Positions 1 to 64,000 of a stretch of DNA of 64,000 nucleotides are shown in pieces. The notes beneath the pieces were generated by a model that searched no databases, was not told the origin of the DNA, and saw only the letters and a program-made list of their open reading frames with translations. The stretch covers positions 161,433-225,432 of the forward strand of contig NZ_JAIQDD010000010.1 of assembly GCF_020036995.1 (NCBI RefSeq), written 5' to 3'. Numbering within the stretch: the stretch's first letter is position 1; each line of letters begins with the position of its first letter. The translations under genes were made by a program, and so were the position numbers. The stretch is from Corallococcus sp. AS-1-12. Lineage in GTDB: Bacteria; Myxococcota; Myxococcia; Myxococcales; Myxococcaceae.

Positions 1-100
1 ACCGACCCCACAGGGCATCCGCGGCTCGGCTTCGTCCAGACACCGTAGAAAAGAACAGCGAGCGCGCTTCCCTCCATGAGGAGCGGGCGGCCTGCCAGCC

Positions 101-3100
101 TTGACGCTCTCAGGGGGGGATGACATGGAGGACATCCGCCAAGGAGAGGGGGGGCGTGCCTTGCCTGCCGCGAGGGTCTGCCTTCCGGACGCCACGAACA
201 TGCATCCACAGCTCAATCCCCTGGAACATCCCCTCTGCCTCACGCAGCCCCTGCGCCTGCTGGAGTCCTCCGCCTGGGTGGAGCACGTCCCGTTCGCGAT
301 GTTCCTGGTGGACCTGCTGCGTCCCGCGACGCTGGTGGAGCTGGGGACGCACACCGGCGTGTCCTACTCCGCGTTCTGCCAGGCGGTGGACGCGCTGAAG
401 CTGGAGACGCGCTGCCACGCGGTGGACACCTGGCAGGGTGACCCGCACGCGGGCTTCTACGGGCCGGACGTCCTCGCGGACCTGCGCGCGCACCACGACC
501 CGCTCTACAGCCGGTTCTCCCAACTGCACCCGATGACCTTCGACCAGGCCCTGGGCCAGTTCGAGGACGGCTCCATCGACCTGCTCCACATCGACGGCTG
601 CCACGAGTACGCGCAGGTGAAGGCGGACTTCGAGCGCTGGCGCCCCAAGCTGAGCGCGCGCGGCGTCGTCCTCTTCCACGACACCCACGTGCACGAGCGC
701 GACTTCGGCGTCTGGCGGCTGTGGGAGGAGCTGCGGGGCCAGCATCCCTCCTTCGAGTTCGAGCACGGCTTCGGTCTGGGCGTGCTCGCGGTGGGCCCGG
801 AGCAGCCGGAGGGGCTGTTGGCCCTGACGAGCACCCGGGACGCGGAGCGCGAACACGTGCGGCAGGCCTTCGCCACGCTCGGCGGGCGCCTGACGCTCCT
901 GCTGCACCGGCAGCACCTGCGCGACGCCTACGGCCAGAAGGAGCAGCAGGCCGCGGACCACGCGCGTCAGGCGCAGCAGCTCCAGGCGGAGCTGGACGCC
1001 GCCCGCGAGGCGGCGCGCGACACCGCGAGCACCCTTCGCGAGTTCGAAGGCCGGCTCGCGCGGATGGGCCTGGCCCAGCGGATGCTCCAGGAGGAGCTGG
1101 GCCGCAAGAACGCCCGCATCTACGAACTGGACGCGCACGTGGCGACCCAGGGCTCGCAGTTGGCGCACATCAACGGCAGCCTCGCCTGGAAGGCCATCAA
1201 CCGCTACTGGGCCATGCGCGAGCGCGTGCTGCCCCCCGGCACGAAGCGCGGCCACCTCTACCAGAAGAGCAAGGGCACGCTGCACAAGGTGGGCGCGAAG
1301 CTGATCAAGCTGCCCGCGAAGAAGGGCGCCCTCCAGGCCCTGCGCGCCGCGAAGGCCGCCCTCACGCCGGCCGCCCCCGTCCCCCCCACCGCCGCCTTGG
1401 TCGAGGCCCCGAGCGCGCCGCCCGCGCGCCCGGCGCCGTGGACCGCGCCGCTCACGCACGTCTCCCAGGCCAGCCTGGGCCGGCGCATCCTGATCATCGC
1501 GGAGCTGTCGCTGCCCCAGTGCAAGCGCTACCGCGTGGATCAGAAGGTCGCCATGTTCCACCGGCTCGGGTACGACGTCACCGTCCTGCGCTGGAACGAC
1601 CACGAGGAGTGCAAGGCCGCGCTCCAGTTCCACGGCCTGGTCATCTACTACCGGGTGCCCGCCTTCCCCGGCGTGGAGGAGCTGCTGGCGGAGACCCGGC
1701 GCCTGGGCCTCCCGCACTTCTTCGACGTCGACGACCTCATCTTCGACGTGGAGGAGTACCAGCGGAACACCAACGTGCAGCGGCTGCCCGCGAACGAGCG
1801 CGAGCTGCTGCTCAACGGCGCGAAGCTCTACCGCAAGGCGCTCAGCCTGTGTGAGCACGCCATCGCCAGCACGCCCACCATCGCGGAGCAGATGTCCCGC
1901 GTCATCTCCGGCAAGGTCTACGTCGTCGAGAACTGCCTGGACGACGGCATCCTGGAGCTGGCCCGGGAGATGGAAGCGCGCCCGCCCGCGGTGGACCCGG
2001 ACACGGTCACCATCGGCTACGGCAGCGGAACGCGCACGCACGACGCGGACTTCACCATCGCCTCCGACGCCATCCTCGCGGTGATGGAGCGCCATCCGAA
2101 CGTGCGCCTGGCCATCCACGGCTTCCTGGAGCTGCCGGAGGGCTTCTCGCGCTTCTCCGACCGCGTCTTCCGCATTCCGTTCCTGGACGCGGACGACTAC
2201 CTGCGCGCGCTCGCGTCCTGGCAGATCTCCATCGCGCCGCTGGAGCAGACGGTCTTCAACGACGCCAAGAGCAACATCAAGTTCATCGAGGCGTCCATCT
2301 TCCGCGTGCCCGCGGTGTGCTCCGGCTCCGGGCCGTTCCGGGAGATCATCGACCACGGCCGCAACGGCTTCATCGCCACCACCCGTGAGGAGTGGGAGTC
2401 CGCGCTCTCCGCGCTGGTGCAGGACGCGTCGCTGCGCAAGCGCATGGGCGAGGAGGCGCACCGCAGCGTGCTGTCGCGCTACCACCCGGCGGTCGTGGCC
2501 ACGGAGCGGCTGCAGCCCATCCTCCAGCACCTGCCGCCCGCGCCGCCGCCGCGCCTGAAGGTCCTGGAGGCCAACATCCTCTTCGCGCCCCTGAGCTTCG
2601 GCGGGGCGACCGTCGTCACGGAGCAACTGGCGCACCAGTTGAAGGCGGAGGGCTGCGACGTCACCGTGTTCACCGGCATCATGAACTCGCCGCTGCCCGC
2701 CTATTCGGTGGTGCGCTACGAGGCGCTGGGCCTGCCGGTCATCGCCACCCAGGTGCCGTCCCTCACCGACCGCGCCCAGGAGTACCAGAACCCGCGCATG
2801 GGGGAGACCTTCACCCAGGTGCTCAAGGCCGTGCGCCCGGACGTGGTGCACTTCCACTCCATCCAGCTCCTGAGCTCCGCGCTCGCCACGGCGTGCGCCG
2901 CGGAGGGCATCCCGTACACCATCACCGTGCATGACGCGTGGTGGCTGTGCGAGCGCCAGTTCATGGTCCGCGAGGACTCCACGTACTGCGGCCAGAAGGG
3001 CATCGACCTGCGCGTGTGCACCAAGTGCGTGCCGGACTCGCGCTACACCTTCAAGCGCACGTTCGCCCTGCGCAAGGTGCTGGACGGCGCGGCCCTGCTG

Positions 3101-3811
3101 CTGGCGCCCAGCGAGTTCCAGCGCCAGCTCTACATCGCCAACGGCGTCGCGCCGGAGCGCATCGTCGTGAACAAGAACGGCGTGCTGCTGCCCGGCCGCG
3201 CGCGCGCCCCGCGCCCCGCGAACGCCCCCGTCCGCTTCGCCTACCTGGGCGGCCGCGCGGGGCACAAGGGGTACTTCTGGCTCAAGGACATCCTGGAGTC
3301 GGTGCCGGAGTCCGGCTGGGTCCTGAAGATGACCGACATCCAGTTGCGCATGGGGTCGGCCTCCATCGACGCGAAGGAATGGAAGGTGAAGGGCCAGGTG
3401 GAGGTGGTGCCTCCGTATGATCAGGACGGGATGGACGCCTTCTTCGACGGAGTGGACGTGCTGCTGATGCCCTCGCAGTGCAAGGAGAGCTTCGGGCTGA
3501 CCGTGCGCGAGGCCATGGCCCGGAACGTGTGGGTGGTCACCACGGCGTCGGGCGGCGTCAGCGAGGACATCGTGGAGGGCGTCAACGGCAACGTCGTGGA
3601 CATGTCGGACGCCGACGGCTTCCGCCGCGTGCTGCGCGACCTGGTGGCCCACCCGGAGCGCATCGCGCGCGACCCGAACGCCCAGCGCACCCCGGTGCGC
3701 GACTACGAGACCCAGGCCCGGGAGCTCCACTCGCTCCTGTCCGGCCTGGTGAATCCTCCCGCCCGGAGCACGCCCCGCCAGGACGCCAGCGCCGCGGTGC
3801 CCCACCGTTGA
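101..3811 (+). CDS. Multidomain glycan-modifying enzyme: N-terminal class I SAM methyltransferase (TylF/CmcI-like), coiled-coil linker, then two GT4-type (Glycos_transf_1) glycosyltransferase modules
   Basis: 1236-aa ORF. The N-terminus has motifs [18 protein letters not shown] and [31 protein letters not shown]. Two separate GT-B C-terminal cores are present ([32 protein letters not shown]; [48 protein letters not shown]). The codon at 101 is TTG; the first in-frame ATG is at 125. Confidence 0.8.
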
Positions 3812-3828
3812 ACCCCCGGAGACGCTCC

Positions 3829-4701
3829 ATGCCCTTGTCCCAGCTCAAGGCCCTGATTCCTCCCGCGATCAAGACCGCCGTGCGCGCACAGCTCCAGACG
3901 GGGCTGCTGCGCACGGAGAACCAGTTGGCATCGCTCCGGTCTCGCTGGTCGCCGCCGGCCCCCGTGGAGCCGTCACCGCCGGTCGTCGAGGCGCCGCCAC
4001 CGCCGGCCCCCGCGCTTCCGCCCATCACCCGGGAGCTCATCGCGGCCCAGTACCTGCGCGGCGAGGGCCTGGAGATCGGAGCCCTGTCCAATCCCACGAA
4101 GGTGCCCGCCGGGGTCCGGGTCCGCTATGTGGACGTGGCGCCCATCGACGTGCTGCGCGCCCGCTTCCCGGAGGTGGCCGACCGCATCGTCACGCCGGAC
4201 ATCGTGGACAACGGCGAGGAGCTGGGCACGGTGGCGCCGGACTCCCAGGACTTCGTCATCGCCAACCACGTCCTGGAGCACTGCGAAGACCCCATTGGCA
4301 CGCTGAAGAACTTCCTCCGGGTCCTGCGCCCCGGAGGCATCCTCTTCATGGCCATCCCGGACAAGCGCTTCACCTTCGACCTGCCCCGGGAGCTCACCTC
4401 CGCGGCGCACGTCGTGGAGGACCACCTGAAGGGGCCGGAGGTCTCCCGGCGCGCCCACTACGACGAGTGGCTGCGCCTCATCGACCGGAAGGAGGGCGAG
4501 GAGCTGGCCCGCCTGACGGAGGACTTCCTCCAGAACCGCACGAACATCCACTTCCACGTGTGGACCTTCAACGAGATGTCCGAGCTGTTCTCCGCGGCCC
4601 GCAACCAGTTGGGCCTGCCCTTCGACGTCAAGCTGGCCTTCCTGGATCCGCCGTGTCTGGAGGTGGTGTGGGTCCTGGAAGCGACGAAGCCCCGGTCCTG
4701 A
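3829..4701 (+). CDS. Class I SAM-dependent methyltransferase
   Basis: ATG at 3829, 18 nt after the upstream stop. Motifs GEGLEIGALSNP and IANHVLEHCEDPIGTLKNFLRVLRPGGILFMAIPD. The six-frame ORF extends further upstream, but only as an Arg/Gly-rich low-complexity overlap of the previous gene. Confidence 0.8.
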   Translation: MPLSQLKALIPPAIKTAVRAQLQTGLLRTENQLASLRSRWSPPAPVEPSPPVVEAPPPPAPALPPITRELIAAQYLRGEGLEIGALSNPTKVPAGVRVRYVDVAPIDVLRARFPEVADRIVTPDIVDNGEELGTVAPDSQDFVIANHVLEHCEDPIGTLKNFLRVLRPGGILFMAIPDKRFTFDLPRELTSAAHVVEDHLKGPEVSRRAHYDEWLRLIDRKEGEELARLTEDFLQNRTNIHFHVWTFNEMSELFSAARNQLGLPFDVKLAFLDPPCLEVVWVLEATKPRS

Positions 4702-4705
4702 GCGC

Positions 4706-6103
4706 CTACGCCGGGCCGTAGTAGCGCTGGTACACGGTGGTGAGCGTCACCACCGTGGTGAGCAGGATGAAGCCGGCGATGAGCACCGGCTTGAGGCGCG
4801 TCAGCGCGCGCGGTGCCCAGGTGGGCGGGGCCAGCGCCACCACCAGCAGCGGCGTGTAGGGCAACAGGTAGCGGCCCTGCACCCCGTCCACGTGGTTCGC
4901 GCCCGGCGCCGTCCACGCCAGGTACAGCATGGCCTGGATGGCCAGCACGCCCGCCACCGCCACCCCCAGGGCCACCGCGCGCTCGCGCCAGCCCACCTTC
5001 GGCGCGGCCCCGTCGGCGTCCAGCACCATCACCCCCAGGAGCAACGCGGCCAGCCCGAGGAGCGCGGGGCGGGGCACCGGCGTGTCCAGCCAGCCCAGCA
5101 CGCCGCCGCCCTGGTGCAGGAAGTCCGGCAGCCGCGTCCAGAAGTCGCTCACCAGCACGCCCAGCACCTGGAAGGGGTGCGCGCGCACGTGGGCCACCTG
5201 CGCCACCACCTCGCTGGGGCGGAAGATGTCCCGCACCGTGGCGGACCACGCGAACTGGAGCAGCGCGGGCACGGCGACGATGGCGGCCAGCGCCAGGGCA
5301 TAGCGGCCGCGCGTTCCCAGCCGGGTGAGCGGCAGCAGCAGGAACACCAGCGTCAGCGGCAGGTAGGCCTGCTTGCACAGCGCCACGAACACCGCGCTCG
5401 CCAGCAGCAGGCCCAGTTGCTTCGCGCCCAGCGGCCCCGGGTGCGCGAAGGTGAAATGCAGCGACAGCGCCACCAGCAGCAGGCACGCCGACATCGTGAT
5501 GGGGTCCGCGGACACGGACGCGCGCTGGAAGAGCACCATGGGCGTGAGCGCCAGCAGCGCGAAGGCCCACCGCTGGAAGGGCATCAGGCGCAGCGCCACC
5601 GCGGTGAGCACCAGCGCCACCAGCACGTTGCCCAGCCGGCCCGCCCACAGCACCACCACCGGGGGCGCCTCCAGGATCCGCGCGGGCGCCATGCCCAGCG
5701 ACTGCGGGAAGTAGACCAGCGGGAAGTAGATGGCGGACGCGGCGAAGCGCCACTCCTGGGTGTCCTGGGGCGCCAGCGCCGCGTGCATCGCGTCGCGCAG
5801 GCGCTGCCGGTCCTGGCGCGCCGCGGGGTTGCCGCCCACGCCCTCGGACACCTCCTGCGCCACCCGCACGATGCTGCGCGGGAGCTGCCCGCCCGCGTCA
5901 CCCACCGGGATGCGCGTGGCCGTGAGCTGCCCCTCGGAGACCTGGTACGCGCGGTAGAAGTGCGCCGGCTCGTCCGCCACCTGGAACGGCGGGGTGAGGA
6001 AGCTCAACACCGCGCCCAGCACCGCGGCCACGACGAGGAAGGCCACGACGGGCGCGATGAAGAACGGACGCAGCGGGGACGGGGACGGGGCAGACGGAAG
6101 CAT
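4706..6103 (-). CDS. Polytopic integral membrane protein, probably a membrane glycosyltransferase/polymerase-type protein (DUF2142-like)
   Basis: 465 aa with many hydrophobic segments. N-terminal motif ...PPFQVADEPAHFYRAYQVSEG. It sits inside the glycosyltransferase cluster and lies 5 nt from the convergent methyltransferase stop. Confidence 0.55.
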   Translation of the reverse strand: MLPSAPSPSPLRPFFIAPVVAFLVVAAVLGAVLSFLTPPFQVADEPAHFYRAYQVSEGQLTATRIPVGDAGGQLPRSIVRVAQEVSEGVGGNPAARQDRQRLRDAMHAALAPQDTQEWRFAASAIYFPLVYFPQSLGMAPARILEAPPVVVLWAGRLGNVLVALVLTAVALRLMPFQRWAFALLALTPMVLFQRASVSADPITMSACLLLVALSLHFTFAHPGPLGAKQLGLLLASAVFVALCKQAYLPLTLVFLLLPLTRLGTRGRYALALAAIVAVPALLQFAWSATVRDIFRPSEVVAQVAHVRAHPFQVLGVLVSDFWTRLPDFLHQGGGVLGWLDTPVPRPALLGLAALLLGVMVLDADGAAPKVGWRERAVALGVAVAGVLAIQAMLYLAWTAPGANHVDGVQGRYLLPYTPLLVVALAPPTWAPRALTRLKPVLIAGFILLTTVVTLTTVYQRYYGPA

Positions 6104-6131
6104 GGAGGACGGGAGGGGGCCCGGTGGGCCC

Positions 6132-6548
6132 TCAGGCGGCGTGCGGGTCGCGCCGGGCTGCGGCGGCGGGGGGGACGGCTTCGGGACGGGGCTGCGCGCG
6201 CGCGGCGCGCTCGGCCTCCGCGGAGGTGAGCAGGGCGACCTCCTGGGCCAGCCGCTTGAGCTGCTGGCGCTGATCCGCCACCTGGAGGCTCAGCCGGTAC
6301 ACCAGCCACATGAGGCACGACAGGGCGATGAAGAAGAGGGCGGACGGGGCGTAGTAGATGCCCATGGCCGCCGCCAGCGCGTCGATGCCGTGGCGCCACA
6401 GCGACAGGCCCGCGATGGCCGCCGCCACCAGCAGCCACGCGAAGGTGTGCCGCTCGCTGGTGCGCCGGCCCCGGGCCGACCACAGGACGCTGAAGGCGAA
6501 GACGGCCGCGAAGGCCACGCCGATGAGGCTGGAGCGAAGCATGGGCAT
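6132..6548 (-). CDS. Small membrane protein (DUF2304-like) translationally coupled to the upstream GT2 gene
   Basis: Start chosen at the internal ATG (MPMLRSSLIGVAFAAVFAF...), which overlaps the stop of the GT2 gene as ATGA. It has two hydrophobic helices followed by a charged coiled tail. Confidence 0.55.
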   Translation of the reverse strand: MPMLRSSLIGVAFAAVFAFSVLWSARGRRTSERHTFAWLLVAAAIAGLSLWRHGIDALAAAMGIYYAPSALFFIALSCLMWLVYRLSLQVADQRQQLKRLAQEVALLTSAEAERAARAQPRPEAVPPAAAARRDPHAA

Positions 6549-7246
6549 CAGACGGGACGGACCCGCTCCATGAGCAGGGCGAAGGACACCTTCGCCATGT
6601 AGAAGGCCGACTTCCACGGCGTCAGCGAGCTGGTGCCGGTGAGGCGCGGCCGCATGCGCACCGGCACCTCCGCGATGGCGAAGCCCTGGCGCGCCGCCAT
6701 CAGCACGCTCTCCGGCTCCGGGTAGTCATGCGGGTGGACGCGCGCGAAGAAGCGGATCGCCTGCGGACCGAAGCCCCGGAAGCCGGAGGTGGGGTCGGTG
6801 ATGCGGTGGCGGCTCAGCGTGGACAGGAGGCCCGCCAGGAACCGGTTGCCGAAGCGGCGCAGCCGCGTGGAGCGGAAGCTGGTGACGCCCGCGAAGCGGC
6901 TGCCGATGACCAGCTCCACGCCCGACTGGAGCGCCTCGCGCAGCGCGGGCACGGACGCCGGGTCATGCTGGCCGTCGCCGTCCATGCGGATGACGTGGTC
7001 GTACCCGTTGCGGGACGCGAACAGCAGGCCGCTGGCCTCGCCCGCGGCGACGCCCAGGTTGAAGGGATGGCTGAGCACCCGCGCCCCGCAGTCCCGCGCG
7101 CGCTGCGCCGTGGCGTCGCGCGAGCCGTCGTCCACCACGAGCACGTCGAACTCCGGCAGCGCCTCGCGCAGCTCCGCCACCGTCGAGCCGATGCACTCCT
7201 CTTCGTTGAAGGCCAGCAACACGATGAGGCCCCGTCGGGTGTCCAT
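6548..7246 (-). CDS. GT2-family glycosyltransferase (polyprenyl-phosphate sugar transferase, Dpm1/GtrB-like)
   Basis: MDTRRGLIVLLAFNEEECIGSTVAELREALPEFDVLVVDDGSRDAT...: canonical GT-A DXD and VDDGS motifs, 232 aa. Confidence 0.85.
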   Translation of the reverse strand: MDTRRGLIVLLAFNEEECIGSTVAELREALPEFDVLVVDDGSRDATAQRARDCGARVLSHPFNLGVAAGEASGLLFASRNGYDHVIRMDGDGQHDPASVPALREALQSGVELVIGSRFAGVTSFRSTRLRRFGNRFLAGLLSTLSRHRITDPTSGFRGFGPQAIRFFARVHPHDYPEPESVLMAARQGFAIAEVPVRMRPRLTGTSSLTPWKSAFYMAKVSFALLMERVRPV

Positions 7247-7538
7247 TCAGCCCCCTCCTGCGTCTTCCGGGCCTTCTACCGTTACCCGGCACGCGCGAAC
7301 AACCCGCTACGCTCGGTTCTCCACCACTCGCTCGACGAAGATACCCGCGTCCTCCAACCTCAGGCCCCGGGCCAGCGCTCCCAGCCCCTGGCCCGCCAGG
7401 GAGACGAGCGGCCGGGGGAGCCTGCGCAGGGCGCGCGCCCGGTCCGCCAGGCTGTCGGCCTCGAAGTCCAGGCCCCCGAAGGTGTCCCTGACGCTTCCGC
7501 GCACCCCCCGTCACGTGGCCGCCCGGCTCCCAGGCCGG

Positions 7539-8042
7539 TCAGCGGCCCCGGCGCCGCGAGGGCGCGCGGCGCGGCGGCTCCTTCGGGGGCTCCTGTGGGG
7601 GCGGAGGCAGGCGCGACAGCAACTGCTCCAACTGGCGCTCCACCTCCTGGCGCCACAGGGACTGCGTGCGCGCCTGGACGCGCTGGTGCTCGTGGATGAG
7701 CGCGAGCGCGTCCAGGATGGCCTCGTTGAACTCCACCTGCCGCCGGAGCGCCTCGTTGATGAAGGGCTGGAACGCCAGCCGGAAGGCGCGCTTGGCCATC
7801 ACCAGCGCGGGCCCCACCAGGGGCCGGTGGGATGAAGGCGGATCCGCGTAGCGCGCGTCGCGCTTCAGCCGCGCGCCCTCCAGGAACGGGGGCCACGCGG
7901 CGTTGATGGCCGGGGCCTGGGTGGCGGCGAGGCGCCGGCGCAGCGCCTCCACCTTCTCGGGCTCCGGCGTGGGCAGCCGCGCCAGGGACTCCAGCACCGC
8001 CTCCACCGTGGGGTCGCGGGTGATGAGGTCCTCAGCGCGCAT
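7539..8042 (-). CDS. Hypothetical protein, coiled-coil with Pro/Arg-rich tail
   Basis: 167-aa ORF co-directional with the flanking glycosyltransferase genes. Its start overlaps the GT4 stop by 11 nt. No recognisable domain. Confidence 0.45.
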   Translation of the reverse strand: MRAEDLITRDPTVEAVLESLARLPTPEPEKVEALRRRLAATQAPAINAAWPPFLEGARLKRDARYADPPSSHRPLVGPALVMAKRAFRLAFQPFINEALRRQVEFNEAILDALALIHEHQRVQARTQSLWRQEVERQLEQLLSRLPPPPQEPPKEPPRRAPSRRRGR

Positions 8043-9678
8043 GCGGGTGTCCTCCCACGTCCAGCTCCCTCGCCAGCTCCGCCGCGAGCGACACCAGGTC
8101 GCGCCCCGGGGTGAGCTCCCACAGCTTCTTTCCCAGGACCTGCTTGACGCCCGCGTCCGGCGCGCGGCGGGCCTCCCAGACGCCCGCGACGCACGCCTCC
8201 GGCGGCAGCCGCGACACGGTCCTCCGGGCGACCTCCTCCCCGGCGCCCGCGAACAGCAGCGGCCCGGAGGCGCACCGCACGCCCGTCTCCAGCGACGACG
8301 ACGGCGGGCTGACCCCCTCCAACCCGAAGGAGGGCTCGTCCGGCGTGAAGCGCCGCACCCGCGTCACGCCCTCATGCTCGTCGCGCGGGGCCAACTGGAG
8401 GGGCAGCACCTGCCGGCGCACCGTCCACAGGCTCGCGTCCGGCAGCCGGTCCACCACCGCGCGCGCCAGCCGGGACATGGGCGCGTCCGGCGCGGCGTCG
8501 AAGCCCGGGCACACGACGGTGGCGGCGGGTCCGGCGGGAGGGCGGGCGTGGGGCGCGGCGCCCTGGAGGAAGGGCGTGAGCGCCTCGCGCACGCGCTGGG
8601 CCACGGCCTGCTGGTCCAGGGACGCCAGGCGCTGGCGCTGCGCCTCCACCACCCGCGAGCGCAGGGCGGGGTCGCGCTCCAGCACCGCCAGCAGCCCCGC
8701 CACCTGCGCGGGGTCGTCCGACAGGGTGGTGAGGCCCGCGCCGCCCATGGTCTCCGGCACCGCCGCGGCGCCGTAGGCCACCACCGGCACGCCCCGGTAC
8801 ATGGCCTCCAGCAGCGGCACGCCGAAGCCCTCGTGGCGGCTCATGGAGAGGTACGCGGTGGCGGAGGCGAAGCATGCGGACAACTGGGCGGCGTCCACCC
8901 GCCCCAGGAACACCACGCGATCCGGGCCCAGTTGCTCGCGCAGCGCCAGCACGGACGCGTCATAGGGCGCGCTGCTGTAGAGCGTCCCCGCCACCAGCAG
9001 CCGGCTCCGGGGCTGGTACAGGCGCTGGTAGGCGGTGAAGACGCGCAGCACGTCCTCCAGCCGCTTGCTGGGCACGGTGCGGCCCACGAAGAGCACGTTG
9101 GCGCACCCGTCCGCCATCTGCTCGCGCAGGGCCGCGTCCGGCGCCACGTTGAACGCGTTCCAGTCCACCGCGAAGGGCAGGACGCTCGCGTCCGGGTAGC
9201 CCGCGGCGGACAGCTCCTCCACGCTGAAGTGCGAGTAGGCCCAGGCGTGCGTCACGTGCTCGCGGAGCTGGAGCAGCTCCTCGCGCGCCAGCATGCAGCC
9301 GCGGGCGACGTGGCGGTCCGTGCCCTCGAAGAACCGCTCGGGCGTGACGTTGTGGTACAGCAGCGCCTTGCGCCCCTTGGCCTTGGCCACCAGCGGCACC
9401 AGCCGCGACTCGAAGCTGTGGTGGACGAGCAGCGCGGTGTCCCGGCCCGCGTCGCGGGCGTAGTCCAGGGCGGGGCGCACCTCGTCGCGGCACGCCTCGT
9501 CCCACTGCTCCGCGTAGATCTCCGACGCGTACCCCCACCCGCGCAGCAGGTCGCGCAGGTAGCGCACCTGGTTGCCCACGGCGTCGCCCCAGGCCAGCCG
9601 CGGCACGAGCTGGTGGACCGCTCCGGCGCTCGAGGACGCGGTCCCTCGCTTGCTGTTCCAGAGGCTCACGTTGGGCAA
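8032..9678 (-). CDS. GT4-family glycosyltransferase (GT-B, Glycos_transf_1)
   Basis: C-terminal core FLGRVDAAQLSACFASATAYLSMSRHEGFGVPLLEAMYRGVPVVAYGAAAVPETMGGAG. The annotated first codon is TTG. Confidence 0.75.
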   Translation of the reverse strand: MPNVSLWNSKRGTASSSAGAVHQLVPRLAWGDAVGNQVRYLRDLLRGWGYASEIYAEQWDEACRDEVRPALDYARDAGRDTALLVHHSFESRLVPLVAKAKGRKALLYHNVTPERFFEGTDRHVARGCMLAREELLQLREHVTHAWAYSHFSVEELSAAGYPDASVLPFAVDWNAFNVAPDAALREQMADGCANVLFVGRTVPSKRLEDVLRVFTAYQRLYQPRSRLLVAGTLYSSAPYDASVLALREQLGPDRVVFLGRVDAAQLSACFASATAYLSMSRHEGFGVPLLEAMYRGVPVVAYGAAAVPETMGGAGLTTLSDDPAQVAGLLAVLERDPALRSRVVEAQRQRLASLDQQAVAQRVREALTPFLQGAAPHARPPAGPAATVVCPGFDAAPDAPMSRLARAVVDRLPDASLWTVRRQVLPLQLAPRDEHEGVTRVRRFTPDEPSFGLEGVSPPSSSLETGVRCASGPLLFAGAGEEVARRTVSRLPPEACVAGVWEARRAPDAGVKQVLGKKLWELTPGRDLVSLAAELARELDVGGHPHAR

Positions 9679-9792
9679 GGCATTTACCCCTGGCCCGGAC
9701 CGGCCACAAGTGGTCGCGCGCTTGCCTTGACGGGGATCCGTCCCTCCGCTACGGAGGGCGCTTTCTCCCGACGTACGAGTGGTGGCGTGTCA

Positions 9793-10818
9793 ATGAACGT
9801 CCTGGTGACAGGGGGCTGCGGCTTCATCGGCTCCAACCTGGTGAAGTACCTCCGCCGCGAGCGGCCCGACTGGAAGATCATCAACCTCGACAAGCTCACG
9901 TACGCGGGCAACCTCGAGACCCTCGCCGACCTGGAAGGCGACCCGAAGCACGTCTTCGTGCGCGGCGACATCGGCAACCGGGAGCTGGTGGAGCACCTGC
10001 TCGTCCAGCACGGCGTCGACGCCGTGATGCACCTGGCGGCCGAGAGCCACGTGGACCGCTCCATCCTGGGCCCGGAGGTGTTCATCAACACCAACGTGCT
10101 GGGCACCCAGCAGCTCCTGGAGGCCTGCCGCGCCCGGGGCGTGAAGCGCTTCCTGATGGTCTCCACCGACGAGGTCTACGGCTCGCTGGGCCCCACGGGC
10201 GCCTTCACGGAGACCTCTCCGCTGCAGCCCTCCAGCCCGTACTCCGCCTCCAAGACGTCCTCGGACCTCATCGCGCTGGCCTACCACCACACGTTCAAGA
10301 TGGACGTGGTGGTGACGCGCTGCTCGAACAACTACGGCCGCTACCAGTTCCCGGAGAAGCTCATCCCGCTGATGGTGGTGAACGCGCTGCACGACAAGCC
10401 GCTGCCCGTCTACGGCGACGGCGCCAACGTGCGCGACTGGCTCCACGTGGAGGACCACTGCCAGGGCCTGCTGGTGGCGCTGGAGAAGGGCCGCGCGGGC
10501 GAGGTCTACAACATCGGCGGCGGCTCCGAGCGGCGCAACATCGAGATCGTCAAGGGCATCCTGGGCCTGCTCAACAAGCCCGAGTCGCTCATCCAGTACG
10601 TGGCGGACCGGCCCGGCCATGACCGGCGCTACGCCATCGACCCCACGAAGATCCGCACGGAGCTGGGCTATCAGCCGAAGCACACCTTCGAGCAGGGGCT
10701 GGCGGAGACGGTGACCTGGTACGTGGAGCACCGCGCCTGGTGGGAGAGCGTCACCAGCGGCGCGTACCGCCAGTACTTCGACACCCAGTACAAGGCCCGT
10801 CTGCAGGGGCGGGGTTAG
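9793..10818 (+). CDS. rfbB: dTDP-glucose 4,6-dehydratase
   Basis: MNVLVTGGCGFIGSNLVKYL...YNIGGG...: classic RmlB N-terminus and SDR catalytic pattern, 341 aa. Confidence 0.9.
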   Translation: MNVLVTGGCGFIGSNLVKYLRRERPDWKIINLDKLTYAGNLETLADLEGDPKHVFVRGDIGNRELVEHLLVQHGVDAVMHLAAESHVDRSILGPEVFINTNVLGTQQLLEACRARGVKRFLMVSTDEVYGSLGPTGAFTETSPLQPSSPYSASKTSSDLIALAYHHTFKMDVVVTRCSNNYGRYQFPEKLIPLMVVNALHDKPLPVYGDGANVRDWLHVEDHCQGLLVALEKGRAGEVYNIGGGSERRNIEIVKGILGLLNKPESLIQYVADRPGHDRRYAIDPTKIRTELGYQPKHTFEQGLAETVTWYVEHRAWWESVTSGAYRQYFDTQYKARLQGRG

Positions 10819-10822
10819 CGCC

Positions 10823-11722
10823 ATGCGCTTCGTCGTCACGGGGGCCAACGGCCTGGTGGGCAGCCGCGTCTGCGCGCAGTTGACCGGGCGCGGACACGAA
10901 GTCGTGGGCCTGGGGCGCGGGCCCCGGCGCACGGGGGGCACGCACGGCTACGTGGAGGTGGACCTCACGCGCGAGCAGGACGTGGCCTCGGCCATCGCCC
11001 AGGCCCGTCCGGAGGCCATCATCCACCCCGCCTCCATGACGGAGGTGGACGCGTGTGAGAAGGACCCGGACGCGGCCTACGCGGCGAACGTCCACGCCAC
11101 CGCGGCGGTGGCCCGCGCGGCGAAGGCGGCGGGCGCGCACCTGGTGCACGTCTCCACGGACTACGTCTTCGACGGGGACGCGGGGCCCTATTCGGAGGAC
11201 GCGCTGCCCAACCCGCGCGGCGTCTACGCGCTGACCAAGCACATGGCCGAGCAGGCCGCGCGCGTCTTCGTGCCGGGCTGCGCCATCGCGCGCACCGCGG
11301 TGGTGTACGGCTGGCCCGCGGCGGGGCGCCCCAACTTCGGGGCCTGGCTGGTGGGGGCGCTGGAGAAGGGCCAGCCGGTGAAGCTCTTCGAGGACCAGGT
11401 GGTGTCCCCCAGCTTCGCGGACAGCGTGGCCGCCATGCTGGTGGAGCTGGGCGAGCGGCGGCTCGGCGGCGTGTGGAACACCTGCGGTGGCACGGTCATC
11501 GACCGGGTGGGCTTCGGCCGGGCGCTCTGCGAGGTGTTCGGCTTCGACGCGTCGCTCATCACCCCCACGCGGATGGCGGACCTGAAGCTGGCCAGCCCCC
11601 GCCCGCTGCGAAGCGGCCTCAAGACGGACAAGGTTCGTACGGAGCTGAAGGCCCAACCGCTGGAGCTGGCGGAGTCCCTGGCGCGCTTCCACGCGGCCTG
11701 GAAGGCGCACCGCGCCGGTTGA
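10823..11722 (+). CDS. rfbD: dTDP-4-dehydrorhamnose reductase
   Basis: [16 protein letters not shown]... 299 aa, 4 nt after rfbB. RmlD-like. Confidence 0.85.
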
Positions 11723-11793
11723 GCATCCGCGCGTGGCGGCCGGGCCGCGCGCATCCGTTTCGCGGCCGCGCCGTGGAACACAGGGGAGCACGC

Positions 11794-12675
11794 ATGAAGG
11801 GAATCATTCTGGCCGGGGGTTCGGGCACGCGCCTGTACCCGCTGACGCGCGTGGTGAGCAAGCAACTGCTGCCCGTCTACGACAAGCCGATGATCTACTA
11901 CCCGCTGACGACGCTGATGCTGGCGGGCATCCGGGAGATCCTCGTCATCTCCACGCCGCAGGACCTGCCGCGCTTCCGCGAGCTGCTGGGCGACGGGGAG
12001 CAGTGGGGCATCCGCCTCCAGTACGCCGAGCAGCCGCGCCCGGAGGGCCTGGCGCAGGCGTTCGTCATCGGCCGGGACTTCGTGGGCAAGGATCCGGTGT
12101 CGCTCATCCTGGGGGACAACATCTTCTACGGCCACGGCATGGGGGAGCTCACGCAGCGCGCGTCGAAGCGCACGCAGGGCGCCACGGTGTTCGGCTACTA
12201 CGTGAAGGATCCGGAGCGCTACGGCGTGGTGGAGCTCAACGCCCAGCACAAGGCCGTCAGCATCGAGGAGAAGCCGGCGAAGCCCAAGTCGCACTACGCC
12301 GTCACGGGCCTGTACTTCTACGACAACCAGGTCATCGACATCGCGGCGAACCTCAAGCCGGGCAAGCGCGGCGAGTATGAGATCACCGACGTCAACGCGG
12401 AGTACCTGCGCCGCGGCCAGCTCAACGTGGAGCTGATGGGACGCGGCTATGCGTGGCTGGACACCGGCACGCACGAGTCGCTGATGCAGGCCTCCAACTA
12501 CATCGAGATCATCGAGCGCCGTCAGGGCCTCAAGGTGGCCTGTCCGGAGGAGATCGCCTTCCGCATGGGCTACATCGACGAGCAGCGGCTGACGGCGCTG
12601 GCGGAGCCCATGCGCAAGAACGAATACGGCCAGTACCTGTTGGACCTGGTGGAGAAGCGGGGGGCGGTGTCGTGA
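11794..12675 (+). CDS. rfbA: Glucose-1-phosphate thymidylyltransferase
   Basis: [38 protein letters not shown]...: near-textbook RmlA N-terminus. RBS AGGGGAG upstream. Confidence 0.9.
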
Positions 12676-13217
12676 AGGTCACCCCGCTGGCGATTCCGGA
12701 CGTCCTGCTCATCGAGCCGAAGGTGTTCGGCGACGACCGGGGCTTCTTCCTCGAGTCCTTCCACGCGAAGCGCTACGCGGACGTGGGCGTCGTGGGTCCG
12801 TTCGTGCAGGACAACCTGTCGCGCTCGGTGAAGGGCACGCTGCGAGGGCTGCACTTCCAGGAGCCGAACGCGCAGGGCAAGCTGGTGCAGTGCCTGGCGG
12901 GCGCGGTGTGGGACGTGGCGGTGGACATCCGCAAGGGGTCGCCCACGTTCGGCCGCTGGGTGGCCGCGGAGCTGACGGGCGAGAACAAGCACCAGCTCTG
13001 GGTGCCGGCGGGCTTCGCGCACGGGTTCTGCGTGGTGAGCGACTCGGCGGACTTCTTCTACAAGTGCACCGCGCTGTACTCCCCGGAGTCCGAGCGCAGC
13101 GTGGTCTGGAATGATCCGGACCTGGCCATCCCCTGGCCCGTGAAGGAGCCCCTGCTCTCGCCCAAGGATCAGCGCGCGCCCCGGCTGAAGGACGCGCCCG
13201 TGCTGCCCGTCTTCTGA
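12672..13217 (+). CDS. rfbC: dTDP-4-dehydrorhamnose 3,5-epimerase
   Basis: GTG start overlapping the rfbA stop (GTGA). [30 protein letters not shown]... RmlC cupin. Confidence 0.85.
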
Positions 13218-13363
13218 CGTGAAAGGCGGCCGGGCAGGCGTGGCGTGGGGGGCTTGCCATTCCCCGCCTCCTGCGCGGTGAGCAGGCAGGGGGGCGGGCC
13301 TCGTCCCGGGGGTGGAAGCCAGCCGGGGGATGGAATGCCCAATCTCCTCCAAGGAGGAGACGC

Positions 13364-14425
13364 ATGGTCCTGCCCGGCAGGGGAATGAGTTGGAAGGAGT
13401 TCTTCAAATCCCTCAAGGACGAGTGGGGGCGCGACAACGTGGGCAACGTCGCGGGGGCGCTGACGTTCCAGAGCATCCTCGCGCTCTTCCCGTTCTTGCT
13501 GTTCCTCGTGTCGCTCGCGGGCGTGCTGATTGATCCGCACCAGGCGCAGCAGCTCATCCAGGAGCTGTCGAAGGTGGCGCCGCAGGAGGTGACGAAGATC
13601 CTCGGCGAGCGCCTGGAGGCGCTGGCGAGCAGCAACCCGGTGGGGCTCCTGACCATCGGCGGCGTGGGCGCCATCTGGGCGGCGTCGGGCGGTGTGGTGG
13701 CGCTGATGGAGGCGCTCAACACGGTCTACGGCGTGACGGAGAAGCGCCCGTTCTGGAAGAAGCGCGGCATCGCGCTCCTGACGACGCTGGGGACGGCGGT
13801 GACGGTGGTGCTGGCGGCGCTGGTCGCCATCGTGACGCCGGCCATCGCGAACAAGCTGGGCGAGCCGTTTACCAGCATCGTGCTGTGGCTGCGCATGCCG
13901 GTGGCGGGCCTGCTGATGATGCTGCTCCTGGCGGTGCTGTACTACGTGCTGCCGGACGTGAAGCAGAAGTTCAAGTTCATCACCCCGGGGTCGGTGGTGA
14001 GCGTGATCATCTGGGTCATCGCCTCGTGGGGCTTCTCGAAGTACGTGTCGAACTTCGGCTCGTACGACGTGAACTACGGCGCCATCGGCGGTGTCATCGT
14101 GATGCTGCTGTGGATGCAGATCTCCTGCATGGTCGTGCTGCTGGGCGCGGAGATCAACGGCATCCTCGAGCACAAGTCGCCGGAAGGGAAGTCGCCGGGC
14201 GCGCGAGACCCGAACGCGCCGGGACCGAACGTGACGAAGTCGGAGGCGGAGGAGCGGGGCGCGAGCCTGCCCGGCGCCACGGACTTCCGTCCCATCCCGC
14301 CCGAGCCGCGTTACGAGAGCCGCCCGGTGGCGCTGAGCAAGACGCCGCTGGCCGCCGCGGCGAAGTGGGCGGCGGGCGTGGGCCTGGGCGTGTTCCTGAT
14401 GCGCCGCAGGTCCGCCACGCGGTAG
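13364..14425 (+). CDS. YihY/BrkB-family inner membrane protein
   Basis: Strong SD AAGGAGGAG 5-13 nt upstream of the ATG. Motifs ALTFQSILALFPFLLFLVSLAG and C-terminal GAEINGILEH. Confidence 0.8.
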   Translation: MVLPGRGMSWKEFFKSLKDEWGRDNVGNVAGALTFQSILALFPFLLFLVSLAGVLIDPHQAQQLIQELSKVAPQEVTKILGERLEALASSNPVGLLTIGGVGAIWAASGGVVALMEALNTVYGVTEKRPFWKKRGIALLTTLGTAVTVVLAALVAIVTPAIANKLGEPFTSIVLWLRMPVAGLLMMLLLAVLYYVLPDVKQKFKFITPGSVVSVIIWVIASWGFSKYVSNFGSYDVNYGAIGGVIVMLLWMQISCMVVLLGAEINGILEHKSPEGKSPGARDPNAPGPNVTKSEAEERGASLPGATDFRPIPPEPRYESRPVALSKTPLAAAAKWAAGVGLGVFLMRRRSATR

Positions 14426-14479
14426 GCCGTGTCGTCCACCGGCGGGCGGTCCTCGAAAGGGGGCCGCCCGTCGTCATTT

Positions 14480-14965
14480 TCACGGCAGGGGGGAGGTGAC
14501 GTAGTCCACCCCGTCGGAGTGGCAGCCGTGACAGGTCGAGTGGGCGCGGCCGTAGTAGTTCCGGGTGTAGTCGGGCCCGAAGCCCTCGTAGAAGATCCAG
14601 GTGTCCTTGCCGGGGCCTTCCGAGACCTTCACGTCCAGCGCGTGGCCCCGGAGCGTCCTCCCGTCGTCCTCGAAGAGCTCCTTCACCAGGATGCTGCCCA
14701 CGGGATGCGTGGCGTTGCCGTCGCGGAGCGAACGCGCGACGACGTCGTTGAAGAACACGCGGACCTTGCTGCCATGGGGCGCGCGTGTGTCGTGGACCGA
14801 GGGCTCCGCGAGCCAGGAGGAGTACTGGCCCGAGCGGACGAAGGCGGTGATGCCGGTCTCGGACGTGTCGATGCCCTGGACGACGCCGAGGCCCTCGTCC
14901 ACGGAGGAGGAGGGGCCGCAGGCGGTGGAGAACAGGACCATGAGCGGCAGGAGGTGGGCGCGCAT
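14480..14965 (-). CDS. Secreted small protein (probable lipoprotein) with a C-terminal CXXCH haem-c motif; possibly a cytochrome P460 / c-prime-beta-like protein
   Basis: Signal peptide MRAHLLPLMVLFSTAC. CHGCH lies 12 residues from the C-terminus. The size (161 aa) and the near-C-terminal position of the motif fit the P460 family. Confidence 0.55.
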   Translation of the reverse strand: MRAHLLPLMVLFSTACGPSSSVDEGLGVVQGIDTSETGITAFVRSGQYSSWLAEPSVHDTRAPHGSKVRVFFNDVVARSLRDGNATHPVGSILVKELFEDDGRTLRGHALDVKVSEGPGKDTWIFYEGFGPDYTRNYYGRAHSTCHGCHSDGVDYVTSPLP

Positions 14966-15013
14966 GGCCAGGACTACGCAGGGGGCGAGCGGGCGGTTAC
15001 AGCCGGGCCCGGC

Positions 15014-15634
15014 TCAGCGCGGCGCGTAGTTGTGGCTCAGGTCGAAGACGAGCGTCTTCACGATGGGCGGGATGGAGAGCTCGATGCGGCCCCGGTTCAG
15101 GTCTCCGTGGGTGACCTGGTAGGAGAGGCCGCCGAACTCGTCATCGAAGGTGTAGTTGTCGTTGTCGAAGATGGAGATTTCGAGCGGGTAGCGCTGCAGG
15201 TTGGAGGTGATGATCTGGCAGCCGCCGGTGCGCCATTCGGGATCCCAGCTCTCGCTTTCCTCGGTGCGGGTGCGTTCGGGAGCGGAGGGGCAGTTCATCT
15301 CCACGACGACGTCCGGCGGGGAGCCGTCGGAGTCCCAGTCCTCGCCCGTGTCCGGGTCGGCGTCCGCGATGGTGGCGTACCGGGGCTGGATGAAGGTGCG
15401 CATCACGCCCACGTAGCAGGTGTGCTGGTCGAGCCGGCAGACACTGCCCTCCGCGCAGGGTTCACAGACGCTGCCATCGGGGCCGCATTCCGAGTCGCTC
15501 CGGAACGAGATGCACTCGTTGAACGAGGAGCAGCACCCGTCCGCGCAGTTCTCCGGGGTGCAGTCGTAGGGACCGCAGGCGGGGAGCCACAGCGCGCACA
15601 TCAGGATGAACAGCCAACCGCCGAGGACTTTCAT
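15014..15634 (-). CDS. Cys-rich secreted lipoprotein, paralogue A of a two-member family in this window
   Basis: Lipobox LPAC. Fourteen Cys in the N-terminal 60 residues. Shares DWDSDGSPPDVVVEMNCP and the ...RTFIQPRYATIA block with the ORF at 19704-20363. Confidence 0.6.
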   Translation of the reverse strand: MKVLGGWLFILMCALWLPACGPYDCTPENCADGCCSSFNECISFRSDSECGPDGSVCEPCAEGSVCRLDQHTCYVGVMRTFIQPRYATIADADPDTGEDWDSDGSPPDVVVEMNCPSAPERTRTEESESWDPEWRTGGCQIITSNLQRYPLEISIFDNDNYTFDDEFGGLSYQVTHGDLNRGRIELSIPPIVKTLVFDLSHNYAPR

Positions 15635-15657
15635 GAGCGCGGTGAACGCTACCCGCT

Positions 15658-16164
15658 TCAGGGCCTTCCGTCCCGGGCCTTGCGTGCGATGGCTTTCTCG
15701 TAGGCGGCCTGAAGCTCCCGGAACACCGAGCGGGAAGGGCGCGGCGCGTCCAGGTGCAGGTGGCGCAACTCCTTCATGAACGCGTCCCAGAGGGGCGGGC
15801 CGCCCTTTTCAAGCAGCTCCGCGCGCACCGAAAGCTCCTCGGTCACCTGCGTGTGCCGGCGGCCCCAGGCGCCCATGTGCGCGAGCAGGGGCACCAATTG
15901 GATGGACGCCTCCGTGAGGCTGTAGATGCCCTTCTGCTGGTGGTTCGGATCCGGGCGGCGCGACAGCAGGCCGGACGCGGTCAGGCGCTTCAGCCGGTCC
16001 GCGAGGATGTTGGAGGCGATGCCCTCCTCGCTCCGGGAGAGCAGGTCGCCGTAGCTGCGCCGGTTCCCGAACATGACGTCGCGGATGACGATCAGGCTCC
16101 AGCGGTCGCCGAGCTGTTCGAGCGTCAGGTTGATGGGGCAGCCGGAGCGCCCTGTCTGCGGCAT
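15658..16164 (-). CDS. HxlR-family winged-helix transcriptional regulator
   Basis: Start taken at the internal ATG (MPQTGRSGCPINLTLEQLGDRWSLIVIRDVMFGNRRSYGDL...), which is the typical HxlR N-terminus. The six-frame ORF runs 68 codons further upstream with no homology. Divergent from the GST gene. Confidence 0.75.
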   Translation of the reverse strand: MPQTGRSGCPINLTLEQLGDRWSLIVIRDVMFGNRRSYGDLLSRSEEGIASNILADRLKRLTASGLLSRRPDPNHQQKGIYSLTEASIQLVPLLAHMGAWGRRHTQVTEELSVRAELLEKGGPPLWDAFMKELRHLHLDAPRPSRSVFRELQAAYEKAIARKARDGRP

Positions 16165-16186
16165 GGCCGTGCTCCTGGGGATGCTG

Positions 16187-16201
16187 CTTGCAGTATGCAA
16201 G
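16187..16201. promoter_or_regulatory. Perfect palindrome CTTGCA-GTA-TGCAAG in the HxlR/GST divergent intergenic region (candidate HxlR operator)
   Basis: The 6-3-6 inverted repeat is seen directly. A direct repeat GCAAGGGGTCG also occurs at 16197-16207 and 16234-16244. Confidence 0.45.
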
Positions 16202-16248
16202 GGGTCGAAATACGGTTCAACCCGTTGTGAAACGCAAGGGGTCGGACG

Positions 16249-16908
16249 ATGTCGCTCGCGGTCTACGGTCACTATTTCTCTTCGTACACGCAGAAGGTGC
16301 TCATCGCGCTGTATGAGAACGGAACACCCTTCGAGTTTCGAAGCATCAGCCCGGAGACGCCGGAGCACTCAGCCGAGTGGCTGCGCCGCTGGCCGCTGCG
16401 CAAGTTCCCGCTGCTGGTGGACGGTGACCGTCAGGTCGTCGAGACGAGCATCATCATCGAGTACCTGCAGCTCAAGCATCCCGGGCCGGTGCGCCTGCTG
16501 CCCGAGGATCCGATGGCCGCGCTGGACGTGCGGTTCCTCGACCGGTTCTTCGACCTGCACGTCATGAACGCGGCCCAGCACGCCGTGGACGGGGCGTTGA
16601 CGGGGGACCCGGTGAAGCGCCAGGACGGGATGAAGCTGGCGGTGGAGAAGCTGGAGCGCGCCTACGGCTGGATTGAAGGGCAGTTGGGTGGCCGGATCTG
16701 GGCGGCGGGCAACGACTTCACACTGGCGGACTGTGCGGCGGCACCGTCGCTGTTCTACGCGGACTGGACGCACCGGATTCCCGAGTCGTGTCCCCAACTG
16801 CGCGCCTATCGTGCGAGGTTGCTCGCGCGTCCGTCCGTGGCCCGCGCGGTGGACGGGGGCCGGCCGTATCGGCATCTCTTCCCGCTGGGAGCGCCGGACC
16901 GCGATTGA
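16249..16908 (+). CDS. Glutathione S-transferase
   Basis: MSLAVYGHYFSSYTQKVLIALYENGTPFEF... N-terminal thioredoxin-like domain plus C-terminal helical domain, 219 aa. Confidence 0.85.
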   Translation: MSLAVYGHYFSSYTQKVLIALYENGTPFEFRSISPETPEHSAEWLRRWPLRKFPLLVDGDRQVVETSIIIEYLQLKHPGPVRLLPEDPMAALDVRFLDRFFDLHVMNAAQHAVDGALTGDPVKRQDGMKLAVEKLERAYGWIEGQLGGRIWAAGNDFTLADCAAAPSLFYADWTHRIPESCPQLRAYRARLLARPSVARAVDGGRPYRHLFPLGAPDRD

Positions 16909-16915
16909 GCGAGGC

Positions 16916-18694
16916 TCAGGGCCGCGGGGGAGGGGAGACCGCGGCCATGATGTACCGGGGCAGGAGCTCCTCGCGGAACTTCCGCCAGAGGGAGACGTGG
17001 TTGTAGTTGCCCGCGGTGAAGAGCACGACGAGGTCCAGCTCCGGGACGACCATCACGAGCTGGCCACCGTTCCCGCTGGCTTCGTACTGCGAATACACCC
17101 GGTCACCGACGCGAAGCTCATGGCGCCACCACGTGTAGCCATAGGTTCGCCCGTCTGGCATCGTCGCCTGTTTCGCGACGGAGCGTTCCACCCAGCGCTG
17201 GCTGACCACGCGCTTCCCGTTCCAGGTGCCGCCGGAGAGGTAGAGCTGCCCGAGCTTCAGGGCGTCACGAGGGCGCATGTAGATGCCGCCACCCAGGTAC
17301 TGCTCACCGTCGGGCATGAGGTCCAGGTGGTAGCCGCGCATCTGGAGGGGCGTGGCGACGTTCTTCGTGAAGAACTCGGGGATCCAGGTACGGGTGGTGT
17401 TGCGGAGGACGCCGCCGAGGAGGTTGATGTTCGCGGAGCAGTACACGGCCTTCCCGCCGCCGGGAGCGCGGACCATGGGGAGGTCCAGCGTGTACTTGTA
17501 CCAATCCGGTACGGAGTCCTCGAGCCGGTCCTCGTTGCCGGGTGACTCTGGATTGTCGTCGTCACAGGCCAGGCCCGTCGCCATGGTCATCAGGTGCGCG
17601 ACGGTGACCTTGCGCTTGCGAGCGTCCAGGTTGGAGAGCTTGCCCTTGTACTCAGGGAAGAGTGAGACGACGGGCGTGTCCACGGTGAACGGGGCGCCCT
17701 GGTCCAGGGCGATGCCGATGAGCAGGGACGCATAGGACTTGGAGGAGGACCGCAGGTCGTGGGGACGCTCCTTGTCGAAGCCCTGGAAGTACTCTTCGAC
17801 GATGAGCTTTCCGTGGCGCGCGATGAGCAGGCCCTGGATGGCGGGCACGGACTCCGGGCTCGGTTCCTGGTCGAGGATGCGCTGCACGAGCTGCTGGAGC
17901 GGCTGGACGTCCATGCCGACGTCCGCAGGGGAGGCCGTGGTCCAGCCATCGTCCTCCGCGATGGGCTTCTGGTAGGCGTAGGGGCCAGGAGCAGGAGTGC
18001 GGGAGTAGAGCCCCACGGCCTGCGAGCGGTCCCGACGAGTGAAGTCGAAGCTCGTGTCAAAGGGAGGGTAGGGGAGAGACAGCCGTCCGGACTGCTCGTC
18101 GAACGTGCCTTCAATCTGGGTGTCACTCTTGGTGTCCGTGAGCCGGACCGTGCGGTCCTGAAGCTCCACACGGAACAGCATCCGGTTGCCGAAGTTCCGC
18201 TCCGGGTTGCGAATGAACGCCGTCACGGAGCCGTCAGGCTGCTTCTGGACGACAAGATACAGCGAGAACCGGTCCTCCAGCGGAGCCACGTTGCCGCGCC
18301 AGACACCCGGCTGGAGCGCGCGCAGTTCCACGGGAGAGGCGAACTTCATGCCGCTCATGAGCACACGCGGTTGGATCCAGTGACCCGTGATGCTCTGACT
18401 GTTCTCCATCAACGTCGCTCGGAGTTCTCCTCCTGGGAAGACGACGGACACCTTGCAGCCCTCGAACCGGGCAGGAACATCGAATCCGCCGATGCGCGCG
18501 CGCCAGGTGTCCCCATGCCGGACCAGCGTCAGCTCACCCTGAACCTGAGGCCCAAGAATACGCTCACTGCCCCAGATGCCCACCAACGCCTCCGCAGACA
18601 CGGGGACAGCGCCGACATGGAAAGGCAGCAGCGCCAACAGGAGCCCGATGAGCCTTCGGGAGCTGGAGTGCACGGTGGATGCGTGGAGGGTCAT
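16916..18694 (-). CDS. Secreted serine hydrolase of the beta-lactamase/PBP-like superfamily
   Basis: Signal peptide. SSSKS (S-x-x-K) active-site motif after an N-terminal ~270-aa extension; 592 aa. Confidence 0.7.
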   Translation of the reverse strand: MTLHASTVHSSSRRLIGLLLALLPFHVGAVPVSAEALVGIWGSERILGPQVQGELTLVRHGDTWRARIGGFDVPARFEGCKVSVVFPGGELRATLMENSQSITGHWIQPRVLMSGMKFASPVELRALQPGVWRGNVAPLEDRFSLYLVVQKQPDGSVTAFIRNPERNFGNRMLFRVELQDRTVRLTDTKSDTQIEGTFDEQSGRLSLPYPPFDTSFDFTRRDRSQAVGLYSRTPAPGPYAYQKPIAEDDGWTTASPADVGMDVQPLQQLVQRILDQEPSPESVPAIQGLLIARHGKLIVEEYFQGFDKERPHDLRSSSKSYASLLIGIALDQGAPFTVDTPVVSLFPEYKGKLSNLDARKRKVTVAHLMTMATGLACDDDNPESPGNEDRLEDSVPDWYKYTLDLPMVRAPGGGKAVYCSANINLLGGVLRNTTRTWIPEFFTKNVATPLQMRGYHLDLMPDGEQYLGGGIYMRPRDALKLGQLYLSGGTWNGKRVVSQRWVERSVAKQATMPDGRTYGYTWWRHELRVGDRVYSQYEASGNGGQLVMVVPELDLVVLFTAGNYNHVSLWRKFREELLPRYIMAAVSPPPRP

Positions 18695-19716
18695 CGAATG
18701 CCTTTGGTTCTGGATGTTATAGCCCGGTCATGCGATCCGACCTGGCAGAACGCTGGCTCACACCCGATGGTCAGCGCCGGCGCGAGCGCTTGATCGCCTC
18801 GGGATTTCAAGGACCCTGGCGTGAAGTCCTCAAGGGCTTTCCGGGAGCAGATGCATTGGGACCCCACGTGGGGGATCTCCGAGGCATCGACCTCGCTCAG
18901 GAAGAGCTACCGGGCGCGGAGTTCGTTCATGTTCGGCTCGATGGCGCCCGCCTGGATGACTGCGGGCTCAACGAGGCGCGGCTCGACTTCACCACGCTGT
19001 CTGGTGCCTCGCTGACCTGGGCGCGCATGGAGCGCGCCAGCCTGATGGCTTGCGCCGCGATGGCCACGTGCTGGGACGATGCTTCCTTGGAAGGGGCAGT
19101 CCTCACGGCTTCAAACCTGGTTCACGGCTCATTCCGTCGCGCCCGACTTCAGGGCGCCCGTTTGACCGCAGCGACGTTGATGAAGGCGGACCTGCGCTGC
19201 GCTGATCTCCGAGGCGCGGAGTTGTCCTTCTGTGACATGGAGGAAGCGTGCGTCGCGGGTGTTCGCACGGATCGGCCTCGCACCTATGGGCGGGCAGGGC
19301 TGGGCAATGCGGACGTGAGCTATTACCGGGATCATGGCGGGTACCCATCATTCATGGATGCCATCCTGCTCGACCCGGGTATGCGCGCGCTCCGATGGTT
19401 GGACAGGAAGGAAATCCTGATGCATGTGGAAGCAGCGGTCGAGATGAGCCCCGCGGTGGATGCTGAAATCCTCGCGCTCCTCCTGGATCCAGAATTTGAG
19501 GCAGCGGCGCGCTTACGACTCGAGGCCCCGGATGAGCTGCGGTACGAGGCTGCCTCCAGCCTCATGTGGGCTCTTGGCTTGGATCAAAGCAAGAATGTGT
19601 GGGGACGCTCAGGGGTGTCGATTTGTCAGCGCTGGATGGCAAACCTCCGCAAGAACATGGCCGCCAGCATCCAAAAACGCTGGCGGCGGGCCGAGGTGTC
19701 CGTCTATTCGGCGTAG
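18679..19716 (+). CDS. Pentapeptide-repeat protein
   Basis: Runs of A(D/N)L.x pentapeptides (ARLDDCGLNEARLDFTTLSGASLTWARMERASLMAC...ADLRCADLRGAELSFCDMEEAC). An alternative ATG start is at 18730. Confidence 0.6.
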   Translation: MRGGSSNAFGSGCYSPVMRSDLAERWLTPDGQRRRERLIASGFQGPWREVLKGFPGADALGPHVGDLRGIDLAQEELPGAEFVHVRLDGARLDDCGLNEARLDFTTLSGASLTWARMERASLMACAAMATCWDDASLEGAVLTASNLVHGSFRRARLQGARLTAATLMKADLRCADLRGAELSFCDMEEACVAGVRTDRPRTYGRAGLGNADVSYYRDHGGYPSFMDAILLDPGMRALRWLDRKEILMHVEAAVEMSPAVDAEILALLLDPEFEAAARLRLEAPDELRYEAASSLMWALGLDQSKNVWGRSGVSICQRWMANLRKNMAASIQKRWRRAEVSVYSA

Positions 19717-20363
19717 TATGTGGTGATCTGGAGGGCCAAGGAGAGCAACGCACCGGAACTCGTGAACTCCACGACGCCACGGTCAATGTCGGCTCGGGTC
19801 ATCTGATACTGCGCAGACGCAATCGGGTCGTCAAAGAGGGTGTCAACGTCAATGACGGTGAACTGGATGGGGGCCGAAAGCAGATCGGTACTCAGGACGT
19901 CGCATGCCCCCTGCGTCCACGTAGGGGTGAAGCTTTCAACTTCCTCCGAAGGGGGCGCAGGCTGTGCGTTGGGACAGGACAGCTTGACCACGACATCCGG
20001 TGGCGAGCCATCTACGTCCCAGTCACTGTTGTCAGCAGGATCCTGCGGAGCGATCGTGGCGCGCAGGGGCTGGATCTTCGTGCGAATGGTGGGAGTGTAG
20101 CACTGTTGCTGTGACGGATGGCAGATGGTCCCGGTCGCGCACTTCGCGCATTTGGTGCCGGTAACACCGCACGCGTCGTTGGTACGAACTTCGACGCACT
20201 GGTTCGTGGTCGGATCGCAGCAGCCTGCACAATTCGCTGCAGTACAGATTTCTTCGAGTGGCGGGTTCTCCGTGATGGGGCCTGAGCTTGAGTCTTCGGG
20301 CCCACAGCCTGATAGCAAGAGAATCGACGTCAGCCCAAGAAGAATTCGGTTTTTGAATGTCAT
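19704..20363 (-). CDS. Cys-rich secreted lipoprotein, paralogue B
   Basis: Lipobox LSGC. A Cys-rich N-terminal region. Shares DWDVDGSPPDVVVKLSCP and the ...TPTIRTKIQPLRATIA block with 15014-15634. Visibly lower GC than paralogue A. Confidence 0.6.
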   Translation of the reverse strand: MTFKNRILLGLTSILLLSGCGPEDSSSGPITENPPLEEICTAANCAGCCDPTTNQCVEVRTNDACGVTGTKCAKCATGTICHPSQQQCYTPTIRTKIQPLRATIAPQDPADNSDWDVDGSPPDVVVKLSCPNAQPAPPSEEVESFTPTWTQGACDVLSTDLLSAPIQFTVIDVDTLFDDPIASAQYQMTRADIDRGVVEFTSSGALLSLALQITTYYAE

Positions 20364-20369
20364 TGATTG

Positions 20370-22097
20370 TTAGTTGAGGTGGAGAACCAACACGCGGGTG
20401 CCTTTGTCCATGCGAACTTCAGCGGTGACCATCCGAGTCACAGGAATGCTCGCGACCTGCGCCCTTCTGTTGCTGGGCGTGGGCGTGATGACGATGGGCG
20501 CAGGGTTCGGATACCCCAGGGCCGTGATGGTTGGGGCATCCGCGTAGCCCACGAGGTACAGGGATCCATCCGAGAGCGCGCGATGAAGCTCAATCCCCTC
20601 CTGGATGGGGCCATAGATGGGTGTGTCCGCGCTGTAGGTGGGAACGGTGCTCATCGGTACAAACGCGTAGCGTCCCCTGGGAAGCTGCGAGACGCGAGCC
20701 CCACGCTCGGCGTCCGAAGCGGCGACGACCTGATGCTGCTGGCGAACGTTTCTGAGCGTGCTCGCGAGTGCCGGGACCGGAGCAGCCGTCGGGGGCTGCG
20801 GCTGGACAGGTCTCAGATTGCGCGGAGTCTGAACGACAAAGACGTCATTGTTGACGCTTTTGCTCGGGGATGGCCAGACCGCTGCCACGCCGCCAGCAAT
20901 CAGCGCGGCAGCAGCAAACAGCAGGATTCTCTTGGAGCCTGATTTCGAAGGGCTGCCTGTGCCGTCCGTCTTCGGAGCGGACCGGGAAACGGAACGATCC
21001 GAAGCGGAAGGCACAGGCTCGGGTGGCTTCGCCGCACTTGAGTGGGGCGAGGTCGCCGGCCCAGGGGCTCTGGTGGCCGAGGCGATTGGGATGGATGGCG
21101 ACGGTGGCTGTCGGACTGTGCTTGGAGGGGGCGACTGCGGGGCAACGGATGCGCCAAAGTGTTGACGCAGTTCAGGGAAGAATTTGTGGCAATCGATTCC
21201 GCCATAACAACGAAGCCCTTTGTTGCCTCGTAAATTGGCAACCCTGCTGAAGAGCGTCGGATTGCAGGCCTCGATTACAGCGTCATTCTTCTCGTAGAAA
21301 CCCCAGAGGATGTCGACATCCTTGTGTCTGTCGACGTCAATCGCCGCGAGTGTCTGGGTGAAGACATCGTCCCATCCGCCGTATCCGATAACGACAAGTG
21401 TGTGGCTTTGAAGGATCTGGATCAGCTCCGCAGAGACGAGTTTGCGCTCGCGACCAAGCTGGATGCCAGTGTGCAACGTAGGCGAGTCATGCCAGTAGCC
21501 GTGAAGGTGGATGATGTGCGTGGATTTGGAAGAGGAAGGAACCGTCTGCCCGAACGGGCTGTCGTGAGTCACGATCGTGCGATGGAAATCACCGCCAGCC
21601 ACCTTCACCGATGCTGAGATGAGGGGATCAAAATTCGTGGTCAAGACGGGGCCAAACGTATCGGCTCTCTCCACCAGCAATCTTCCGAGATGCTCCGTCG
21701 CCGGAGGTAAGGCCCATCCGCCATAATCCAGATCCAGTTCGTCGTCAGTCGCTACTCCATCGCGTTGGCGGTCCACCCGTGCGCGAAGCACAGCCTCTCG
21801 AACAACCTTCTCGGAGACTTTCTTGTCCTCAAGGCCTTGCACGAAATGCATGGCCCATTGGTATCTGTTCTCTTTGGTGTGCTCGCGCTCCGTGTCGAAT
21901 CTCGCCTTGAATCCGGTCGGGACGTGCTCGCGGATGAGATCCAGCATCGCCTCTACCCCAGGCACCTGGGGGGCGTCGGCTCGTTCCTGCGTCGACAAGG
22001 GGGAACCGACCAGAAACGCGATTTTCCGGCTTTTGGCGGCAGTGATGACAGCGTTGGGGAGAGCATCCTTGGGATGCAGGAACGAATAGGAACTCAT
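20370..22097 (-). CDS. SIR2_2-family (defence-type SIR2/NADase-like) protein with a Pro-rich linker, one TM helix and a ~190-aa extracytoplasmic C-terminal domain
   Basis: Motifs IAFLVGSPLS, VLTTNFDPLIS, IIHLHGYW and LVVIGYGGWDDVF match the SIR2_2 signature blocks. TM helix KRILLFAAAALIAGGVAAVW. GC is much lower than the window average. Confidence 0.75.
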   Translation of the reverse strand: MSSYSFLHPKDALPNAVITAAKSRKIAFLVGSPLSTQERADAPQVPGVEAMLDLIREHVPTGFKARFDTEREHTKENRYQWAMHFVQGLEDKKVSEKVVREAVLRARVDRQRDGVATDDELDLDYGGWALPPATEHLGRLLVERADTFGPVLTTNFDPLISASVKVAGGDFHRTIVTHDSPFGQTVPSSSKSTHIIHLHGYWHDSPTLHTGIQLGRERKLVSAELIQILQSHTLVVIGYGGWDDVFTQTLAAIDVDRHKDVDILWGFYEKNDAVIEACNPTLFSRVANLRGNKGLRCYGGIDCHKFFPELRQHFGASVAPQSPPPSTVRQPPSPSIPIASATRAPGPATSPHSSAAKPPEPVPSASDRSVSRSAPKTDGTGSPSKSGSKRILLFAAAALIAGGVAAVWPSPSKSVNNDVFVVQTPRNLRPVQPQPPTAAPVPALASTLRNVRQQHQVVAASDAERGARVSQLPRGRYAFVPMSTVPTYSADTPIYGPIQEGIELHRALSDGSLYLVGYADAPTITALGYPNPAPIVITPTPSNRRAQVASIPVTRMVTAEVRMDKGTRVLVLHLN

Positions 22098-22136
22098 CGA
22101 GGGCGAACGCTATCAGAACCGCAGGCGGGGCCTAAT

Positions 22137-23702
22137 TCATGCGGCTCGCTCACTTGGTCGACCTTGTTCCTCCTCTTGGAGTGCCAATGTCTTCCGGTAT
22201 TCCGCAGCCTCGGCCGCCCGGGTCAGTTCAAACTCACCGTGATGCTTGCGGACTGCCTCCGCGATCTCATCCAGGCCGACGCGGAAGAACTCCTTTCGCT
22301 CATTGATGCGGTTGACTCGCCGGTTCGCGAAGGCCTTGTGCAGGGCGTTCTCCAGGGCAGGGGCGTCCGAGGTCCGGATGATGGCGTGGACATCGAACTC
22401 GAACGGCACCGAGGCATCTCCAAGTTCATCGATGCGGTCCTGGGGGACCAATCGTCGGGTCATCCCCAGCTTGAACACGCCCTCGCCGAAGGAACCAATA
22501 TTGGAGATGACGTAGACGTGCCCGGTGCGGGTGAGCTGTGCCTGGGAGATGGCGCGCTGCTTCTCCATGTCTTCTGCCACACGGCGCTCCAGCTCCGCGA
22601 TGCGCTCCATCAGCTTCTGCTGCTCCGAGCCCTTCGCCTGCTCGTAGTCCGCCCGCGCCTTGGCCAGCGCTTCTGCATCGCGCTTCGCTTCGCGCTCCGC
22701 TTCCAGCTTCGCCTTCTCCAACTCGCGTTGGGCGGCTTCCTCCTCACGCATCTGCTCCCGGATCCGGCGCTGCTCGTCACGCTCCTGCTGCACCTTCTCC
22801 TCGTACTCGTACGCGAGCATCAGCTCCTCGACCTTGAGCTTGACGTAGCGCCTGGCGATGACGCACTGCTGGATCTCCGCGAGACCATTGATGGCGGCGG
22901 CTGCCTTCTCGATGCGCGTCTCCATGGCCTTGACGTTCTTGTAGGACACCTTCGCTACACACGCGTCCGCCTCGCCATTGAAGGCCCGGAGCATCAGCTT
23001 CAAGGTCCGCTCAATCTGCTTCTTGCCTTCCGCCTTGCTTCCATTCACTTCCCACTGAATGGAGCACGTGGCGGCTTCCTTGTTCTTCAGCATCTGCTTC
23101 TGAGCGTCGCGGATCTTCTCCAGCCGGTCCTCGTACTCCTTGACCGACGCCAGCGCGTACACCGGTTTGTAGAAGCCGAAGGAGAGCAGGACCTCCTCTT
23201 CCTCCAGTGCCTTCAACTCGGCCCTCAGGCGGGCGATGCCTGACTCCAGGTTGGTCCGCTCAGCGTTCGCCTGCTTTCGACGGGCTTCTGCCTCCTCCAT
23301 GGCGCGCGTCGCGCTTTGCGTCGTCCGGCTCGTCTCTTCGCGGAGCCGGTTCAACTCCGCTTTCGCTCGGCCCTGCTCAGCGGCGATGGCCTGCTCAACG
23401 TCCGCTTTTGCCCGGGCAAGCTCGGTCTCTACCCGCTTCCGCTCCGCCGCCAGTGCACTGTCCGCTTCGCTCCGTGCCTTCGCCAAATCGTCCTGGACCC
23501 GCTTCTGTTCCGCGGCCATCGCGGTGGTCGCGTCCGTGCGGGCCCGCGTCAACTCCTCCGCGACCCGGCGCCGTTCGGCCTCCAGGTCCAGGATGGGCTT
23601 GAATCGTTCCTGGACGGCTTTGAGCCGGCTCTGTGTCCGCAGCCACAAGCCAAGGAGCAACAGGCCCAGAATGCCCAGGCCAATGGCGATGATCGTTGTC
23701 AT
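22137..23702 (-). CDS. Membrane-anchored coiled-coil / DUF4041 / T5orf172 (MUG113, GIY-YIG-like nuclease) protein
   Basis: Start at the internal ATG (MTTIIAIGLGILGLLLLGLWL = N-terminal TM helix), 13 nt after the upstream stop. It has ~180 aa of coiled coil, a DUF4041 block (LLSFGFYKPVYALASVKEYE...LRAFNGEADACVAKVSYKNV) and a T5orf172 block (GHVYVISNIGSFGEGVFKLGMTRRLVPQDRIDELGDASVPFEFDVHAIIRT...RINERKEFFRV). Confidence 0.75.
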   Translation of the reverse strand: MTTIIAIGLGILGLLLLGLWLRTQSRLKAVQERFKPILDLEAERRRVAEELTRARTDATTAMAAEQKRVQDDLAKARSEADSALAAERKRVETELARAKADVEQAIAAEQGRAKAELNRLREETSRTTQSATRAMEEAEARRKQANAERTNLESGIARLRAELKALEEEEVLLSFGFYKPVYALASVKEYEDRLEKIRDAQKQMLKNKEAATCSIQWEVNGSKAEGKKQIERTLKLMLRAFNGEADACVAKVSYKNVKAMETRIEKAAAAINGLAEIQQCVIARRYVKLKVEELMLAYEYEEKVQQERDEQRRIREQMREEEAAQRELEKAKLEAEREAKRDAEALAKARADYEQAKGSEQQKLMERIAELERRVAEDMEKQRAISQAQLTRTGHVYVISNIGSFGEGVFKLGMTRRLVPQDRIDELGDASVPFEFDVHAIIRTSDAPALENALHKAFANRRVNRINERKEFFRVGLDEIAEAVRKHHGEFELTRAAEAAEYRKTLALQEEEQGRPSERAA

Positions 23703-23715
23703 GGATGTCTCCTGT

Positions 23716-26700
23716 TCAGGCGCTGACGGCCCGCATCTGATGCTCCACCGGGGACTCTTCACGCACGACGGCTGGCAGCTCAGCCGCCTCCTCCCGAAGG
23801 AGCTCCTCGACGCGCGCGACGATCCGGGCGACCTCTTCTGAAGGCGAGCGGAACCAGTCCGTGGACCAGATGCGGTGAAGCTTCCACCCCAGGCCCTTCA
23901 ACACCTGGTCCCGGAGCCGGTCCCGGTCCCGCGCGGAACGCGACGAGTGGTACCGCTCGCCGTCACACTCGACACCGAGGATGTACCGGCCTGGTTGCTG
24001 GGGATGCCGGAGGGCCATGTCGATGAAGTAGCCCGCAACGCCTACCTGCGGAACCACCTCGAAGCCCCGCGCCGCGAGCGCCTTCGCGACGGCGATTTCG
24101 AAGTCGGAATCCGGTGGACGGCCGCTCCCCACGCCGTGCGCCACCTTCTCTCCCTTGGCTTCGGACAGGTACCGTTGCAGGACGCGCATCCCACGGGGAC
24201 TGCTCTCCTGGACCTTGAGCTGTGACGGGTCGAAGGACGCGAACACCGTCAGTGCACACCGCGCCCTCGTGAAGAGGACGTTCAACCGGCGGTATCCGTC
24301 CGCCTGGTTGATGGGCCCGAAGTTCATCCGGAAGCGCTCGTTCTTGTCGGGACCGAACGTGACCGACACGAAGATGGCGTCGCGCTCGTCGCCTTGCACG
24401 TTCTCCAGGTTCTTCACGTCGAAGGGCATGGGTGACTTCTCCCACTTCGCCAGGAAGGCTCGGAGGGTCGCGTCGTTCTTCTCCTCGGCAGTCACCAGGT
24501 CGTCGATGAGATCCCGCTGCTTCGAATTCAGCGTGACGACCAGCAGGCTCTGCTCAGGACGTGTCCGCGCGTGCTCCTTCACCTTCGCCAGCACTTCGCG
24601 GGCTTCGGGGACGTTTCGGTTGGACTCGTACAGTCCTCCGTCCACTTTGTGGAAGCGCAGCCCCAAACCTTCCAGTTGCTCACCCGGTGCAGGGAAGGTG
24701 ATGAGGTCGCCGTTGTAGAACTCACGATTGCTGAAGGCGATGAGCGAGGGGTGACGTGAACGGTAATGCCAGCGCAGCATGCGCATGGGGAACCGCTCCG
24801 CCGCCGCCGTGAGGATGCTCTCTGAATCCTCCAGGAAGGACGGGCCCTGAGCCTCGTCTCCCGCCTCGTCGTTGGACTCTGTGTCCTCCTGTTCCATCTG
24901 GGCGAAGAAGCTGGTGGGAGGGAGTTGCTCCGGGTCGCCCACTACCACCAACTGTCTCCCTCGCGCGATGGCGCCCAGCGCATCTTCGGGACGCATCTGG
25001 CTGGCCTCGTCCATCACGACCAGGTCGAAGGTCAACTGGCCGGCGGGCAGGTACTGGGCGACCGACTGCGGACCCATCATGAAACACGGCATCAGCGTCT
25101 GGAGCGCACTGCCGGCACGGGCGACCAGTTCACGAATGGGGAGGTGCCGCTGCTTCTTTCCCAACTCGTGCCGCAGAAGATGGGTCTCCGTCATACCCGC
25201 CACTTTCGCCGAGGACACACCCGGAGGAACCGGACGCTGGCTGAGTTGACGTGCCAGGTATCGGCCCTGCCTTTCGATGCAATGCGTGTCCAGGCGTGCG
25301 AACTCCTCTCTCTGGGAGGCATGAACGGCGCCCGTGAACTGGTCGAGCTCGGGTTGGTCTCGCAGGATGGCTTCCGCCAGGGAGCGGAAGAAGACAGCGT
25401 CGAAGGCCGCGACCAGCCGTTCCGGCTCCAGGCCCGGACGTGTGTCGACGCGCTCCAGGAACCCAGCGGTGCTCCGCGCTCGCGCGACGGCACGCCGCTG
25501 CCGTTGATACGCGCACCAGGCTGGAAGCGTCGCGGACTGGCTTCGGGCCTGGCGCAGTCGCAAGACCGTCGATTGGAGCGGCTTCTCGGCGGCGAGATCC
25601 TCCCAGGTGCCCTGGGCCATCCTTCCCAGCTCCCGGGCTTGGGTTGCGGACTGTCTGTAGGCACTGAGGGCTGTCTCCAATTCGTTCGTGATGGCGAGCA
25701 GGTCCGCGTGCCTTCGTGGCGTGTCCTCTCGTAGCAGCCACTCCGCCAGCCCTTCAGGGAGCGGCGCCGCGAGGAGGTCATCAACATGTCGGAGGATGCT
25801 TCGGGGACCCGCTAGGGAGGTTTTCCGCCCCTGGTAGGCCACCCCTGGCAGGGTCGCCGCGGAAGCGTGCGCTTCCAGCCGGTCTGCGGCTTCGCACGCT
25901 TCACGCACCCGGCGCAGTTGTCCCTGGAGTTGGGAGAGGGTCAGGGACGGCGGGGCATCTCCCTTCCGTGCCCAGTTCAGGACCTGGCTCAGGTGCTTCA
26001 GCAGGGCGTCGAGGCTGTCCTGGGCCTTTCCGCAGGACTCGGTGTTCCAGGGGGCGCTCGGCAGCCCCATGCGCGTCGAGGCTTCTTGCACGAAAGTGCT
26101 TACGTCTCGGACTTGGGACAGTTCTTCGCTCTTCGCGCGGACCATCGCCAGGATCTCGCGCCAATGGCTCGGGGAACGCTCCAACACTGCTCGGCGTAGC
26201 TCCAAACCTCGCTCACCCATGGGGAGGATCAATGCGTCGATGTTCCGGTATGCGTCCAACCACGAAAGGATTCGGTCGAAGCGTGTCTCGACCCCCTGGA
26301 AGCGGGCGCCAAGGGTCGCTTTCAAGGTCGCGTCCTCCTGGAACCGCTCCCGTGCCGCGTAATGAGCCAGCAGGTCGTTGTAGCCCTGAACCAGTACGGG
26401 CCTTGTTGGACGTACGCCATGTGCCATGGCCTGGAAGTCCCGCCGCGCGGCGCGCCAAGCGCTCGAGAGCCAGGGGATGAATTGCGCGGTTGAAACCGCA
26501 ACCGCATGGGACTTGAGCGTCGCGAGGGGAGGAACGAGTTCGGGCATGAAGCGCACCGCGAGCGCCCGTGCCTGATCTTTCAATTCCGTACAGGTGCTGT
26601 CAGCCTTCCGAAGTGTCTCCTCGGCTTCGCGTTCGATCCAGCACGGGTCCCGCCACTCCAAAGTGGTGTCGTCCAGGGCGGCCATCGCCTCGACGACGCG

Positions 26701-28914
26701 GGCGAAAGACTGGAGCTGCTGGGGCGTCCAGCGCGTGACGTCGACTTCCAGGCGGGAGGCCACGTCGGCCGCGAACCGGCGAGCCTGCGCCAGGATTCGA
26801 GCAGCGGCCTCCACCGCTTCATGCGCGCGCGTCAGTGTCACGAGCGTGGTGTCAGGCGAGAGCAGACGCAGGGCCATGTCGAGGACGGCTTCCGCGCCGC
26901 GCAGCGCGGACGCGGTCAGGTCTTCCTGGGCACGCCAGCCTGCCTCCAACCCCGCCCACCGGGCCTGGACCGCTTCAATGGCATCAAGCAGGGCTCGTAA
27001 TCCCTCTCTCTGCGTGGAATCGAGCAGGGCAGGGACCAGCGTCGCGGGAGTCCCTTCTGGAAGCCGTGGCAGGACTCGGACGTTGGAGATCAGCGCATCC
27101 ACCGCGAGTGCGCTCGAGCTGGGCGTGACGCCCGTGCGGACGGTGAAGGCCGCCAGCGCCTTCTCCAGGAGCAGCGCGGACTCCTCCCAGGTGGCGATAC
27201 GCTGAACGAGTGTCTGACGGTCCTTGTCGGTCAGCGCATCGTTCGTCACACCCGCCCAGGGGTGGGCACTGAGGATGGGCGCGACGCGGCGAACATCCCC
27301 AAGCTGCGCCGCGAGACTCCGAACCGCGTCGCGAACCTCCGATAGCGCATGGGTAGACATGCCTTCGGCGCCCTCGAAGCGGAGGCCTTCCAGCTCCACG
27401 ACCGCGTCTCCCAGTTCCGATTCCGCGCGACTGACCTTCCAGAACACGTCATGCGGTGACATGCCGAGTGTCCCGAACGGCTTGTGCATTCGCTCGGTAT
27501 GCGCGCGCAGGATGCCCGCCGCGTTCGAGACCTGTTCGGTGAGCGGGCGGGGAGCGGTCGCGCTCGCATCCAGGTTGAGTCGGCGACGCAGGTCCTCCAT
27601 GAACTGCTGTTTCTGGGTCTTGTGGCTGTGCAACTCCAGGCAGAACTCGCCGAGCCCCGCATGCTGGAGGCGGCGTGAGACGACCTCCAACGCCGCCAAC
27701 TTCTGCGTGACGAACAGCACGGTCTTGCCCGCCGCCAACGCCGCGCCAATGAGGTTGGTGATGGTCTGTGATTTCCCGGTGCCGGGCGGCCCTTGCACCA
27801 CCAGATTCTCGCCCCGGAGCACGTCCACCAACACGCTGTGCTGGCTGCTGTCCGCGTCCGTGATGAGTGGCGGCGGATTGACCTCTTGCGAGTCCAAATC
27901 GTAGACCTCGCTCCGGCGCTCCCGGCTGCCCCCGCCACCTCCGCCAGGTTCGTTCGCCTCCGCCTGTCCTCCCATCAGCGTCCGGACGAGCGGGTTCGCC
28001 AGCATGGGACTGTTCTGAGGCCAGCGGCTGGGCTCCAGGTCCCGCCACATCAGGAGCCGCCCGAAGGACAGGAGCGTCAGGGTCACCTGCCGCTCCAGGC
28101 TCCAGCCAGGGCGCAGGCCTTTGAGCAGCGCCGTCACCTTGTCGAAGTACGCCTCCAGGCCCTCCTCCGCGGAGAAGGCCGGCAGCGTGATGCCGAACTC
28201 CTGCCGCAGCTTCTCCTGGAGCGTGAGGTTCGAGTCGATGGACTCGCCTTCATTGTAGTCCACCTCGTAGGAGTGGACCTGCGTCTCCGGGTGGGCCTGG
28301 CCGCGTTTGAGACTCACCGGCATGAGCACGAGTGGAGCGCTGCGAGGCTTCTCCTGCCGCGTGTCGCCGGACTCGTACCAGCGCAGGAACCCGAAGACGA
28401 AGTGGAGCAGATTGGCCCCGGTCTCCTGGATGGCCGTTTGCGCGAGGCCCTGGAGTCGGTGCAGGTGGCTCTCCAGATCTTCCGGGAAGTACAACGTCTG
28501 GAGGTGGCGGTCCTGGTGCTTGCGAGGATTGCTGCCGCTCTCTGCCGGGACCGCCTTGGGCAGCTCATACCGGGTATCGATGCCGAGCTTCTTCGCCTGT
28601 TGAAGCAGCAACTTCTGCCGGGCGTCCTTGCTTGGGGCCTCCTCCGTCGTCATCGAAAACACCACCGTCGCGGCGGCGGGATCGAAGTCCTCCTCTTCCT
28701 CGGAGGCTTGCTCCGGTGGCATCACTGGAAGGAACGTGAGCGCGCGGTGGTTGCTCAGGCGCTCGAAGACGACACCTGGCAGTTCATCCACAATGCGCAG
28801 CGACGTCCGGGCCGTGTGCTTGAAGTTGAGGAGTCGGTTGGTTGCGCTCAAATCCAGCAACCGGGTGCGTTGCCGCTGAAGCTCTTTCAGCAGGACCGAG
28901 TCGTGCGGATTCAT
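23716..28914 (-). CDS. Giant DUF4011 / Upf1-like SF1 helicase (AAA_11+AAA_12) / Vsr-like (DUF559, PD-(D/E)xK) endonuclease / DUF3320 protein (Hhe-like)
   Basis: Start at the internal ATG (MNPHDSVLLKEL...). Walker A GPPGTGKSQT, DEAD-like VVMDEASQ, LRWHYRSRHPSLIAFSNREFYNGDL, and C-terminal YILGVECDGERYHSSRSARDRDRLRDQVLKGLGWKLHRIWSTDWF (Vsr/DUF559 signature). 1733 aa. Confidence 0.8.
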   Translation of the reverse strand: MNPHDSVLLKELQRQRTRLLDLSATNRLLNFKHTARTSLRIVDELPGVVFERLSNHRALTFLPVMPPEQASEEEEDFDPAAATVVFSMTTEEAPSKDARQKLLLQQAKKLGIDTRYELPKAVPAESGSNPRKHQDRHLQTLYFPEDLESHLHRLQGLAQTAIQETGANLLHFVFGFLRWYESGDTRQEKPRSAPLVLMPVSLKRGQAHPETQVHSYEVDYNEGESIDSNLTLQEKLRQEFGITLPAFSAEEGLEAYFDKVTALLKGLRPGWSLERQVTLTLLSFGRLLMWRDLEPSRWPQNSPMLANPLVRTLMGGQAEANEPGGGGGGSRERRSEVYDLDSQEVNPPPLITDADSSQHSVLVDVLRGENLVVQGPPGTGKSQTITNLIGAALAAGKTVLFVTQKLAALEVVSRRLQHAGLGEFCLELHSHKTQKQQFMEDLRRRLNLDASATAPRPLTEQVSNAAGILRAHTERMHKPFGTLGMSPHDVFWKVSRAESELGDAVVELEGLRFEGAEGMSTHALSEVRDAVRSLAAQLGDVRRVAPILSAHPWAGVTNDALTDKDRQTLVQRIATWEESALLLEKALAAFTVRTGVTPSSSALAVDALISNVRVLPRLPEGTPATLVPALLDSTQREGLRALLDAIEAVQARWAGLEAGWRAQEDLTASALRGAEAVLDMALRLLSPDTTLVTLTRAHEAVEAAARILAQARRFAADVASRLEVDVTRWTPQQLQSFARVVEAMAALDDTTLEWRDPCWIEREAEETLRKADSTCTELKDQARALAVRFMPELVPPLATLKSHAVAVSTAQFIPWLSSAWRAARRDFQAMAHGVRPTRPVLVQGYNDLLAHYAARERFQEDATLKATLGARFQGVETRFDRILSWLDAYRNIDALILPMGERGLELRRAVLERSPSHWREILAMVRAKSEELSQVRDVSTFVQEASTRMGLPSAPWNTESCGKAQDSLDALLKHLSQVLNWARKGDAPPSLTLSQLQGQLRRVREACEAADRLEAHASAATLPGVAYQGRKTSLAGPRSILRHVDDLLAAPLPEGLAEWLLREDTPRRHADLLAITNELETALSAYRQSATQARELGRMAQGTWEDLAAEKPLQSTVLRLRQARSQSATLPAWCAYQRQRRAVARARSTAGFLERVDTRPGLEPERLVAAFDAVFFRSLAEAILRDQPELDQFTGAVHASQREEFARLDTHCIERQGRYLARQLSQRPVPPGVSSAKVAGMTETHLLRHELGKKQRHLPIRELVARAGSALQTLMPCFMMGPQSVAQYLPAGQLTFDLVVMDEASQMRPEDALGAIARGRQLVVVGDPEQLPPTSFFAQMEQEDTESNDEAGDEAQGPSFLEDSESILTAAAERFPMRMLRWHYRSRHPSLIAFSNREFYNGDLITFPAPGEQLEGLGLRFHKVDGGLYESNRNVPEAREVLAKVKEHARTRPEQSLLVVTLNSKQRDLIDDLVTAEEKNDATLRAFLAKWEKSPMPFDVKNLENVQGDERDAIFVSVTFGPDKNERFRMNFGPINQADGYRRLNVLFTRARCALTVFASFDPSQLKVQESSPRGMRVLQRYLSEAKGEKVAHGVGSGRPPDSDFEIAVAKALAARGFEVVPQVGVAGYFIDMALRHPQQPGRYILGVECDGERYHSSRSARDRDRLRDQVLKGLGWKLHRIWSTDWFRSPSEEVARIVARVEELLREEAAELPAVVREESPVEHQMRAVSA

Positions 28915-29019
28915 GGAGGTGCCCCCCGGGTCGTCATGGGTGGGACGACCTGGCACCCAGGTTCTGGCGCACTCTTCGCCGCGGTTGCATCCCCCGTGCG
29001 GGTGATTGACACCCGCACG

Positions 29020-29063
29020 AAAACGCCGCCTCGCTTCCGGAGGACCGGAAACGGGCGGCGTTC
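29020..29063 (-). terminator. Rho-independent terminator downstream of the ABC-F gene
   Basis: On the minus strand: GAACGCCGCC...GGCGGCGTTTT, a 9-bp GC stem with an inner CCGG palindrome followed by a T-tract. A second perfect 10-bp hairpin (CGTGCGGGTG-ATTGA-CACCCGCACG, 28996-29020) follows immediately. Confidence 0.6.
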
Positions 29064-29088
29064 GCACTGCCTCGTCTTGCTGTGCCGA

Positions 29089-32093
<3,005 letters not shown>

Positions 32094-32225
32094 AGTCCGG
32101 GCGCGTGGCCCGCTGGCCGCCCTCCGGCCGGGTTGTGACGGGCGCCACGCGAACGGCGGTGCGCGGGGACGTGGCGGGTTAGCCTGCGGTGCCCGGGCCC
32201 TGTTGCCCGGCGCCCTTACCGCCGC

Positions 32226-33410
32226 ATGGACCCGCGCGTCGCCACCCTCCTGAGTCACGTCCGCGCGAACGCGGAGAACCGGCCCGGCGTGTACCGGTTC
32301 TTCGGTCCCGCAGGGGAGCTGCTCTACGTGGGCAAGTCCGTGCGGGTGCGCACGCGGCTGTTGTCGTACTTCCGCGCGGACGAGGGCGAGAAGGCCTGGG
32401 AGATCGTCGCCCAGGCGCACCAGGTGGAGTGGGAGTACACGGCCAGCGAGTTCGCGGCGCTCCTGCATGAGTTCCGCCTCATCAAGAGCCACCGGCCCCT
32501 CTACAACGTGGAGCACAAGCGCGACCGCGCGCACTGCTTCCTCCAGCTCACGCGCGAGGCCGTGCCCCGGCTGCGCGTGGTGGGCCAGCCCGGCGGCGGC
32601 GGGAGCGCGGAGTACTTCGGGCCCTTCCACGGCCGGCACACCATGGCGGACGTGGTGCGCGCGGTGAACGACCTGCTGGAGCTGCGCGACTGTCCGTCGG
32701 AGACGCCCATGCGGCTGGCGGATCAGATCCAGCTCTTCCCGCTGAAGGATGATCCGCGGTGCATGCGCGGACAGACGGCGCGGTGCCTCTCTCCGTGCGC
32801 GGGCGGGTGCACGACGGCGGAGTATCTGGCGCAGGTCGCGCTGGCTCGGGCGTTCCTCAACGGCGAGTCGGACCGGCCGCTCGTCATCCTGCGCGAGCGC
32901 ATGGCGATGGCGGCGCGGCGGCTCCAGTTCGAATACGCGGCGGAGCTGAGGGATCGCGCGGAGCGGCTGGAGAACGTGCAGGCGTGGATCGTCGAGCTGG
33001 GGCGCACGCTGCGGCGGCTGTCGCTGATCTACACGGCGCGCGGATATGACGGTGAGGACCGCACGTATGTCCTCAGGCGGGGGCGGATCCGCGCGGAGGT
33101 CCCCACGCCCCGGACGCTGGAGGAGCAGGCGGCGCTGGATGCGCGCGTGCGGGCCATCTTCGACGTGCCGGAGCCGGAGGCGATTGGCCTCCGCGCGCAG
33201 GAGGCCCAGGAGGTGATGCTCGTCGCGAAGTGGTTCCGCCTGCATCCGGAGGAGCTGGATGCAACGGTGCCTCCTCCGGCGCGGGCCGGGAGCGATGAGC
33301 CCTTCGAAGAGGCTGCGGAGGCGCGGGCCGCGCTCGCTCGCACGTTGGAGCGCACCGTGGAGGGGCCGGAGGAACCAGAGCCCGAGGGCGCCGCTGAGCC
33401 GGCGGGGTGA
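32226..33410 (+). CDS. GIY-YIG nuclease of the UvrC N-terminal type (Cho-like excinuclease)
   Basis: GVYRFFGPAGELLYVGKSVRVRTRLLSYF (GIY-YIG) plus the Cys-rich CLSPCAGGC block typical of UvrC/Cho. No UvrC C-terminal HhH/RNaseH half. Confidence 0.7.
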   Translation: MDPRVATLLSHVRANAENRPGVYRFFGPAGELLYVGKSVRVRTRLLSYFRADEGEKAWEIVAQAHQVEWEYTASEFAALLHEFRLIKSHRPLYNVEHKRDRAHCFLQLTREAVPRLRVVGQPGGGGSAEYFGPFHGRHTMADVVRAVNDLLELRDCPSETPMRLADQIQLFPLKDDPRCMRGQTARCLSPCAGGCTTAEYLAQVALARAFLNGESDRPLVILRERMAMAARRLQFEYAAELRDRAERLENVQAWIVELGRTLRRLSLIYTARGYDGEDRTYVLRRGRIRAEVPTPRTLEEQAALDARVRAIFDVPEPEAIGLRAQEAQEVMLVAKWFRLHPEELDATVPPPARAGSDEPFEEAAEARAALARTLERTVEGPEEPEPEGAAEPAG

Positions 33411-33579
33411 TGACGCCGGACACCACCCGGCGCACGGCTGTCATCAGGGGTGCGGGCCTTCGCTGCGGAGGTCAGGCTGGAAAGACAGGGGTTTGGCGTT
33501 CGCCCTGGGCGCCCCGGGCGCTGGCACGCGCCGTGCTCAAGGGACAGGCATCCCCGCTGTTCCTTCGAGGCCCTGTCCC

Positions 33580-34281
33580 ATGGCGATCTCCTCCCTGCGT
33601 CCGTCCTCCAGCCCGTGCGCGAAGCCCTCTCCCGAAGCCGCGCAGGCCCCGCGGAATGTCGTGGTGAAGGTCGTCAACCCGGATGGCTCGCACGTGAAGA
33701 CGGTGGACTCCGCGAAGCAGCCCCAGGAGTTCGCGAAGCTGCTGAAGGACATGGGCCTGACGAAGGAGGCCCTGCTGAAGGGCGAGGGCGTGAAGAGCCA
33801 CTGTCCGAAGCCCACCGGCTCGCAGAGCTTCCAGAACAACTGGAACCGCGACAGCTTCGAGCCGGCCAAGGCGCAGGGCGCGAAGGGCCCGTCCTCCGGC
33901 AAGAGCGCGGATGCGGTGGCCCAGGACATCGCGAAGGAGGCCACGTCCTGGAAGTATGACTATTCGGGCGGCAAGTCGTGGGATGCCGCCATGAAGAACG
34001 CCGGCAACTTCGACGCGTCCAAGTCCGGCGTCTGCGTGGACATGGCCATCGAGGCCGAGCAGCGCTTCGAGCAGGCCGGCGTGGACGCGCAGGTCGTCTT
34101 CGGCAATACGGACCAGGGCCTTCATGCGTGGGTGGAGTTCAAGGACGACAAGGGCCAGTTCCAGGCCTTCGACCCCACCGCCGCGGCCTGCACCAAGAAG
34201 GCCGACGACGCCATCACCCCGTATGACGGCGGCGCCTACAAGTACCAGGGCGTCACGGAGACCCACCAGGCCGTGGGCTGA
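33580..34281 (+). CDS. Transglutaminase-like domain protein (papain-like Cys-His-Asp core)
   Basis: KSGVCVDMA...HAWVEF...D spacing matches the transglutaminase-like catalytic triad. Start at the internal ATG 33580; the upstream part of the six-frame ORF is low-complexity. Confidence 0.45.
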   Translation: MAISSLRPSSSPCAKPSPEAAQAPRNVVVKVVNPDGSHVKTVDSAKQPQEFAKLLKDMGLTKEALLKGEGVKSHCPKPTGSQSFQNNWNRDSFEPAKAQGAKGPSSGKSADAVAQDIAKEATSWKYDYSGGKSWDAAMKNAGNFDASKSGVCVDMAIEAEQRFEQAGVDAQVVFGNTDQGLHAWVEFKDDKGQFQAFDPTAAACTKKADDAITPYDGGAYKYQGVTETHQAVG

Positions 34282-34852
34282 GGTTCCGGATGACGCGACA
34301 GGGATTGCCGGCGGCGAAGACATACGGGGGGATGTCCCGCGTCACCACGCTCCCCGCGCCGATGGTGGTCCCCTCGCCGATGGTGACGCCCGGGCAGATG
34401 ATGGACCCGCCGCCAATCCACACCTTGGCGCCGATGGTGATGGCGCGGCCCAGCTCCGGGCACTTGATGCGCTCATCCGGGTCCAGGGGATGCGTGGCCG
34501 CGTACACCTGCACCCCCGGGCCGAAGGACACGTCGTCGCCAATCGTCACCGTGTTGCAGTCCAGGATGACGCAGTTGAAGTTCATGAAGACGCGCTCGCC
34601 CAGCCGGATGTGCTCGCCGTAGTCGCAGAGGAACGGCGGTTCGATCCACGTCCCGGCGCCCACCTTGCCCAGAAGCTCGGCGAGCAGGCTCTCACGCAGC
34701 GGCAGCGCGTCCTCGGTGGACTGGTTGTAGGCGCGCAGGAGCTTCCGGGCGCGGATCCGCTCGGCCACCAGTTGCGGGTCGGTGGCGCTGTACAGCTCGC
34801 CCGCGAGCATCTTCTCTTTCTCGGTTCGTGCCATGCCCTGAAGGTTAGTCAT
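34253..34852 (-). CDS. Hexapeptide-repeat sugar O-acetyltransferase (maltose/galactoside O-acetyltransferase family)
   Basis: LbH repeats IGDDVSFGPGVQVY...ITIGAKVWIGGGSIICPGVTIGEGTTIGAGSVV; the N-terminal Mac domain pattern is present. Confidence 0.8.
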   Translation of the reverse strand: MTNLQGMARTEKEKMLAGELYSATDPQLVAERIRARKLLRAYNQSTEDALPLRESLLAELLGKVGAGTWIEPPFLCDYGEHIRLGERVFMNFNCVILDCNTVTIGDDVSFGPGVQVYAATHPLDPDERIKCPELGRAITIGAKVWIGGGSIICPGVTIGEGTTIGAGSVVTRDIPPYVFAAGNPCRVIRNLSPRPGGSP

Positions 34853-34929
34853 CCGTTCTCCTGGATGGTGAACAGCCCGCCTCCCGGCTGCGCGGACACG
34901 GGTGACACCGGACGGCGCGGCCAGCGAGG

Positions 34930-35712
34930 ATGCCGGCCATGAGGACTGAGCGGGTCGAGGAGACGCTGGAGCGCATCCATCGCGAGGTGGAGCGGACGCC
35001 GGACGGCGTGCTGGCCTTCGATGGCGACGGCACGCTGTGGAGCGGGGACGTGGGGGACGACCTGTTCATGGCCCTGCTGGAGCACGGCGGCGTGCGTCCC
35101 GAGGCGCGCGAGGCCCTGGAGTCGCTGGGGGCCCGCCATGGCGTGGAGGGGCATCCGGACGCGGTGACGCTGGCGCACGCGCTGTTCAAGGCGTTCGAGG
35201 CCGGGCGGCTGCCGGAGAAGGACACCTACGAGATGATGGCGTGGATCTTCGCCGGCTGGCACGCGGAGGAGCTGCGCGGCTTCGCCCACGACGTGGTGGC
35301 CCGGCGGGGCGTGGCCGGCCGCGTCCACCCGGAGGCCCGCCGCGTGGTGGAGTGGGCCCGGGGGCAGGGCGTGGACTGCTACGTGGTCAGCGCGTCGCCG
35401 CGCGCGGTGGTGGAGGCCGCCGTGCGCGAGGTGGGCATCCCGCCGGACTTCGTGGTGGCGTGCACGCCGAAGGAGCAGGGCGGACGGCTGCTCACGTCTG
35501 TCCTTGAGCCCGTGCCCTACGGCCCCGGCAAGGTGAACAGCCTGAGGCTGCGGACGGACCGGCCGCTCTACGCGGCGTTCGGAGACAACGTGTTCGACCT
35601 GGAGTTGCTCGCGGCCTCCCGCGTCCCGGTGGCCATCCGGCCCAAGGCGCGGCTGCGCGACCGTGCGGCGGAGCTGCCCGCGCTGGTGCAACTGCACCCC
35701 GAAGAGGCCTGA
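34930..35712 (+). CDS. HAD-superfamily hydrolase (subfamily IB-like)
   Basis: AFDGDGTLW motif I and VVSASPRAVV motif II; 260 aa. Confidence 0.7.
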   Translation: MPAMRTERVEETLERIHREVERTPDGVLAFDGDGTLWSGDVGDDLFMALLEHGGVRPEAREALESLGARHGVEGHPDAVTLAHALFKAFEAGRLPEKDTYEMMAWIFAGWHAEELRGFAHDVVARRGVAGRVHPEARRVVEWARGQGVDCYVVSASPRAVVEAAVREVGIPPDFVVACTPKEQGGRLLTSVLEPVPYGPGKVNSLRLRTDRPLYAAFGDNVFDLELLAASRVPVAIRPKARLRDRAAELPALVQLHPEEA

Positions 35713-35718
35713 CGCGAA

Positions 35719-35794
35719 ACGGGCGTGGAGGAAGCCTCCACGCCCGTCTCACTGAAACCTCACGCGCCGCTTCGTGGGGGACCACGAAGCGGCG
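35719..35794. terminator. Two consecutive perfect GC-rich hairpins between convergent genes (bidirectional terminator)
   Basis: ACGGGCGTGGAGG-AAG-CCTCCACGCCCGT (13-bp stem, 35719-35747) and CGCCGCTTCGTGG-GGGA-CCACGAAGCGGCG (13-bp stem, 35765-35794). They lie between the HAD stop (35712) and the OmpA-family stop (35816). Confidence 0.65.
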
Positions 35795-35815
35795 TCATGT
35801 CGGGCCCCGCGAGGG

Positions 35816-37570
35816 TCAGCCCCCCGTCACGGGGATGAACTCCACGCGGCGGTTCGCGCTGCGGCCCTCCGGCGTCTCGTTGGACACGCGCGGACGGTCG
35901 GGGCCGTAGCCCTTCGCCTCCAGCCGCGAGCCCGCGATGCCCTTCTGGATGAGGTACGCGCGCACGCGGTTCGCGCGCTGGTGGCTCAGCGTGCGGTTGG
36001 CCTCCTCCGGGCCGCTGTTGTCCGTGTGGCCTTCGATCCGGACCTTCAGCTTCGGGTTCGCCTTCAGGTAGGCCACGATGTCATCCAGTTGCTGCTGCTC
36101 GTTCTCCTGGAACTCCGACTGGTTCACCGGGAACTGGACGATGTGCTCCAGCGGCGACTTCGTCTCCTCCGCGGGCTTCTCCTCGGGAGGCGGCTGGGGC
36201 TTGGGCTCCTCGGGCTTGGGCTGCGGCTTCGCGGGGCAGCCACGCTCGGACGCGGGGCCCGCCTCGTTCGGGCAGGCGTCGTCCTTGTCCGGCACGCCGT
36301 CGCCATCCGTGTCCTTCACCGGGCAGCCGCGCTCGGAAGACGGACCGGCCTCGTTCGGGCAGGCGTCGTCCTTGTCCGGCACGCCGTCACCATCCGTGTC
36401 CTTCACGGGGCAGCCGCGCTCGGAAGACGGACCGGCTTCGTTCGGGCACTGGTCCTCGCGGTCCACCACGCCGTCGCCGTCCGTGTCCTTGTCCGGGCAG
36501 CCGTTGTTCTCCACGGAGCCGGCCTCCAGCGGGCAGCGGTCGTCCTTGTTGGCCACGCCGTCGCCGTCGTCGTCCTCGTTGGGGCACTGCTCCGGCGTGT
36601 GGCTGCGGCCGGTGCGGCAGCGGTCCACGGGCTCGGGCTCGTTCGCGTACGCGATGCCCGCGGCCAGCCGGAACGACGGCGTGCCCGGGATGTCCGTGAA
36701 GCCGTGCCCGCCGAGCGCGAAGGCCTCGAAGCCCGCCCCCACCGGCAGCCGCACGCCGCCCAGCAGCTCCAGCGCCAGGTCCGACTCCACGAGCGACTCG
36801 GCGGCCTGCAGCGCGACTTCGGCGCGCAGCCCCTTGCCGCGCGTGGCCACCACCACGCCCTGCTCCAGCTCCGTGCCGACGTCGCGGCCCGGCTCGACCT
36901 CCTTGGAGCGGATCCGGATGCCCGCGTTGGCGCCCAGCACCACGGGGCCCACTTCGCGGCTGATGGACACGCGGGGCGCGAACTGGAACCCGGCCCAGCC
37001 CGCCTGGCGGCCGAACGCGTCCGCCGTGCCCCCCGGAATCCCGATGTCCAGGCCCAGGCCCAGGAACACCGGCGCGCCTTCCTCGCGCCGCAGCAGCTCG
37101 TAGCGCACGCCCAGCTCCGGCGTGCCCAGGCCGAACGAGTCCGGCTCGCTCACGCCCACCAACTGCTCCGCGCCGTGACCGCCCTGCGCGATGATGACGG
37201 GCAGCTTCGCGGAGAACTCCAACCGGTCCACCGGCGACCACGCGCCGGCCAGCCAGCCCGCGGTGCGGTAGTGGAGGATGGAGCGCTCCAGCCCGTCACT
37301 GCCCTGGAGCAGCAGGATGCCGCGCTCGTAGTTGACCATGAGGAGCAGGCGGTAGCCGCCCTCGGGGAGCACGCGGCCGGTGTCCACCAGCATCGAGTCC
37401 GTCGCCGCTGGCGTGAAGCGCAGGCGCTCCAGGTCCAGCGGCACGAGCGGGCTCGTAGGGGTCTGCGCGAACGCGGCGGGGGTGACGGCGGTGGCCAGCA
37501 GCGCGGCCAGCGCCCAGCTCTTTGCCTTCATACGCAAGGGGAGGTCCATTCGAGAAAAGAGGGAGCGCAT
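35816..37570 (-). CDS. OmpA-family protein with thrombospondin type-3 (Ca-binding) repeats
   Basis: Repeated DTDGDGVPDKDDACPNEAGP units. C-terminal RIEGHTDNSGPEEANRTLSHQRANRVRAYL (OmpA_C). A more likely start is ATG 37531 (MKAKSWALAALLATAVTPAAFA signal peptide). Confidence 0.85.
   Translation of the reverse strand: MRSLFSRMDLPLRMKAKSWALAALLATAVTPAAFAQTPTSPLVPLDLERLRFTPAATDSMLVDTGRVLPEGGYRLLLMVNYERGILLLQGSDGLERSILHYRTAGWLAGAWSPVDRLEFSAKLPVIIAQGGHGAEQLVGVSEPDSFGLGTPELGVRYELLRREEGAPVFLGLGLDIGIPGGTADAFGRQAGWAGFQFAPRVSISREVGPVVLGANAGIRIRSKEVEPGRDVGTELEQGVVVATRGKGLRAEVALQAAESLVESDLALELLGGVRLPVGAGFEAFALGGHGFTDIPGTPSFRLAAGIAYANEPEPVDRCRTGRSHTPEQCPNEDDDGDGVANKDDRCPLEAGSVENNGCPDKDTDGDGVVDREDQCPNEAGPSSERGCPVKDTDGDGVPDKDDACPNEAGPSSERGCPVKDTDGDGVPDKDDACPNEAGPASERGCPAKPQPKPEEPKPQPPPEEKPAEETKSPLEHIVQFPVNQSEFQENEQQQLDDIVAYLKANPKLKVRIEGHTDNSGPEEANRTLSHQRANRVRAYLIQKGIAGSRLEAKGYGPDRPRVSNETPEGRSANRRVEFIPVTGG
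36234..36500. repeat. ~3 tandem 87-bp DNA repeats encoding the 29-aa TSP3 units
   Basis: Near-identical blocks ...cagccgcgctcggaagacggaccggc(c/t)tcgttcgggcaggcgtcgtccttgtccggcacgccgtc(a/g)ccatccgtgtccttcac... are visible three times. Confidence 0.7.
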
Positions 37571-37573
37571 GTC

Positions 37574-40500
37574 TCAGTTCCCCCGGGCCGGGTTCTGACG
37601 GCGACGCGACGTGCCCCAGGCCGCCAGCGCGGCGAGGAGCGCCAGCGCGGACGAGCCGCCGCCGGTGCTGTCGCAGCCACCGCCAGCGATCTCCACGACC
37701 TGCGCCTGGACCCGGACCTGGAACGTGCACTGCGCGGTGTTGCCCGCCTCATCCGTGGCGGTGACGGTGACCTGCGTGGCCCCCGGCGCGAACGCGCTGC
37801 CCGACTCGGGCGAGGACGTCACGGTGGGATTCGCCGTCACCGCGTCCGTGGCCGTGGGCGTGAACGTCACCTGCGTGTCCGGCGCCACCGTGATGTCCGC
37901 GGGGCAGGTGAGGGTGGGCGCGGTGGTGTCCTGCACCGTCACCGTGAACGTACAGGTGAGGCCGGTGGAGGTCGCGGTGACCGTCGTGGTGCCAATGGGG
38001 AAGAGCGCGCCCGACGGCTGCGAGTAGCTCACCGGGAGGCCCGCCGGCTCCAGCACCGCGGGGTCGTAGGTCACGATCGCGCCGTCCGGATCCGTCGCCT
38101 CCACGACGAGGTTCGCGGGGCAGGTGAGGGTGGGGGTCACGACGTCCTCCGTCACGTTGAGGGTGACGGTGGCGACGTTGCTGTCCGTGGCGCAGTCGCG
38201 GACGCGGTACGTGAAGCTGTCCGGGCCCACGTAGCCGGCGGCGGGCGTGTACTCGAGGTTCCCCTGCGCGCTGGTGCCCAGCGTGCCGTGCTGCGGCGGG
38301 GTGACGATCGTCCAGGTCAACACCTGCCCGACGTCCGGATCCGTGCCGGCCAGGGCGAGCGCCGTCGGCGTGTCCTTCTGGATGGTGACCGTCTGGTCCG
38401 CCGCCGTCGGGGGCTGGTTGGCGACGACCGTCACCATGCGGCCGCCGGGGATGGCGTTGGCGAAGACGGAGAGCGCGTAGGTGCCCAGCGGCACGTCGGC
38501 GGGCACGGTCACCGTCGCGCGGGTGTCGGAGGTGTTGCTGCTGGGGAGCGTCCAGAGACGCCCGCCCTCGGCGGCCTGCAGGCGCACCAGCGGGAAGTCG
38601 GTGGGCGAGTCCGCGCTGTTGCCGCCGCTTCCGCCGGAGATGCCCCGGAAGCGCTGGCCCTCCATGACGGTGGGGCAGGCGGCGACGAGGGTCGCCGGGT
38701 TCGTCACCGTGGGCTTCCAGGCGGTCTGGGCCCGGGTGTCGTCATACACCTGCGCGTTGGTGGCCTCCTGACCGCCCGCCAGCAGGACCTCGCCCGAGGA
38801 CAGGGCGACGCTGAACAGGCCTCCCGCCGCAGTGGGGTCCGCGACGTTGATCCACGCGCGGAGGAGGGGGTCATAGACCTCCGCCGTGTTGGCGTAGTCG
38901 CCATTCGTGGTGATGCCGCCCGCGGCCAGCACCTTGCCGGAGGCCATCAGCGTGGCGGTGTGCAGCCAGCGCGGCTGCGAGAGCGCGCCCACGGACGTCC
39001 AGGTGTTGGTGCCGGGCGTGTAGAGCTCCGAGGACGTGAGCTCCGTGCCGCCCGAGATGCCGCCCGCCGCGAGCACCTGGCCCGACGGCAGCAGCGTCAG
39101 CGTCAGCTCGTCCCGCGCGCCCGCGAGGCCCGCCGCCGGGGTCCAGGTGTCGTTGGCGGGGTTGTAGATCTCCGCCGAGGCCAGCGCCGTGCCACCGGCG
39201 TTGTGGCCGCCAGCGACGAGCACCCGGCCGTCATGCAGCAGCACGGCGCGGTGTCCGGCGCGCGCCGCGACGAGCGAGCCCGCCGCGGTCCACGTATTCG
39301 TGTCGGGCGCGTAGAGCTCCGCGCTGCCCAGCACCGTGGTGTTCTGCTGACCGCCGACCACGAGCACGCGGCCATCCGGCAGGAGCGTGGCGGTGTGCAG
39401 GTGGCGCGGGCTCAGCATGTTCTCGGTGGCCAGCCACGTGTTGGTGGTGGGGTCGAAGCGCTGCGCGTTGGGCGTCGAGGTGTTCACGTTGCGGCCACCC
39501 GCGACCAGGACCTGGCCCGAGCGCAGGAGGGTGGCGGTGCCCCGCTCGCGCGGCACGTCGAGGTCGGGCAGGGCGGTCCACGCGTTGCTCGCGCGGTCAT
39601 ACAGCTCCGCCGCGGGAGACGACGTGAAGAGGCCGCGGCCTCCCACGACGAGCACCTGGCCGGAGGGCAGCAGCGCCGCCGCGGAGTCGGTCCGGGGCGT
39701 GCCCATGGTGCCAGCGGGAGACCAGCGGCTCAGGGCGGGGTCGTAGACCTCCGTCTGCGCGAAGAACGTCGTCCCGGGGGTCGTGGAGAATCCGCCCGCT
39801 ATGAACACCTTGCCCGAGGGCAGCAGCGTCGCGGTGTGGTTCTCGCGGCCGACGCCCATGGTGCCGCCGGAGGTCCACGTGCCGGTGGCAGGGTCGTAGA
39901 TCTCGGCCGAGGTCAGCGCCGGCGACCCGAAGACAGAGCCGCCGGTGACGAGCACCCGGCCGTCAGGCAGCAGCGTGGCCATGTGGCCGGCGCGCGCGGA
40001 CGCGAGGCTGCCGGTCGCGGTCCAGGTGTTGGCCGCCGGATCGTAGAGCTCCGACTGGGACGTGGCGCCGCCCGCGGCGAAGCCACCCGCGACGAGCACG
40101 CGGCCGTCGGGGAGCAGGGTGCTGGTGAAGTAGTGCCGGGCCACCAGCGGGGGCGCCGCGGCGGACCAGGTGCCGGTGGCCGGATTGTAGAGGTCGGCGC
40201 CGGACACCTCTCCGCTGCCGCTGAAGCCGCTCACCACGAGCACGCGCCCATCGCGCAGCCGCGTGGCGCTGTGCGCGTTCCGGCCCACGGACATGGAGCC
40301 CGTGGCGGTGAAGGCGTTGGTCGCGGGGTCGTAGAGCTCCGCGGTCGCGAGCCGGACGCCGCCACCACCGGTGCCGCCCGCGATCAGGACCTGTCCCGTG
40401 GCCAGCAGCGTGGCCGTGGGGAGGCTGCGGGTGGAGGCCATGTTGCCCGTGCCGGACCAGGTGTTGGCCACGGGATCATAGATGCGTCCCCCCTGCGAGC

Positions 40501-40873
40501 CGTCGGTCAGCACCAGCACCTTGCCCGAGGGAAGGAGCACGGCCAGGGTGATGTTGCCCGTGAGGCTGGAGGTTCCCGCGGAGGCCCAGGTGTTGGTGGC
40601 GGGATCGTAGGTGTCCGCCGCGCTCACGAAGCCGGTCGTGTTGACGCCGTTGACGACGAGCAGCTTCCCGTTGGGTAGCAGGACGGCCGCGTGTTGCCCG
40701 CGTGGCGTCCCCATGGGAGCGGTGGCGTACCAGGCCGGCGGCGCCGCGAGACGGGCGTGAGCGGCGCGGATGCCCTCGGATGCCGCCGGGCGCTCGTTCC
40801 CGCCGCAGGACAGAAGGCCCAGGCTCGCGGCGAACAACAGGAGCCTGCTCCAGACAGCGCGTTGTGACCGCAT
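37574..40873 (-). CDS. Kelch-repeat beta-propeller protein with HYR/Ig-like domains and a C-terminal MYXO-CTERM sorting signal
   Basis: Lipoprotein-type signal (LGLLSCGG). About 20 Kelch-like blades (...LLPDGRVLVAGG...ELYDPATNTW...). A HYR-like CPANLVVEATDPDGAIVTYD block. C-terminus GGGCDSTGGGSSALALLAALAAWGTSRRR (Cys, hydrophobic stretch, Arg tail). Confidence 0.8.
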   Translation of the reverse strand: MRSQRAVWSRLLLFAASLGLLSCGGNERPAASEGIRAAHARLAAPPAWYATAPMGTPRGQHAAVLLPNGKLLVVNGVNTTGFVSAADTYDPATNTWASAGTSSLTGNITLAVLLPSGKVLVLTDGSQGGRIYDPVANTWSGTGNMASTRSLPTATLLATGQVLIAGGTGGGGVRLATAELYDPATNAFTATGSMSVGRNAHSATRLRDGRVLVVSGFSGSGEVSGADLYNPATGTWSAAAPPLVARHYFTSTLLPDGRVLVAGGFAAGGATSQSELYDPAANTWTATGSLASARAGHMATLLPDGRVLVTGGSVFGSPALTSAEIYDPATGTWTSGGTMGVGRENHTATLLPSGKVFIAGGFSTTPGTTFFAQTEVYDPALSRWSPAGTMGTPRTDSAAALLPSGQVLVVGGRGLFTSSPAAELYDRASNAWTALPDLDVPRERGTATLLRSGQVLVAGGRNVNTSTPNAQRFDPTTNTWLATENMLSPRHLHTATLLPDGRVLVVGGQQNTTVLGSAELYAPDTNTWTAAGSLVAARAGHRAVLLHDGRVLVAGGHNAGGTALASAEIYNPANDTWTPAAGLAGARDELTLTLLPSGQVLAAGGISGGTELTSSELYTPGTNTWTSVGALSQPRWLHTATLMASGKVLAAGGITTNGDYANTAEVYDPLLRAWINVADPTAAGGLFSVALSSGEVLLAGGQEATNAQVYDDTRAQTAWKPTVTNPATLVAACPTVMEGQRFRGISGGSGGNSADSPTDFPLVRLQAAEGGRLWTLPSSNTSDTRATVTVPADVPLGTYALSVFANAIPGGRMVTVVANQPPTAADQTVTIQKDTPTALALAGTDPDVGQVLTWTIVTPPQHGTLGTSAQGNLEYTPAAGYVGPDSFTYRVRDCATDSNVATVTLNVTEDVVTPTLTCPANLVVEATDPDGAIVTYDPAVLEPAGLPVSYSQPSGALFPIGTTTVTATSTGLTCTFTVTVQDTTAPTLTCPADITVAPDTQVTFTPTATDAVTANPTVTSSPESGSAFAPGATQVTVTATDEAGNTAQCTFQVRVQAQVVEIAGGGCDSTGGGSSALALLAALAAWGTSRRRQNPARGN

Positions 40874-41002
40874 CGATGAAACCCCGATCCGCGAGGGCTG
40901 GCGCGACCACGACCGTCGGCCCGCCGCTCGACGTGAACACTCCGGGTTGCGGATTATCAGTGCGCCGGGTGCTGGGGCAATGCGTTAAAGAATCCGGTGT
41001 GG

Positions 41003-42010
41003 TTACCCATCACGTGGGTCGTAGACCTTCTCGGGAGGGGCCTCCAGGAAGCGGCGCCACCAGAGACGGGCCTCCTCGTCGGTGTAGCCGTCCCAGGTGT
41101 TGACGTGGGGGAAGGGCAGGAGCCAGGGCTCCAGGAACCGGGCCAGCTCGCGATACGCCGGCAGGGTCTCACCCAGCTTCGTGTCCCCCGCGAGCGGCGC
41201 GGGCCCCAGGCTGATCAGGGCGCGGCCTCCGGTGAGCTCCTGGACGGAGGTCTCCGGATGGCTCAGGTGGGAGCGGAGCGCCTGGAGGCCGCCCACGGTT
41301 TCAAGGAGGGGTGGGCCCAGGAAGTTCAGCCAGTGGATGCCGTCAACCTGGGGGCCCATGTCCATGGACGTTCCTGCCGCGGGCACAGCCCAGCCGGGAT
41401 GGCGGAGCAGGTCCGCCTTGAGCAAGGGAAGGGACTTCCAGAATGCTCTTGATGAGGCGAAGGACAGCCCGGCATGGGCCGTCGAGAACGGGAGGGAGCC
41501 GGCAAGCTCCAGGGCCAGTTCACGCAGCCGTGACGCGCCTTGCTCTTCTAGAAACCGGAGGGGCACGTGGACGCTCAAGACGCTGAGCATTCTTGCGCTG
41601 GGATTGCGCCAGGGCAGCCGGGAGCGATAGCGGAACTCGTAGCCGCTCGAATCGGATTCGTCGCCCGTCAGGCGCACGTTGGCGTCGAACCGTCTCCGGG
41701 TCAGGATGTCGAACCAGAGGGAGTCTCGCGGCAGGTCGTCCAGGAAGTCATCGGTCGGCGCCGCGCCGAGTCGTTCGCGCAGTTCCTCCCAGACGCTTGG
41801 CGTGAGCGGCGAAGGGTCGCCATCCGCGTCCCAGGTGGTGGTCAGCCTTCCGGAGTCTGGCCCCAGGGTTCGAAGGTAGACGTCGAGTGCGTGGACCACC
41901 GAGGCCGCGATCCTGCCGTGGTCGTGAGGCATGAAGAAATCAAAGCCCACCACGGGTTGGACCGTCGGAATGCCGGCGCCAGGAGGTTGCCGAGCCAGCG
42001 GCTCATCCAC
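41003..42010 (-). CDS. Hypothetical cytoplasmic protein, putative immunity partner of the upstream lipoprotein nuclease
   Basis: GTG start overlapping the upstream stop by 8 nt (GTGGATGA). No signal peptide, no recognisable domain. 335 aa. Confidence 0.45.
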   Translation of the reverse strand: MDEPLARQPPGAGIPTVQPVVGFDFFMPHDHGRIAASVVHALDVYLRTLGPDSGRLTTTWDADGDPSPLTPSVWEELRERLGAAPTDDFLDDLPRDSLWFDILTRRRFDANVRLTGDESDSSGYEFRYRSRLPWRNPSARMLSVLSVHVPLRFLEEQGASRLRELALELAGSLPFSTAHAGLSFASSRAFWKSLPLLKADLLRHPGWAVPAAGTSMDMGPQVDGIHWLNFLGPPLLETVGGLQALRSHLSHPETSVQELTGGRALISLGPAPLAGDTKLGETLPAYRELARFLEPWLLPFPHVNTWDGYTDEEARLWWRRFLEAPPEKVYDPRDG

Positions 42011-42740
42011 GGATGACTCCCATCAGGGGCGTGATGATGGCGGGTTTGCACCGTCCCCCAAGCCGCGCATAGTCGTTCAACTGCTCAAGTGCCGCATCCA
42101 GTGGATGTTCTTTCGCCCACCGGGTGCAGGGAAACTTGAAGTCATAGATGCACTGGACCTGGTTGGGCTGTCCGGAGGCATGCAGCACGATGTCCGGCTT
42201 CATGGAGCCCTCCCACTGATTCGTCAATGCATACGCGCCGCTCTTCGAGCTTTCGCCGAAACGTGGCTCGATGGAGATCTGCTCGGGAAAGAGCGTGAGG
42301 ATCTCTCGCTGGACACAGGCAAAGGCCACCGCATGTTTCAGGGTGCCCAGCTCCATCTGCCGCGTGAGGAACTCGCCTTTCTTGTTCCGGCCGATCACTC
42401 GCTTGCACTCCGCATCATCCGGGTACTTCCCCTCACCGTACTCACGCTCATTGACGAGGTGGTTCGCCTCCTTCGCGCACTCCACCAGCAGGTGCTCGAT
42501 GCGGGCCACGTCCGCGGCCTCCAGGAGCTTCATCGTGGCTCCCGCCGAGGCCGCGGCCCTCGCGGCCTTGTCCACCCACGGCAGGAACGCCTCGTCCCCC
42601 GGCTGCGTGTAGCAGGCGGGATTGCGCAGGCAGCCACTGGTCGCGGAGTCCGTGGTCTGCGAGTACTGCCTCGGCCCCGAAGCGCACGACAGACACAGCA
42701 GGGCCACCAGCCCACACAGCAGGCGCCCCTCAATCATCAT
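42003..42740 (-). CDS. Secreted lipoprotein with a C-terminal PD-(D/E)xK-like motif (putative nuclease toxin)
   Basis: Start at the internal ATG (MMIEGRLLCGLVALLCLSCASG = signal peptide + lipobox). C-terminal KPDIVLHASGQPNQVQCIYDFKF gives PD...D-x-K spacing typical of the restriction-endonuclease fold. Confidence 0.5.
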   Translation of the reverse strand: MMIEGRLLCGLVALLCLSCASGPRQYSQTTDSATSGCLRNPACYTQPGDEAFLPWVDKAARAAASAGATMKLLEAADVARIEHLLVECAKEANHLVNEREYGEGKYPDDAECKRVIGRNKKGEFLTRQMELGTLKHAVAFACVQREILTLFPEQISIEPRFGESSKSGAYALTNQWEGSMKPDIVLHASGQPNQVQCIYDFKFPCTRWAKEHPLDAALEQLNDYARLGGRCKPAIITPLMGVIRG

Positions 42741-43713
42741 CTTCACCCGCGTCGTGCGCCGCCGCGTTGAAGAGGCCGAAGCCCCCGGCCTCCTCGCTGG
42801 AGATGTCCGCCCGGCGCAGGGCAGGGGAGTCCCGCGTCTGTCCCACCGCCATCCACCGGGGCGCGGCCAGCAGCACGCCGTCCCCCGGCAGCTCCGGCAG
42901 CAGGTGCTCCAGGTCACCAAGGATGAACTCCGCGTGCCCCACGCCCTCGGGCTCCGGCAGCCCCACCGGCGGATGCCACGCGCCTCCGTCCAGGTGCCCG
43001 AAGGGGAAGCTCCCCGTGCCGCTCGCCCCTCCGTACCCGCCCTCCAGCAGCCGCCTTGTCCGCTCCACCCCTCCCGTCACCGCCGGCAGGCACACGCGCG
43101 TCAGCCAGTCCCAGGTCGCCGCGCCCTCCTCCACGGGCCAGTCCAGCTCCACCGTGTCGTCCGCCTTCGCCAGCAGCGCGTCGATGTACGCACACGCCGC
43201 TCGCGGCCCCAGCACGCCGCCCCGGCGCGCCTCCTCCACCGCCGCGGGCCACAGCTCCTCGCGGTAGTAGTGCGCGAAGTAGAACCCCGGCTCGTCCCAC
43301 TCCGGACGCGCGCCCCGCGGCAGCTTCGCCAGCACCAGCCCGCTCGACAGGTACGCAGGGCCCGTGGCCCGGGGATGGAACTGGCTGAAGGCCAGCCGGA
43401 ACACCCGCACCGCCAGCCCCGCCTCCTCCGTCGCCTCCAACCCCTCCGGACACCCCGCGCGCAGGTGGAAGTCGTCGAAGCGCAGGAACACGTCCACCCC
43501 CATGCCCACCGCGCTCCGACACAGCGACTCCAGGCACTCCGCCAGCGGATGCCCCGCATGCACGGGGGCCTCCCACGCCGCCGCCCGCACCGTGCGCGTC
43601 TCTGCCTCCACCCGCAGCGACAGCCGCACCCGGCCGCCCCCGAACGCAGCCTCCCCGTGCCGGACGTCCTCCCCGTGAAGCACGCCCCGATGTTCCTGCC
43701 CTGGAGTCGTCAT
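42730..43713 (-). CDS. Hypothetical protein (first gene of the three-gene minus-strand operon)
   Basis: 327-aa ORF from the internal ATG (MTTPGQEH...), with normal amino-acid composition. The opposite-strand frame here is Arg-rich junk, so this strand is preferred. It overlaps the lipoprotein start by 11 nt. Confidence 0.4.
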   Translation of the reverse strand: MTTPGQEHRGVLHGEDVRHGEAAFGGGRVRLSLRVEAETRTVRAAAWEAPVHAGHPLAECLESLCRSAVGMGVDVFLRFDDFHLRAGCPEGLEATEEAGLAVRVFRLAFSQFHPRATGPAYLSSGLVLAKLPRGARPEWDEPGFYFAHYYREELWPAAVEEARRGGVLGPRAACAYIDALLAKADDTVELDWPVEEGAATWDWLTRVCLPAVTGGVERTRRLLEGGYGGASGTGSFPFGHLDGGAWHPPVGLPEPEGVGHAEFILGDLEHLLPELPGDGVLLAAPRWMAVGQTRDSPALRRADISSEEAGGFGLFNAAAHDAGEDDD

Positions 43714-43761
43714 GCTAGGCACCCATCCTTTCCCACACGTCCCCTCCAGGCCAGGAGCCCC

Positions 43762-44613
43762 ATGTCCGAGCCCTCCCATCCGCGCGACGGCGACTTCGAG
43801 CTCGTCACCCTGCGCAACGGCCACCGCGCCGTGCGCCACCTGGGCCATGGCGAGGTCATGCACCCCGCGGTGGGCCCGTGGCAGGAGGCCCTGCGCCTCT
43901 ACGTCGACCAGCCCGGCCTCGCGGACCGCCTGCGAAAGCCCGGCCCGCCGCTCGTCATCCACGACGTGGGCCTGGGCGCCGCCACCAACGCCGTCGCCGC
44001 GCTCACCCGCGCCCGGGAGCTGGGCCCGGAGCGCGCCCGCGACCTGCACATCGTCAGCTTCGAGGTGGACCTGGCCCCCCTGCGGCTCGCGCTCGCGGAC
44101 GCGGAGGGCTTCCCCTTCCTCCAGCCGTTCCGTGAGGCCGCCGAGCGCCTCATGAAGCACGGCGCCTGGTCCGAGCCCGGCCTCCAGTGGACCCTCAAGC
44201 TGGGGGACGCCGTGCCCTTCCTGGAGCCGGACGCGGAGCTCCCCCCCGCGGACCTCGTCTTCTTCGACCCGTTCTCACCCGCGTCCAACCCGGACATGTG
44301 GACCGAGGCCGTGCTCGCCCGGGTGCGCCGGCATTGCCGGGAAGACGGGGAGGGCGCCCTGCTGATGACCTACAGCGCGGCCACGCCCACCCGCGTCACG
44401 CTGCTGCTCGCGGGGTTCTACGTGGGCGCCGGCGCTTCCACCGGCACCAAGGGGGAGACCACCGTGGCCTCGACCCGCTACGAAACACTGACCGCCCCGC
44501 TGGGGACCCGGTGGCTGGAGCGCTGGGAGCGCTCGTCCTCCCGGGCCCCGCACGGCGGCACCCTCACGCCTGAGGTCGAGCGTCGCCTCCGGACCCATCC
44601 TCAGTGGCGCTGA
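43762..44613 (+). CDS. MnmC-like (DUF752/COG4121) SAM-dependent methyltransferase domain protein
   Basis: VIHDVGLGAATN...LVFFDPFSPASNPDMWT match the MnmC C-terminal methyltransferase-domain blocks; 283 aa. Confidence 0.65.
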   Translation: MSEPSHPRDGDFELVTLRNGHRAVRHLGHGEVMHPAVGPWQEALRLYVDQPGLADRLRKPGPPLVIHDVGLGAATNAVAALTRARELGPERARDLHIVSFEVDLAPLRLALADAEGFPFLQPFREAAERLMKHGAWSEPGLQWTLKLGDAVPFLEPDAELPPADLVFFDPFSPASNPDMWTEAVLARVRRHCREDGEGALLMTYSAATPTRVTLLLAGFYVGAGASTGTKGETTVASTRYETLTAPLGTRWLERWERSSSRAPHGGTLTPEVERRLRTHPQWR

Positions 44614-45190
44614 GCGCCCCTTCCACGGGGGCCTCGCTCCAGCGCAGGTGGAACGTGGCCGCCGTGCCGTCGAACTCCTCCGGCAGCGCCACCACCCGCC
44701 ACCCCCCGCACAGCGCCACCGCGCGCGCCAGCAGGCCCGCCGCGAACGTCGGCTGGTCCGCCAGCACGTCGTTCATCCAGAGCTCCAGCGACGTCGCGCT
44801 GCGCTCCACGATTTTGACTTCACTGAAGTTGTTGCCGGCGCGAAAGCCCAGGTCCGCCCGCAGCAGCATCCTCCGGGGACCGGCCAGCCGGCCCACGCCC
44901 AGCAGCGCGCGGCCAAAGAACGTCCCGAAGTAGGCGTCCATGAAGCGCTCGCCCAGGGAGTAGTACGCGGCCTCCGCCGGCACGCCGCCGTAGACGTGGC
45001 CCGCCGCGATGCGCAGGAACTCCCGCCACTGCTCCAGCGAGTAGGTGCGCTCCAGCTTCTTGTCGAGGTCCAGCCCAGCCCGCTTGAGGTGCTCTCGGCA
45101 CGCGGGCGTCAGGCGATTCTCCAACGCGCGGACGAAGAGCGCCTCGACGGTCTGGGCGAAGACAAGCTTCTCAGGATTCATGCGGAGCAC
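44564..45190 (-). CDS. DUF2378 (myxobacterial paralogous family TIGR02265-like) protein
   Basis: 208 aa, MLRMNPEKLVFAQTVEALFVRALENRLTPACREHLKRAGLDLDKKLERTY... Convergent 50-nt overlap with the MnmC-like gene. Confidence 0.5.
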   Translation of the reverse strand: MLRMNPEKLVFAQTVEALFVRALENRLTPACREHLKRAGLDLDKKLERTYSLEQWREFLRIAAGHVYGGVPAEAAYYSLGERFMDAYFGTFFGRALLGVGRLAGPRRMLLRADLGFRAGNNFSEVKIVERSATSLELWMNDVLADQPTFAAGLLARAVALCGGWRVVALPEEFDGTAATFHLRWSEAPVEGALSATEDGSGGDARPQA

Positions 45191-45260
45191 CCTACACGAA
45201 GCCCCCCATGCGATGCTCCCCCACCTGTGTACTGACGTTCAGTGCCGTGCCCCCCGAGTG

Positions 45261-46262
45261 TCAGGAAGCTGGCGCGCGCCGCACCCTTCGTGAACTCCGG
45301 GTGTTTTCAGACCCCGTGCTGACGGACCGCGCCACGAGTCCGCGCAGCCACTGGTGCGCGGGGTCGCCGTCGAAGCGCTCGTGCCAGACCTGGAGGATGT
45401 CGAAGGAGCGCAGGGGGATGGGCGGGGGGAACACCTGGAGCGCGTACGCGTCCTTGAACGCGGCGATGAGGCGGCGGGGCGCGGTGAGGACGTGGTCCGA
45501 GCGCGACACCGCCAGCGGCGCGATGAGGAAGTAGGGCACGCGCACGGCGATGCGGCGCGGGGGCAGGCCGAGCTGGGCCAGGGCCAGGTCCACCGCGCCC
45601 ACGCCGTCGCCCTTCGGGCTGATGAGGATGTGGGACAGCTCCAGGTAGGTGTCCACGTCCAGCGTGCGGCGCACGGTGGGGTGGTCCTTGCGCACCACGC
45701 AGACGAAGTCCTCGGTGAGCAGCCGCTGCTGGCGCAGGCCCGGCCCGGACGGCGCCGGCGCGACGATGATGGCCAGGTCCACCTCGCCCGTCTCCAGGTG
45801 GCTGGGGAAGGTGTGGCTGTCCACGTGCAGCACGGACAGGTCCACGCCGGGGGCCTCGCGGCCCAGGAGCTCCAGCGCGCCCGGCAGCAGCACCGACCCG
45901 AAGAAGTCGCGCGTGGCCACGGTGAAGCGGCGCTTCGCGGTGGCGGGCGCGAACGCGGGCTCGTCGCACAGGGCCCGCCGCAGCTCCGCCAGCCCCCGCT
46001 TGAGCGGCGCGGCCAGGGCCTGCGCGCGCGGCGTCAGCACCATGCCGCCCTGGCCGCGGATGAGGAGCGCGTCGCCCAACAGCTCCCGCAACTGGGCGAG
46101 CGCGTGGCTCATCGCGGACTGGGTGAGGCCCACGCGCGCGGCGGCGCGGGTGACGTGCACCTCGTGCAGCAGCGCGTCCAGCGCCACCATCAGGTTGAGG
46201 TTGATGCCGGAGAGGTCCACCTCGGCGGGGGAGGGCGCTGGGGTTTCATGAGCGCGGCGCAT
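45261..46262 (-). CDS. LysR-family transcriptional regulator
   Basis: Start at the internal ATG (MRRAHETPAPSPAEVDLSGINLNLMVALDALLHEVHVTRAAARVGLTQSAMSHALAQLRE...). HTH plus a periplasmic-binding-protein-like effector domain. Divergent from the NmrA gene. Confidence 0.85.
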   Translation of the reverse strand: MRRAHETPAPSPAEVDLSGINLNLMVALDALLHEVHVTRAAARVGLTQSAMSHALAQLRELLGDALLIRGQGGMVLTPRAQALAAPLKRGLAELRRALCDEPAFAPATAKRRFTVATRDFFGSVLLPGALELLGREAPGVDLSVLHVDSHTFPSHLETGEVDLAIIVAPAPSGPGLRQQRLLTEDFVCVVRKDHPTVRRTLDVDTYLELSHILISPKGDGVGAVDLALAQLGLPPRRIAVRVPYFLIAPLAVSRSDHVLTAPRRLIAAFKDAYALQVFPPPIPLRSFDILQVWHERFDGDPAHQWLRGLVARSVSTGSENTRSSRRVRRAPAS

Positions 46263-46269
46263 GGAGGCA

Positions 46270-46282
46270 TGCATAGCATGCA
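46270..46282. promoter_or_regulatory. LysR-type T-N11-A box (TGCAT-AGC-ATGCA) in the LysR/NmrA divergent region
   Basis: A perfect dyad embedded in GCATGCATAGCATGCAG. It is centred ~68 nt upstream of the NmrA-family start, the typical distance for a LysR recognition site. Confidence 0.5.
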
Positions 46283-46343
46283 GTGGCCTCATGCAGGGCG
46301 CGGGGGCACTGTTCCGCCATCTCGCGGTCGCTGGAGGCACCCC

Positions 46344-47237
46344 ATGTCCATCGTCATCAACACCCCGAACGGCAACATCGGTCGTCCCCTCGTGGAGAAG
46401 CTCTTGAAGGCGGGCCGCAAGGTCACCGTCATCTCGCGCACGCCGGAGAAGGTGGCGGACCTGGTGAAGCTGGGCGCGAAGGTGGTGCAGGGCTCCATCG
46501 AGGAGCAGGCCACGCTGGACGCGGCGCTCGCGGGCGCGGAGGCGCTGTTCTGGCTCTCTCCGCCCGCCATCCGCCCGGACTTCCACGACTGGGCGAAGGC
46601 CAACGGCCAGCGGGCCGCGGAGCGCGTGAAGGCGCACGGCGTGAAGCGCGTGGTGATGCTCTCCAGCGTCGGCGCGCAGAGCGGGGCGGGCACCGGGCCG
46701 GTGTCCGCGATGAAGTCCATCGAAGAGGCCTTCCAGGCGGCGGCGCCGAACGTCGTCAGCCTGCGCGCGGGCTTCTTCATGGAAAACCTGCTGCGCGACG
46801 TGCAGGGCCTGGCGAAGACGGGCGCGCTCTTCAGCTCGAACCCGGAGACGATGGCCTTCCCCATGGTCGCCACCGCGGACATCGCGGCCAAGGCGGCCGA
46901 GTTCCTGCTGGACCCTTCATGGACGGGCCACCGCTACGTGGGCGTGCACGGGCCCAAGGACCTCACCTATCCGGAGGTCGCCAGCATCCTCACCCAGGTG
47001 CTGGGCCAGCCCGTGAAGTACGTGCGGGTGGGGCTGGACGACCTGCGCAAGGGGATGCTGGGCGCGGGCATGCCCGCCTTCGCGGCGGACACCTTCGTGG
47101 AGATGTACGGCGCCATCCAGGACGGGCGCATGAACTCGGCGGAGCCGCGCTCGAAGGAGACCACCACGCCCACCACGCTGGCGGAGTTCGCCAGCACCGT
47201 GCTCAAGCCGGCGGTGGAGCGGGCGCGCGCGTCCTGA
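46344..47237 (+). CDS. NmrA-family NAD(P)-binding protein
   Basis: [36 protein letters not shown]... Rossmann fold; RBS GGAGG upstream; 297 aa. Confidence 0.8.
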
Positions 47238-47376
47238 CAGCGCCCGCCTGTTCGCTCGTATCAGCAACAGGAGGGGGAGACGTGCGCTGCCCCGCCCCCT
47301 CCCTGACAACTGGTGCACGATGGGGGCCTGCCGGAGATTGCTCCGGTACGGTCACCCCACCGAAGACGAGCGCACC

Positions 47377-50145
47377 ATGGACGAGCAACGCCCCGCCAAG
47401 CCCCCGGCCCGGACGGACCCCTCCATCGACCTGCTCCACCAGCGGACCCGTCAGCCGCTGGAGGTCATCTTCTCCCCCCGCAGCGTCGCGGTGGTGGGGG
47501 CGAGCGAGCGGCCCGGCAGCGTGGGCCGCACCGTCCTCTGGAACCTCATCAGCAGCCCGTTCGGCGGCACCGTCTACCCGGTGAACCCGCAGCGGCCCAA
47601 CGTGCTCGGCATCAAGGCGTGGCCCTCCCTGCGCGCGCTGCCGGAGCCGGTGGACCTGGCCGTCATCGTCACCCCCGCGAAGTCCGTGCCGGCCATCATC
47701 CGCGAGTGCGCGGAGGTCGGCGTCAAGGGCGTCATCATCATCTCCGCGGGCTTCAAGGAGACGGGGCCGGAGGGCGCGAAGCTGGAGCAGGAGGTGCTGC
47801 ACATCGCGCAGGCCGCGAACCTGCGCATCATCGGGCCCAACTGCCTGGGCGTGATGCGCCCCACCAGCGGCTTCAACGCCACCTTCGCCAAGGGCATGGC
47901 CCGCCCCGGCAACGTGGCCTTCATCAGCCAGTCCGGCGCGCTGCTCACCTCCATCCTCGACTGGAGCCTGCGCGAGGCCGTGGGCTTCAGCGCCTTCGTC
48001 TCCGTGGGCTCCATGCTGGACGTGGGCTGGGGAGACCTCATCGACTTCCTCGCGGATGATCCGATGACGCGCTCCATCCTGCTGTACATGGAGTCCATCG
48101 GCGACGCGCGCGCCTTCCTGTCCGCCGCGCGCGAGGTGGCCCTCACCAAGCCCATCATCGTCATCAAGGCCGGCCGCACCGCGCAGGCCGCGCAGGCCGC
48201 CGCGTCCCACACCGGCACGCTCGCCGGCAGCGACGAGGTGCTCTCCGCCGCCTTCCGCCGCGCGGGCGTGCTGCGCGTGGACTCCATCGAGGACCTGTTC
48301 CACATGGCGGAGGTGCTGGCCCGCCAGCCCCGGCCCTCCGGCCGCAGGCTCACGCTGCTCACCAACGCGGGCGGCCCCGCGGTGCTCGCCACGGACGCGC
48401 TCGTGTCCGGCGGCGGGGAGCTGGCCGTGCTGTCCGACGACACCCGGAAGCAACTGGACGGCTTCCTGCCGCCGCCGTGGAGCCACGCCAACCCGGTGGA
48501 CATCCTGGGAGACGCGGACGCGGAGCGCTACGCGAAGGCGCTGGAGACCACCGGCGCGGACCCCAACAGCGACGGCCTGCTCGTCATCCTCACCCCGCAG
48601 GACATGACGGAGCCCACCCAGACGGCGGACCGCCTCAAGGGCTACGCGAAGCTGCCCGGCAAGCCCGTGCTCGCCAGTTGGATGGGGGGCTCCGAGGTCG
48701 CCGCGGGCGAGCGCATCCTCAACGACGCGGGCATCCCGACCTTCGGCTACCCGGACACCGCAGCCCGCGTCTTCAACTACATGTGGCGCTACTCGGACAA
48801 CATCGCCGGCCTCTATGAGACGCCCACGCTGGCGGAGGAGCCCACCGGCGGAGGCCGCGACGTCGCCCGCGCCCTGGTGGACGAGGCCCGCGCCTCCGGC
48901 CGCACCCTCCTGTCCGAGTACGAGTCCAAGCGCCTGCTGGCCGCCTACGGCATCCCCACCGTGGAGACGTGGCTCGCCACGACGGAGGACGAGGCGGTGG
49001 AGAAGGCCCGCGCGCTGGGCTTCCCCGTGGTGCTCAAGCTGCACTCGCTCACGGTGACGCACAAGACGGACGTGGGCGGCGTGCGGCTGGACCTGCGCGA
49101 CGAGGCCCAGGTGCGGGACGCGTACCGCGCCATCCGCGACGCGCTCGCGGAGCGGGGCCTCCAGGACGCGCTCCAGGGCGTCACCGTGCAGCCCATGGCG
49201 AAGCTGGACGGCTACGAGCTCATCCTGGGCAGCAGCCTGGACGCGCAGTTCGGGCCGGTGCTGCTCTTCGGCGCGGGCGGCACGCTGGTGGAGGTGATGC
49301 AGGACCGGGCCCTGGGCCTGCCGCCGCTCACCACCACGCTGGCGCGGCGGATGATGGAGCGCACGCGCATCCACCACGCGCTCAAGGGCGTGCGCGGCCG
49401 GGCCCCCGTGGACCTGGGCGCGCTGGAGCGGCTGATGGTGCGCTTCAGCCAACTGGTGGTGGAGCAGCCCCTCATCCGCGAGCTGGACATCAACCCGCTG
49501 CTCGTCTCCGGTGAGCGCATCATCGCGCTGGACGCGCGCGTGGTGCTGCACCCGCCGGACGTGCAGGCCGCGTCGCTGCCGAAGCTCGCCATCGAACCGT
49601 ACCCGCACCAGTACGCGAAGGTGCTCACGCTGAAGAACGGCGAGCAGCTCCTGGTGCGCCCCATCCGCCCGGAGGACGAGCCCGCCATGGGCCGCTTCCA
49701 CCAGGCCCTCTCCGAGCAGACCGTGTTCATGCGCTACGCGGGCCTGATGAAGCTCAGCCAGCGCGTGGCCCATGAGCGCCTGGCGCGCATCTGCTTCAAC
49801 GACTACGCGCGGGAGATGGCGCTCGTCGCGGAGCGGCCGTCCCCGGACGGGAAGGGCGGGGGAGAGATTCTGGCGGTGGGCCGGCTCACGCGCCTGCGCG
49901 GCACGAAGGACGCGGAGTTCGCCATCACCGTCAGCGACACGGCCCAGCGGCTGGGCCTGGGCACGGAGCTCTTGCGGCGGCTGGTGGACATCGGGAAGGA
50001 CTGGGGCCTGCGCCGCATCGTCGCGGACATCCTCACGCGCAACCGCGGCATGCAGGCCGTCAGCAAGAAGCTGGGGTTCACGCTCCTGGATCACGAGGAG
50101 CTGGCCCCGGACATGGTCAAGGCCGTGAAGGTGCTCAACGGCTGA
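47377..50145 (+). CDS. Pat/PatZ-like protein acetyltransferase: NDP-forming acyl-CoA synthetase (CoA-binding + ATP-grasp) fused to a C-terminal GNAT domain
   Basis: N-terminal [18 protein letters not shown] (CoA_binding). Ligase-CoA and ATP-grasp blocks. C-terminal GNAT ([38 protein letters not shown]). 922 aa from ATG 47377. Confidence 0.85.
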
Positions 50146-50175
50146 CCGTGCCCGGGGCTCCCCGTCACCTGGGCA

Positions 50176-50991
50176 CTACACGTCGTCGCAGGGCGTGCCC
50201 AGCCGCGCGCCCGTGTAGACGCCCAGCTCGTTGTAGATGAAGGGCAGGTTCTCACCCACCGGCACCGCGCGCAGCTTCTGGCGCTTGCTCTTCACCACCC
50301 AGAACGACGGCTCCTCGCGGTCCACCACGAGGCGCAGGTCGCCGCCCTGCGTGGAGAAGATCTCCCCCTGCGAGTCGGTGACGACGTTGAGCATCTTCTG
50401 CTGCTTCACCTGGCCGCGCTGGCCCGTGAAGATGCGGAAGCTCTTGTTGTCCGCGCCGATGCCGCGCTCCACCAGGTAGTAGACGCCCTTGTCGTCGCGC
50501 AGCAGCGCGTACGGCTGGAACTTCACCGGGTTGGGCTGGTAGGCCGCCTTGCGCAGCAGCTCCCGGGCCTGGTCCGCGGGCACCGGCTGCTGCGGCAGGG
50601 TCTTCTCCCCGCAGCTCAGCGTGCACGTCTTCTGGTCCTCGCTGAGCTTCAGGTACGACACGACCCGGTAGTCCATGCCGCGGAAGTTGTCGTTGGCCTT
50701 GGGGTTGAAGAAGCGGGGCTCGAAGAAGCCGCCCTCCGTGGCGTTGGGGTAGCCCACGGGCGCCACCTGCGTGAACGTCTTGCCGTCCCCGTAGTACAGC
50801 TCGCCGTCGTGCTCGGGCGTCTGGGGCAGGAGGACCGTGTAGTGGCCCTTCCCGTCCGCGCAGACCTTCGCGGACTCCAGCACCATGCGCTCGCGCAGCT
50901 TCTGCTCCTTGCCCCAGGGGGGATCCATCGCGAGCGCGGCTTGCGGGGCCAGGACGAGCCCCAGGGCGATGACCATGCGTCGAAGAGTCAT
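50176..50991 (-). CDS. Secreted hypothetical protein
   Basis: Signal peptide MTLRRMVIALGLVLAPQAALA; 271 aa; no recognisable domain. Confidence 0.5.
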   Translation of the reverse strand: MTLRRMVIALGLVLAPQAALAMDPPWGKEQKLRERMVLESAKVCADGKGHYTVLLPQTPEHDGELYYGDGKTFTQVAPVGYPNATEGGFFEPRFFNPKANDNFRGMDYRVVSYLKLSEDQKTCTLSCGEKTLPQQPVPADQARELLRKAAYQPNPVKFQPYALLRDDKGVYYLVERGIGADNKSFRIFTGQRGQVKQQKMLNVVTDSQGEIFSTQGGDLRLVVDREEPSFWVVKSKRQKLRAVPVGENLPFIYNELGVYTGARLGTPCDDV

Positions 50992-51008
50992 GTCAGTGGG
51001 CTTTCGTT

Positions 51009-51839
51009 CTAGAGGGTGTCGGTGAAGAAGGAGGTGGTCGCGTCCGGCTGGACCGTCTCACCGGAGGTCACGGTCCAGATGACCTTCTGGGCCTCCAGCT
51101 TCAGCGCGGCCTTCGCGTCCATGCGGCACTCCACCGTCTGGAGCTTCTGCTGGATGGTGCGCTTCGCCTCGTCGGAGCGCTCGCACAGCTTCTGGAGCGA
51201 CTCCAGCGGGCCCGCGCAGTAGCTGCCGAAGGACATCTCGTTGATCTGCTCGTCCGTGATGGAGTCCCAGGCCACGGTGGACGTCAGCTTGGAGCCGCAC
51301 GCCTTGTTCGTCGCCTCCAGGGCCTCCGCCAACTGCGTCTCCGCCTGGCTCGCCCAGAACTTGCGGTCGAACGCGAGCAGGGCCTGGTACTTCTTGTCGC
51401 CCTCCAGGTCCTGGTAGCGCTCGAAGACCTTCTCCACCTTCAGCGCGCCCGTCTTGCCCGTGTCCGGCTTCAGGTGCGTGTAGCCCGTGTGGTTGACGCC
51501 GCTGAACACGAGGTCCTCGTAGCCGCCCCGGTCATACACGGAGACGAAGCGCTGCTTGCGGCCGCGCCACAGCGTCCAGTACTCCATGGCGCGGCTGTCC
51601 CGGCCCACGGAGGCGACCAGCACCTGGCCGTCCAGCTCGCTCTTCGTGCCGTCGAAGGCGACCAGCGCCTTCTTCGCGTCACCGGGCTCCAGCGCGATGA
51701 GGGTGATCTTCTCGCCGGCCTCGTTGGAATACACCTTGCCGGTGGCGGGCTTCGTCCCCGCCACCTCGCTGTCGGGCCGCACACCCCGGGTACACCCCAG
51801 GGACAGCGCCACGACCCCCACTGCCAGTAGCACTCTCAC
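51009..51839 (-). CDS. Hypothetical lipoprotein
   Basis: Lipobox LSLGC; 276 aa; 17 nt after the upstream gene's stop. Confidence 0.5.
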   Translation of the reverse strand: MRVLLAVGVVALSLGCTRGVRPDSEVAGTKPATGKVYSNEAGEKITLIALEPGDAKKALVAFDGTKSELDGQVLVASVGRDSRAMEYWTLWRGRKQRFVSVYDRGGYEDLVFSGVNHTGYTHLKPDTGKTGALKVEKVFERYQDLEGDKKYQALLAFDRKFWASQAETQLAEALEATNKACGSKLTSTVAWDSITDEQINEMSFGSYCAGPLESLQKLCERSDEAKRTIQQKLQTVECRMDAKAALKLEAQKVIWTVTSGETVQPDATTSFFTDTL

Positions 51840-51899
51840 GACGACTCCTTGGATTGCGGGCGCGCCCCCGCTCTGGAGCTTCCGCGCGCCCGGACGACC

Positions 51900-53540
51900 C
51901 TACAGGTCGATATCGTACTGCGAACAGTATTGTCGGACCCTTGGACGTTCCGTTGCCGGGACGCGGGCCCATTGCGCCCGCGCGTTCGCCAGGTCGTGCT
52001 GCTGGCAGTACACGCGCGTGAGCAGCGAGAACGACAGGCCGGTGATCTTCGTGCGCTGGCTGCGCCGGATGTGACGCAGCGCTTCCGACGTGTTGGACGC
52101 GTCCAGCGCCTTCTGTGCCGCCGCCAGGTCCTCGCGCACGCTGTCCGGCATGGACTCCGGGGTGCCGCGCGGCTTCGGCCTGGCCGTCACCGTGGACGGC
52201 TCCGCGGTGGGCTGCCGGGGCTCCTCCGGCTCCGTCGGCTGTGGCTGCTGGGGCTCCGGGTCCACGGGCGGCTTCGGATCCACCGGCTGCGCCACGACGG
52301 CGGCGGGCGGCGGGGTGACGGGCGCCGCGGGCCGGGCTTGCGGCGGGACCGGTGGATCCGCCACGACGGCGGCGGGCGGCGCCACACCCGGGCGCTTCCA
52401 GAAGAAGGCGACGGCGAACGCGATGATGACCGCCAGCCCCACGGCCACGGCCACCGGCCACTTCGGACGGGCGTGGGCCAGCGGCTGCGCGGGCAGGGAC
52501 GCCGTCTCGGGCCCGGAAGGGGCGTGGGGGCGCATGCCCACCGTGGGGATGTGCTCCTCGCGGTCCGGCGGACGCGGGGAGGACGGCGGGGCCGTGGGAG
52601 GGGTGGGGCGCGAGCGCTGCTCCGGCTTTGCCTCCGCGAGCGTCTGGAGCGGGCTGCCCGTCAGCTCCAGGATGAACGCGCCGACGTCCGGGTAGCGGTC
52701 CTCCGGCTTCTTCGCCATGGCGCGGGAGATGGCCGCCACCACGTGCGGCGGAGTCTGGGGCGCCAGCGTCAGGAGCGGTGGGGGCTCCAGGTGGACGATC
52801 TGGTAGATGAGCTCCGCGACGTTCTCGCCGGAGTAGGGCGGCCGGCCCGCGAGCATCTCGTAGACGATGCAGCCGAACGCGAAGAGGTCCGTGCGCGCGT
52901 CCACGTTGCTGTTGTGGCCCATGGCCTGCTCCGGGGCCATGTACTGCGGCGTGCCCATCAGCACGGAGTCCAGCGTCTGCACCGTGCGCGAGTCCACGAG
53001 CTTGGAGATGCCGAAGTCGAGCAGCTTCACGCGCTCGCCCACGACGCCGCCCGCCTCCGTGGGCACGAGGAACACGTTGCCCGGCTTCAGGTCGCGGTGC
53101 ACCACGCCCGCGCGGTGCGCCGCCTGCAACGCCGCGCCCATCTGCCGCGTGATGGAGAAGACCTCCTCCAGCGGCAACTGCTTCTGCTTGCGCAGCCGGC
53201 GCGACAGGCCCTCGCCGCGCAGGTACTCCATCACCATGAAGGGCGTGCCGTCCTCCAGGGTGTCGAAGTCCAGCACCTCCACGATGTTCGGGTGCCCCAG
53301 CCGCGAGGCGATCTCCGCCTCGCGCCGGAAGCGCACCGCCACCTCTTCCGACAGCGCCTCCGCGCCGTGCAGCACCTTGATGGCGACCTGCTTGCCCGGC
53401 AGGCGCAGGTGGCGCGCGAGGAACACCGCGCCCATCCCACCCTTGCCCAGCACGGTGCCAATCTCATACGTGGAGCGCAGGATCCGTCCCGTCGTCAACG
53501 GCTCGCTCTGCGCGGAGGTCGGTTCGGTTGGCTTTTGCAT
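51900..53540 (-). CDS. Serine/threonine protein kinase (Hanks-type) with one TM helix and a Pro-rich extracytoplasmic tail
   Basis: GKGGMGAVFLARH, VAIKVL, HRDLKPGNVFL, DFGISKL, GTPQYMAPE. TM WPVAVAVGLAVIIAFAVAFFW. Confidence 0.85.
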   Translation of the reverse strand: MQKPTEPTSAQSEPLTTGRILRSTYEIGTVLGKGGMGAVFLARHLRLPGKQVAIKVLHGAEALSEEVAVRFRREAEIASRLGHPNIVEVLDFDTLEDGTPFMVMEYLRGEGLSRRLRKQKQLPLEEVFSITRQMGAALQAAHRAGVVHRDLKPGNVFLVPTEAGGVVGERVKLLDFGISKLVDSRTVQTLDSVLMGTPQYMAPEQAMGHNSNVDARTDLFAFGCIVYEMLAGRPPYSGENVAELIYQIVHLEPPPLLTLAPQTPPHVVAAISRAMAKKPEDRYPDVGAFILELTGSPLQTLAEAKPEQRSRPTPPTAPPSSPRPPDREEHIPTVGMRPHAPSGPETASLPAQPLAHARPKWPVAVAVGLAVIIAFAVAFFWKRPGVAPPAAVVADPPVPPQARPAAPVTPPPAAVVAQPVDPKPPVDPEPQQPQPTEPEEPRQPTAEPSTVTARPKPRGTPESMPDSVREDLAAAQKALDASNTSEALRHIRRSQRTKITGLSFSLLTRVYCQQHDLANARAQWARVPATERPRVRQYCSQYDIDL

Positions 53541-53702
53541 CGGCGGTCCAAATTCCTACTAAACCGGGCCGAGACGATTGGAAAGCACCTGGGTCGAATC
53601 CTCCCCCACGGGTCGTCTGAGCAGGCTCGGGCTCTCAGGTTCTGAGAGCCCGAGCTGTATTTTCATCCAGAGACCGAAAAAGCGCTCCGGACGGTGCGCG
53701 GG

Positions 53703-54332
53703 CTACGGCGTGGTGGGCGGCAGCACGATGTTCGACTGGATGTCGCTCGCGGAGTTGATGTGCATCTGCACGGCCTGCCGCTCGGCGGTCGCCTCCTGCG
53801 CCAGGGCGGTGTTCTTGATCTGCGGCGACAGCAGGCTGTCCGCGAGGAAGGCGACGCGCGCGTGCGCGTTGAGCTGCGCGCTGATCAGCGCCAGATCGAG
53901 CCCGGTGCCGACGGGCGGAGCCTCCGGACTGGAGAGGATGCGCATCATCTCCTGGACCTCCGCCTGCAACTGGAGGCTCAGCGCGCTGTCCTCGGGCGTG
54001 ATGCCCTGGGCCGCGATGAGCGCGTCCAGGCGCTGCTTCACCGCGGTGTGCTCCGTCACCATCTGGTTGTTGAAGTCGCGCACGGCCTGCTCGGTGGCGA
54101 GCGGCGCGGCGTACTGGCCCAGCATCACCACGCCCTCGTTGGCCACCTGCAGGATGCGGGCGATCTGCGCGTCGTTGAGCGTCAGCACCACGCCCGCGTC
54201 GGTGCCCGAGTCCGGGGCCTGCTGCTGTGGCGCGTCCTGCGGCGTCGGCTCCTTCACTTCGCTCCCACACCCGTAGCCCAGCGCCAGCGCCCCCGCCAGC
54301 AGCGTCCCCATCCAGAATTTCGCTGTCCGCAT
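53703..54332 (-). CDS. DUF4142-family lipoprotein
   Basis: Start at the internal ATG (MRTAKFWMGTLLAGALALGYGCGS). LNDAQIARILQVANEGVVMLGQYA and ALISAQLNAHARVAFLADSLL blocks are typical of DUF4142. Confidence 0.6.
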   Translation of the reverse strand: MRTAKFWMGTLLAGALALGYGCGSEVKEPTPQDAPQQQAPDSGTDAGVVLTLNDAQIARILQVANEGVVMLGQYAAPLATEQAVRDFNNQMVTEHTAVKQRLDALIAAQGITPEDSALSLQLQAEVQEMMRILSSPEAPPVGTGLDLALISAQLNAHARVAFLADSLLSPQIKNTALAQEATAERQAVQMHINSASDIQSNIVLPPTTP

Positions 54333-54623
54333 GTCCAACCCCCGTGAATGTCGCTGGGGCAGGATGGGGAGGCCCTCCAGCCATGGCCATGCGCGCTTCA
54401 GCCGTTGCCAGTGTGCCCGTGAGCACGGACCGGGCAGGCAGGCCGTCAGGCGCGACCCGCCGGCCAGACCCACCAGGATGTTTCACGGGCATGTTTCAGC
54501 CCGCGTCATGACGGAGCAGGTTGGATCCAGAGCGGCGAGCAGGCAGTTCTCAGACATTGGAAAACGCGTCGCACGTCGCGCAACGTTGACAGTGAAACAC
54601 CGGATGGTGTCTCGTGTTTCCAG

Positions 54624-55706
54624 ATGGACGGTTCACGGCGCGTCACTGTTCTCTCCTTGCACCGGGGTTCCGCGAGCATCGTCCGCGCCCTGGTGCCCCA
54701 CTTCGATCTGCCGCCGGCGGAGCTCGCCGCGAGGCTGTTCCGCGCCCCCGCGGTGCTGGCGTCGGGCCTGCCGGAGGACCTCGCCCGGGGCCTGTCGGAG
54801 GTGCTGGGCAACGCGGGCCTGCGCGTGGTCGTGGAGCCGGATGACGCGCCCCTTCCTCCTCCCGCCGGGCAGACCTACGACGTGGCGCTGTACGTGCGTG
54901 ACGGCGGGCGCTTCCGCGAGGTCTGCGCGGAGCTGGCGGCCGTCCTGGGCTGTCCCCTGGCGGACGCCGCCTCGGCGCTCTGCGCCACGCCGCCCACGGT
55001 GGTCGGCTCCGTGTCCCAGGCCACGGTGGACGCGCTCCGGGAGCGCTTCGCCGCGCTGGGCGCGGAGGTGGACGCCAGCCATCCGCCCACCGCCCGCTAT
55101 GACGTCTTCGCCACGGAAACGGTCAGCCTCGCGACGGTCCGCTCGGTGCTGGAGGCGCAGGGCGTGACGCCGGGCGAGCCGCCGCTGGTGGCCCGGGACC
55201 TCTCGCACGAGCAGGCGGAGCGCGTGTGGCGGGAGCTGGGAGCGCGGGGTGGGGTGCGGTTGTTGGATCACGCCTTCCAGCGCTTCGACGTCAGCCTCCT
55301 GGAGGCCCCCGCCGACGCCGGCTTCCCGGAGCTGCTGGTGCGGGAGACGGGCATGCCCCCGGCGCTGGTGCCGAAGGTGCTCAAGCGGCTGCCGGTGGTG
55401 CTGCACACGGGGCTGTCGCGCGCGGACGTGGTGGCGCGCACCGCGCCCCTGGAGGCCGCGGGCGCGAAGCTGGCCGTGCAGCTCATCAACTTCCGCAGCT
55501 TCCGCCTGACGGTGGAGGACTCGAAGGACCCCGCCGTGGCCGCGGAGCTGCTGTCTTCGGGGCTGGGGCTGCAAGCCAACGAGGCGCGCACCGCGCTCTC
55601 CCGGCTGCCGCATACCTTCCAGGCCACGGTGGGGGACACGCGCGCGCGCTGGCTCGTCGCGGAGCTGCGCGCGCGGGGCACGCGGACGTCGCTGGTGTCC
55701 CAGTGA
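54624..55706 (+). CDS. Repeat protein made of ~5 modules resembling the ribosomal L7/L12 C-terminal domain; first gene of the long plus-strand operon
   Basis: Modules such as LADAASALCATPPTVVGSVSQATVDALRERFAALGAEVDAS and LHTGLSRADVVARTAPLEAAGAKLAVQLINF. These echo L7/L12-CTD (…[34 protein letters not shown]). 360 aa. Confidence 0.45.
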   Translation: MDGSRRVTVLSLHRGSASIVRALVPHFDLPPAELAARLFRAPAVLASGLPEDLARGLSEVLGNAGLRVVVEPDDAPLPPPAGQTYDVALYVRDGGRFREVCAELAAVLGCPLADAASALCATPPTVVGSVSQATVDALRERFAALGAEVDASHPPTARYDVFATETVSLATVRSVLEAQGVTPGEPPLVARDLSHEQAERVWRELGARGGVRLLDHAFQRFDVSLLEAPADAGFPELLVRETGMPPALVPKVLKRLPVVLHTGLSRADVVARTAPLEAAGAKLAVQLINFRSFRLTVEDSKDPAVAAELLSSGLGLQANEARTALSRLPHTFQATVGDTRARWLVAELRARGTRTSLVSQ

Positions 55707-56251
55707 GCTCGCTCGCGCTGCACTTCCGCGTGGCGGAGCAGGGCAAGGTGTTCGCGCTGGCTGGCCGGCATGACGAGGCGCTGCGCCACTACCGGGAGGC
55801 GCTGCGGCTGGCCGCGCTCCAGGGCGGCTCCGACGTCTGCCAGCGCCACTATGCGTGGTGCGTGCTCGAGTCGCTGGAGCGCTCGGGGGCCCACGAGGCC
55901 GTCATCTCCTTCTGCCTGCGCGTGGAGGCCCACTACCAGCAGCAGCCTCCCACGAGCGACCTGGCCCGTCAGGACCTGGCCGCGCACCACGAGCGGCACG
56001 GCCTGGCGCTGGCGAAGCTGGGGCGCCTGGCCGAGGCGCGCACGCGGCTGGAGTCCGCGGTGGCGCTGGCCGGGGCCGGGCGGCTCCCGCTGTCGGAGCG
56101 GGTGCTGGGCTGGGCGCGCACCGGACTGCACGTGGACGCGCGCCGCATCACGCTGGAGCAGGACCGTCACGCCTACTGGGTCGTCCGTCCCGACACCGTT
56201 CGTCCCGACATCGCCGTCGCACTTCCTCCCGTCGCCGCACCCTTGGGGTAG
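55703..56251 (+). CDS. Hypothetical TPR-like helical protein
   Basis: GTG start overlapping the upstream stop (GTGA). ALRHYREALRLAALQGG... 182 aa. Confidence 0.4.
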   Translation: MSSLALHFRVAEQGKVFALAGRHDEALRHYREALRLAALQGGSDVCQRHYAWCVLESLERSGAHEAVISFCLRVEAHYQQQPPTSDLARQDLAAHHERHGLALAKLGRLAEARTRLESAVALAGAGRLPLSERVLGWARTGLHVDARRITLEQDRHAYWVVRPDTVRPDIAVALPPVAAPLG

Positions 56252-56254
56252 ACC

Positions 56255-58351
56255 ATGCCGAAAGCAGGGAAGATCCTCGCGGATCTCAACATCTCCGACT
56301 TCATCCGGGACATGGGGCTCGCCATCGCCGAGGCCCAGACCAAGCTGGACACCAACAGCGTGGATCAGACGCTGCGCATGGGGCAGACCGTCCTGCCGGG
56401 CATGACGCAGAACCTGCTGGCCCTGGGGTTGCGGCCGGCCTTCTACCACTTCCAGTACGCCGACCTGGAGGTGAACCTCAACGTCTACTACTCGACCACC
56501 ATCGACGTGGGCGCCAACTTCAACTACGACAACGAGAACGAGTCGAGTGAGTACAGCCTCGAGACGTCCTCCGCCAGCGGCAGCGCCACCCTCACGGTGC
56601 AGGACGGCGAGGGCATTCCCCCCTACGCCTGTCTGGCGTTGGTGGCCAACGCGCCGGGCCACCTCACGGTGGGCACCACCAGCTACGCGCTGGACGGCGG
56701 CGTGGGCCCCAACAGCAGCGGCCTGCCCGTCACGCGCCAGGACACGCTGTGGGAGACGGCGCAGGAGCTGCTCGTGGCCCTGCGCAACAACTCCGTCTGG
56801 ACCAACCAGGCCGCGGGGGACCTGCAGGGCGTCTTCATGGACTGGGAGATGCAGTCGGGCGTCACCGCCAGCACCAACCGCCCGGACCTCTACGCCATCA
56901 ACCGCTCGGTCATCACCGTGCGGACCTCGCCGCAGGCGGCGCCCGGCGACAACCTGGTCATCGCGCGGCTGGGCAGCGTGACGCCCGCGCCCGCGCTGCT
57001 GCTGCCGGCCACCAACGGCACGCGCTACACCAGCACCGCGGCGACGGTGGGCGCGGCGCTGGCGGACATCGGGCAGCAGGTGGACCCGGCCGCCTTCTTC
57101 GTCGTCTCCGGCGCTGACTGCAACCGGGCCATCTACTTCGACACCGACGTCCACGACGTGCCCACCACCACCTACGGCACGGACCGCGAGCCCTCCGCCA
57201 TCCTCGACGCGGTGGCGGCGCTGCTGGCGGAGCACCCGTCCGCCTCGCTGGACCTGGAGGGCTGGGCGGATCAGCGCACGCCGCCGGCCCCCGGCTACAA
57301 CCAGCGCCTGTCGCAGCGGCGCGCGGACTTCGTCCTGCGGGCGCTGACGTCGCGGGGCGTGGCGGCCAGCAGGCTCAAGGCCCGGGGCATGGGCGCGACG
57401 GTCAGCTTCAGCAGCTCCGACCTGGCGGCCAACCGGCGCGTCGTCTTCCAGTTCTCCGGCGTGCCCGCGTCGCTGGTGGCCCGCACCGGCGCGGCCACGG
57501 CCGCCTTCGACCCCACGGGGACGGACCGGGAGGCCCGCATCGTGCCGCGCACTCGCGCCGCGGCGAACGCGCCCACCACGGCCGTCGTCACCTTCCGCGG
57601 CACGGACTTCACCCAGGGCACCGCCTCCCAGGGCACCACCTTCGCGGTGGGCGCCACCGCGGAGTCCACCGCCGCCAACCTGGCCCGCGCCATCCGCGAC
57701 GCCAACGCCAACACCGCCTTCGGCGCCTTCGCGCGCGGGGACCGCGTCTACCTGTACGGCACCGGTGACCACGCCCTGTTCACCCTGTTCGCGCGCACGC
57801 CCACCGCGCCGGCCCTGTCCGCGGCGGGCTCCATCCGCGTGGCCCGCCGCTTCGGTGACGGCCGCCCGCCGGCCTCGCCCCAGCCGCGCGACACCGTCGT
57901 CATCGACAACGTGCAGTTGGTGGCCGTGGAGGCAGGCGTCGCCCCGCAGCCGGGGCAGTTCACGCTGGGGGTGACGGCCGCGGACACGGCGCGCAACCTG
58001 GCCGCCGCCATCACGGCGGGCTCCAGCTCCGGCGTGCTGGCCGCGGGCCTCCAGGCCCAGTCCGCGGGCAACATCGTCACCGTCTCCGGCCCCTCCGGCA
58101 CCATGCTGGGCACCAGCAACCCCGCCGCCTTCCTGCTGTCGGCCAACCGCATCGCCGGCAAGCCGTCCGCGGACCGCGAGGAGAGCTCCGAGCGCGAGCT
58201 GCGCGCCCTCAACGTGGATGCGCACGCTTCGGTGAAGTACGAGATGAGCGTGTCCGGCAGCTCGACCATCAAGGCCCGCCTGGTGGCGGTGCCCGCGCCG
58301 CCCCAGTTCCTCCAGGCCATCGGCGACTACCTCGAACGCTGGTACCCGTAA
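56255..58351 (+). CDS. Member 1 of an unrecognised paralogous family, split by a ~540-aa insertion containing an OmpA-like peptidoglycan-binding domain
   Basis: N-terminal family half (ILADLNISDFIRDMGLAIAEAQTKLD...RPAFYHFQYADLEVNLNVYY). Insertion carries LDLEGWADQRTPPAPGYNQRLSQRRADFVLRALTSRGVAASRLKARGMGA (OmpA_C-like). C-terminal family half (SVKYEMSVSGSSTIKARLVAVPAPPQF). Confidence 0.55.
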   Translation: MPKAGKILADLNISDFIRDMGLAIAEAQTKLDTNSVDQTLRMGQTVLPGMTQNLLALGLRPAFYHFQYADLEVNLNVYYSTTIDVGANFNYDNENESSEYSLETSSASGSATLTVQDGEGIPPYACLALVANAPGHLTVGTTSYALDGGVGPNSSGLPVTRQDTLWETAQELLVALRNNSVWTNQAAGDLQGVFMDWEMQSGVTASTNRPDLYAINRSVITVRTSPQAAPGDNLVIARLGSVTPAPALLLPATNGTRYTSTAATVGAALADIGQQVDPAAFFVVSGADCNRAIYFDTDVHDVPTTTYGTDREPSAILDAVAALLAEHPSASLDLEGWADQRTPPAPGYNQRLSQRRADFVLRALTSRGVAASRLKARGMGATVSFSSSDLAANRRVVFQFSGVPASLVARTGAATAAFDPTGTDREARIVPRTRAAANAPTTAVVTFRGTDFTQGTASQGTTFAVGATAESTAANLARAIRDANANTAFGAFARGDRVYLYGTGDHALFTLFARTPTAPALSAAGSIRVARRFGDGRPPASPQPRDTVVIDNVQLVAVEAGVAPQPGQFTLGVTAADTARNLAAAITAGSSSGVLAAGLQAQSAGNIVTVSGPSGTMLGTSNPAAFLLSANRIAGKPSADREESSERELRALNVDAHASVKYEMSVSGSSTIKARLVAVPAPPQFLQAIGDYLERWYP

Positions 58352-58360
58352 GGAGTCCCC

Positions 58361-58864
58361 ATGCCCGGAAACAACACCACGCAGGGCCAGCGCGCGATGA
58401 TGACGGTGCTGGACGCGCCGCTGCCCGAGCTCATCGAGCGGCTCGGGCGCGCGGTGGCGGACGCGCAGCACGCGCTGGACGTCAACTCGCTCGACATCGC
58501 CAAGCGCATGTCCGAGCGCACCGTGGACCTGGGCGACGGGCAGTTGTGGAGCCTGCTCGCGCTCGGCTTCACGCCCACGTTCTACGCCTTCGCCGAGGCC
58601 ACGCTCGAGGCGAAGCTCACCTTCACCATCCGCGAGTCCACGGAGTTCTCCGTGGGCGGCGGCGCGACGGGCGGCATGGCCGGCATCTTCTCCGTGACGG
58701 TCAACGCCGAGTACAGCCGCAAGTACGGCTTCGAGGTGCAGGGCGCCAGCTCCATCGCCGCGCGGCTGGTGTCGCTGCCTCCGCCCGCGCGCCTGCACCA
58801 GTTGCTCAACGAGATCGCCGCCCAGCCGCCGCTCCCCGCGGCCTCCACCAATACCTCCGCCTGA
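58361..58864 (+). CDS. Family member 2 (167 aa)
   Basis: RBS AGGAG. LIERLGRAVADAQHALD...FTPTFYAFAEATLEAKLTF...YSRKYGFEVQGASSIAARLVSLPPP. Confidence 0.55.
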   Translation: MPGNNTTQGQRAMMTVLDAPLPELIERLGRAVADAQHALDVNSLDIAKRMSERTVDLGDGQLWSLLALGFTPTFYAFAEATLEAKLTFTIRESTEFSVGGGATGGMAGIFSVTVNAEYSRKYGFEVQGASSIAARLVSLPPPARLHQLLNEIAAQPPLPAASTNTSA

Positions 58865-58886
58865 AGCGCGCAAGGACCCAGACACC

Positions 58887-59459
58887 ATGCCCAACGTCGG
58901 TCAGGAACTGCTGAACGTCCCCATGGGGGACATGATTCGTGAGATGGCGACCGCCATCGCGGAGGCGCAGCTCGAGCTGGACAAGAGCGGGATGCTCGTC
59001 GCGGAGATGATGAGCGGCGAGGCGCTGCTGCGGGACGCCGACGGGAACATCCAGCTCGACGGCTCCGGCAAGCCCATCCGGGTGGACACCAAGGTGTCCT
59101 TCGCGGGCACGCCCTCGTCCATGATGGAGCTGGGCTTCGCGCCCAACTTCTACCAGTTCGTGGACACCATCATCGAGGTGAAGATCGCCATCAAGATGAC
59201 GGAGAGCACGGAGAGCAAGGTGGCGACGCAGAGCACCTCGCGGACGGCCGGCGGGCTGCGCCTCTTCAAGCGCGGCGGCGCGCCCCAGGCCGTGGTGACG
59301 ACCGTGGACGCCAGCTACACGCGCAAGTACGACTACAGCGTGGAGGGCTCCAGCCTGCTGCGCACCAAGCTGGTGCCGGTGCCTCCGCCGGCCCTCTTCG
59401 AGGAGCGGGTGCGCGCGCTCATCGCGTCCAGGGCCGGCACCACGCCCACCACGAAGTAG
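58887..59459 (+). CDS. Family member 3 (190 aa)
   Basis: MIREMATAIAEAQLELD...FAPNFYQFVDTIIEVKIAIKM...YTRKYDYSVEGSSLLRTKLVPVPPP. Confidence 0.55.
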   Translation: MPNVGQELLNVPMGDMIREMATAIAEAQLELDKSGMLVAEMMSGEALLRDADGNIQLDGSGKPIRVDTKVSFAGTPSSMMELGFAPNFYQFVDTIIEVKIAIKMTESTESKVATQSTSRTAGGLRLFKRGGAPQAVVTTVDASYTRKYDYSVEGSSLLRTKLVPVPPPALFEERVRALIASRAGTTPTTK

Positions 59460-59477
59460 CCCGGGAGAGCGCGCACC

Positions 59478-60068
59478 ATGCCTACCAACTCCATTGGTCA
59501 GGATCTGCTCAACGTCCCCTTCGGGGAGATGGTCCGCAACCTGGGCAACGCCATCGCGGATGCCCAGTACGCCCTGGACAGCTCCTCGCTGAAGATCGCC
59601 CAGCTCATGGCGGGCTACCGCATCGACGACAGCGGCAACGCCGTGCGGGACGGGGCCGGCTTCGTGAAGCTGGGCACCACCGAGTACCCGCTGCTCCTGC
59701 TCGGCTTCACGCCCACGTTCTACCAGTTCGTGGAGACCATCATCGAAGTGAAGATGGAGATCTCCATGCACGAGTCCACCGATGACTCGACCCAGACGCG
59801 CGACCGCAAGGTGGACCGCGACAAGGGCATCCTCACCACGCTGGTGAAGGGCCACAAGAGCCACGTCACCACCGTCACGGCCAAGCACTCGCAGAAGTAC
59901 AGCTATTCCGCCGAGGGCTCGAGCCTCATCCGCACCAAGCTGGTGCCCATTCCCCCTCCGGCGGCGCTCCAGCAGATCTGCGCGGAGATCGCCAAGGGCC
60001 TCAAGGGCACCGCGGAGGGCGAGGCCGTCAGCGGGAAGATCGACACCGCCGTGGGCAACGTCACCTGA
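59478..60068 (+). CDS. Family member 4 (196 aa)
   Basis: MVRNLGNAIADAQYALD...FTPTFYQFVETIIEVKMEISM...HSQKYSYSAEGSSLIRTKLVPIPPP. Confidence 0.55.
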   Translation: MPTNSIGQDLLNVPFGEMVRNLGNAIADAQYALDSSSLKIAQLMAGYRIDDSGNAVRDGAGFVKLGTTEYPLLLLGFTPTFYQFVETIIEVKMEISMHESTDDSTQTRDRKVDRDKGILTTLVKGHKSHVTTVTAKHSQKYSYSAEGSSLIRTKLVPIPPPAALQQICAEIAKGLKGTAEGEAVSGKIDTAVGNVT

Positions 60069-60086
60069 CGCCAAGGGGCGCCGCGC

Positions 60087-61025
60087 ATGTCACACGTCCG
60101 TTGGGAAGACCTGCTGGAGGAGGACGCCGCCGGGGCCTCCGACGCCGCTGGCGCGTCCGCTCCTGCTCCGGGAGCGGACACGCCCGTGCCGTCGCTGGAG
60201 CAGGTGGCCGCCAGCGACCCGGAGCTGGCGGCGCTGCTGAAGGAGCGCCGGCAGCTCGAAGACACGATGAAGGCGCTGAGCGGCGTGCAGGAGGCGCCCG
60301 TGGACGAGCGGCTGGCGAAGCAGTTCCCCGTCGTCCAGCACACGCCGGAGTCGCGCATCGCGGAGCGCAAGCAGCACGAGCGGGACACCGCGCGGCGGCT
60401 GCTGGAGCAGAAGCTGTACGCCCGGCGCCGGACGGAGGCGGAGGAGGCCGAGCGGGTGGAGGAGCTGCGCCGCGAGCGCCTGCAGGCGGGGAAGGCGGCC
60501 CGGCGTCAGGCGCAGAAGCAGCAGACGCTGCGCCAGCAGTGGGCGCGCAAGGCGCGTGAGCGCGCGAAGCTGGCCACGCGGCTGGCGGAGCGCGCCCTGG
60601 AGTCCCAGGGCCGGGGCCGCATGAAGCTGGGGGAGCTGGGGTCCGCGACCCGGCGGTTGGCGGACGCGGCGGAGGAGGCGCGCTCGGTGGCGCGCAGGCC
60701 CCTCGCGCTGGAGAAGGGCCAGACGCTGCCCTCGCTCGGGCAGGTGGGACGGGCCCTGGGGGGGCGCGGCGGGCTCACGATAGGGAAGGTGGAGAAGGGG
60801 GTGGCGGTGGCGCGCGAGCTTCGGGGGATGGATCCCCGCTCGCTGGACACCGAGGCCCTGATGATGCGCGGACTGGCGATGGCCGGCATGGACATGGAGT
60901 CCATGGAGCAGCAGATGGACATGGAGATGGAGCGCGCCGGCATGGGCATGGACGACATGGACGCGCGCGACACGGCACGTGACGCGCGGCGGGAACGCGG
61001 GCGCCAGGGAGCGCGGGATGAGTGA
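60087..61025 (+). CDS. Highly charged coiled-coil protein with Met-rich C-terminal tail
   Basis: ERRQLEDTMKAL...RRRTEAEEAERVEELRRERLQAGKAARRQAQKQQTLRQQWARKARERAKLATRLAERAL. C-terminus MMRGLAMAGMDMESMEQQMDMEMERAGMGMDDMD. No TM helix or signal peptide. Confidence 0.45.
   Translation: MSHVRWEDLLEEDAAGASDAAGASAPAPGADTPVPSLEQVAASDPELAALLKERRQLEDTMKALSGVQEAPVDERLAKQFPVVQHTPESRIAERKQHERDTARRLLEQKLYARRRTEAEEAERVEELRRERLQAGKAARRQAQKQQTLRQQWARKARERAKLATRLAERALESQGRGRMKLGELGSATRRLADAAEEARSVARRPLALEKGQTLPSLGQVGRALGGRGGLTIGKVEKGVAVARELRGMDPRSLDTEALMMRGLAMAGMDMESMEQQMDMEMERAGMGMDDMDARDTARDARRERGRQGARDE

Positions 61026-64000: not shown

Follow-up and report, generated by a model that had tools for sequence, protein, structure and literature searches.

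In the 64,000-nucleotide stretch of Corallococcus DNA that we analysed (the window), a gene encoding a SIR2 domain, a single transmembrane (TM) helix and a C-terminal domain (CTD) precedes, on the same strand, one for a cysteine-rich C2-domain lipoprotein. Together they form a two-gene unit that is new to the libraries searched, and a periplasm-sensing receptor that would trigger NAD+ depletion is the most likely reading of the pair. The two genes close a block of four, an accessory island that is probably co-transcribed. The explanation that we favour, with somewhat better than even confidence when it is judged as a whole, mechanism included, is that this island is modular: it would comprise a Hhe-family helicase–nuclease, a SNIPE nuclease and the SIR2-TM-CTD–lipoprotein pair, the last of which would couple an envelope sensor to a SIR2 NADase and to abortive infection.

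As judged from ORF calls and spacings, all four genes lie co-oriented on the minus strand of the chromosome. Gene 1 (23716..28914, 1732 aa; Pfam, PADLOC, NCBIfam) encodes the Hhe-like protein, gene 2 (22137..23702, 521 aa; PADLOC, Pfam, PHROG) the SNIPE/PD-lambda-1 homologue, gene 3 (20370..22097, 575 aa; Pfam, translation) the SIR2-linker-TM-CTD protein and gene 4 (19704..20363, 219 aa; ORF call) the C2-domain lipoprotein. The gaps between them are 13 nt (genes 1 and 2), 39 nt (genes 2 and 3) and 6 nt (genes 3 and 4). The original prediction had described a three-gene unit: its three minus-strand ORFs and two gaps were found as described, with the end coordinate of gene 1 exact, and what it had overlooked is the fourth co-oriented ORF, 6 nt past the SIR2 stop. 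No terminator-like hairpin was found in the three gaps; the sole one near any gene end on the minus strand (19660..19687, read from 19687 to 19660; 12-bp stem with 8 GC pairs) is located 17 nt past the gene 4 stop. GC content is 0.59–0.65 across the block versus 0.70–0.74 in far parts of the window, in agreement with the GC drop noted earlier, though the low-GC zone is broader than the block (approximately 12–31 kb of the window). Ordinary genes (beta-lactamase-fold, GST, HxlR) flank the block. These observations support a low-GC accessory region of defence-type genes. The locus is variable, with alternative cargo in two relatives (L014 and L016); since this cargo is mixed (Kelch, AAA_21 ATPase-methyltransferase, Ser/Thr kinase, GGDEF), it is not clear that the site is a dedicated defence hotspot.

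The first part of gene 3 (residues ~1–315; 21153..22097, minus strand), recognised by Pfam and motif conservation, is the SIR2 domain. Pfam SIR2_2 matched residues 151–253 with 31.2 bits (cut-off 24.5; a modest E=2.8e-7), and the motifs TTNFDPL (containing N155 and D157) and HLHGYW (containing H199) are invariant in 12 of 12 gene 3 homologues, down to 31% identity. We take N155 and H199 to be the catalytic residues of the domain. In a family profile the TTN and HLHG motifs align with the same motifs of human FAM118B, which was the only, weak, match when the PDB was searched with that profile; as a single sequence the domain had no PDB match. Its closest sequence relatives are SIR2–NB-ARC/STAND–TPR fusions, and its PADLOC matches were weak (pAgo-associated SIR2, E=1.4e-8, and PDC-S65).

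A Pro/Ser-rich linker and a basic stretch, KSGSKR, lead into the TM helix (I391–W408; 20874..20927, minus strand, from the translation), beyond which lies the CTD (~130 aa; 20373..20759, minus strand), recognised by the CTD HMM with E=3e-57 and preceded by this one helix. The basic residues N-terminal of the helix, together with an enzyme domain that has no signal peptide, point to an N-in, C-out orientation, so that the SIR2 domain would be cytoplasmic and the CTD extracytoplasmic. The CTD family also includes proteins that carry a signal peptide and CTD copies in tandem (P0132, P0167 and P0204), and they too count for an extracytoplasmic CTD. The SIR2_2 domain with a TM helix and an external tail that had been proposed was thus recovered, its topology as an inference. 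The CTD had no match in Pfam, NCBIfam, PADLOC, the PDB or viral structures; an exhaustive profile search placed it in 503 representative clusters, the majority of whose representatives are short and carry no effector domain. A literature search for TM-anchored SIR2 or TIR proteins partnered by a lipoprotein or a C2 protein gave no relevant paper. The SIR2-TM-CTD architecture is absent from the defence-system, protein-family, structure and literature collections searched. Within those collections, the earlier suggestion of an undescribed combination is supported for this architecture; Hhe and SNIPE are known families.

Gene 4 has a lipobox cysteine (Cys20), ten more invariant cysteines between residues 40 and 88, and a C-terminal C2 domain. 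The invariant aspartates are residues 108, 116, 118, 123, 172, 174, 178 and 179, and the domain adopts, in a structure model of low mean pLDDT (61; 75–85 for the C2 part), the C2 beta-sandwich fold with Asp-rich loops of the Ca-binding type. The family also has solo copies in the core genome, for example at 15014–15634 of the window. A 161-aa gene beside that core paralogue was considered as a short CTD protein, which would have made an effector-less pair, and was rejected: it encodes a CxxCH lipoprotein. A metagenome scan with the lipoprotein alignment returned only solo or fragmentary C2-lipoprotein matches and no further pairs.

The association of the CTD with the lipoprotein recurs beyond the window. 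When all fetched loci were scanned by HMM, the CTD match was followed by a same-strand, full-length lipoprotein homologue at 16 of 16 loci (about six lineages), with spacings in the measured loci from a 4-nt overlap up to 94 nt. Four look-ups that set out from non-Corallococcus CTD proteins (P0011, P0012, P0013 and P0134) each found it. By contrast, no lipoprotein accompanies P0014 (locus L039), a SIR2-TM protein with another C-terminal domain, which indicates that the lipoprotein tracks the CTD and not SIR2. The N-terminal domain itself is exchanged on the common TM-CTD module: SIR2, TIR_2, PNP_UDP_1, Metallophos and FAD-Rossmann domains all occur there. In PADLOC these N-terminal domains matched known defence effectors, namely CBASS PN-superfamily and endonuclease effectors, pAgo-associated and ThsB TIRs, and Lamassu LmuA (E=9e-91). 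The lipoprotein gene also follows where a TIR domain (L019) or a PNP domain (L041/L042) takes the N-terminal place.

The paired loci all have a GC content of 0.59–0.67 and look myxobacterial, so the sample is narrow. Neither the CTD nor the lipoprotein is defence-specific per se, given the solo lipoproteins of the core genome and the many effector-less CTD proteins. The pair adjoins two defence-family genes in the window and a PDC-M17B/Imm52 gene at L041, and PADLOC gave no matches among the neighbours at L006 and L019; beyond the window its context is thus only weakly defence-like. Note that two further lines were set aside. The contig of L004 is probably chimeric, with a GC content of 0.615 before and 0.528 after a junction and with a SIR2 ORF whose CTD is lost there, and we did not count it as an independent example. 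The co-divergence of CTD and lipoprotein (r ~0.97 vs 0.93) was not retained as evidence of contact, as phylogeny dominates it.

The two upstream genes belong, on their domain composition, to known families. In gene 1, Pfam recognised DUF4011 (PF13195, E=3.9e-34, residues 19–237), an SF1 Upf1-like helicase core (AAA_11, E=3e-15; AAA_12, E=4e-14) and a C-terminal endonuclease, the Vsr/DUF559-like REase MTES_1575 (E=3.8e-37, residues 1606–1702); DUF559 proper was matched weakly (E=0.003, 17.8 bits vs a cut-off of 20.6 bits). Of the architecture first proposed, these three parts stood and DUF3320 did not, for it had no Pfam match at E<=0.01, and the protein ends ~30 aa beyond the REase domain. The NCBIfam model Hhe_antiphage (NF042953) aligned over positions 2–1701 of 1797, leaving its final ~96 positions unmatched, with 1447.6 bits, below the curated equivalog cut-off of 2000 bits. 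In PADLOC, PDC-S37, of which a literature search found no mention, scored higher than Hhe (1265.6 vs 946.7 bits), and identity to annotated plasmid-borne Hhe is 37–38%. We class gene 1 as a Hhe-like helicase–nuclease of the Hhe family.

Gene 2 combines DUF4041, now named SNIPE in Pfam (PF13250, E=1.4e-20), with a T5orf172 nuclease domain of the GIY-YIG type after it (PF10544, E=1.7e-17). It matched PADLOC PD-Lambda-1 (E=2.2e-153, profile positions 51–478 of 496) and PHROG 1847 (E=8e-141). Its translation begins MTTIIAIGLGILGLLLLGLWL, with a membrane anchor at residues 4–21 (IIAIGLGILGLLLLGLWL) and then a coiled coil. The membrane DUF4041–T5orf172 nuclease of the original prediction was accordingly confirmed by Pfam, PADLOC and the TM helix, as were, in Pfam, the SIR2_2 and Vsr-like assignments, the latter as REase MTES_1575. 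These matches identify gene 2 as SNIPE/PD-lambda-1, which has been characterised as a system of one gene (Saxton et al., Nature 2026; PMC13190303). SNIPE is a nuclease of the inner membrane. The E. coli protein binds the tape measure protein and cleaves phage DNA at injection; 59% of SNIPE homologues have one TM helix, and it is in the N-region that the family varies (PMC13190303).

Could the Hhe-like protein, SNIPE and the SIR2 protein nevertheless make up a single composite three-component defence system, as had been proposed? The genes are co-oriented, their 13-nt and 39-nt gaps hold no terminator-like site, and the three do co-occur in several Corallococcus relatives, the arrangement being kept in L002, L003, L008, L010 and L011. 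That conservation is limited to one chromosomal locus in one genus, however, which fits vertical inheritance. Corallococcus sp. RDP092CA (L017) retains the ABC-F flank, Hhe (86%) and SNIPE (90%) and lacks both SIR2 and the lipoprotein, and at the same flank L014–L016 lack all four genes. Conversely, SIR2-TM-CTD homologues of 32–33% identity occur with the lipoprotein and with no Hhe or SNIPE nearby (L005, L006/L007 and L038), Vibrio and Klebsiella plasmids carry Hhe with no SNIPE beside it, and in E. coli SNIPE suffices by itself (PMC13190303). Divergence within the island is discordant as well: in L002 Hhe is 71% identical and SNIPE 92%, in L010 SIR2 46% and SNIPE 87%, and between congeners SIR2 identity falls to 46% with SNIPE at 83–90%. 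The presence/absence patterns thus show that the SIR2 pair is separable from Hhe and SNIPE and largely refute the composite model, which we regard as highly improbable; the three family assignments each hold, and what does not is the joint system. Given their tight spacing, the four Corallococcus genes may still engage in functional cross-talk.

We propose that the SIR2 domain would sit in the cytoplasm and the CTD (130 aa) in the periplasm, beside the lipid-anchored lipoprotein with its Ca-binding-type C2 Asp loops. Through a presumed contact, CTD and lipoprotein would together sense an envelope event, candidate triggers being phage tail penetration, DNA injection, perturbation of the membrane or its lipids, and ion leakage. 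The change of state would be relayed through the single TM helix, most plausibly by receptor clustering or release. The SIR2 NADase, once switched on, would deplete NAD+ and stop the infected cell, a predicted anti-phage role of the abortive-infection type. More tentatively, at somewhat less than even probability, the pair may represent a wider undescribed class of single-pass TM immune receptors that parallel Toll-like receptors and in which the CTD, for which no fold relative was detected, and the Ca-binding-type C2 lipoprotein would register an infection or an attack at the envelope and directly switch on swappable cytoplasmic effectors destroying NAD+ or nucleotides (SIR2, TIR, PNP nucleosidase, metallophosphoesterase and a Lamassu-type FMO).

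The same architecture could instead serve as an envelope-sensing suicide or growth-arrest module with a non-phage trigger, such as interbacterial attack (outer-membrane-exchange toxins, T6SS, predation), kin discrimination or developmental programmed cell death. Lipoproteins are a class of protein that myxobacteria swap between cells, and the paired loci all appear to be from Myxococcota; the L041 neighbours are of polymorphic-toxin type (Imm52, DUF2380, Gmx_para_CXXCG), solo paralogues of the partner reside in the core genome, and a viral contig scan with the lipoprotein family as its only query found no homologue. The effector set, on the other hand (SIR2, TIR, PNP, metallophosphoesterase nuclease and Lamassu FMO), is an anti-phage set in PADLOC, and the window pair directly follows two phage-defence family genes; both facts are compatible with a non-phage trigger too, and we consider such a trigger unlikely. 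Less probable still is a non-lethal regulator, a deacylase or ADP-ribosyltransferase that would act in envelope-stress signalling, the lipoprotein being its co-sensor, and for which the place in the island would be incidental. Deacetylases do occur among SIR2 domains, the majority of CTD proteins are short and effector-less, and the genes flanking the block are ordinary ones; the domain is nonetheless of the SIR2_2 type, with nearest relatives fused to STAND NTPases, its place can be taken by TIR, PNP nucleosidase and nuclease-type domains, none of which is a deacylase, and its gene is accessory and fast-evolving.

To our knowledge, SIR2 and TIR defence systems described so far detect infection from within the cytoplasm, by way of phage proteins, nucleic acids or second messengers. 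In the present case an effector of that kind appears to be wired across the membrane to a sensor in the periplasm, which would combine a novel domain with a C2 lipoprotein. If this wiring operates as we propose, a signal from beyond the cytoplasm could set off immunity by NAD+ depletion as early as genome entry or even before it. The receptors would then form a modular family in which at least five effectors can replace one another, and a function would be at hand for bacterial C2 domains and for the widespread CTD, which is absent from every library searched. The island also shows that tight packing of co-oriented defence genes does not count as evidence for a joint system; presence and absence across relatives split the modules cleanly. 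The partner of SIR2 is gene 4, missed in the first reading.

With respect to known systems, gene 1 shares with Hhe the DUF4011 N-terminus, the AAA_11/AAA_12 helicase, the C-terminal MTES_1575 domain and a near end-to-end model alignment, and differs from it in the score below the equivalog cut-off, the absent C-terminal ~96–100 model positions, the lack of DUF3320 and the higher PDC-S37 score. Gene 2 has the single N-terminal TM helix, DUF4041, T5orf172/GIY-YIG nuclease and near full-length PADLOC match expected of SNIPE, but comes from a myxobacterium and has a long, Ala/Glu/Arg-rich coiled coil as its N-region. Gene 3 has in common with the SIR2-effector systems (Thoeris ThsA, DSR1/DSR2, SIR2-HerA, SIR2-pAgo/SPARSA, SIR2-STAND/Avs-like) a SIR2_2 domain with Asn and His motifs and, by analogy, a predicted output of NAD+ depletion. 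Unlike them, it has no SLOG, HerA, pAgo, STAND or DSR sensor region, its sensor side consisting of the TM helix and the novel extracytoplasmic domain, together with the periplasmic C2 lipoprotein as a protein of its own. Thoeris combines a SIR2-SLOG fusion with an adjacent TIR ThsB; Pfam and PADLOC found neither SLOG nor a ThsA/ThsB match, and the neighbours of gene 3 are SNIPE and the lipoprotein. DSR1/DSR2 are cytoplasmic single-gene SIR2 proteins of ~1000 aa or more with a C-terminal sensor, whereas gene 3 has 575 aa and a TM helix and no PADLOC DSR match; nor was a HerA helicase or pAgo found beside it. The C2 domains of synaptotagmin, cPLA2 and perforin differ in that gene 4 is a bacterial periplasmic lipoprotein with an N-terminal ten-Cys module, whose Ca2+ and lipid binding is putative. 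With Zorya ZorAB, Kiwa KwaA and SNIPE the pair shares the idea of sensing infection at the cell envelope; it is unrelated to them in sequence and fold, and would fuse an enzyme predicted to degrade NAD+ or nucleotides directly to a single-pass receptor with a lipoprotein partner. The resemblance to Toll-like receptors is an analogy only, as the polarity is reversed (TIR N-terminal) and the ectodomain is unrelated to LRRs, but the TIR-TM-CTD relatives (P0139, P0144, P0194 and L019) likewise join a cytoplasmic TIR domain through one TM helix to an external domain.

The three minus-strand ORFs lie exactly where the original prediction placed them, with the announced spacing of 13 nt between genes 1 and 2 and 39 nt between genes 2 and 3: an Hhe-like helicase-nuclease gene (gene 1, 23716-28914, 1732 aa), a SNIPE/PD-lambda-1 gene (gene 2, 22137-23702, 521 aa) and a SIR2 gene (gene 3, 20370-22097, 575 aa). 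The three-gene unit was, however, drawn too short: it omitted a fourth minus-strand ORF (gene 4, 19704-20363, 219 aa), which encodes a lipoprotein and starts 6 nt past the SIR2 stop (TAAcaatcaATG). In a consensus scan, none of the three gaps separating genes 1 to 4 held a terminator-like site, and a terminator-like, GC-rich hairpin with a 12-bp stem lay just past gene 4 (19687-19660, minus strand); the transcription unit therefore likely comprises four genes. The anticipated drop in GC content is real (0.59-0.65 across the block vs 0.70-0.74 farther off), and the low-GC zone extends beyond the block, spanning ~12 to 31 kb of the window, which matches a 9.45-Mb Corallococcus chromosome (GCA_042231085.1, CP102579.1). 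Note that the 3' end of gene 4 is overlapped over 13 nt by a convergent pentapeptide-repeat ORF (18679-19716, plus strand), which the source record splits into two fragments (159 and 144 aa) but which is a single 376-aa gene in C. exiguus (L002) and Corallococcus strain L003.

Genes 1 and 2 each add a new member to a known family. Gene 1 contains the expected DUF4011 and AAA_11/AAA_12 domains and gave no Pfam match to DUF3320; its proposed nuclease is present as an MTES_1575 restriction-endonuclease-like domain, the Pfam match to DUF559 being weak. PADLOC scores were 1265.6 bits for PDC-S37 and 946.7 bits for Hhe. Since the score with NCBIfam Hhe_antiphage (1447.6 bits, model positions 2-1701 of 1797) falls short of the 2000-bit equivalog cut-off, "Hhe-like" is apt in the sense of an Hhe-family homologue but not of a strict Hhe. 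NCBIfam antiphage_ProA (NF058533) matched the helicase C-terminal half with 1136.6 bits, under its 1500-bit cut-off. Annotated plasmid-borne Hhe proteins from Vibrio and Klebsiella are 37-38% identical to gene 1, and no DUF4041 neighbour was found at these plasmid loci. DUF4011 helicases are not always accessory, since in P. aeruginosa a large DUF4011 gene forms a core flank of one defence hotspot (PMC10250203). Gene 2 carries, as predicted, an N-terminal TM helix, DUF4041 (renamed 'SNIPE' in Pfam) and T5orf172, and matches PADLOC PD-Lambda-1 nearly end to end (E=2e-153). PD-lambda-1/SNIPE is a single-gene, membrane-bound GIY-YIG nuclease that cuts phage DNA during injection, with one TM helix in 59% of its homologues (PMC13190303).

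Gene 3 begins with the SIR2_2-type domain assigned to it (N-terminal ~315 residues; Pfam 31.2 bits vs a cut-off of 24.5), in which TTNFDPL (N155, D157), HLHGYW (H199) and YGGWDD do not vary among 12 aligned homologues reaching down to 31% identity; in a comparison of the family profile with human SIR2-like FAM118B, the first two motifs align (E=0.004). Beyond this domain come a Pro/Ser-rich linker, a basic KSGSKR stretch, the single hydrophobic helix already proposed as a TM segment (I391-W408) and a ~130-residue C-terminal domain (CTD). The topology is most likely N-in/C-out, because there is no signal peptide, positive charges lie N-terminal of the helix and the predicted enzyme would require cytoplasmic NAD+. 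The nearest SIR2-domain relatives lacking the TM-CTD part are SIR2-NB-ARC/STAND-TPR proteins; PADLOC returned only weak domain-level SIR2 matches (pAgo-SIR2, PDC-S65), and NCBIfam none.

The gene 4 product has a lipobox (LLLSGC, Cys20) and, in the family alignment, ten more invariant Cys at residues 40-88 and eight invariant Asp in the C-terminal domain. Its AlphaFold model is moderate overall (mean pLDDT 61) and reaches 75-85 in a C-terminal beta-sandwich. Pfam C2 matches three of eight family members, and the motifs DVDGSPPDVVV and IDVDTLFDD resemble both Ca-binding loops of the C2-domain consensus. The lipoprotein family also has solo copies: a paralogue (15014-15634, minus strand, 206 aa; 37% identity, E=5e-52; Pfam C2 22.4 bits) lies in the conserved flank after the HxlR regulator, is followed by a lipoprotein with a CxxCH haem-type motif (14480-14965, minus strand, 161 aa), and is kept even in Corallococcus species without the island.

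Comparative loci do not bear out the idea that genes 1-3 form one composite system. C. exiguus, C. coralloides, the unclassified Corallococcus strain L003, C. sicarius and C. praedator share the Hhe-SNIPE-SIR2-lipoprotein order at one and the same locus, flanked by TGT/ABC-F on one side and beta-lactamase/GST/HxlR on the other (the short C. interemptor contig L009 covers the SNIPE 3' end, SIR2 and lipoprotein only). The three-gene neighbourhood was seen in Corallococcus only, at this one locus: neither Hhe nor SNIPE was found near full-length SIR2-TM-CTD homologues (32-33% identity) on the unrelated contigs L005, L006/L007 and L038. Conversely, in Corallococcus sp. RDP092CA, ABC-F, Hhe (86%) and SNIPE (90%) are present without SIR2 or gene 4, and none of the four genes is present in three further species (L014-L016), whose ABC-F flank carries other cargo. 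Divergence is also mosaic: relative to the window, Hhe and SNIPE are 71% and 92% identical in C. exiguus (Hhe 93% in L003), SNIPE and SIR2 87% and 46% in C. sicarius, and, in a comparison of L002, L003, L010 and L011 with the window, the close relatives among them show 72-78% identity in the SIR2 domain, 93-95% in the CTD and 89-91% in the lipoprotein. This pattern points to recombination breakpoints within the island or to an unusually rapid change of the SIR2 domain. The block is an accessory island in which three separable modules are stacked.

Among the loci compared, that of C. carmarthensis (L014), devoid of the island, encodes an AAA_21 (OLD/Gabija/PARIS-type) ATPase fused to a methyltransferase domain (3647-5545, minus strand), with a Kelch-repeat protein and a Ser/Thr kinase nearby. 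A locus labelled Hymenobacter sp. MAG (L004, GCA_004211055.1) was set aside as probably chimeric: its first ~2.1 kb (GC 0.615 vs 0.528 after) hold a SNIPE C-terminus 90% identical to that of the window and a Corallococcus-type SIR2 ORF that loses its CTD at the junction, the remainder bearing Rep3 and SocA_Panacea genes.

The real partner of gene 3 is gene 4. When HMMs built for the CTD and for gene 4 were run over every retrieved locus, a full-length gene 4 homologue lay directly downstream, on the same strand, at 16 of 16 CTD loci, including L006/L007 (4-nt overlap; 40% identity, E=4e-37), L005 (73-nt gap to a full 217-aa ORF; 38% over the C-terminal 141 aa, E=7e-33) and L038 (46-nt gap; 41%, E=5e-53). 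The same scan found no gene 4 homologue at L039, whose SIR2-TM protein (P0014) has a different C-terminal domain; the lipoprotein therefore tracks the CTD, not the SIR2 domain. A lipoprotein homologue on L019, a MAG contig of myxobacterial type (4.25 Mb), lies downstream of a gene that encodes TIR_2 (E=1e-21) followed by a TM helix and the CTD, and at L041/L042 a PNP-TM-CTD gene (P0134) precedes a 212-aa gene 4 homologue (37% identity, E=5e-45), with an Imm52/PDC-M17B gene nearby. Three effector types, SIR2, TIR and PNP, are therefore borne by the same TM-CTD plus lipoprotein module. The TIR gene (8625-9870) is apparently frameshifted, being split over two frames near 8980-9070, and could be a pseudogene or reflect an indel error of a long-read MAG; P0194 (382 aa) is an intact close relative. 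Note that a 410-aa HSDR_N protein (type I restriction R-subunit N-terminal, nuclease-like), without PADLOC match, is encoded upstream of SIR2-TM-CTD at L005 (3902-5134) and L038 (282-1517); between these loci, identity is 87% for HSDR_N, 62% for the SIR2 domain, 68% for the CTD and 81% for the lipoprotein. It could be a third component in this clade or a mere neighbour.

The CTD, which no Pfam, NCBIfam or PADLOC model covers, is confidently modelled by AlphaFold as a compact alpha/beta domain (pLDDT 92.7, pTM 0.86). An exhaustive search by profile against 1.84 billion representatives yielded 503 clusters (E<=0.001), the best 148 of which are mostly short proteins (anchor or signal peptide plus CTD) or fragments. 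Some of these 148 are secreted and carry CTDs in tandem (two or three), in support of an extracytoplasmic position of the domain. A recognisable N-terminal enzyme domain precedes the CTD in 25 of the best 148 (SIR2 5, TIR 6, PNP_UDP_1 7, metallophosphoesterase 2, FAD-Rossmann 5), with a clear hydrophobic helix in between in 20 of the 25. PADLOC matches of the fused domains comprise the CBASS PN-superfamily effector, PDC-M60C, pAgo-associated and ThsB-type TIRs, the CBASS calcineurin-like endonuclease effector, PDC-S60 and Lamassu LmuA (E=9e-91). The CTD clearly has roles beyond effector-fused receptors. P0132, P0167, P0204 and P0266 include secreted proteins with 2-3 CTD copies and one 3506-aa protein with a partial CTD match.

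The best explanation of the third module is a two-component transmembrane receptor: the periplasmic CTD and the C2 lipoprotein, presumably in physical contact, would detect an event at the envelope and switch on a cytoplasmic NAD+/nucleotide-degrading effector, with abortive infection or growth arrest as the possible outcome, by analogy with other SIR2/TIR defence systems. The architecture, the gene 3-gene 4 pairing, the exchange of effector domains and the independence from Hhe and SNIPE are observed directly, and the topology, the CTD-lipoprotein contact, the trigger, the enzymatic activity and the anti-phage role are inferred. A serious rival is that the pair responds to a trigger other than phage: the paired loci all look myxobacterial (GC 0.59-0.67), and the L041 context is of polymorphic-toxin type. 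PADLOC v2, NCBIfam 20 and Pfam contain no SIR2-TM-CTD plus C2-lipoprotein unit, nor did it turn up in full-text literature searches; we rate it as putative NADase-effector immunity with a new, extracytoplasmic sensor.

Follow-up and report, generated by a model that had tools for sequence, protein, structure and literature searches.

The locus analysed here consists of two adjacent genes on the minus strand of the window, i.e. the whole stretch of 64,000 nucleotides of Corallococcus sp. AS-1-12 DNA that was studied. The first gene (20370..22097, minus strand), defined from the list of open reading frames and its translation, starts with ATG and encodes a protein of 575 amino acids made of a SIR2-type domain, a linker, a single transmembrane (TM) helix, a tether and a C-terminal domain (CTD). 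This reading frame is not a chance one, because its product is matched by 124 database proteins at E ≤ 1e-3 and is 98% identical to a ‘SIR2 family protein’ of Corallococcus coralloides. The second gene (19704..20363, minus strand) encodes a predicted lipoprotein of 219 amino acids. Just 3′ of its stop codon lies a terminator-like hairpin (19660..19687, minus strand) with a 12-bp stem that includes eight G–C pairs; it is only suggestive of a likely end for a two-gene transcript, with a weak T-tail and a scan in which such sites are about as numerous as in shuffled sequence.

The GC content of the first gene is 60.3% versus 69.7% for the window, while that of the lipoprotein gene is 58.8%, and GC3 values range from 0.52 to 0.74 in the unit versus 0.83–0.95 in the flanking host genes. 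An initial annotation, made from the sequence alone, had credited the first gene with the lowest GC content of the window and with patches near 50%. The 1-kb bin 21001–22000 is indeed the window minimum (58.9%), and 150-bp minima of 49–50% occur at 21151–21325, inside the first gene, and at 20226–20450, mostly in the 5′ part of the next gene. However, the minimum is shared with the lipoprotein gene, the overall value of which is slightly lower.

Architecture of the SIR2 protein

The SIR2-type domain, assigned to the cytoplasm, covers residues 1–315 (21153..22097, minus strand), as delimited by Pfam SIR2_2 (PF13289), homology and profile searches. The Pfam match spans residues 151–253 (31.2 bits versus a gathering cut-off of 24.5, E = 2.8e-7) and scores 32.8 bits when the N-terminal part is taken in isolation; SIR2 homology extends over residues ~7–315 in 120 homologues. 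The catalytic-type residues are N155 in a TTNFDPL motif (codon 21633–21635, minus strand) and H199 in an HLHG motif (codon 21501–21503, minus strand). Both are invariant in alignments A1 (12 sequences) and A3 (23 sequences) and are aligned with those of solved SIR2 proteins, so that the catalytic Asn/His pair expected of a SIR2 domain is kept. Reaching these structures required a profile, since a single-sequence search of the PDB with the domain gave no match. The profile matches FAM118B (E = 1.7e-5, with the TTNFD and HIHG motifs aligned) and the Sir2 superfamily chains 8jkz/8in8 (E = 1.9e-3, with the TTNFD of 8jkz_A aligned), and weakly KomC (E = 0.78).

The best non-orthologous SIR2 matches, 34–42% identical over residues ~7–315, are found at the N terminus of STAND-type NTPases with NB-ARC/TPR domains, and the relatives P0019, P0020, P0046 and P0051 carry PF00931/PF13191/TPR domains. 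Among PADLOC models, those of pAgo-associated SIR2 and PDC-S65 are matched over the SIR2 core only (residues ~143–270 for the pAgo models). Pfam finds no domain besides SIR2_2 in the 575-residue protein and no cytoplasmic sensor domain. We infer that the SIR2 domain would act as an NAD+-hydrolysing enzyme.

Downstream of this domain, a low-complexity linker rich in Pro, Ser and Ala (residues 316–390; 20928..21152, minus strand), assigned to the cytoplasm, was recognized by its composition (20% Pro, 22% Ser and 17% Ala in residues 316–398); in the alignment, its length and sequence differ between homologues. The TM helix (residues 391–408; 20874..20927, minus strand) was located by Kyte–Doolittle analysis, in which ILLFAAAALIAGGVAAVWP (residues 391–409) is the sole strongly hydrophobic 19-mer, with a value of 2.15 and no other segment above 1.6. 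Of the 14 best homologue clusters (P0001–P0014), 12 have a helix at the same position, down to 32% identity. Within 15 residues of the helix, four Lys/Arg residues precede it and one follows; summed over 36 related proteins, 111 such residues stand before and 67 after, a modest bias. One hydrophobic helix, no cleavable signal peptide and a positive-inside bias are thus the features displayed, and the product fits a bitopic inner-membrane protein. The N-in/C-out orientation is argued for by the single conserved helix, the lack of a signal peptide before an NAD-using domain and the Lys/Arg bias, which support the earlier proposal of a cytoplasmic SIR2 domain and a C-terminal domain outside the membrane.

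A Pro-rich tether (residues 409–444; 20766..20873, minus strand), identified by reading the sequence and predicted to be periplasmic, connects the helix to the CTD (residues 445–575; 20373..20765, minus strand), an α/β domain. The layout proposed in the initial annotation, i.e. an N-terminal SIR2_2 domain followed by a Pro/Ser-rich linker, a TM helix and a C-terminal domain, is borne out by Pfam, composition, hydrophobicity and AlphaFold. The C-terminal part, estimated there at ~190 amino acids, in fact comprises 167, divided into the tether of ~35 residues and a folded core of ~130 residues (445–575), within which falls the peptide YLVGYADAPTITALGYPNPAPIVITPTPS quoted in that annotation. This region is folded rather than disordered, with residues 441–575 modelled by AlphaFold2 at a mean pLDDT of 90.2 and a pTM of 0.84.

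Residues 409–575 have no match in Pfam even at E = 10, and Foldseek comparison of the CTD with the viral structures of BFVD gave none at E ≤ 0.001. A profile search retrieved 525 proteins, 81 of them at E ≤ 1e-10, and the signature residues of the domain are R452, P473, G475, F479, E503, H505, R506, G517, P552 and R555. The motif R452...E503-x-H505-[KR] is strictly conserved across all CTD classes. Such conservation speaks for a site that binds an unchanging small ligand or a metal, or for a catalytic role, rather than for recognition of variable phage proteins. No CTD relatives were found in GenBank phages (tblastn), IMG/VR viral contigs or JGI metagenome contigs, in scans with few peptide patterns that constitute weak evidence of absence. 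A clear TM helix occurs in 29 of 33 long CTD members, with a median gap of 31.5 amino acids between helix and CTD, and 67 of the 147 top matches are proteins of ~140 amino acids without TM helix or signal peptide. To judge from these predictions, the CTD superfamily is not intrinsically periplasmic. Since many of its relatives are soluble, a ‘sensor’ role is not established, and the CTD could be a sensor or instead an anchor or a partner-binding module.

The partner lipoprotein and the exchange of effectors

The product of the second gene, a predicted periplasmic lipoprotein, combines a disulfide-rich module with a C2 domain. Its N terminus, MTFKNRILLGLTSILLLSGC20, combines a basic n-region, a hydrophobic core and the sequence L-S-G-C, in line with the lipobox pattern [LVI][ASTVI][GAS]C (signal peptide and lipobox L-S-G-C20 at 20304–20363, minus strand). 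C20 and G21 are invariant in alignments A4 and A5 and conserved to at least 90% in A6. The module that follows contains 10 conserved Cys (about 20094–20303, minus strand) and precedes the C2 domain (19707–20093, minus strand), the β-sandwich of which is recognized by a fold match. With Pfam C2 (PF00168), the window copy stays below threshold (15.7 bits versus a cut-off of 22, E = 0.018), while 22.4 bits are reached by its paralogue at 15014–15634 and 41 bits by the relative P0286. D116, D123, D172, D174 and D179 are invariant in 17 sequences, D118 and D178 only in the eight sequences of A4; these Asp clusters are suggestive of those typical of Ca2+-dependent, membrane-binding C2 domains.

A lipoprotein gene lies immediately downstream of the effector gene in all six loci reached through the CTD, namely L001 and L002 (SIR2), L004 (TIR), L005 (Metallophos), L032 (PNP and EAD5) and L033 (LmuA-like), and also in the window, L007–L009, L017 and L026. 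The order from effector to lipoprotein is strictly conserved, and the two genes, 6 nt apart in the window, overlap by 4 nt in L002 and L032. Pairwise identities of the CTD and of the lipoprotein are correlated (r = 0.89, Mantel p ~5e-4; r = 0.48 without the Corallococcus pairs), and on this sequence comparison the two are co-inherited. Solitary members of the lipoprotein family also exist with no CTD gene near, and in none of the 16 loci yielded by a lipoprotein scan of JGI metagenomes does a CTD gene precede the lipoprotein gene. The unit occurs sporadically, and at some sites a transposase-like gene or defence genes lie next to it. PD-Lambda-1 and Hhe, single-gene defence systems that adjoin it in three Corallococcus species, were rejected as components, being missing near L001, L002, L004, L005, L017, L026, L032 and L033.

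The N-terminal domains of the 36 long CTD members include PNP_UDP_1 (7), TIR (5), SIR2 (5), FAD-type Rossmann (4) and Metallophos (2) domains. In the long proteins the CTD comes after a TM helix and behind five effector types (SIR2, TIR, PNP nucleosidase, calcineurin-like phosphoesterase and LmuA-like). The PADLOC models of defence effectors matched by these domains are the PN-superfamily effector of CBASS for PNP (E = 1e-28), PDC-S60 and the endonuclease-type effector of CBASS for Metallophos, LmuA of Lamassu for the FAD-type domain (E = 9e-91), and ThsB-like and pAgo-associated TIR models for TIR. The CTD and the lipoprotein are, on these assignments, the constant module, and the attached cytoplasmic effectors, predicted to kill the cell or degrade nucleotides, vary between related loci. 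Five effector types before the CTD, together with a conserved downstream lipoprotein gene, give indirect support to the idea of a periplasmic sensor.

A candidate envelope-coupled mechanism and its alternatives

The preferred reading, with a probability of roughly 0.5, is that the two genes serve abortive infection or conflict in a manner coupled to the envelope: the CTD and the lipoprotein, paired in the periplasm, would control the clustering and activation of a cytoplasmic NADase. In resting cells, this pair would hold the tethered SIR2 domains apart or inactive. An envelope event would then alter the CTD–lipoprotein interaction or that of the C2 domain with the membrane, the candidate triggers being phage adsorption or genome injection, outer-membrane or peptidoglycan damage, and altered lipid or Ca2+ exposure. 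The proteins would cluster, and their flexible tethers (~75 amino acids in the cytoplasm and ~35 in the periplasm) would let the SIR2 domains assemble; hydrolysis of NAD+ would lead to growth arrest, as in abortive infection. With one long disordered tether in the cytoplasm and another in the periplasm, no rigid conformational relay could operate, and a signal could pass only via clustering, release or localization. Antiphage sirtuins are commonly activated via a change of multimeric state, filaments included (PMC12700824).

A more far-reaching proposal, put forward tentatively, is that the CTD and a Ca2+/lipid-binding C2 lipoprotein form an unrecognized receptor module. The CTD, with its new fold, would sense the envelope event and the clustering of effectors of the TIR, SIR2, PNP, phosphoesterase or LmuA type would by itself carry the signal across the inner membrane, following a logic like that of single-pass TIR receptors such as Toll-like receptors (TLRs); TM+CTD proteins of prophages would act as decoys, the model being P0134, an effector-less TM+CTD protein encoded three genes past an endolysin in a prophage-like gene run. 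To our knowledge, nearly all characterized SIR2, TIR and PNP immune effectors respond to cytoplasmic cues (phage proteins, nucleic acids or signalling nucleotides). The unit thereby raises a testable question, namely whether NAD+-depletion immunity can be triggered outside the cytoplasm, upon breach of the envelope. If so, a function would be found for a domain family of >500 members that has neither Pfam entry nor structural relative, as well as a role for one of the few bacterial C2 domains, and a defined candidate system would be added for Myxococcota, the immune repertoire of which has been little tested. The five outputs carried by one CTD module provide built-in controls.

The envelope event may come from other bacteria instead of phages. 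The unit would then serve social or inter-bacterial conflict rather than anti-phage defence, killing or arresting the cell upon non-kin contact, upon entry of toxins or foreign lipoproteins via outer-membrane exchange, or when a predator or a type VI secretion system attacks. Myxococcota live socially and as predators and pass lipoproteins of the outer membrane to one another, and this alternative is favoured by the distribution of the two-gene unit, seen almost only in Myxococcota, to which all its named sources belong. It also draws on the gene neighbourhood: outside Corallococcus the neighbours are mostly not recognizable defence genes, which makes the support from genomic association weak, and defence-island enrichment is not supported there, the sole matches being a generic Ser/Thr kinase and a QueC-like gene. 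More generally, sets of SIR2, TIR and PNP effectors are known from conflict systems of multicellular bacteria (PMC7159879, PMC8195603). Against this alternative, a rather unlikely one, stand the proximity of PD-Lambda-1 and Hhe in Corallococcus, and the fact that an effector anchored in the inner membrane faces the producer’s own cytoplasm, so that only the producer would be harmed; the results are nevertheless compatible with both this reading and the anti-phage one. As for distribution, the social and predatory conflicts of Myxococcota could account for it equally well.

It is unlikely that the CTD and the lipoprotein are simply an anchoring or localization device that holds the effector at a set place in the envelope, e.g. 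a bridge from inner to outer membrane, with activation by a cytoplasmic cue or by proximity to incoming phage DNA or proteins. Such a device would agree with the long flexible tethers, which make conformational signalling unlikely, with the membrane-binding nature of C2 domains and with the position of P0134 near an endolysin; the topology of a type II inner-membrane protein paired with a lipoprotein is like that of phage i-spanin/o-spanin. Yet SIR2, TIR and PNP domains act on soluble NAD+ or nucleotides and would gain no obvious benefit from a fixed place, and a cytoplasmic cue is hard to reconcile with a 575-residue protein without cytoplasmic sensor domain. Moreover, the homologue P0014 retains the SIR2 domain and the TM helix and carries a different ectodomain, an exchange often seen in sensors.

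The tight coupling of the genes, their strictly conserved order with the effector first and the co-variation of CTD and lipoprotein would also suit a guard or addiction device resembling toxin–antitoxin pairs. The lipoprotein would continuously restrain the effector through the CTD, and the NADase would be freed when the lipoprotein supply fails, be it through host shut-off, because the lipoprotein can no longer be matured or sorted, or because the locus itself is lost; the effector-less TM+CTD copy in a phage region could serve as a decoy. This proposal, an improbable one, modifies the main model and offers no separate mechanism of its own. Housekeeping signalling, with SIR2 as a protein deacylase or ADP-ribosyltransferase that adjusts physiology when the CTD binds a periplasmic metabolite, is highly improbable: the invariant polar CTD motif suits a small ligand and one soluble CTD relative is encoded 3 bp upstream of sucA–sucB, but the domain is of the SIR2_2 class with N-terminal effectors of STAND-type NTPases as closest relatives, its place can be taken by TIR, PNP, Metallophos and LmuA-like effectors, and it belongs to a low-GC unit of sporadic occurrence, in places beside transposase-like or defence genes.

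Comparison with known systems

The unit looks uncharacterized and the CTD family undescribed. The two-gene unit is absent from PADLOC, and a literature search found no described system combining SIR2/TIR–TM proteins with a lipoprotein and no myxobacterial C2 lipoprotein. The SIR2-STAND proteins (Avs5 or AVAST type 5-like) resemble the first gene product in their SIR2 subtype and in having an N-terminal effector before a C-terminal regulatory part. In these relatives SIR2 is followed by PF00931 NB-ARC, PF25199, PF13191 or TPR domains, whereas the protein described here has a TM helix, a periplasmic domain and a lipoprotein partner; Pfam detects neither a STAND/NB-ARC NTPase nor a repeat sensor in its 575 residues, and Avs5-like membership was rejected. 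Other assignments were discarded likewise: Thoeris ThsA, with no SLOG or Macro domain in Pfam and no ThsA/ThsB match in PADLOC for the protein or its neighbours; SPARSA, with no APAZ or pAgo, a PADLOC match restricted to the SIR2 core, and PD-Lambda-1 and the lipoprotein as neighbours; and DSR and SIR2-HerA, the partner domains or genes of which are missing (no HerA and no DSR C-terminal domain). The defence SIR2 NADases (ThsA, DSR1/DSR2, SIR2-HerA, SIR2-APAZ/pAgo and KomC) and human FAM118B have in common with the first gene product the SIR2_2-type signature, with the Asn of TTN-x-D and the His of H-x-HG. Activation by assembly recurs among these NADases (PMC12700824), and none of them combines a membrane tether, a periplasmic domain and a partner lipoprotein.

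The exchange of effectors is reminiscent of the conflict systems described by Kaur, Burroughs, Iyer and Aravind (2020/2021; e.g. EACC1 plus caspase, ‘System 4’), in which a constant component is likewise associated with variable TIR, SIR2, PNPase and calcineurin-type effectors. One CTD member carries EAD5, and a taxonomic bias towards myxobacteria-like organisms is common to the unit and to these systems. The constant component differs, being the CTD and C2 lipoprotein in the unit and EACC1, vWA-MoxR, a GTPase or a STAND NTPase in those systems, and a term search of the two papers found no relevant mention of a lipoprotein or C2 domain. The membrane-associated two-gene system of EACC1 and caspase (2020) was considered and set aside, its components being different. 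Compared with the C2 domains of eukaryotes (synaptotagmin/E-Syt, cPLA2 and perforin), that of the second gene is bacterial, predicted to be periplasmic and lipid-anchored, and fused to a 10-Cys module.

In terms of function, the candidate envelope-coupled system is analogous to Zorya (ZorAB), Kiwa (KwaA) and SNIPE, in which a membrane protein with a periplasmic part links an envelope event of phage entry to a cytoplasmic effector (reviewed in PMC13434031). The resemblance is a functional analogy only: PADLOC v2, which predates SNIPE, gives no match to Zor, Kwa or similar models for the SIR2 protein or the lipoprotein. Zorya, Kiwa and SNIPE act through nucleases or DNA-binding effectors and let the cell survive, whereas the unit would combine effectors degrading NAD+ or nucleotides with a lipoprotein partner.

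Architecture and topology of the SIR2 protein

The gene at 20370..22097 (-) is present as initially annotated: its codons, which were checked, specify a protein of 575 aa that shares 98% identity with a C. coralloides 'SIR2 family protein', while the gene adjoining it is 99% identical to that of strain KYC2213 (NZ_CP172866.1). The N-terminal SIR2_2 domain is recognized by Pfam (31.2 bits versus a curated threshold of 24.5, residues 151-253), and homology to other proteins spans residues ~7-315. The best non-orthologous matches are N-terminal SIR2 domains (34-42% identity) partnered by NB-ARC, PF25199, PF13191 or TPR modules, namely STAND-type NTPases. The Asn and His of the SIR2 site have not been lost, since Asn155 (TTNFDPL) and His199 (HLHG) are invariant in the alignment of the membrane-tethered SIR2 group (A1) and likewise among 23 short SIR2 relatives (A3). 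The A3 profile aligns both motifs with the structure of human FAM118B (E 1.7e-5) and with Sir2 superfamily chains 8jkz/8jl0/8in8 (E 1.9e-3), and matches the KomC SIR2 NADase weakly (E 0.78). Because the motifs align with solved structures and PADLOC matches (pAgo-associated SIR2, PDC-S65), restricted to the SIR2 core, are obtained, the domain can be assigned by sequence to the defence-type SIR2_2 class, and is probably an NADase.

The core is followed by the Pro/Ser-rich linker noted initially (composition over residues 316-398: 20% Pro, 22% Ser, 17% Ala) and by a single hydrophobic helix, ILLFAAAALIAGGVAAVW (residues 391-408, Kyte-Doolittle 2.15). Of the 14 best homologue clusters (P0001-P0014), 12 have a detected helix at residues ~380-414, P0007 falling slightly below the cut-off; metagenomic proteins with only 32-34% identity to the query are among them. 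Four K/R residues lie just before the helix and one just after, and totals for 36 related proteins are 111 on the N side versus 67 on the C side. Ahead of the NAD-using domain there is no signal peptide, and N-in/C-out is the only sensible predicted topology. The C-terminal part predicted outside the membrane measures 167 aa instead of the ~190 aa first estimated, and consists of a Pro-rich tether (409-444) and a conserved core (445-575), hereafter the CTD. This region is not disordered, as indicated by an AlphaFold2 model of residues 441-575 (pLDDT 90.2, pTM 0.84, built from eight aligned sequences only), in which three short helices and seven strands make up an alpha/beta domain. On the predicted topology, the protein is bitopic: its SIR2_2 domain lies in the cytoplasm and a folded domain belonging to a new family in the periplasm, each joined to the membrane helix by a flexible tether. 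The low GC content reported for the gene also stands (60.3% versus 69.7% for the window), but the patches near 50% are not confined to it: of two 150-bp patches at 49-50% GC, one lies inside the gene and the other, at 20226-20450, mostly corresponds to the 5' part of the next gene.

The CTD family and its effectors

The CTD has no Pfam match even at E 10, no match in a fold search among predicted viral structures and no PADLOC model covering it. Among 1.84 billion representative proteins searched with a CTD profile, 525 relatives score E <= 1e-3, of which 81 reach E <= 1e-10. Across 147 relatives a polar signature is kept (R452, 97%; E503, 100%; H505, 95%), together with P473, G475, F479, K/R506, G517, P552 and R555. 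Conservation of this kind looks like a putative binding or catalytic site for a constant partner, and does not look like a surface tracking variable phage proteins. Small proteins devoid of a TM helix account for 67 of the 147 top relatives, and one of them, a soluble 141-aa protein (locus L053, 2132-2557), is encoded 3 bp upstream of sucA-sucB (2-oxoglutarate dehydrogenase E1, then E2), an arrangement also seen in L054-L056. The fold is therefore a general module, not intrinsically periplasmic, and the family includes a housekeeping-linked branch.

When the CTD starts beyond residue 150, a clear TM helix is found in 29 of 33 members, at a median of 31.5 residues upstream. Among 36 long members, the N-terminal domain is PNP_UDP_1 in seven (one with EAD5 too), TIR in five, SIR2_2 in five, FAD-type Rossmann in four and Metallophos in two, the remaining N-terminal parts being without a Pfam match. 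PADLOC groups these domains with defence effectors: PNP with the CBASS PN-superfamily effector (E 1e-28), Metallophos with PDC-S60 and also a CBASS effector, TIR with ThsB-like and pAgo-associated TIR models, and the 'FAD' domain, over positions 3-415, with LmuA of Lamassu (E 9e-91).

Two proteins depart from this scheme. In the metagenomic P0014 (549 aa), SIR2 domain, linker and TM helix are retained but the ectodomain is unrelated (only a weak DUF4829 match, E 0.009), which illustrates how ectodomains can be exchanged behind one effector. P0134 (190 aa; L036, 6001-6573, Corallococcus sp., CP114039.1) is effector-less, with only an N-terminal TM helix and a CTD closely resembling the Corallococcus SIR2-linked one (E 3e-35). 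Its gene is part of a co-directional, prophage-like series of genes, where it comes directly after one for a multi-TM holin-like protein and three genes downstream of a GH19 endolysin (phrog_181, E 4.6e-63); no lipoprotein homologue occurs near it. P0134 may act as a phage decoy or in lysis, or may be a remnant.

Linkage with a C2 lipoprotein gene and genomic context

Six nucleotides past the SIR2 stop codon starts a gene (19704..20363, -) for a 219-aa lipoprotein with a signal peptide and lipobox (LLLSGC20), ten conserved Cys (residues 40-88) and conserved Asp clusters (D116/D118/D123 and D172/D174/D178/D179). Its C-terminal 130 residues, modelled with pLDDT > 90, match C2 domains; the Pfam C2 score (15.7 bits) is below the threshold, which is passed by a window paralogue (22.4 bits) and the relative P0286 (41 bits). 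A terminator-like hairpin (19660-19687) lies 3' of the gene, on weak evidence.

In all loci reached via the CTD protein, the CTD gene is directly followed by a homologous lipoprotein gene, the effector being SIR2 (L001; L002/L003, where the lipoprotein is 40% identical, E 4e-37), TIR (L004), Metallophos (L005), PNP plus EAD5 (L032) or LmuA-like (L033). The pairing also occurs in loci reached via the lipoprotein, not via the CTD (L007-L009, SIR2; L017, PNP-type; L026, unknown N-terminal domain). The C2 lipoprotein gene is obligatorily linked and the defence-type effectors are interchangeable. Pairwise identities of CTDs and lipoproteins are correlated (r 0.89, Mantel p ~5e-4), with r 0.48 once Corallococcus pairs are left out, so that both are inherited jointly while effectors change, physical contact not being proven thereby. 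The reverse pairing fails, since many lipoprotein relatives are solitary. Those of Corallococcus form a sister clade that includes the second Cys-rich C2 lipoprotein of the window, the paralogue with the 22.4-bit score (15014..15634, -; 206 aa, 41% identity to the partner), whose orthologues in other Corallococcus genomes lack an adjoining CTD gene. In C. sicarius (L008, 5785-6408) and C. praedator (L009, 5800-6525), two tandem lipoprotein genes follow the SIR2-TM-CTD gene, the second, directly after the coupled one, being of the 'solitary' clade and orthologous to 15014-15634.

In the window, the two-gene unit follows, on the same strand, two single-gene defence systems: a Hhe/PDC-S37 helicase-nuclease (23716..29067, -; 1783 aa with DUF4011, AAA_11/AAA_12 helicase and MTES_1575 nuclease domains; PADLOC PDC-S37 E 0, Hhe E 5e-285) and PD-Lambda-1 (22137..23762, -; a strong PADLOC match, E 2.7e-153). 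The 541-aa PD-Lambda-1 product combines DUF4041 and a T5orf172/MUG113 domain with a coiled coil and an N-terminal TM helix, and 39 nt separate the end of its gene from the SIR2 gene downstream. The two systems make up a defence island that, with the unit behind it, recurs in C. sicarius and C. praedator. Neighbours are wholly different in L001, L002, L005, L017, L026, L032 and L033, and the two genes therefore travel together as a unit, mostly without recognizable defence genes beside it outside Corallococcus. The GC3 of the unit is 0.62-0.74 in Corallococcus and 0.52-0.55 elsewhere, versus 0.83-0.95 for flanking host genes. In L017, from a Myxococcaceae MAG, an ORF (2147-2977, -) resembling an IS5-type DDE transposase, judged by its N-terminal sequence only, lies just upstream of the pair and would fit mobility of the unit. 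The window itself has a low-GC stretch (~12000-31000; 59-68% versus 70-77% elsewhere) adjoining dTDP-rhamnose genes (rmlA-like, ~11.8-12.7 kb) and containing, besides the defence genes, those for a beta-lactamase-family protein (16916-18694, -), a pentapeptide-repeat protein (18679-19716, +), an HxlR-like regulator and a GST-like protein. A genome scan with a single peptide pattern, the counts of which are lower bounds, found the lipoprotein almost exclusively in Myxococcota. The role of the unit could lie in conflict among myxobacteria or with other bacteria, social or inter-bacterial, instead of in phage defence.

Proposed mode of action and relation to known systems

The CTD/lipoprotein pair presumably controls the effector. 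Given the length and disorder of the tethers, a rigid conformational relay is implausible. Clustering or release is the better fit, in agreement with antiphage sirtuins, which are often activated with a change of multimeric state, filaments included (PMC12700824). Among triggers, an envelope event altering C2-membrane or CTD-lipoprotein contacts is the likeliest; the pair would then act on the effector through clustering or release, with NAD+ depletion and growth arrest as the predicted outcome. We give this functional model as a whole about an even chance; the architecture and gene pairing are much more certain, and the identity of the trigger much less so. Alternatively, the CTD and lipoprotein could, instead of sensing, form an anchoring bridge laid out topologically like a spanin pair, or the lipoprotein could be a restraining 'antitoxin'.

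The SIR2 effector domain is a new member of an already known class. Thoeris, DSR, SIR2-HerA, SPARSA and Avs5 are ruled out, since their defining partners were tested for and are absent, and searches of PADLOC v2, Pfam and full-text literature found no description of the unit, which is judged to be an effector-swapping immune or conflict system with an apparently new sensor module. Zorya, Kiwa and SNIPE follow a similar envelope-coupled logic, a likeness of function; PADLOC gives the unit no Zorya or Kiwa match. The theme of a constant component plus a variable effector is common to the conflict systems of Kaur et al., but the constant component of the unit differs from theirs.

Follow-up and report, generated by a model that had tools for sequence, protein, structure and literature searches.

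A SNIPE (PD-lambda-1) homologue in a Corallococcus defence hotspot and the stepwise lengths of the helical stalk in its family

Identification of a SNIPE homologue

We found that the open reading frame at 22137..23702 (minus strand) of the analysed window, a 64,000-nucleotide stretch of Corallococcus DNA, encodes a homologue of SNIPE (PD-lambda-1), a membrane-anchored bacterial nuclease that cuts phage DNA during injection (PMC13190303). The relationship is clear from the protein sequence. The best overall explanation, which we hold with considerable confidence, is that the gene is a Corallococcus member of the SNIPE family, a single-gene anti-phage system whose product has a predicted inner-membrane anchor and, by homology, would cut injected phage DNA. 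The kind of system is already known and the Corallococcus copy is an ordinary, standard member of its family. With it, SNIPE is recorded on the chromosome of a predatory myxobacterium of 70% GC, within a defence hotspot.

The ORF list and translation gave a complete CDS of 521 aa plus stop with an ATG start, and the frame was confirmed as a real coding gene. Its GC3 (0.81) is as expected for a coding frame, and the identical 521-aa protein occurs in two NCBI complete genomes. Reading the sequence directly, we located a Shine-Dalgarno-like AGGAG (23709..23713, minus strand) 6 nt upstream of the ATG, with the TGA stop of the upstream Hhe-like gene (23716..23718, minus strand) just before it. An alternative, longer GTG start at 23762 would create a 47-nt overlap with that upstream gene.

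Two PD-Lambda-1 profiles of PADLOC matched the protein, PDLC03977 (E=2.2e-153; aa 91-515 against positions 51-478 of 496) and PDLC03976 (E=1.8e-151), so that existing HMMs already detect the Corallococcus gene; E. coli SNIPE itself scored E=1.2e-198 against the PD-Lambda-1 profile. The reference sequence of E. coli SNIPE was recovered via the primers given in PMC13190303, and BLASTP against it aligned 349 aa, of which 50% were identical and 68% positive (E=4e-112). The original prediction had pointed to membrane nucleases of the DUF4041-GIY-YIG type that block phage genome entry, and the matches to SNIPE bear it out. Identity to the E. coli protein fell from the nuclease (69%) through the linker (48%) and DUF4041 (43%) to the N-terminal region (18%), the same gradient by region as reported for the family (PMC13190303). 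Pfam shows the architecture of E. coli SNIPE, displaced by some 37 residues. In a newer Pfam release, PF13250 (DUF4041) carries the name 'SNIPE'.

The order of TM helix, stalk, DUF4041 and nuclease is kept across thousands of proteins (at least 4,106 representatives of 50%-identity clusters). This conservation, the absence of an intron or intein context and the clear constraint on the stalk and the juxtamembrane motif all argue against a selfish homing endonuclease of the T5orf172/GIY-YIG type, intact or as a remnant, that plays no part in defence. The literature does place T5orf172 domains in phage homing-endonuclease-like genes, and core homologues of our protein occur in temperate phage genomes, but what the phages carry is this same defence gene, in one case annotated PD-lambda-1. 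We consider the homing reading very unlikely, and it was rejected as a functional reading.

Membrane anchor, DUF4041 core and nuclease domain

A transmembrane anchor was placed at aa 3-21 (TIIAIGLGILGLLLLGLWL; 23640..23696, minus strand) from Kyte-Doolittle hydropathy, charge pattern, AlphaFold2 (AF2) and homologue alignment. The best 19-residue window (2.47) fell on exactly these residues, AF2 modelled a helix over aa 3-32, and an N-terminal hydrophobic helix was common to 38 of 41 aligned homologues, which bears out the single N-terminal TM helix that had been proposed. An anchor close to the N-terminus is characteristic of the family, and a single TM is found in 59% of SNIPE homologues. Five Arg/Lys lie in the 15 residues that follow the helix and none in the two that precede it, so that the positive-inside rule predicts an N-out/C-in topology with the bulk of the protein in the cytoplasm.

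The 41-sequence alignment also defined a juxtamembrane motif, RFKPILDLEAE (aa 33-43; 23574..23606, minus strand), with R33, D39, E43 and R46 nearly invariant. The family consensus reads R-[FY]-x-x-[IV]-x-D-x-[ED]-x-E and the E. coli SNIPE version is RFADYFNVEEE. The motif was found in 102 of 122 close homologues and also in many distant ones. In diverse homologues it was detected with hmmalign and a PSSM scan with shuffled controls, which superseded a strict short-HMM filter that had detected only 8 diverse sequences. In the AF2 model, aa 33-40 form a non-helical break of low confidence.

The original prediction of DUF4041 followed by a T5orf172 block was upheld by Pfam. The DUF4041 (PF13250) core was assigned to aa 187-290 (22833..23144, minus strand) from Pfam and AF2: the Pfam match covered aa 235-290 with the full profile (1-56 of 56; E=1.4e-20), and pLDDT was above 90 over aa ~187-282. 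A charged helical linker, with AF2 helices at aa 284-355 and 359-390 (22533..22853, minus strand), joins the core to the nuclease domain; this second long helical segment (aa 284-390) was absent from the original description. The GIY-YIG-type (T5orf172/MUG113) nuclease domain occupies aa 394-488 (22239..22523, minus strand), where T5orf172 matched aa 394-486 at E=1.7e-17 and MUG113 scored E=8.6e-17. Its fold, a three-stranded sheet flanked by helices (beta-beta-alpha-beta-alpha), is that of the GIY-YIG superfamily. Searching PDB chains by sequence gave no match at E up to 1.

Conserved GIY-YIG residues were present on alignment, as the original prediction implied, including the glutamate that matches the essential E414 of E. 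coli SNIPE, mutation of which abolished both defence and nuclease toxicity (PMC13190303). The mutagenic primer oDS93 places E414 in 'APSLEKKLH', and BLASTP and MAFFT aligned it with E451 in 'APALENALH' (codon 22350..22352, minus strand). Y397 (codon 22512..22514, minus strand) supplies the Tyr of the 'GIY' strand, which reads GHVYV and comes first among the beta strands in the model of the domain. Nine residues were invariant in 41 homologues: Y397, K411, G413, R416, R417, R423, E451, N464 and N467. From this pattern we infer that Y397, R416/R417/R423 and N464/N467 are active-site residues alongside E451, whose role is known through its counterpart. The second nuclease motif reads V-F-K-L-G-M-T. 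Position 410 is Tyr in 67 of 119 close homologues and Phe in the other 52, and the replacement of the E. coli Tyr by F410 is therefore probably tolerated.

Genomic context

The gene belongs to a variable, GC-poor defence hotspot on the Corallococcus chromosome, between genes for an Hhe-like helicase-nuclease and a SIR2-like, membrane-spanning protein. GC content is 0.59-0.66 in the island against about 0.71 in the flanks, and the GC3 of 0.81 compares with about 0.95 in the flanks. In C. exercitus a SNIPE homologue occupies the same locus without Hhe or SIR2. The ABC-F and Tgt flanks are 98% and 96% identical between the two genomes, against 68% for the SNIPE copies, which indicates that the allele at the hotspot turns over.

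This patchy distribution and the variable, low-GC locus do not suit a housekeeping 'chromosome segregation ATPase' of the SMC type, a name that source annotations attach to two homologues and that the long charged helices might seem to favour. The protein has no Walker A motif and no ATPase family match, and its identity of 68% is set between flanking genes at 96-98%. We regard the SMC-like reading as barely credible and rejected it.

The Hhe-like, SNIPE, SIR2-like and lipoprotein genes share the minus strand and are separated by 14, 39 and 6 nt, with no terminator-like hairpin between them; a hairpin with a 12-bp stem lies 3' of the last gene (19660..19687) and another follows the upstream ABC-F gene. 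Such tight spacing on either side of the SNIPE homologue (14 and 39 nt), free of terminators, allows its co-transcription with the neighbours. A promoter scan of 19.5-29.4 kb found no sigma-70-like site, a result that is uninformative for a myxobacterium.

Such an arrangement, together with the conservation of the Hhe-SNIPE-SIR2 trio in C. coralloides (CP034669.1), could reflect a composite system in which the helicase-nuclease, the SNIPE homologue and the SIR2-like protein, perhaps with the lipoprotein, are co-transcribed and depend on one another. The trio was found only in the closest relatives, however, and was absent in five other contexts. Besides the C. exercitus locus, solitary copies with unrelated surroundings occur in Myxococcus, Archangium and Sorangium. 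Compared with C. coralloides, the proteins of the trio show uneven divergence (93%, 96% and 79% identity). PADLOC has one single-protein model for Hhe and another for PD-Lambda-1, and E. coli SNIPE, encoded by one gene of a lambdoid prophage, is functional when that gene is cloned by itself (PMC13190303). Interdependence of the genes is therefore unlikely, and the obligate three-gene system was rejected as a functional reading. Because relatives carry it alone, the SNIPE homologue is most likely autonomous, with no obligate partner, and its Hhe-like and SIR2-like neighbours are probably separate defence genes that share the hotspot and perhaps a transcript. Our search of the literature on Hhe/DUF4011 gave nothing useful.

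Proposed mechanism

By homology with E. coli SNIPE, the predicted TM helix would anchor the protein in the inner membrane and hold the nuclease there, auto-inhibited and away from the chromosome. The trigger would be the injection of a genome through the inner membrane by a tailed phage, which most likely would have a tape measure protein. DUF4041 would bind this protein as well as the DNA being injected, which the GIY-YIG domain would then cut, and the infected cell would survive. Self would be told from non-self by location and not by sequence or modification. The original prediction spoke of a factor acting on incoming DNA at the envelope. This is better limited to phage DNA during injection, because E. 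coli SNIPE left plasmid transformation unblocked (PMC13190303).

Without its TM helix, E. coli SNIPE binds the nucleoid, causes double-strand breaks and is toxic (PMC13190303); the nuclease is therefore not intrinsically phage-specific. The same observation could be taken to mean that infection frees or activates the enzyme so that it attacks the chromosome of its host and the cell dies, as in abortive infection or with a toxin-like effector. With the full-length E. coli protein, however, cells survived at high MOI and labelled phage DNA was cleaved during injection (PMC13190303), as in direct defence, and the Corallococcus protein retains its TM anchor along with every conserved module. An abortive mode is thus quite unlikely, and direct defence at the membrane is the reading we prefer.

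ManYZ is the inner-membrane entry factor with which E. coli SNIPE associates via its N-terminal region, and E. coli SNIPE protected only against siphoviruses (PMC13190303). At 18% identity, the N-terminal region of the Corallococcus protein could not be aligned with the ManYZ-associating one. A search of the literature on myxophage tape measure proteins gave nothing useful. The classical myxophages are not known to be siphoviruses. The natural phage targets of SNIPE in myxobacteria may reveal whether it truly acts only on phages that have a tape measure protein.

Comparison with known systems

The closest known system is E. coli SNIPE (PD-lambda-1; WP_109866709.1-type, 500 aa; Vassallo et al. 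2022, Saxton et al. 2026), which has been characterised experimentally, whereas the Corallococcus copy is known here from its sequence. The two share the domain order (TM, helical stalk, DUF4041, helical linker, GIY-YIG/T5orf172 nuclease), the catalytic Glu (E414 = E451), a juxtamembrane R-F...D/N-x-E-x-E motif and a single-gene organisation. They differ in the N-terminal region, in stalk length (a motif-to-core distance of 143 residues, compared with 88 in E. coli), in F410, which replaces a Tyr, and in location, the E. coli gene being prophage-borne and the Corallococcus one chromosomal. The Corallococcus TM starts at residue 3, so that there is essentially no periplasmic tail. Residues at which E. 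coli SNIPE was retargeted to the Bas14 tape measure also differ (W257->M295, L253->V291, K305->A343 and T319->K357, E. coli to Corallococcus).

Like SNIPE, Zorya and Kiwa act at the inner membrane at phage genome entry (PMC13190303), but they are multi-protein systems with unrelated components, and the PADLOC matches of the Corallococcus protein, PD-Lambda-1 and the candidate PDC-S57 only, included no homology to them. PDC-S57 has the T5orf172 domain in common with our protein (E=4e-19 over aa 392-505); the match is restricted to the nuclease domain and does not extend to DUF4041 or the stalk. The GIY-YIG nucleases Slx1, At-HIGLE, I-TevI, the UvrC N-terminal domain, Eco29kI and PD-T4-3 were only 13-22% identical. 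None of them has a TM anchor, a stalk or DUF4041, and the second motif of the Corallococcus protein, (Y/F)-K-(I/L)-G-x-T with its invariant Lys, is of the T5orf172 type, unlike theirs.

Length and periodicity of the helical stalk

Between the juxtamembrane motif and DUF4041 lies a helical stalk (aa 41-174; 23181..23582, minus strand), which AF2 modelled as one continuous helix of 134 residues with pLDDT of 75-89 over most of its length. A heptad-rich coiled coil had been proposed for this region. The long helical segment stood, but 'heptad-rich' proved incorrect, because the hydrophobic periodicity of the stalk is 3.6 and not 3.5: over aa 22-172 the periodicity test gave z=10.6 at 3.6 versus z=1.2 at 3.5 (p=0.12), and over aa 40-130 z=13 at 3.67. 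The peak is family-wide, lying at 3.58-3.62 in 64 of 102 sequences. A Pfam scan of the N-terminal 174 aa, with E up to 10, returned only sub-threshold coiled-coil-type noise, so that no FtsB/PilO/PspB-like family is present there.

Across the family, the distance from the motif to the DUF4041 core ranges from 52 to about 167 residues, but it varies only by whole helical turns counted from the juxtamembrane motif. Two sequence sets, independent of each other, gave a period of 3.63-3.64 and agreed in phase. The Corallococcus protein (143 residues, 13 x 11) and E. coli SNIPE (88 residues, 8 x 11) both fit this rule. Quantisation of stalk length at a period of 11 or 7 was tried and failed (resultant 0.07 and 0.03); modulo 11, the lengths fall into several classes, and a period of 3.63-3.64 is the correct description.

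We tentatively suggest that the SNIPE stalk may be a rigid, phase-locked rod and not a mere variable 'adapter'. How a nuclease without specificity is held in check at the membrane is a question that the SNIPE authors do not settle (PMC13190303). If the suggestion holds, rotational register would help to direct the enzyme at the injection channel and to keep it away from the chromosome, and the stepwise distance between nuclease and membrane, about 1.65 nm per 11 residues, would perhaps be part of the same control. The words 'register', 'heptad', 'helical turn' and 'stalk' are absent from the text of PMC13190303, which does not mention a stalk-length rule. The rule offers a cheap and direct experiment on this restraint.

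Three 22-residue repeats (aa ~63-128) lie within the stalk. They were not detectable as DNA repeats when Tandem Repeats Finder was run on the gene. The sole array it reported was a 12-bp GC-rich one at 22667..22712, inside the region that codes for the linker helices.

A member of the SNIPE family

The gene originally predicted at 22137..23702 (minus strand of the window) was confirmed. It encodes 521 aa from an ATG start preceded, at a spacing of 6 nt, by AGGAG (23709..23713, minus strand), and its GC3 of 0.81 agrees with a coding frame in a ~70%-GC genome. The TGA stop of the upstream gene (23716..23718, minus strand) lies 13 nt before the start codon, and a longer reading from a GTG at 23762 gives a 47-nt overlap with that gene. 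Pfam searches identified DUF4041 (aa 235-290, E=1.4e-20) followed by T5orf172 (aa 394-486, E=1.7e-17), in the order that had been proposed, together with a MUG113 match (E=8.6e-17). The N-terminal transmembrane helix was likewise borne out: aa 3-21 form the top 19-residue Kyte-Doolittle window (mean 2.47), with two residues before it and five Arg/Lys within the 15 residues after it. By the positive-inside rule, this pattern predicts an N-out/C-in signal anchor.

Both PADLOC PD-Lambda-1 models matched aa 91-515 of the protein (E=2.2e-153 and E=1.8e-151). Vassallo et al. 2022 (PMC9519451) discovered PD-lambda-1 by functional selection in E. coli, and Saxton et al. (Nature 2026, PMC13190303) renamed it SNIPE; the latter is the work on DUF4041-GIY-YIG membrane nucleases to which the original prediction alludes. 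E. coli SNIPE resides in the inner membrane, its N-terminus facing the periplasm and the body of the protein lying in the cytoplasm. Defence is lost upon the GIY-YIG mutation E414A or deletion of DUF4041, and a variant without the transmembrane helix binds and cuts the host chromosome. Labelled lambda DNA is cleaved during injection and not after it, the protein associates with ManYZ and with the tape measure protein, protection is limited to siphoviruses, and plasmid transformation is not blocked (all PMC13190303).

The family is broad: a threshold of E up to 1e-3 yields 4,106 representatives of 50%-identity clusters, and one of E up to 1e-30 still yields 1,444. Homologues of the core were also found in temperate phages of Escherichia (one annotated 'PD-lambda-1'), Salmonella (ES18 gp19), Klebsiella, Clostridium, Lactobacillus, Streptococcus, Corynebacterium and Synechococcus, and PF13250 already carries the label 'SNIPE' among precomputed Pfam labels. 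The earlier interpretation of the product as a membrane-tethered DUF4041/GIY-YIG defence nuclease is supported; judged by its sequence, it is a straightforward member of a published, HMM-detectable defence family and not novel as a kind.

Comparison with E. coli SNIPE

The E. coli protein was located using the primer table of the SNIPE paper (supplementary file 3), in which oDS30 marks the gene start and oDS93 the E414A site. Megablast with oDS93 placed the SNIPE gene in 131 of 5,426 complete E. coli genomes. In strain 118UI it encodes a 500-aa 'DUF4041 domain-containing protein' whose terminal residues match the cloning primers (4776..6278 of locus L001, NZ_CP032515.1 651619-663678), and it lies within a lambdoid prophage, with ren/P/O replication genes on one side and nin/rusA/quuD on the other.

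BLASTP aligned residues 172-515 of our protein with 131-479 of SNIPE (50% identity and 68% positives over 349 aa, E=4e-112). Identity was 23% in the transmembrane helix, 18% in the N-terminal stalk, 43% in the DUF4041 region, 48% in the linker helices and 69% in the nuclease domain, which is the gradient given for the family (PMC13190303). The essential E414 (APSL-E-KKLH) pairs with E451 (APAL-E-NALH). The alignment shows Y397, K411, G413, T415, R416, R417, R423, E451, H455, N464, N467 and E471-F473 among its invariant residues. These cover the Tyr, Arg, Glu and Asn expected of a GIY-YIG active site (Y397, R416, R417, R423, E451, N464 and N467), with putative catalytic roles except for that of E451. 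In the second nuclease motif the invariant Lys is preceded by Phe (F410; 22473..22475, minus strand), and by Tyr in E. coli SNIPE. Of 119 close homologues, 67 have Tyr and 52 have Phe here, which makes F410 a common natural variant, at what may be the position of the canonical 'YIG' tyrosine. Our protein differs at the residues by which E. coli SNIPE can be retuned towards the Bas14 tape measure protein (W257 to M295, L253 to V291, K305 to A343 and T319 to K357).

An AlphaFold2 model was built from a 41-sequence alignment (mean pLDDT 78). It comprises a helix (aa 3-32), a low-confidence break (aa 33-40), a single continuous helix (aa 41-174), a confident DUF4041 core (aa 187-282, pLDDT above 90), two further helices (aa 284-355 and 359-390) and a beta-beta-alpha-beta-alpha-beta-alpha domain (aa 394-488). 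Structural comparison values were 7.4 and 7.3 for Slx1 (6seh_C and 7cq2_A), 7.2 for At-HIGLE (7wme_A), 4.7 for I-TevI, 4.3 for the UvrC N-terminal domain, 4.2 for PD-T4-3, 3.9 for Eco29kI and 3.6 for T4 EndoII. The coding region of the charged, E/A/K/R-rich linker helices contains a 12-bp tandem array, GCGCTTCGCTTC, in 3.8 copies (plus-strand reading, 22667..22712).

The stalk varies in length by helical turns

The N-terminal ~180 aa had been described as a heptad-rich coiled coil. One long amphipathic helix is indeed predicted there, but its hydrophobic periodicity is 3.6 and not that of heptads: over aa 22-172 the signal at 3.6 reached z=10.6, while that at 3.5 gave z=1.2 (p=0.12), and over aa 40-130 we obtained z=13 at 3.67. 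Residues from about 63 to 128 form three 22-residue repeats (AAEQKRVQDDLAKARSEADSAL, AAERKRVETELARAKADVEQAI and AAEQGRAKAELNRLREETSRTT). A Pfam search of the stalk region gave no family match.

Just C-terminal to the transmembrane helix we found a conserved juxtamembrane motif, with the family consensus R-[FY]-x-x-[IV]-x-D-x-[ED]-x-E. It reads R-F-K-P-I-L-D-L-E-A-E in our protein (aa 33-43) and RFADYFNVEEE in E. coli SNIPE (aa 47-57); together with the stalk it occupies aa 33-174 (23181..23606, minus strand). Stalk length was measured from this motif to the conserved G-F-Y-K-P at the start of the core. A first set held our protein, E. coli SNIPE and the 120 closest database matches, and 102 of these could be scored. 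They gave 20 distinct lengths between 52 and 161 (143 in our protein, 88 in E. coli). Because the sequences share ancestry, counts do not represent independent events, although the tests drew on distinct lengths. The circular resultant of these lengths peaked at a period of 3.63-3.64 (R=0.94) compared with 0.13 at 3.5, a value not reached in any of 5,000 sets of distinct lengths drawn at random.

A second, independent and more diverse set was taken from the 150 best representatives of 50%-identity clusters, for which hmmalign set the anchors and a PSSM, run alongside shuffled controls, located the motif. The top period was again 3.63 (R=0.83-0.85, 41-49 sequences), the mean phase was the same (0.24 turn, versus 0.25 in the first set), and distinct lengths gave p at most 0.004 at the pre-specified period of 3.64. 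Lengths across both sets ranged from 52 to about 167 residues. Stalk length thus varies about three-fold, yet solely by whole helical turns, and the DUF4041/nuclease module keeps a conserved rotational register relative to the membrane-proximal motif. Slippage of repeat units could contribute to the length pattern. In the SNIPE paper the N-terminal region is described simply as poorly conserved and of variable length, and register, heptads or a stalk are not mentioned (PMC13190303). A phase-locked stalk and a conserved juxtamembrane motif are small, testable additions to what is known of SNIPE.

Genomic context

An identical protein is encoded in two complete NCBI genomes (CP102579.1 and CP172866.1), and the closest named relative is from Corallococcus coralloides (96% identity), which places the window on a Corallococcus chromosome. 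The gene lies within a low-GC stretch at about 18-31 kb of the window (0.59-0.66, versus about 0.71 elsewhere), flanked on one side by genes for an ABC-F ATPase (29089..30687, minus strand) and Tgt. Its upstream neighbour (23716..28914, ORF open to 29067, minus strand) encodes a 1,732-aa Hhe-like protein with DUF4011, AAA_11/AAA_12 helicase and MTES_1575/DUF559 endonuclease domains (PADLOC Hhe E=5e-285, PDC-S37 E=0). Downstream lie genes for a 575-aa SIR2_2 protein (20370..22097, minus strand) and a 219-aa lipoprotein (19704..20363, minus strand) with an LLSGC lipobox and a Cys-rich N-terminal part, the latter giving no Pfam or PADLOC match. Beyond it, a pentapeptide-repeat gene and a beta-lactamase-family gene form the other flank.

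The SIR2_2 protein has a Pro/Ser-rich linker followed by an internal transmembrane helix (aa 391-409, Kyte-Doolittle 2.15); its C-terminal domain of about 165 aa after this helix had no family match. Its PADLOC similarity is weak and confined to the SIR2 domains of pAgo-associated and PDC-S65 proteins, and it is just 79% identical to its C. coralloides counterpart.

No terminator-like hairpin was found between the four minus-strand genes, so co-transcription is possible. The sole strong hairpin of the cluster follows the last gene (19660..19687, 12-bp stem), and another follows the ABC-F gene. Functional dependence on the Hhe-like and SIR2 neighbours is nevertheless unlikely. In C. exercitus a SNIPE homologue 68% identical to ours directly follows ABC-F and Tgt genes that are 98% and 96% identical to those of the window, at a locus without Hhe or SIR2, where the next gene is a DUF3800 gene matching the PADLOC candidate PDC-M04A. 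The homologues of Myxococcus xanthus, Archangium violaceum and Sorangium stand alone, in unrelated genomic settings. A variable defence hotspot housing independent systems is the most fitting description of the locus. In Corallococcus the interval spans ~18700..29070 of the window, from ABC-F/Tgt to beta-lactamase/GST/BrkB genes, and was also seen at two comparison loci (L004 and L009). Across species, its SNIPE alleles are 68% identical versus 96-98% for flanking genes.

The protein itself has the membrane-anchor signal, the domain order, the GIY-YIG fold and the conserved counterpart of E414, and the comparative context points to its autonomy. By homology with E. coli SNIPE, it would be an inner-membrane protein whose body lies in the cytoplasm and is kept inactive towards the chromosome. 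When a phage injects, DUF4041 would bind its DNA and its tape measure protein, and the nuclease would cut the entering genome, with the cell surviving.

Other features were observed elsewhere in the window. A gene at 41003..42010 (minus strand) matches TsiV, a type VI secretion immunity protein for VRR-NUC effectors (Pfam, E=1.9e-45), and an ORF adjoining it on the same strand (42003..42920) is perhaps part of the same feature. A 1,099-aa protein (37574..40873, minus strand) carries many Kelch repeats with Big_9, cadherin-like and HYR domains, and is adjoined by an OmpA/TSP_3 protein (35816..37570, minus strand).

Follow-up and report, generated by a model that had tools for sequence, protein, structure and literature searches.

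Among the genes of the window analysed here (the whole stretch of DNA, 64,000 nucleotides, from Corallococcus sp. AS-1-12), one open reading frame raises the question of whether a small domain can be split by a large insertion and still complete one fold, and of what an OmpA-like domain within that insertion would do. The open reading frame encodes a protein of 698 amino acids, here called subunit A (Table 1), and it cannot be extended upstream because the stop of the preceding gene lies at 56251. Its public annotation is only "OmpA family protein."

Table 1. Features of the locus, with positions in the window
Feature	Position	Strand	Extent	Description or basis
Gene 1	54624..55706	+	360 aa	Repeats resembling the ribosomal L7/L12 C-terminal domain (PF00542, E = 1.4e-7)
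Gene 2	55703..56251	+	182 aa	TPR-like; faint TPR matches, consensus TPR at aa 13-38
Subunit A, long form	56255..58351	+	698 aa, ATG start	Helix-hairpin small domain split by a ~550-aa insert
N-half of small domain	56255..56545	+	aa 1-97	BLASTP, AlphaFold2, column conservation, alternating hydrophobicity
Hairpin-tip insert	56546..58195	+	aa 98-647	Without counterpart in short homologues; flanked by both HMM halves
OmpA-like peptidoglycan-binding domain	57122..57457	+	aa ~290-401	Pfam match 314-393
Two tandem copies of an α/β module of ~90-100 aa	57572..58174	+	aa ~440-530, ~531-640	Internal similarity, predicted helices
C-half of small domain	58196..58351	+	aa 648-698	BLASTP, AlphaFold2, antiparallel coevolution ladder with β1
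Paralogue B	58361..58864	+	167 aa	Uninterrupted small domain
Paralogue C	58887..59459	+	190 aa	Most conserved member, ~55% identity across phyla
Paralogue D	59478..60068	+	196 aa	
Gene E	60087..61025	+	312 aa	Charged, probably coiled coil
Gene F	60979..61683	+	221-234 aa, start uncertain	N-terminal helix-strand motif and weak Big_1-like Ig domain
Gene G	61680..62411	+	243 aa	Big_1-like domain and PASTA (E = 1.8e-7)
Paralogue H	62415..63083	+	222 aa	Small domain and C-terminal PASTA (E = 1.4e-7)
Gene I	63103..63537	+	144 aa	Weak Trypco2-like N-terminus and weak PASTA

A small domain in two halves

A first-pass annotation had proposed that the N-terminal ~100 residues of A align to its small paralogues and the last ~40 to their C-terminal strand motif. 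Pairwise BLASTP with the three small neighbouring ORFs (167, 190, and 196 aa) bears this out at both ends: the N-terminus of A (~aa 1-85) matches them with E = 9e-12, 2e-8, and 2e-7, and the C-terminus (aa 651-691) with E = 1e-6, 2e-6, and 1e-5. The middle of A has no significant match to these ORFs. Half-specific HMMs detect the same two segments in the 698-aa A of the C. coralloides locus L006, with E-values of 2e-27 (aa 2-94) and 3e-17 (aa 651-696). In an alignment of 116 sequences, all 102 short homologues (102/102) place ~90-95 residues on aa 1-100 and ~45 on aa 641-698. The insert so delimited, ~550 aa long (about aa 98-647), comes close to the ~540 aa estimated earlier, and its site corresponds to a Ser/Thr-rich loop of variable length in the small paralogues. 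Both halves carry the patterns of the family: in the first, a helix is followed by LxLGxxPxFY and an amphipathic strand; in the second, an amphipathic strand ending in VPxP is followed by a helix. G58, P61, F63, and Y64, all within the N-half, are invariant in 664-665 of 665 small-domain sequences.

The AlphaFold2 monomer of A, predicted with 116 sequences, has an amphipathic helix (13-44) and a long strand β1 (62-92) in the N-half, and in the C-half a strand β2 (651-680), which ends at the invariant P680 and P682, and a C-terminal helix (683-696). Averaged over the model, pLDDT is 62; the distal hairpin and the linkers are modelled with low confidence, values falling below 50 at aa 81-123 and 599-660. 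Coevolution, computed by mean-field DCA on 665 superfamily sequences, traces an antiparallel ladder, i+j = 743 (aa 63-91 versus 653-682), that holds 14 of the top 40 pairs where 0.6 would be expected by chance (p = 5e-16); DCA alone cannot tell intra-chain from inter-chain pairing along this β1/β2 ladder. Both strands show a strict alternation of hydrophobic and charged columns, in register with the ladder, and a search by DCA for a second, inter-subunit ladder found none. AlphaFold2 and the independent coevolution analysis agree, and they strongly support a model in which each half of A contributes one strand to a single long amphipathic β-hairpin; the insert would therefore sit at the hairpin tip. 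The domain insertion suggested in the first-pass annotation, and the completion of one fold by the two halves, are thus strongly supported by orthologues that lack the insert, by the predicted strands 62-92 and 651-680, and by their antiparallel coevolution.

The OmpA-like motif reported earlier within the insert is matched by the Pfam family OmpA (PF00691) at aa 314-393, with 43.4 bits against a cut-off of 27.2 and E = 4.6e-11; the same family matches 76 of 77 long-form homologues, and the insert contains a domain of the OmpA C-terminal-like fold. Its letters "GWADQ...YNQRLSQRRAD" align with YiaD and PorE, and conservation of D339, N349, L352, and R356 is complete or reaches at least 90% in alignment A4. 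In the OmpA family, the conserved Asp and Arg of the pattern GxxD ... NxxLSxxRA contact the diaminopimelate of peptidoglycan. Both residues are present in the insert, and from the motif they are predicted to contact peptidoglycan here as well. The Thr/Ala-rich low-complexity segments described earlier need correction, since they consist in part of a genuine module of ~90-100 aa present in two copies: residues 440-530 resemble 530-640 (Smith-Waterman z-score 5.3), and AlphaFold2 predicts a helix in each copy (469-483 and 575-592). These repeats have no significant match in Pfam (Phage_nozzle, E = 0.45). Their identification as Flagellin_IN motifs (PF07196) was rejected at E = 3 and 8.5 bits against a cut-off of 22.7.

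A widespread operon with five paralogues

The genes around A form an operon with tight or overlapping spacing, encoding in order an L12-CTD-like repeat protein, a TPR protein, A, B, C, D, a coiled-coil protein, F, G, and H. The small domain occurs in five paralogues per operon (A, B, C, D, and H), all of the same design: a helix, a long amphipathic β-hairpin, and a short C-terminal helix. Both halves of the small-domain HMM match H, for which orthologues were also found. Positional orthologues of gene 1 occur in Acidobacteriota, Nitrincola, and locus L005, where genes E and F are fused, and those of gene 2 are 39-45% identical. In gene I, the Trypco2 (PF19631, E = 1.2e-3) and PASTA (E = 8e-4) matches both fall under the Pfam cut-offs.

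Searches of reference libraries returned little. B, C, D, and H have no match in Pfam, NCBIfam, PHROG, or PADLOC, and A matches OmpA alone. A C-family profile found nothing in the PDB at E <= 10, Foldseek against BFVD gave OmpA matches only, no structural relative was found for the small domain, and genes 1 and 2, compared by sequence with the PDB, returned only a generic TPR motif. Promoter and terminator scans of the locus gave no more than shuffled controls, and no account of the operon turned up in searches of the literature. The operon is very conserved, and its paralogue C had no counterpart among the curated families and solved structures of the libraries searched.

The operon (~10 genes) is syntenic across several bacterial phyla, in at least 180 species, and each gene matches best the orthologue at its own position in Acidobacteriota, Gammaproteobacteria, and others; paralogue C by itself falls into over 1,600 clusters when grouped at 90% identity. 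In every complete locus (68 with the full A-B-C-D run, plus L001, L002, L004, and L005) A is the third gene, directly before B-C-D. Its long form is found in 41 of the 68 complete operons and a short form of ~200 aa in the other 27, the two being split by one branch of the tree; same-position orthologues in other phyla have 203-215 aa and no insert. Thirteen orthologue clusters with 686-698 aa occur in Corallococcus, Archangium, and relatives, and overall the long form makes up at least 99 clusters at 50% identity. A had earlier been taken for a one-off variant, a view that these counts (41/68 operons, at least 99 clusters) replace with that of an old and widespread clade. The two forms amount to a natural experiment on the role of the tether proposed below, and long A is a clean, evolutionarily old case of an OmpA domain nested in a β-hairpin tip, not fused end-on.

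Directly downstream of the operon, 6 of 30 other genomes encode peptidoglycan hydrolases of three families (signal-less Amidase_2, M74, or GH108), with one GTA_holin_3TM. Lysis genes were found neither in this window nor in most loci. Paralogue C gave 0 tblastn matches in 50,697 phage genomes and no match in 2.9 million IMG/VR contigs. A phage or plasmid origin was rejected, with no phage or IMG/VR match and a single distant plasmid match (Sphaerotilus).

A proposed tethered assembly and its alternatives

What might such an operon build? We lean, with modest confidence, toward a reading in which A, the long-form subunit of a conserved ten-gene operon, tethers to peptidoglycan a hetero-oligomeric assembly built as a β-sheet or β-barrel. 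A would co-assemble with B, C, D, and H by edge-to-edge pairing of their hairpins, giving an extended β-sheet or a closed β-barrel with one hydrophobic face, partly covered by the N-terminal helices, and an opposite charged face. The OmpA module of A and the PASTA modules of G, H, and I would tether this assembly non-covalently to peptidoglycan; where A is short, the PASTA modules would do so alone. The earlier suggestion of an anchoring subunit in a larger assembly is plausible in these terms, given the conserved Asp and Arg and four paralogues nearby, although A has no signal peptide or membrane anchor. The tether is also favoured by peptidoglycan-related partners, namely PASTA in G and H and the downstream hydrolases in 6 of 30 genomes.

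Against it stands the lack of any export signal. Signal peptides, lipoboxes, and TM helices are absent from A and from every other operon protein; the Kyte-Doolittle mean over 19 residues peaks at 1.47 in A, and its N-terminus is homologous to cytoplasmic-looking paralogues from ~residue 4. The accessory domains of the operon (OmpA, PASTA, Ig-like), of kinds that bind wall or glycan, are nevertheless all of extracytoplasmic type, and because the operon proteins have no export signal, the periplasmic placement of the OmpA domain of A is unexplained. The low pLDDT at the distal hairpin and in the linkers, a DCA ladder that could in principle be intermolecular, the absence of a second, inter-subunit ladder, and the lack of a structural relative for the small domain also count against the assembly. 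We tentatively entertain the further idea that the operon specifies an unrecognised, widespread peptidoglycan-associated nanostructure of five helix-hairpin paralogues, which would cross or reach the wall without a Sec, Tat, or lipoprotein signal, with the hairpin tip as display site and the OmpA insert as tether. If resolved, the contradiction over export would lead to a new route to the periplasm, a structure released by lysis, or a wall-sensing pore former.

A pore former of the same design is reported in Pepco (Trypco1/2), a protein of ~117 aa whose basal amphipathic helix is accompanied by a Pro/charge-rich tail and by β-strands that are hydrophobic on the outside and charged on the inside; it assembles into SDS-resistant 9-10-mers and, once activated by a protease, acts as a β-barrel pore in antiphage systems (Evans et al., bioRxiv 10.1101/2025.11.14.688446). 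By this analogy, which we consider unlikely to hold here, the helix-hairpin subunits would pre-assemble in the cytoplasm into a β-barrel, hydrophobic on its exterior and charged in its lumen, that permeabilises a membrane as a toxin or as an effector of defence or lysis, and OmpA and PASTA would be localisers or sensors, not a static anchor. The shared design, the strictly two-faced hairpin, and the absence of secretion signals from the operon proteins are consistent with such a pore, as are the holin or endolysin-type genes adjoining some operons. Gene I adds a weak Trypco2 match (E = 1.2e-3), which stays under the cut-off (19.5 bits versus 24.2). Among the hairpin proteins, Pfam recognises only the OmpA domain of A and nothing in B, C, D, or H; Trypco2 matches none of the five at E <= 0.1, and none of 30 C-family members at E <= 10. 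Aligned by hhalign with SsPepco, whose sequence was taken from the supplement of the Evans et al. preprint, the family profiles gave probabilities of 0.2% and 0.08%, a weak comparison since it involves a single Pepco sequence; homology to Pepco/Trypco2 is unsupported. Moreover, the operon includes no protease, STAND, or other sensor gene and has no PADLOC match, and peptidase families were absent from it in the window and in L001, L002, L004, and L005. Five obligatory paralogues with ~55% identity across phyla point to a conserved machine, unlike a fast-evolving defence effector, and a folded insert of 550 aa at the membrane-penetrating tip would block insertion.

We think it improbable that the subunits form a particle or fibre assembled in the cytoplasm, tailocin- or gene transfer agent-like, and freed by holin-endolysin lysis, whose OmpA, PASTA, Ig-like, and LamG modules would attach to glycans on the envelopes of other cells or in debris. 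Such a particle would account for subunits that combine extracellular-type binding domains with the lack of export signals, and the signal-less hydrolases and GTA_holin_3TM downstream in 6 of 30 genomes fit it; those lysis genes are, however, missing from the window and most loci. No capsid, tube, sheath, or terminase families were detected, B, C, D, and H have no PHROG match, the BFVD matches concern OmpA alone, and C is absent from the phage genomes and IMG/VR contigs searched. Finally, an artefact (an error of assembly or gene calling that fused a small paralogue to an ordinary OmpA lipoprotein, or termini whose resemblance is due to chance), with which the bare public annotation would agree, has a negligible chance of being correct, given the same architecture and length in 13 orthologue clusters, in at least 99 clusters at 50% identity, and in 41 of 68 genomes, the half-HMM E-values of 2e-27 and 3e-17 in L006, the coevolution linking the halves, and the absence of a signal peptide or lipobox from A.

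Comparison with known systems

OmpA-like (PF00691) envelope anchors include Pal, YiaD, MotB/PomB, TssL/TagL, PorE, the OmpA-family subunit of the Dot/Icm T4SS, and ZorB. In each of them the OmpA domain is terminal, and delivery to the periplasm relies on a signal peptide, lipobox, β-barrel, or TM helix. Subunit A differs on both counts: it has no export signal for canonical delivery to the envelope, and its OmpA domain is nested within the β-hairpin of a host domain that is unrelated to it and belongs to no Pfam family.

For a possible oligomerisation of the hairpins, Pepco serves as a working model. Shared features are small signal-less proteins, an N-terminal amphipathic helix, hydrophobic and charged strand faces, and a Pro-rich C-terminal region. 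A-D and H have no detectable sequence or profile similarity to it, however, and no partner protease or sensor. Pepco is encoded by one gene, the operon by contrast has five conserved paralogues, and its proteins have strands of ~30 residues, a tip that is variable or bears the insert, and attached peptidoglycan-binding domains.

Flagellin and hook-type axial proteins offer an analogy of architecture only. There is no homology: the core here would be a helix and β-hairpin where theirs is a coiled coil, and the operon has no linked type III export apparatus and occurs in non-flagellated Myxococcota. In both cases, by this analogy, conserved N- and C-terminal segments may jointly form the core of an assembly, several paralogous subunits without Sec signals are encoded together, and a variable middle tolerates large domain insertions; in A, the nested OmpA insert reveals where the host fold tolerates cargo.

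The split small domain of A and its insert

In BLASTP, the 698-aa protein A shows two distinct significant segments against each of the three small ORFs lying 3' of it (167, 190, and 196 aa), namely residues ~1-85 (E = 9e-12, 2e-8, and 2e-7, respectively) and 651-691 (E = 1e-6, 2e-6, and 1e-5), in agreement with the first-pass annotation, which had claimed that the termini of A align to these paralogues. An N-terminal extension of A is ruled out, since the stop of the preceding gene lies three bases before its start. The window has a GC content of ~70%, and its paralogue C is 100% identical to the counterpart in C. coralloides KYC2213.

The small domain consists of a helix, a long amphipathic β-hairpin, and a short C-terminal helix. 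Using MAFFT, we placed 102 short homologues on both ends of A across the gap, and from this alignment AlphaFold2 predicted two very long strands (62-92 and 651-680) on either side of the insert, the first preceded by a helix at 13-44 and the second followed by one at 683-696, with pLDDT of ~80 near the hairpin base and <50 toward the tip and in the linkers. Strand pairing was tested independently of AlphaFold2 by mean-field DCA over 665 non-identical superfamily sequences (Meff 329). Couplings are strongest for 69-674, 68-675, and 66-676. Of the 40 highest-ranking pairs, 14 lie along an antiparallel ladder (i+j = 743±2) linking residues 63-91 to 653-682, versus 0.6 expected by chance (hypergeometric p = 5e-16), and the profile over anti-diagonals has a sharp maximum at 743. 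Model and couplings thus bear out that the N- and C-halves complete one fold. Residues 4-26 couple with 77-81 and 663-672, so the N-terminal helix packs on the hairpin. According to column statistics, hydrophobic and charged residues alternate strictly on both strands, in register with the ladder: One face is hydrophobic (71, 73, 75, 77, 79, 85, 87, and 89; on the second strand 654, 656, 658, 662, 664, 666, and 672), and the other is charged (E72, K74, and E82 with D655, K661, E667, R673, and K675). G58, P61, F63, Y64, P680, and P682 are invariant. From strand pairing and alternation, it follows that the insert leaves A at the hairpin tip, a site that in the small paralogues is a variable-length Ser/Thr-rich loop.

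The OmpA-like domain noticed earlier inside the insert was recovered with Pfam OmpA at residues 314-393 (E = 4.6e-11, above the gathering score); NCBIfam returned there only OmpA-type models, all far under their equivalog cut-offs. The stretch GWADQ...YNQRLSQRRAD lines up with YiaD, PorE, and Pal, and D339, N349, L352, and R356 are invariant or nearly so among long forms of A (those with the insert). The OmpA fold and motif are conserved. Residues ~124-300 are β-rich (moderate confidence), and residues ~440-640 hold an α/β module in duplicate (z = 5.3), which gave no significant family match. Profile, fold, and motif all mark the insert as a genuine OmpA-like member, with predicted peptidoglycan binding.

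Long and short forms of A

The positional counterparts of A in the Acidobacteriota and L005 loci are proteins of 203 and 215 aa that match both ends of A and nothing between, whereas that of Nitrincola is an OmpA-bearing protein of 601 aa. The family A profile retrieved 268 proteins, the best 120 of which are all 110-298 aa long and contain no Pfam domain. The long form is also common: When full-length A was searched with phmmer against 1.84 billion cluster representatives, both halves were found 286-609 aa apart (median 456) in 99 of the 147 representatives examined, and Pfam OmpA was present in 76 of 77 long forms scanned. Of 68 genomes in which the A-B-C-D run is complete, the long form occurs in 41, of which 40 have OmpA, and the short form in the other 27. 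In a neighbor-joining tree of the N- and C-halves only, from the 80 best loci, a single branch divides long from short A (Fitch count 1), which suggests that the insert was gained or lost once, long ago, and that whole operons then spread across phyla; the long form is ancient and clade-defining. In Pleionea sediminis, the halves of A lie ~420 aa apart, and neither Pfam nor the family HMM finds OmpA in this insert, which is either degenerate or different.

A conserved multi-paralogue operon

In all-against-all BLAST, the best match of each window gene is its positional counterpart, and A, B, C, D, and H are paralogues of one another. Loci of Corallococcus, an Acidobacteriota MAG, Nitrincola schmidtii, and another MAG have the gene order from gene 1 to H in common (Table), and A-B-C-D...H is maintained in every locus with a long enough contig. 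Paralogue C has >1,600 homologous clusters at 90% identity and occurs in 180 species (scan of one genome per species), including Myxococcota, Alpha- and Gammaproteobacteria, Bacteroidota, Acidobacteriota, Gemmatimonadota, and Opitutales, with ~50-57% identity among Myxococcota, Acidobacteriota, and Gammaproteobacteria. It has no source annotation and no match in Pfam, NCBIfam, PHROGs, or PDB. With this identity across phyla and 46 invariant positions in 30 diverse sequences, its conservation is unusual for a protein annotated merely as hypothetical.

Gene 1, without a PDB match by sequence search, is conserved in position in all phyla examined. E and F are fused in one protein of a MAG, which suggests that they interact. 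Two MAGs labelled Chloroflexia have 8 and 10 ORFs matching small-domain HMMs versus the usual five, and so their paralogue set appears enlarged. The three genes upstream of the window operon were not seen beside it in other genera, and are therefore probably unrelated.

The accessory domains of the operon are all wall- or glycan-binding, of a normally extracytoplasmic kind: OmpA on A, Big_1-like Ig on F and G, and PASTA on G and H (over the Pfam cut-off) and, as a weak C-terminal match under it, on I. An extra small-domain paralogue in another locus ends in Laminin_G_3 (ConA-like lectin, E = 1.6e-28), a further glycan-binding module for the family. Peptidoglycan hydrolase genes of three unrelated families lie directly downstream in six of 30 other genomes: Amidase_2 with or without SH3_3 (Nitrincola, Opitutales, Balneolales), M74 with PG_binding_1 (Oceanobacter), and GH108 with PG_binding_3 (Pleionea, together with a GTA-type three-TM holin). 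None of these hydrolases has a signal peptide. In the window, a DEAD-box helicase follows the operon, with no hydrolase or holin. Despite the extracytoplasmic type of the accessory domains, no signal peptide, lipobox, or TM helix was found in any operon protein of four phylogenetically distant loci, and the operon encodes no ATPase.

Coordinates of the operon genes, their neighbors, and related features (L-numbers are operon loci in other genomes)
Feature	Position	Strand	Length	Description
Upstream	47320-50145	+		ADP-forming acyl-CoA synthetase/GNAT fusion
Upstream	51900-53540	-		Ser/Thr protein kinase
Upstream	53703-54473	-		DUF4142 protein
Gene 1	54624-55706	+	360 aa (~360-390 across loci)	L7/L12 C-terminal-domain-like repeats (PF00542, E = 1.4e-7)
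Gene 2			~185-195 aa across loci	TPR-like
Gene 3, A	56255-58351	+	698 aa	Split small domain
Gene 4, B	58361-58864		167 aa	Small domain
Gene 5, C	58887-59459	+	190 aa	Small domain
Gene 6, D	59478-60068		196 aa	Small domain
E	60087-61025			Charged coiled-coil protein
F	60979-61683			
G	61680-62411			Ig-like/PASTA protein
H	62415-63083			Small domain + PASTA
I	63103-63537	+	144 aa	
E-F fusion	L005:11302-13206		634 aa	MAG
Apparently enlarged paralogue sets	L018, L032			MAGs labelled Chloroflexia
A, OmpA-less insert	L035:7743-9425			Pleionea sediminis
Extra paralogue	L074:13707-15560			Small domain + Laminin_G_3
Hydrolase	L004:11843-12706			Downstream
Hydrolase	L013:14988-18476			Downstream
Hydrolase	L035:15888-16825			Downstream
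Hydrolase	L042:7770-9347			Downstream
Hydrolase	L050:9243-10715			Downstream
Hydrolase	L054:7424-10387			Downstream

A putative wall-tied assembly and known systems

The hydrophobic stripe measures ~19 residues per strand, which we judge longer than one helix covers, so that oligomerization or a hydrophobic partner would be needed. We somewhat favor a model in which a sheet or barrel would form by edge-to-edge joining of the A, B, C, D, and H hairpins, the OmpA module of A, aided by the PASTA domains, would tie this assembly to peptidoglycan, and the adjoining hydrolases, where present, would open or remodel the wall.

A membrane-active barrel like those of Pepco seems unlikely. Pepco proteins (Trypco1/2; ~117 aa) form SDS-resistant 9-10-mer β-barrels, in which an amphipathic helix lies at the base and the strands have a hydrophobic outer and a charged inner side; proteolysis turns the barrels into active pores (Evans et al., bioRxiv 10.1101/2025.11.14.688446). 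The operon small domain resembles this design, and the product of gene I matches Trypco2 below threshold (residues 11-55), the sole sequence-level link from the operon to a characterized β-barrel former. For A-D and H, however, there was no Trypco2 match, hhalign of family profiles against SsPepco (a single Pepco sequence) gave a probability of 0.2%, and the operon lacks a protease or sensor; Pepco therefore serves as a model of their possible mode of action, not as a family assignment. A particle released by lysis is improbable, as no sequence match to phage or tailocin structures was found in phage genomes, IMG/VR, or PHROGs.

The insert of A shares profile, fold, and motif with the OmpA-like anchors Pal, MotB, TssL/TagL, PorE, and the Dot/Icm subunit. 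Unlike these, A is without an export or anchoring device, and its OmpA domain is nested rather than terminal; the whole protein is outside all of their families. Neither the family that hosts this domain nor the operon has a match among curated families, and both may, tentatively, be categorically new. For the OmpA anchor, the novelty lies in its topology and host, the anchor itself being of a known kind.
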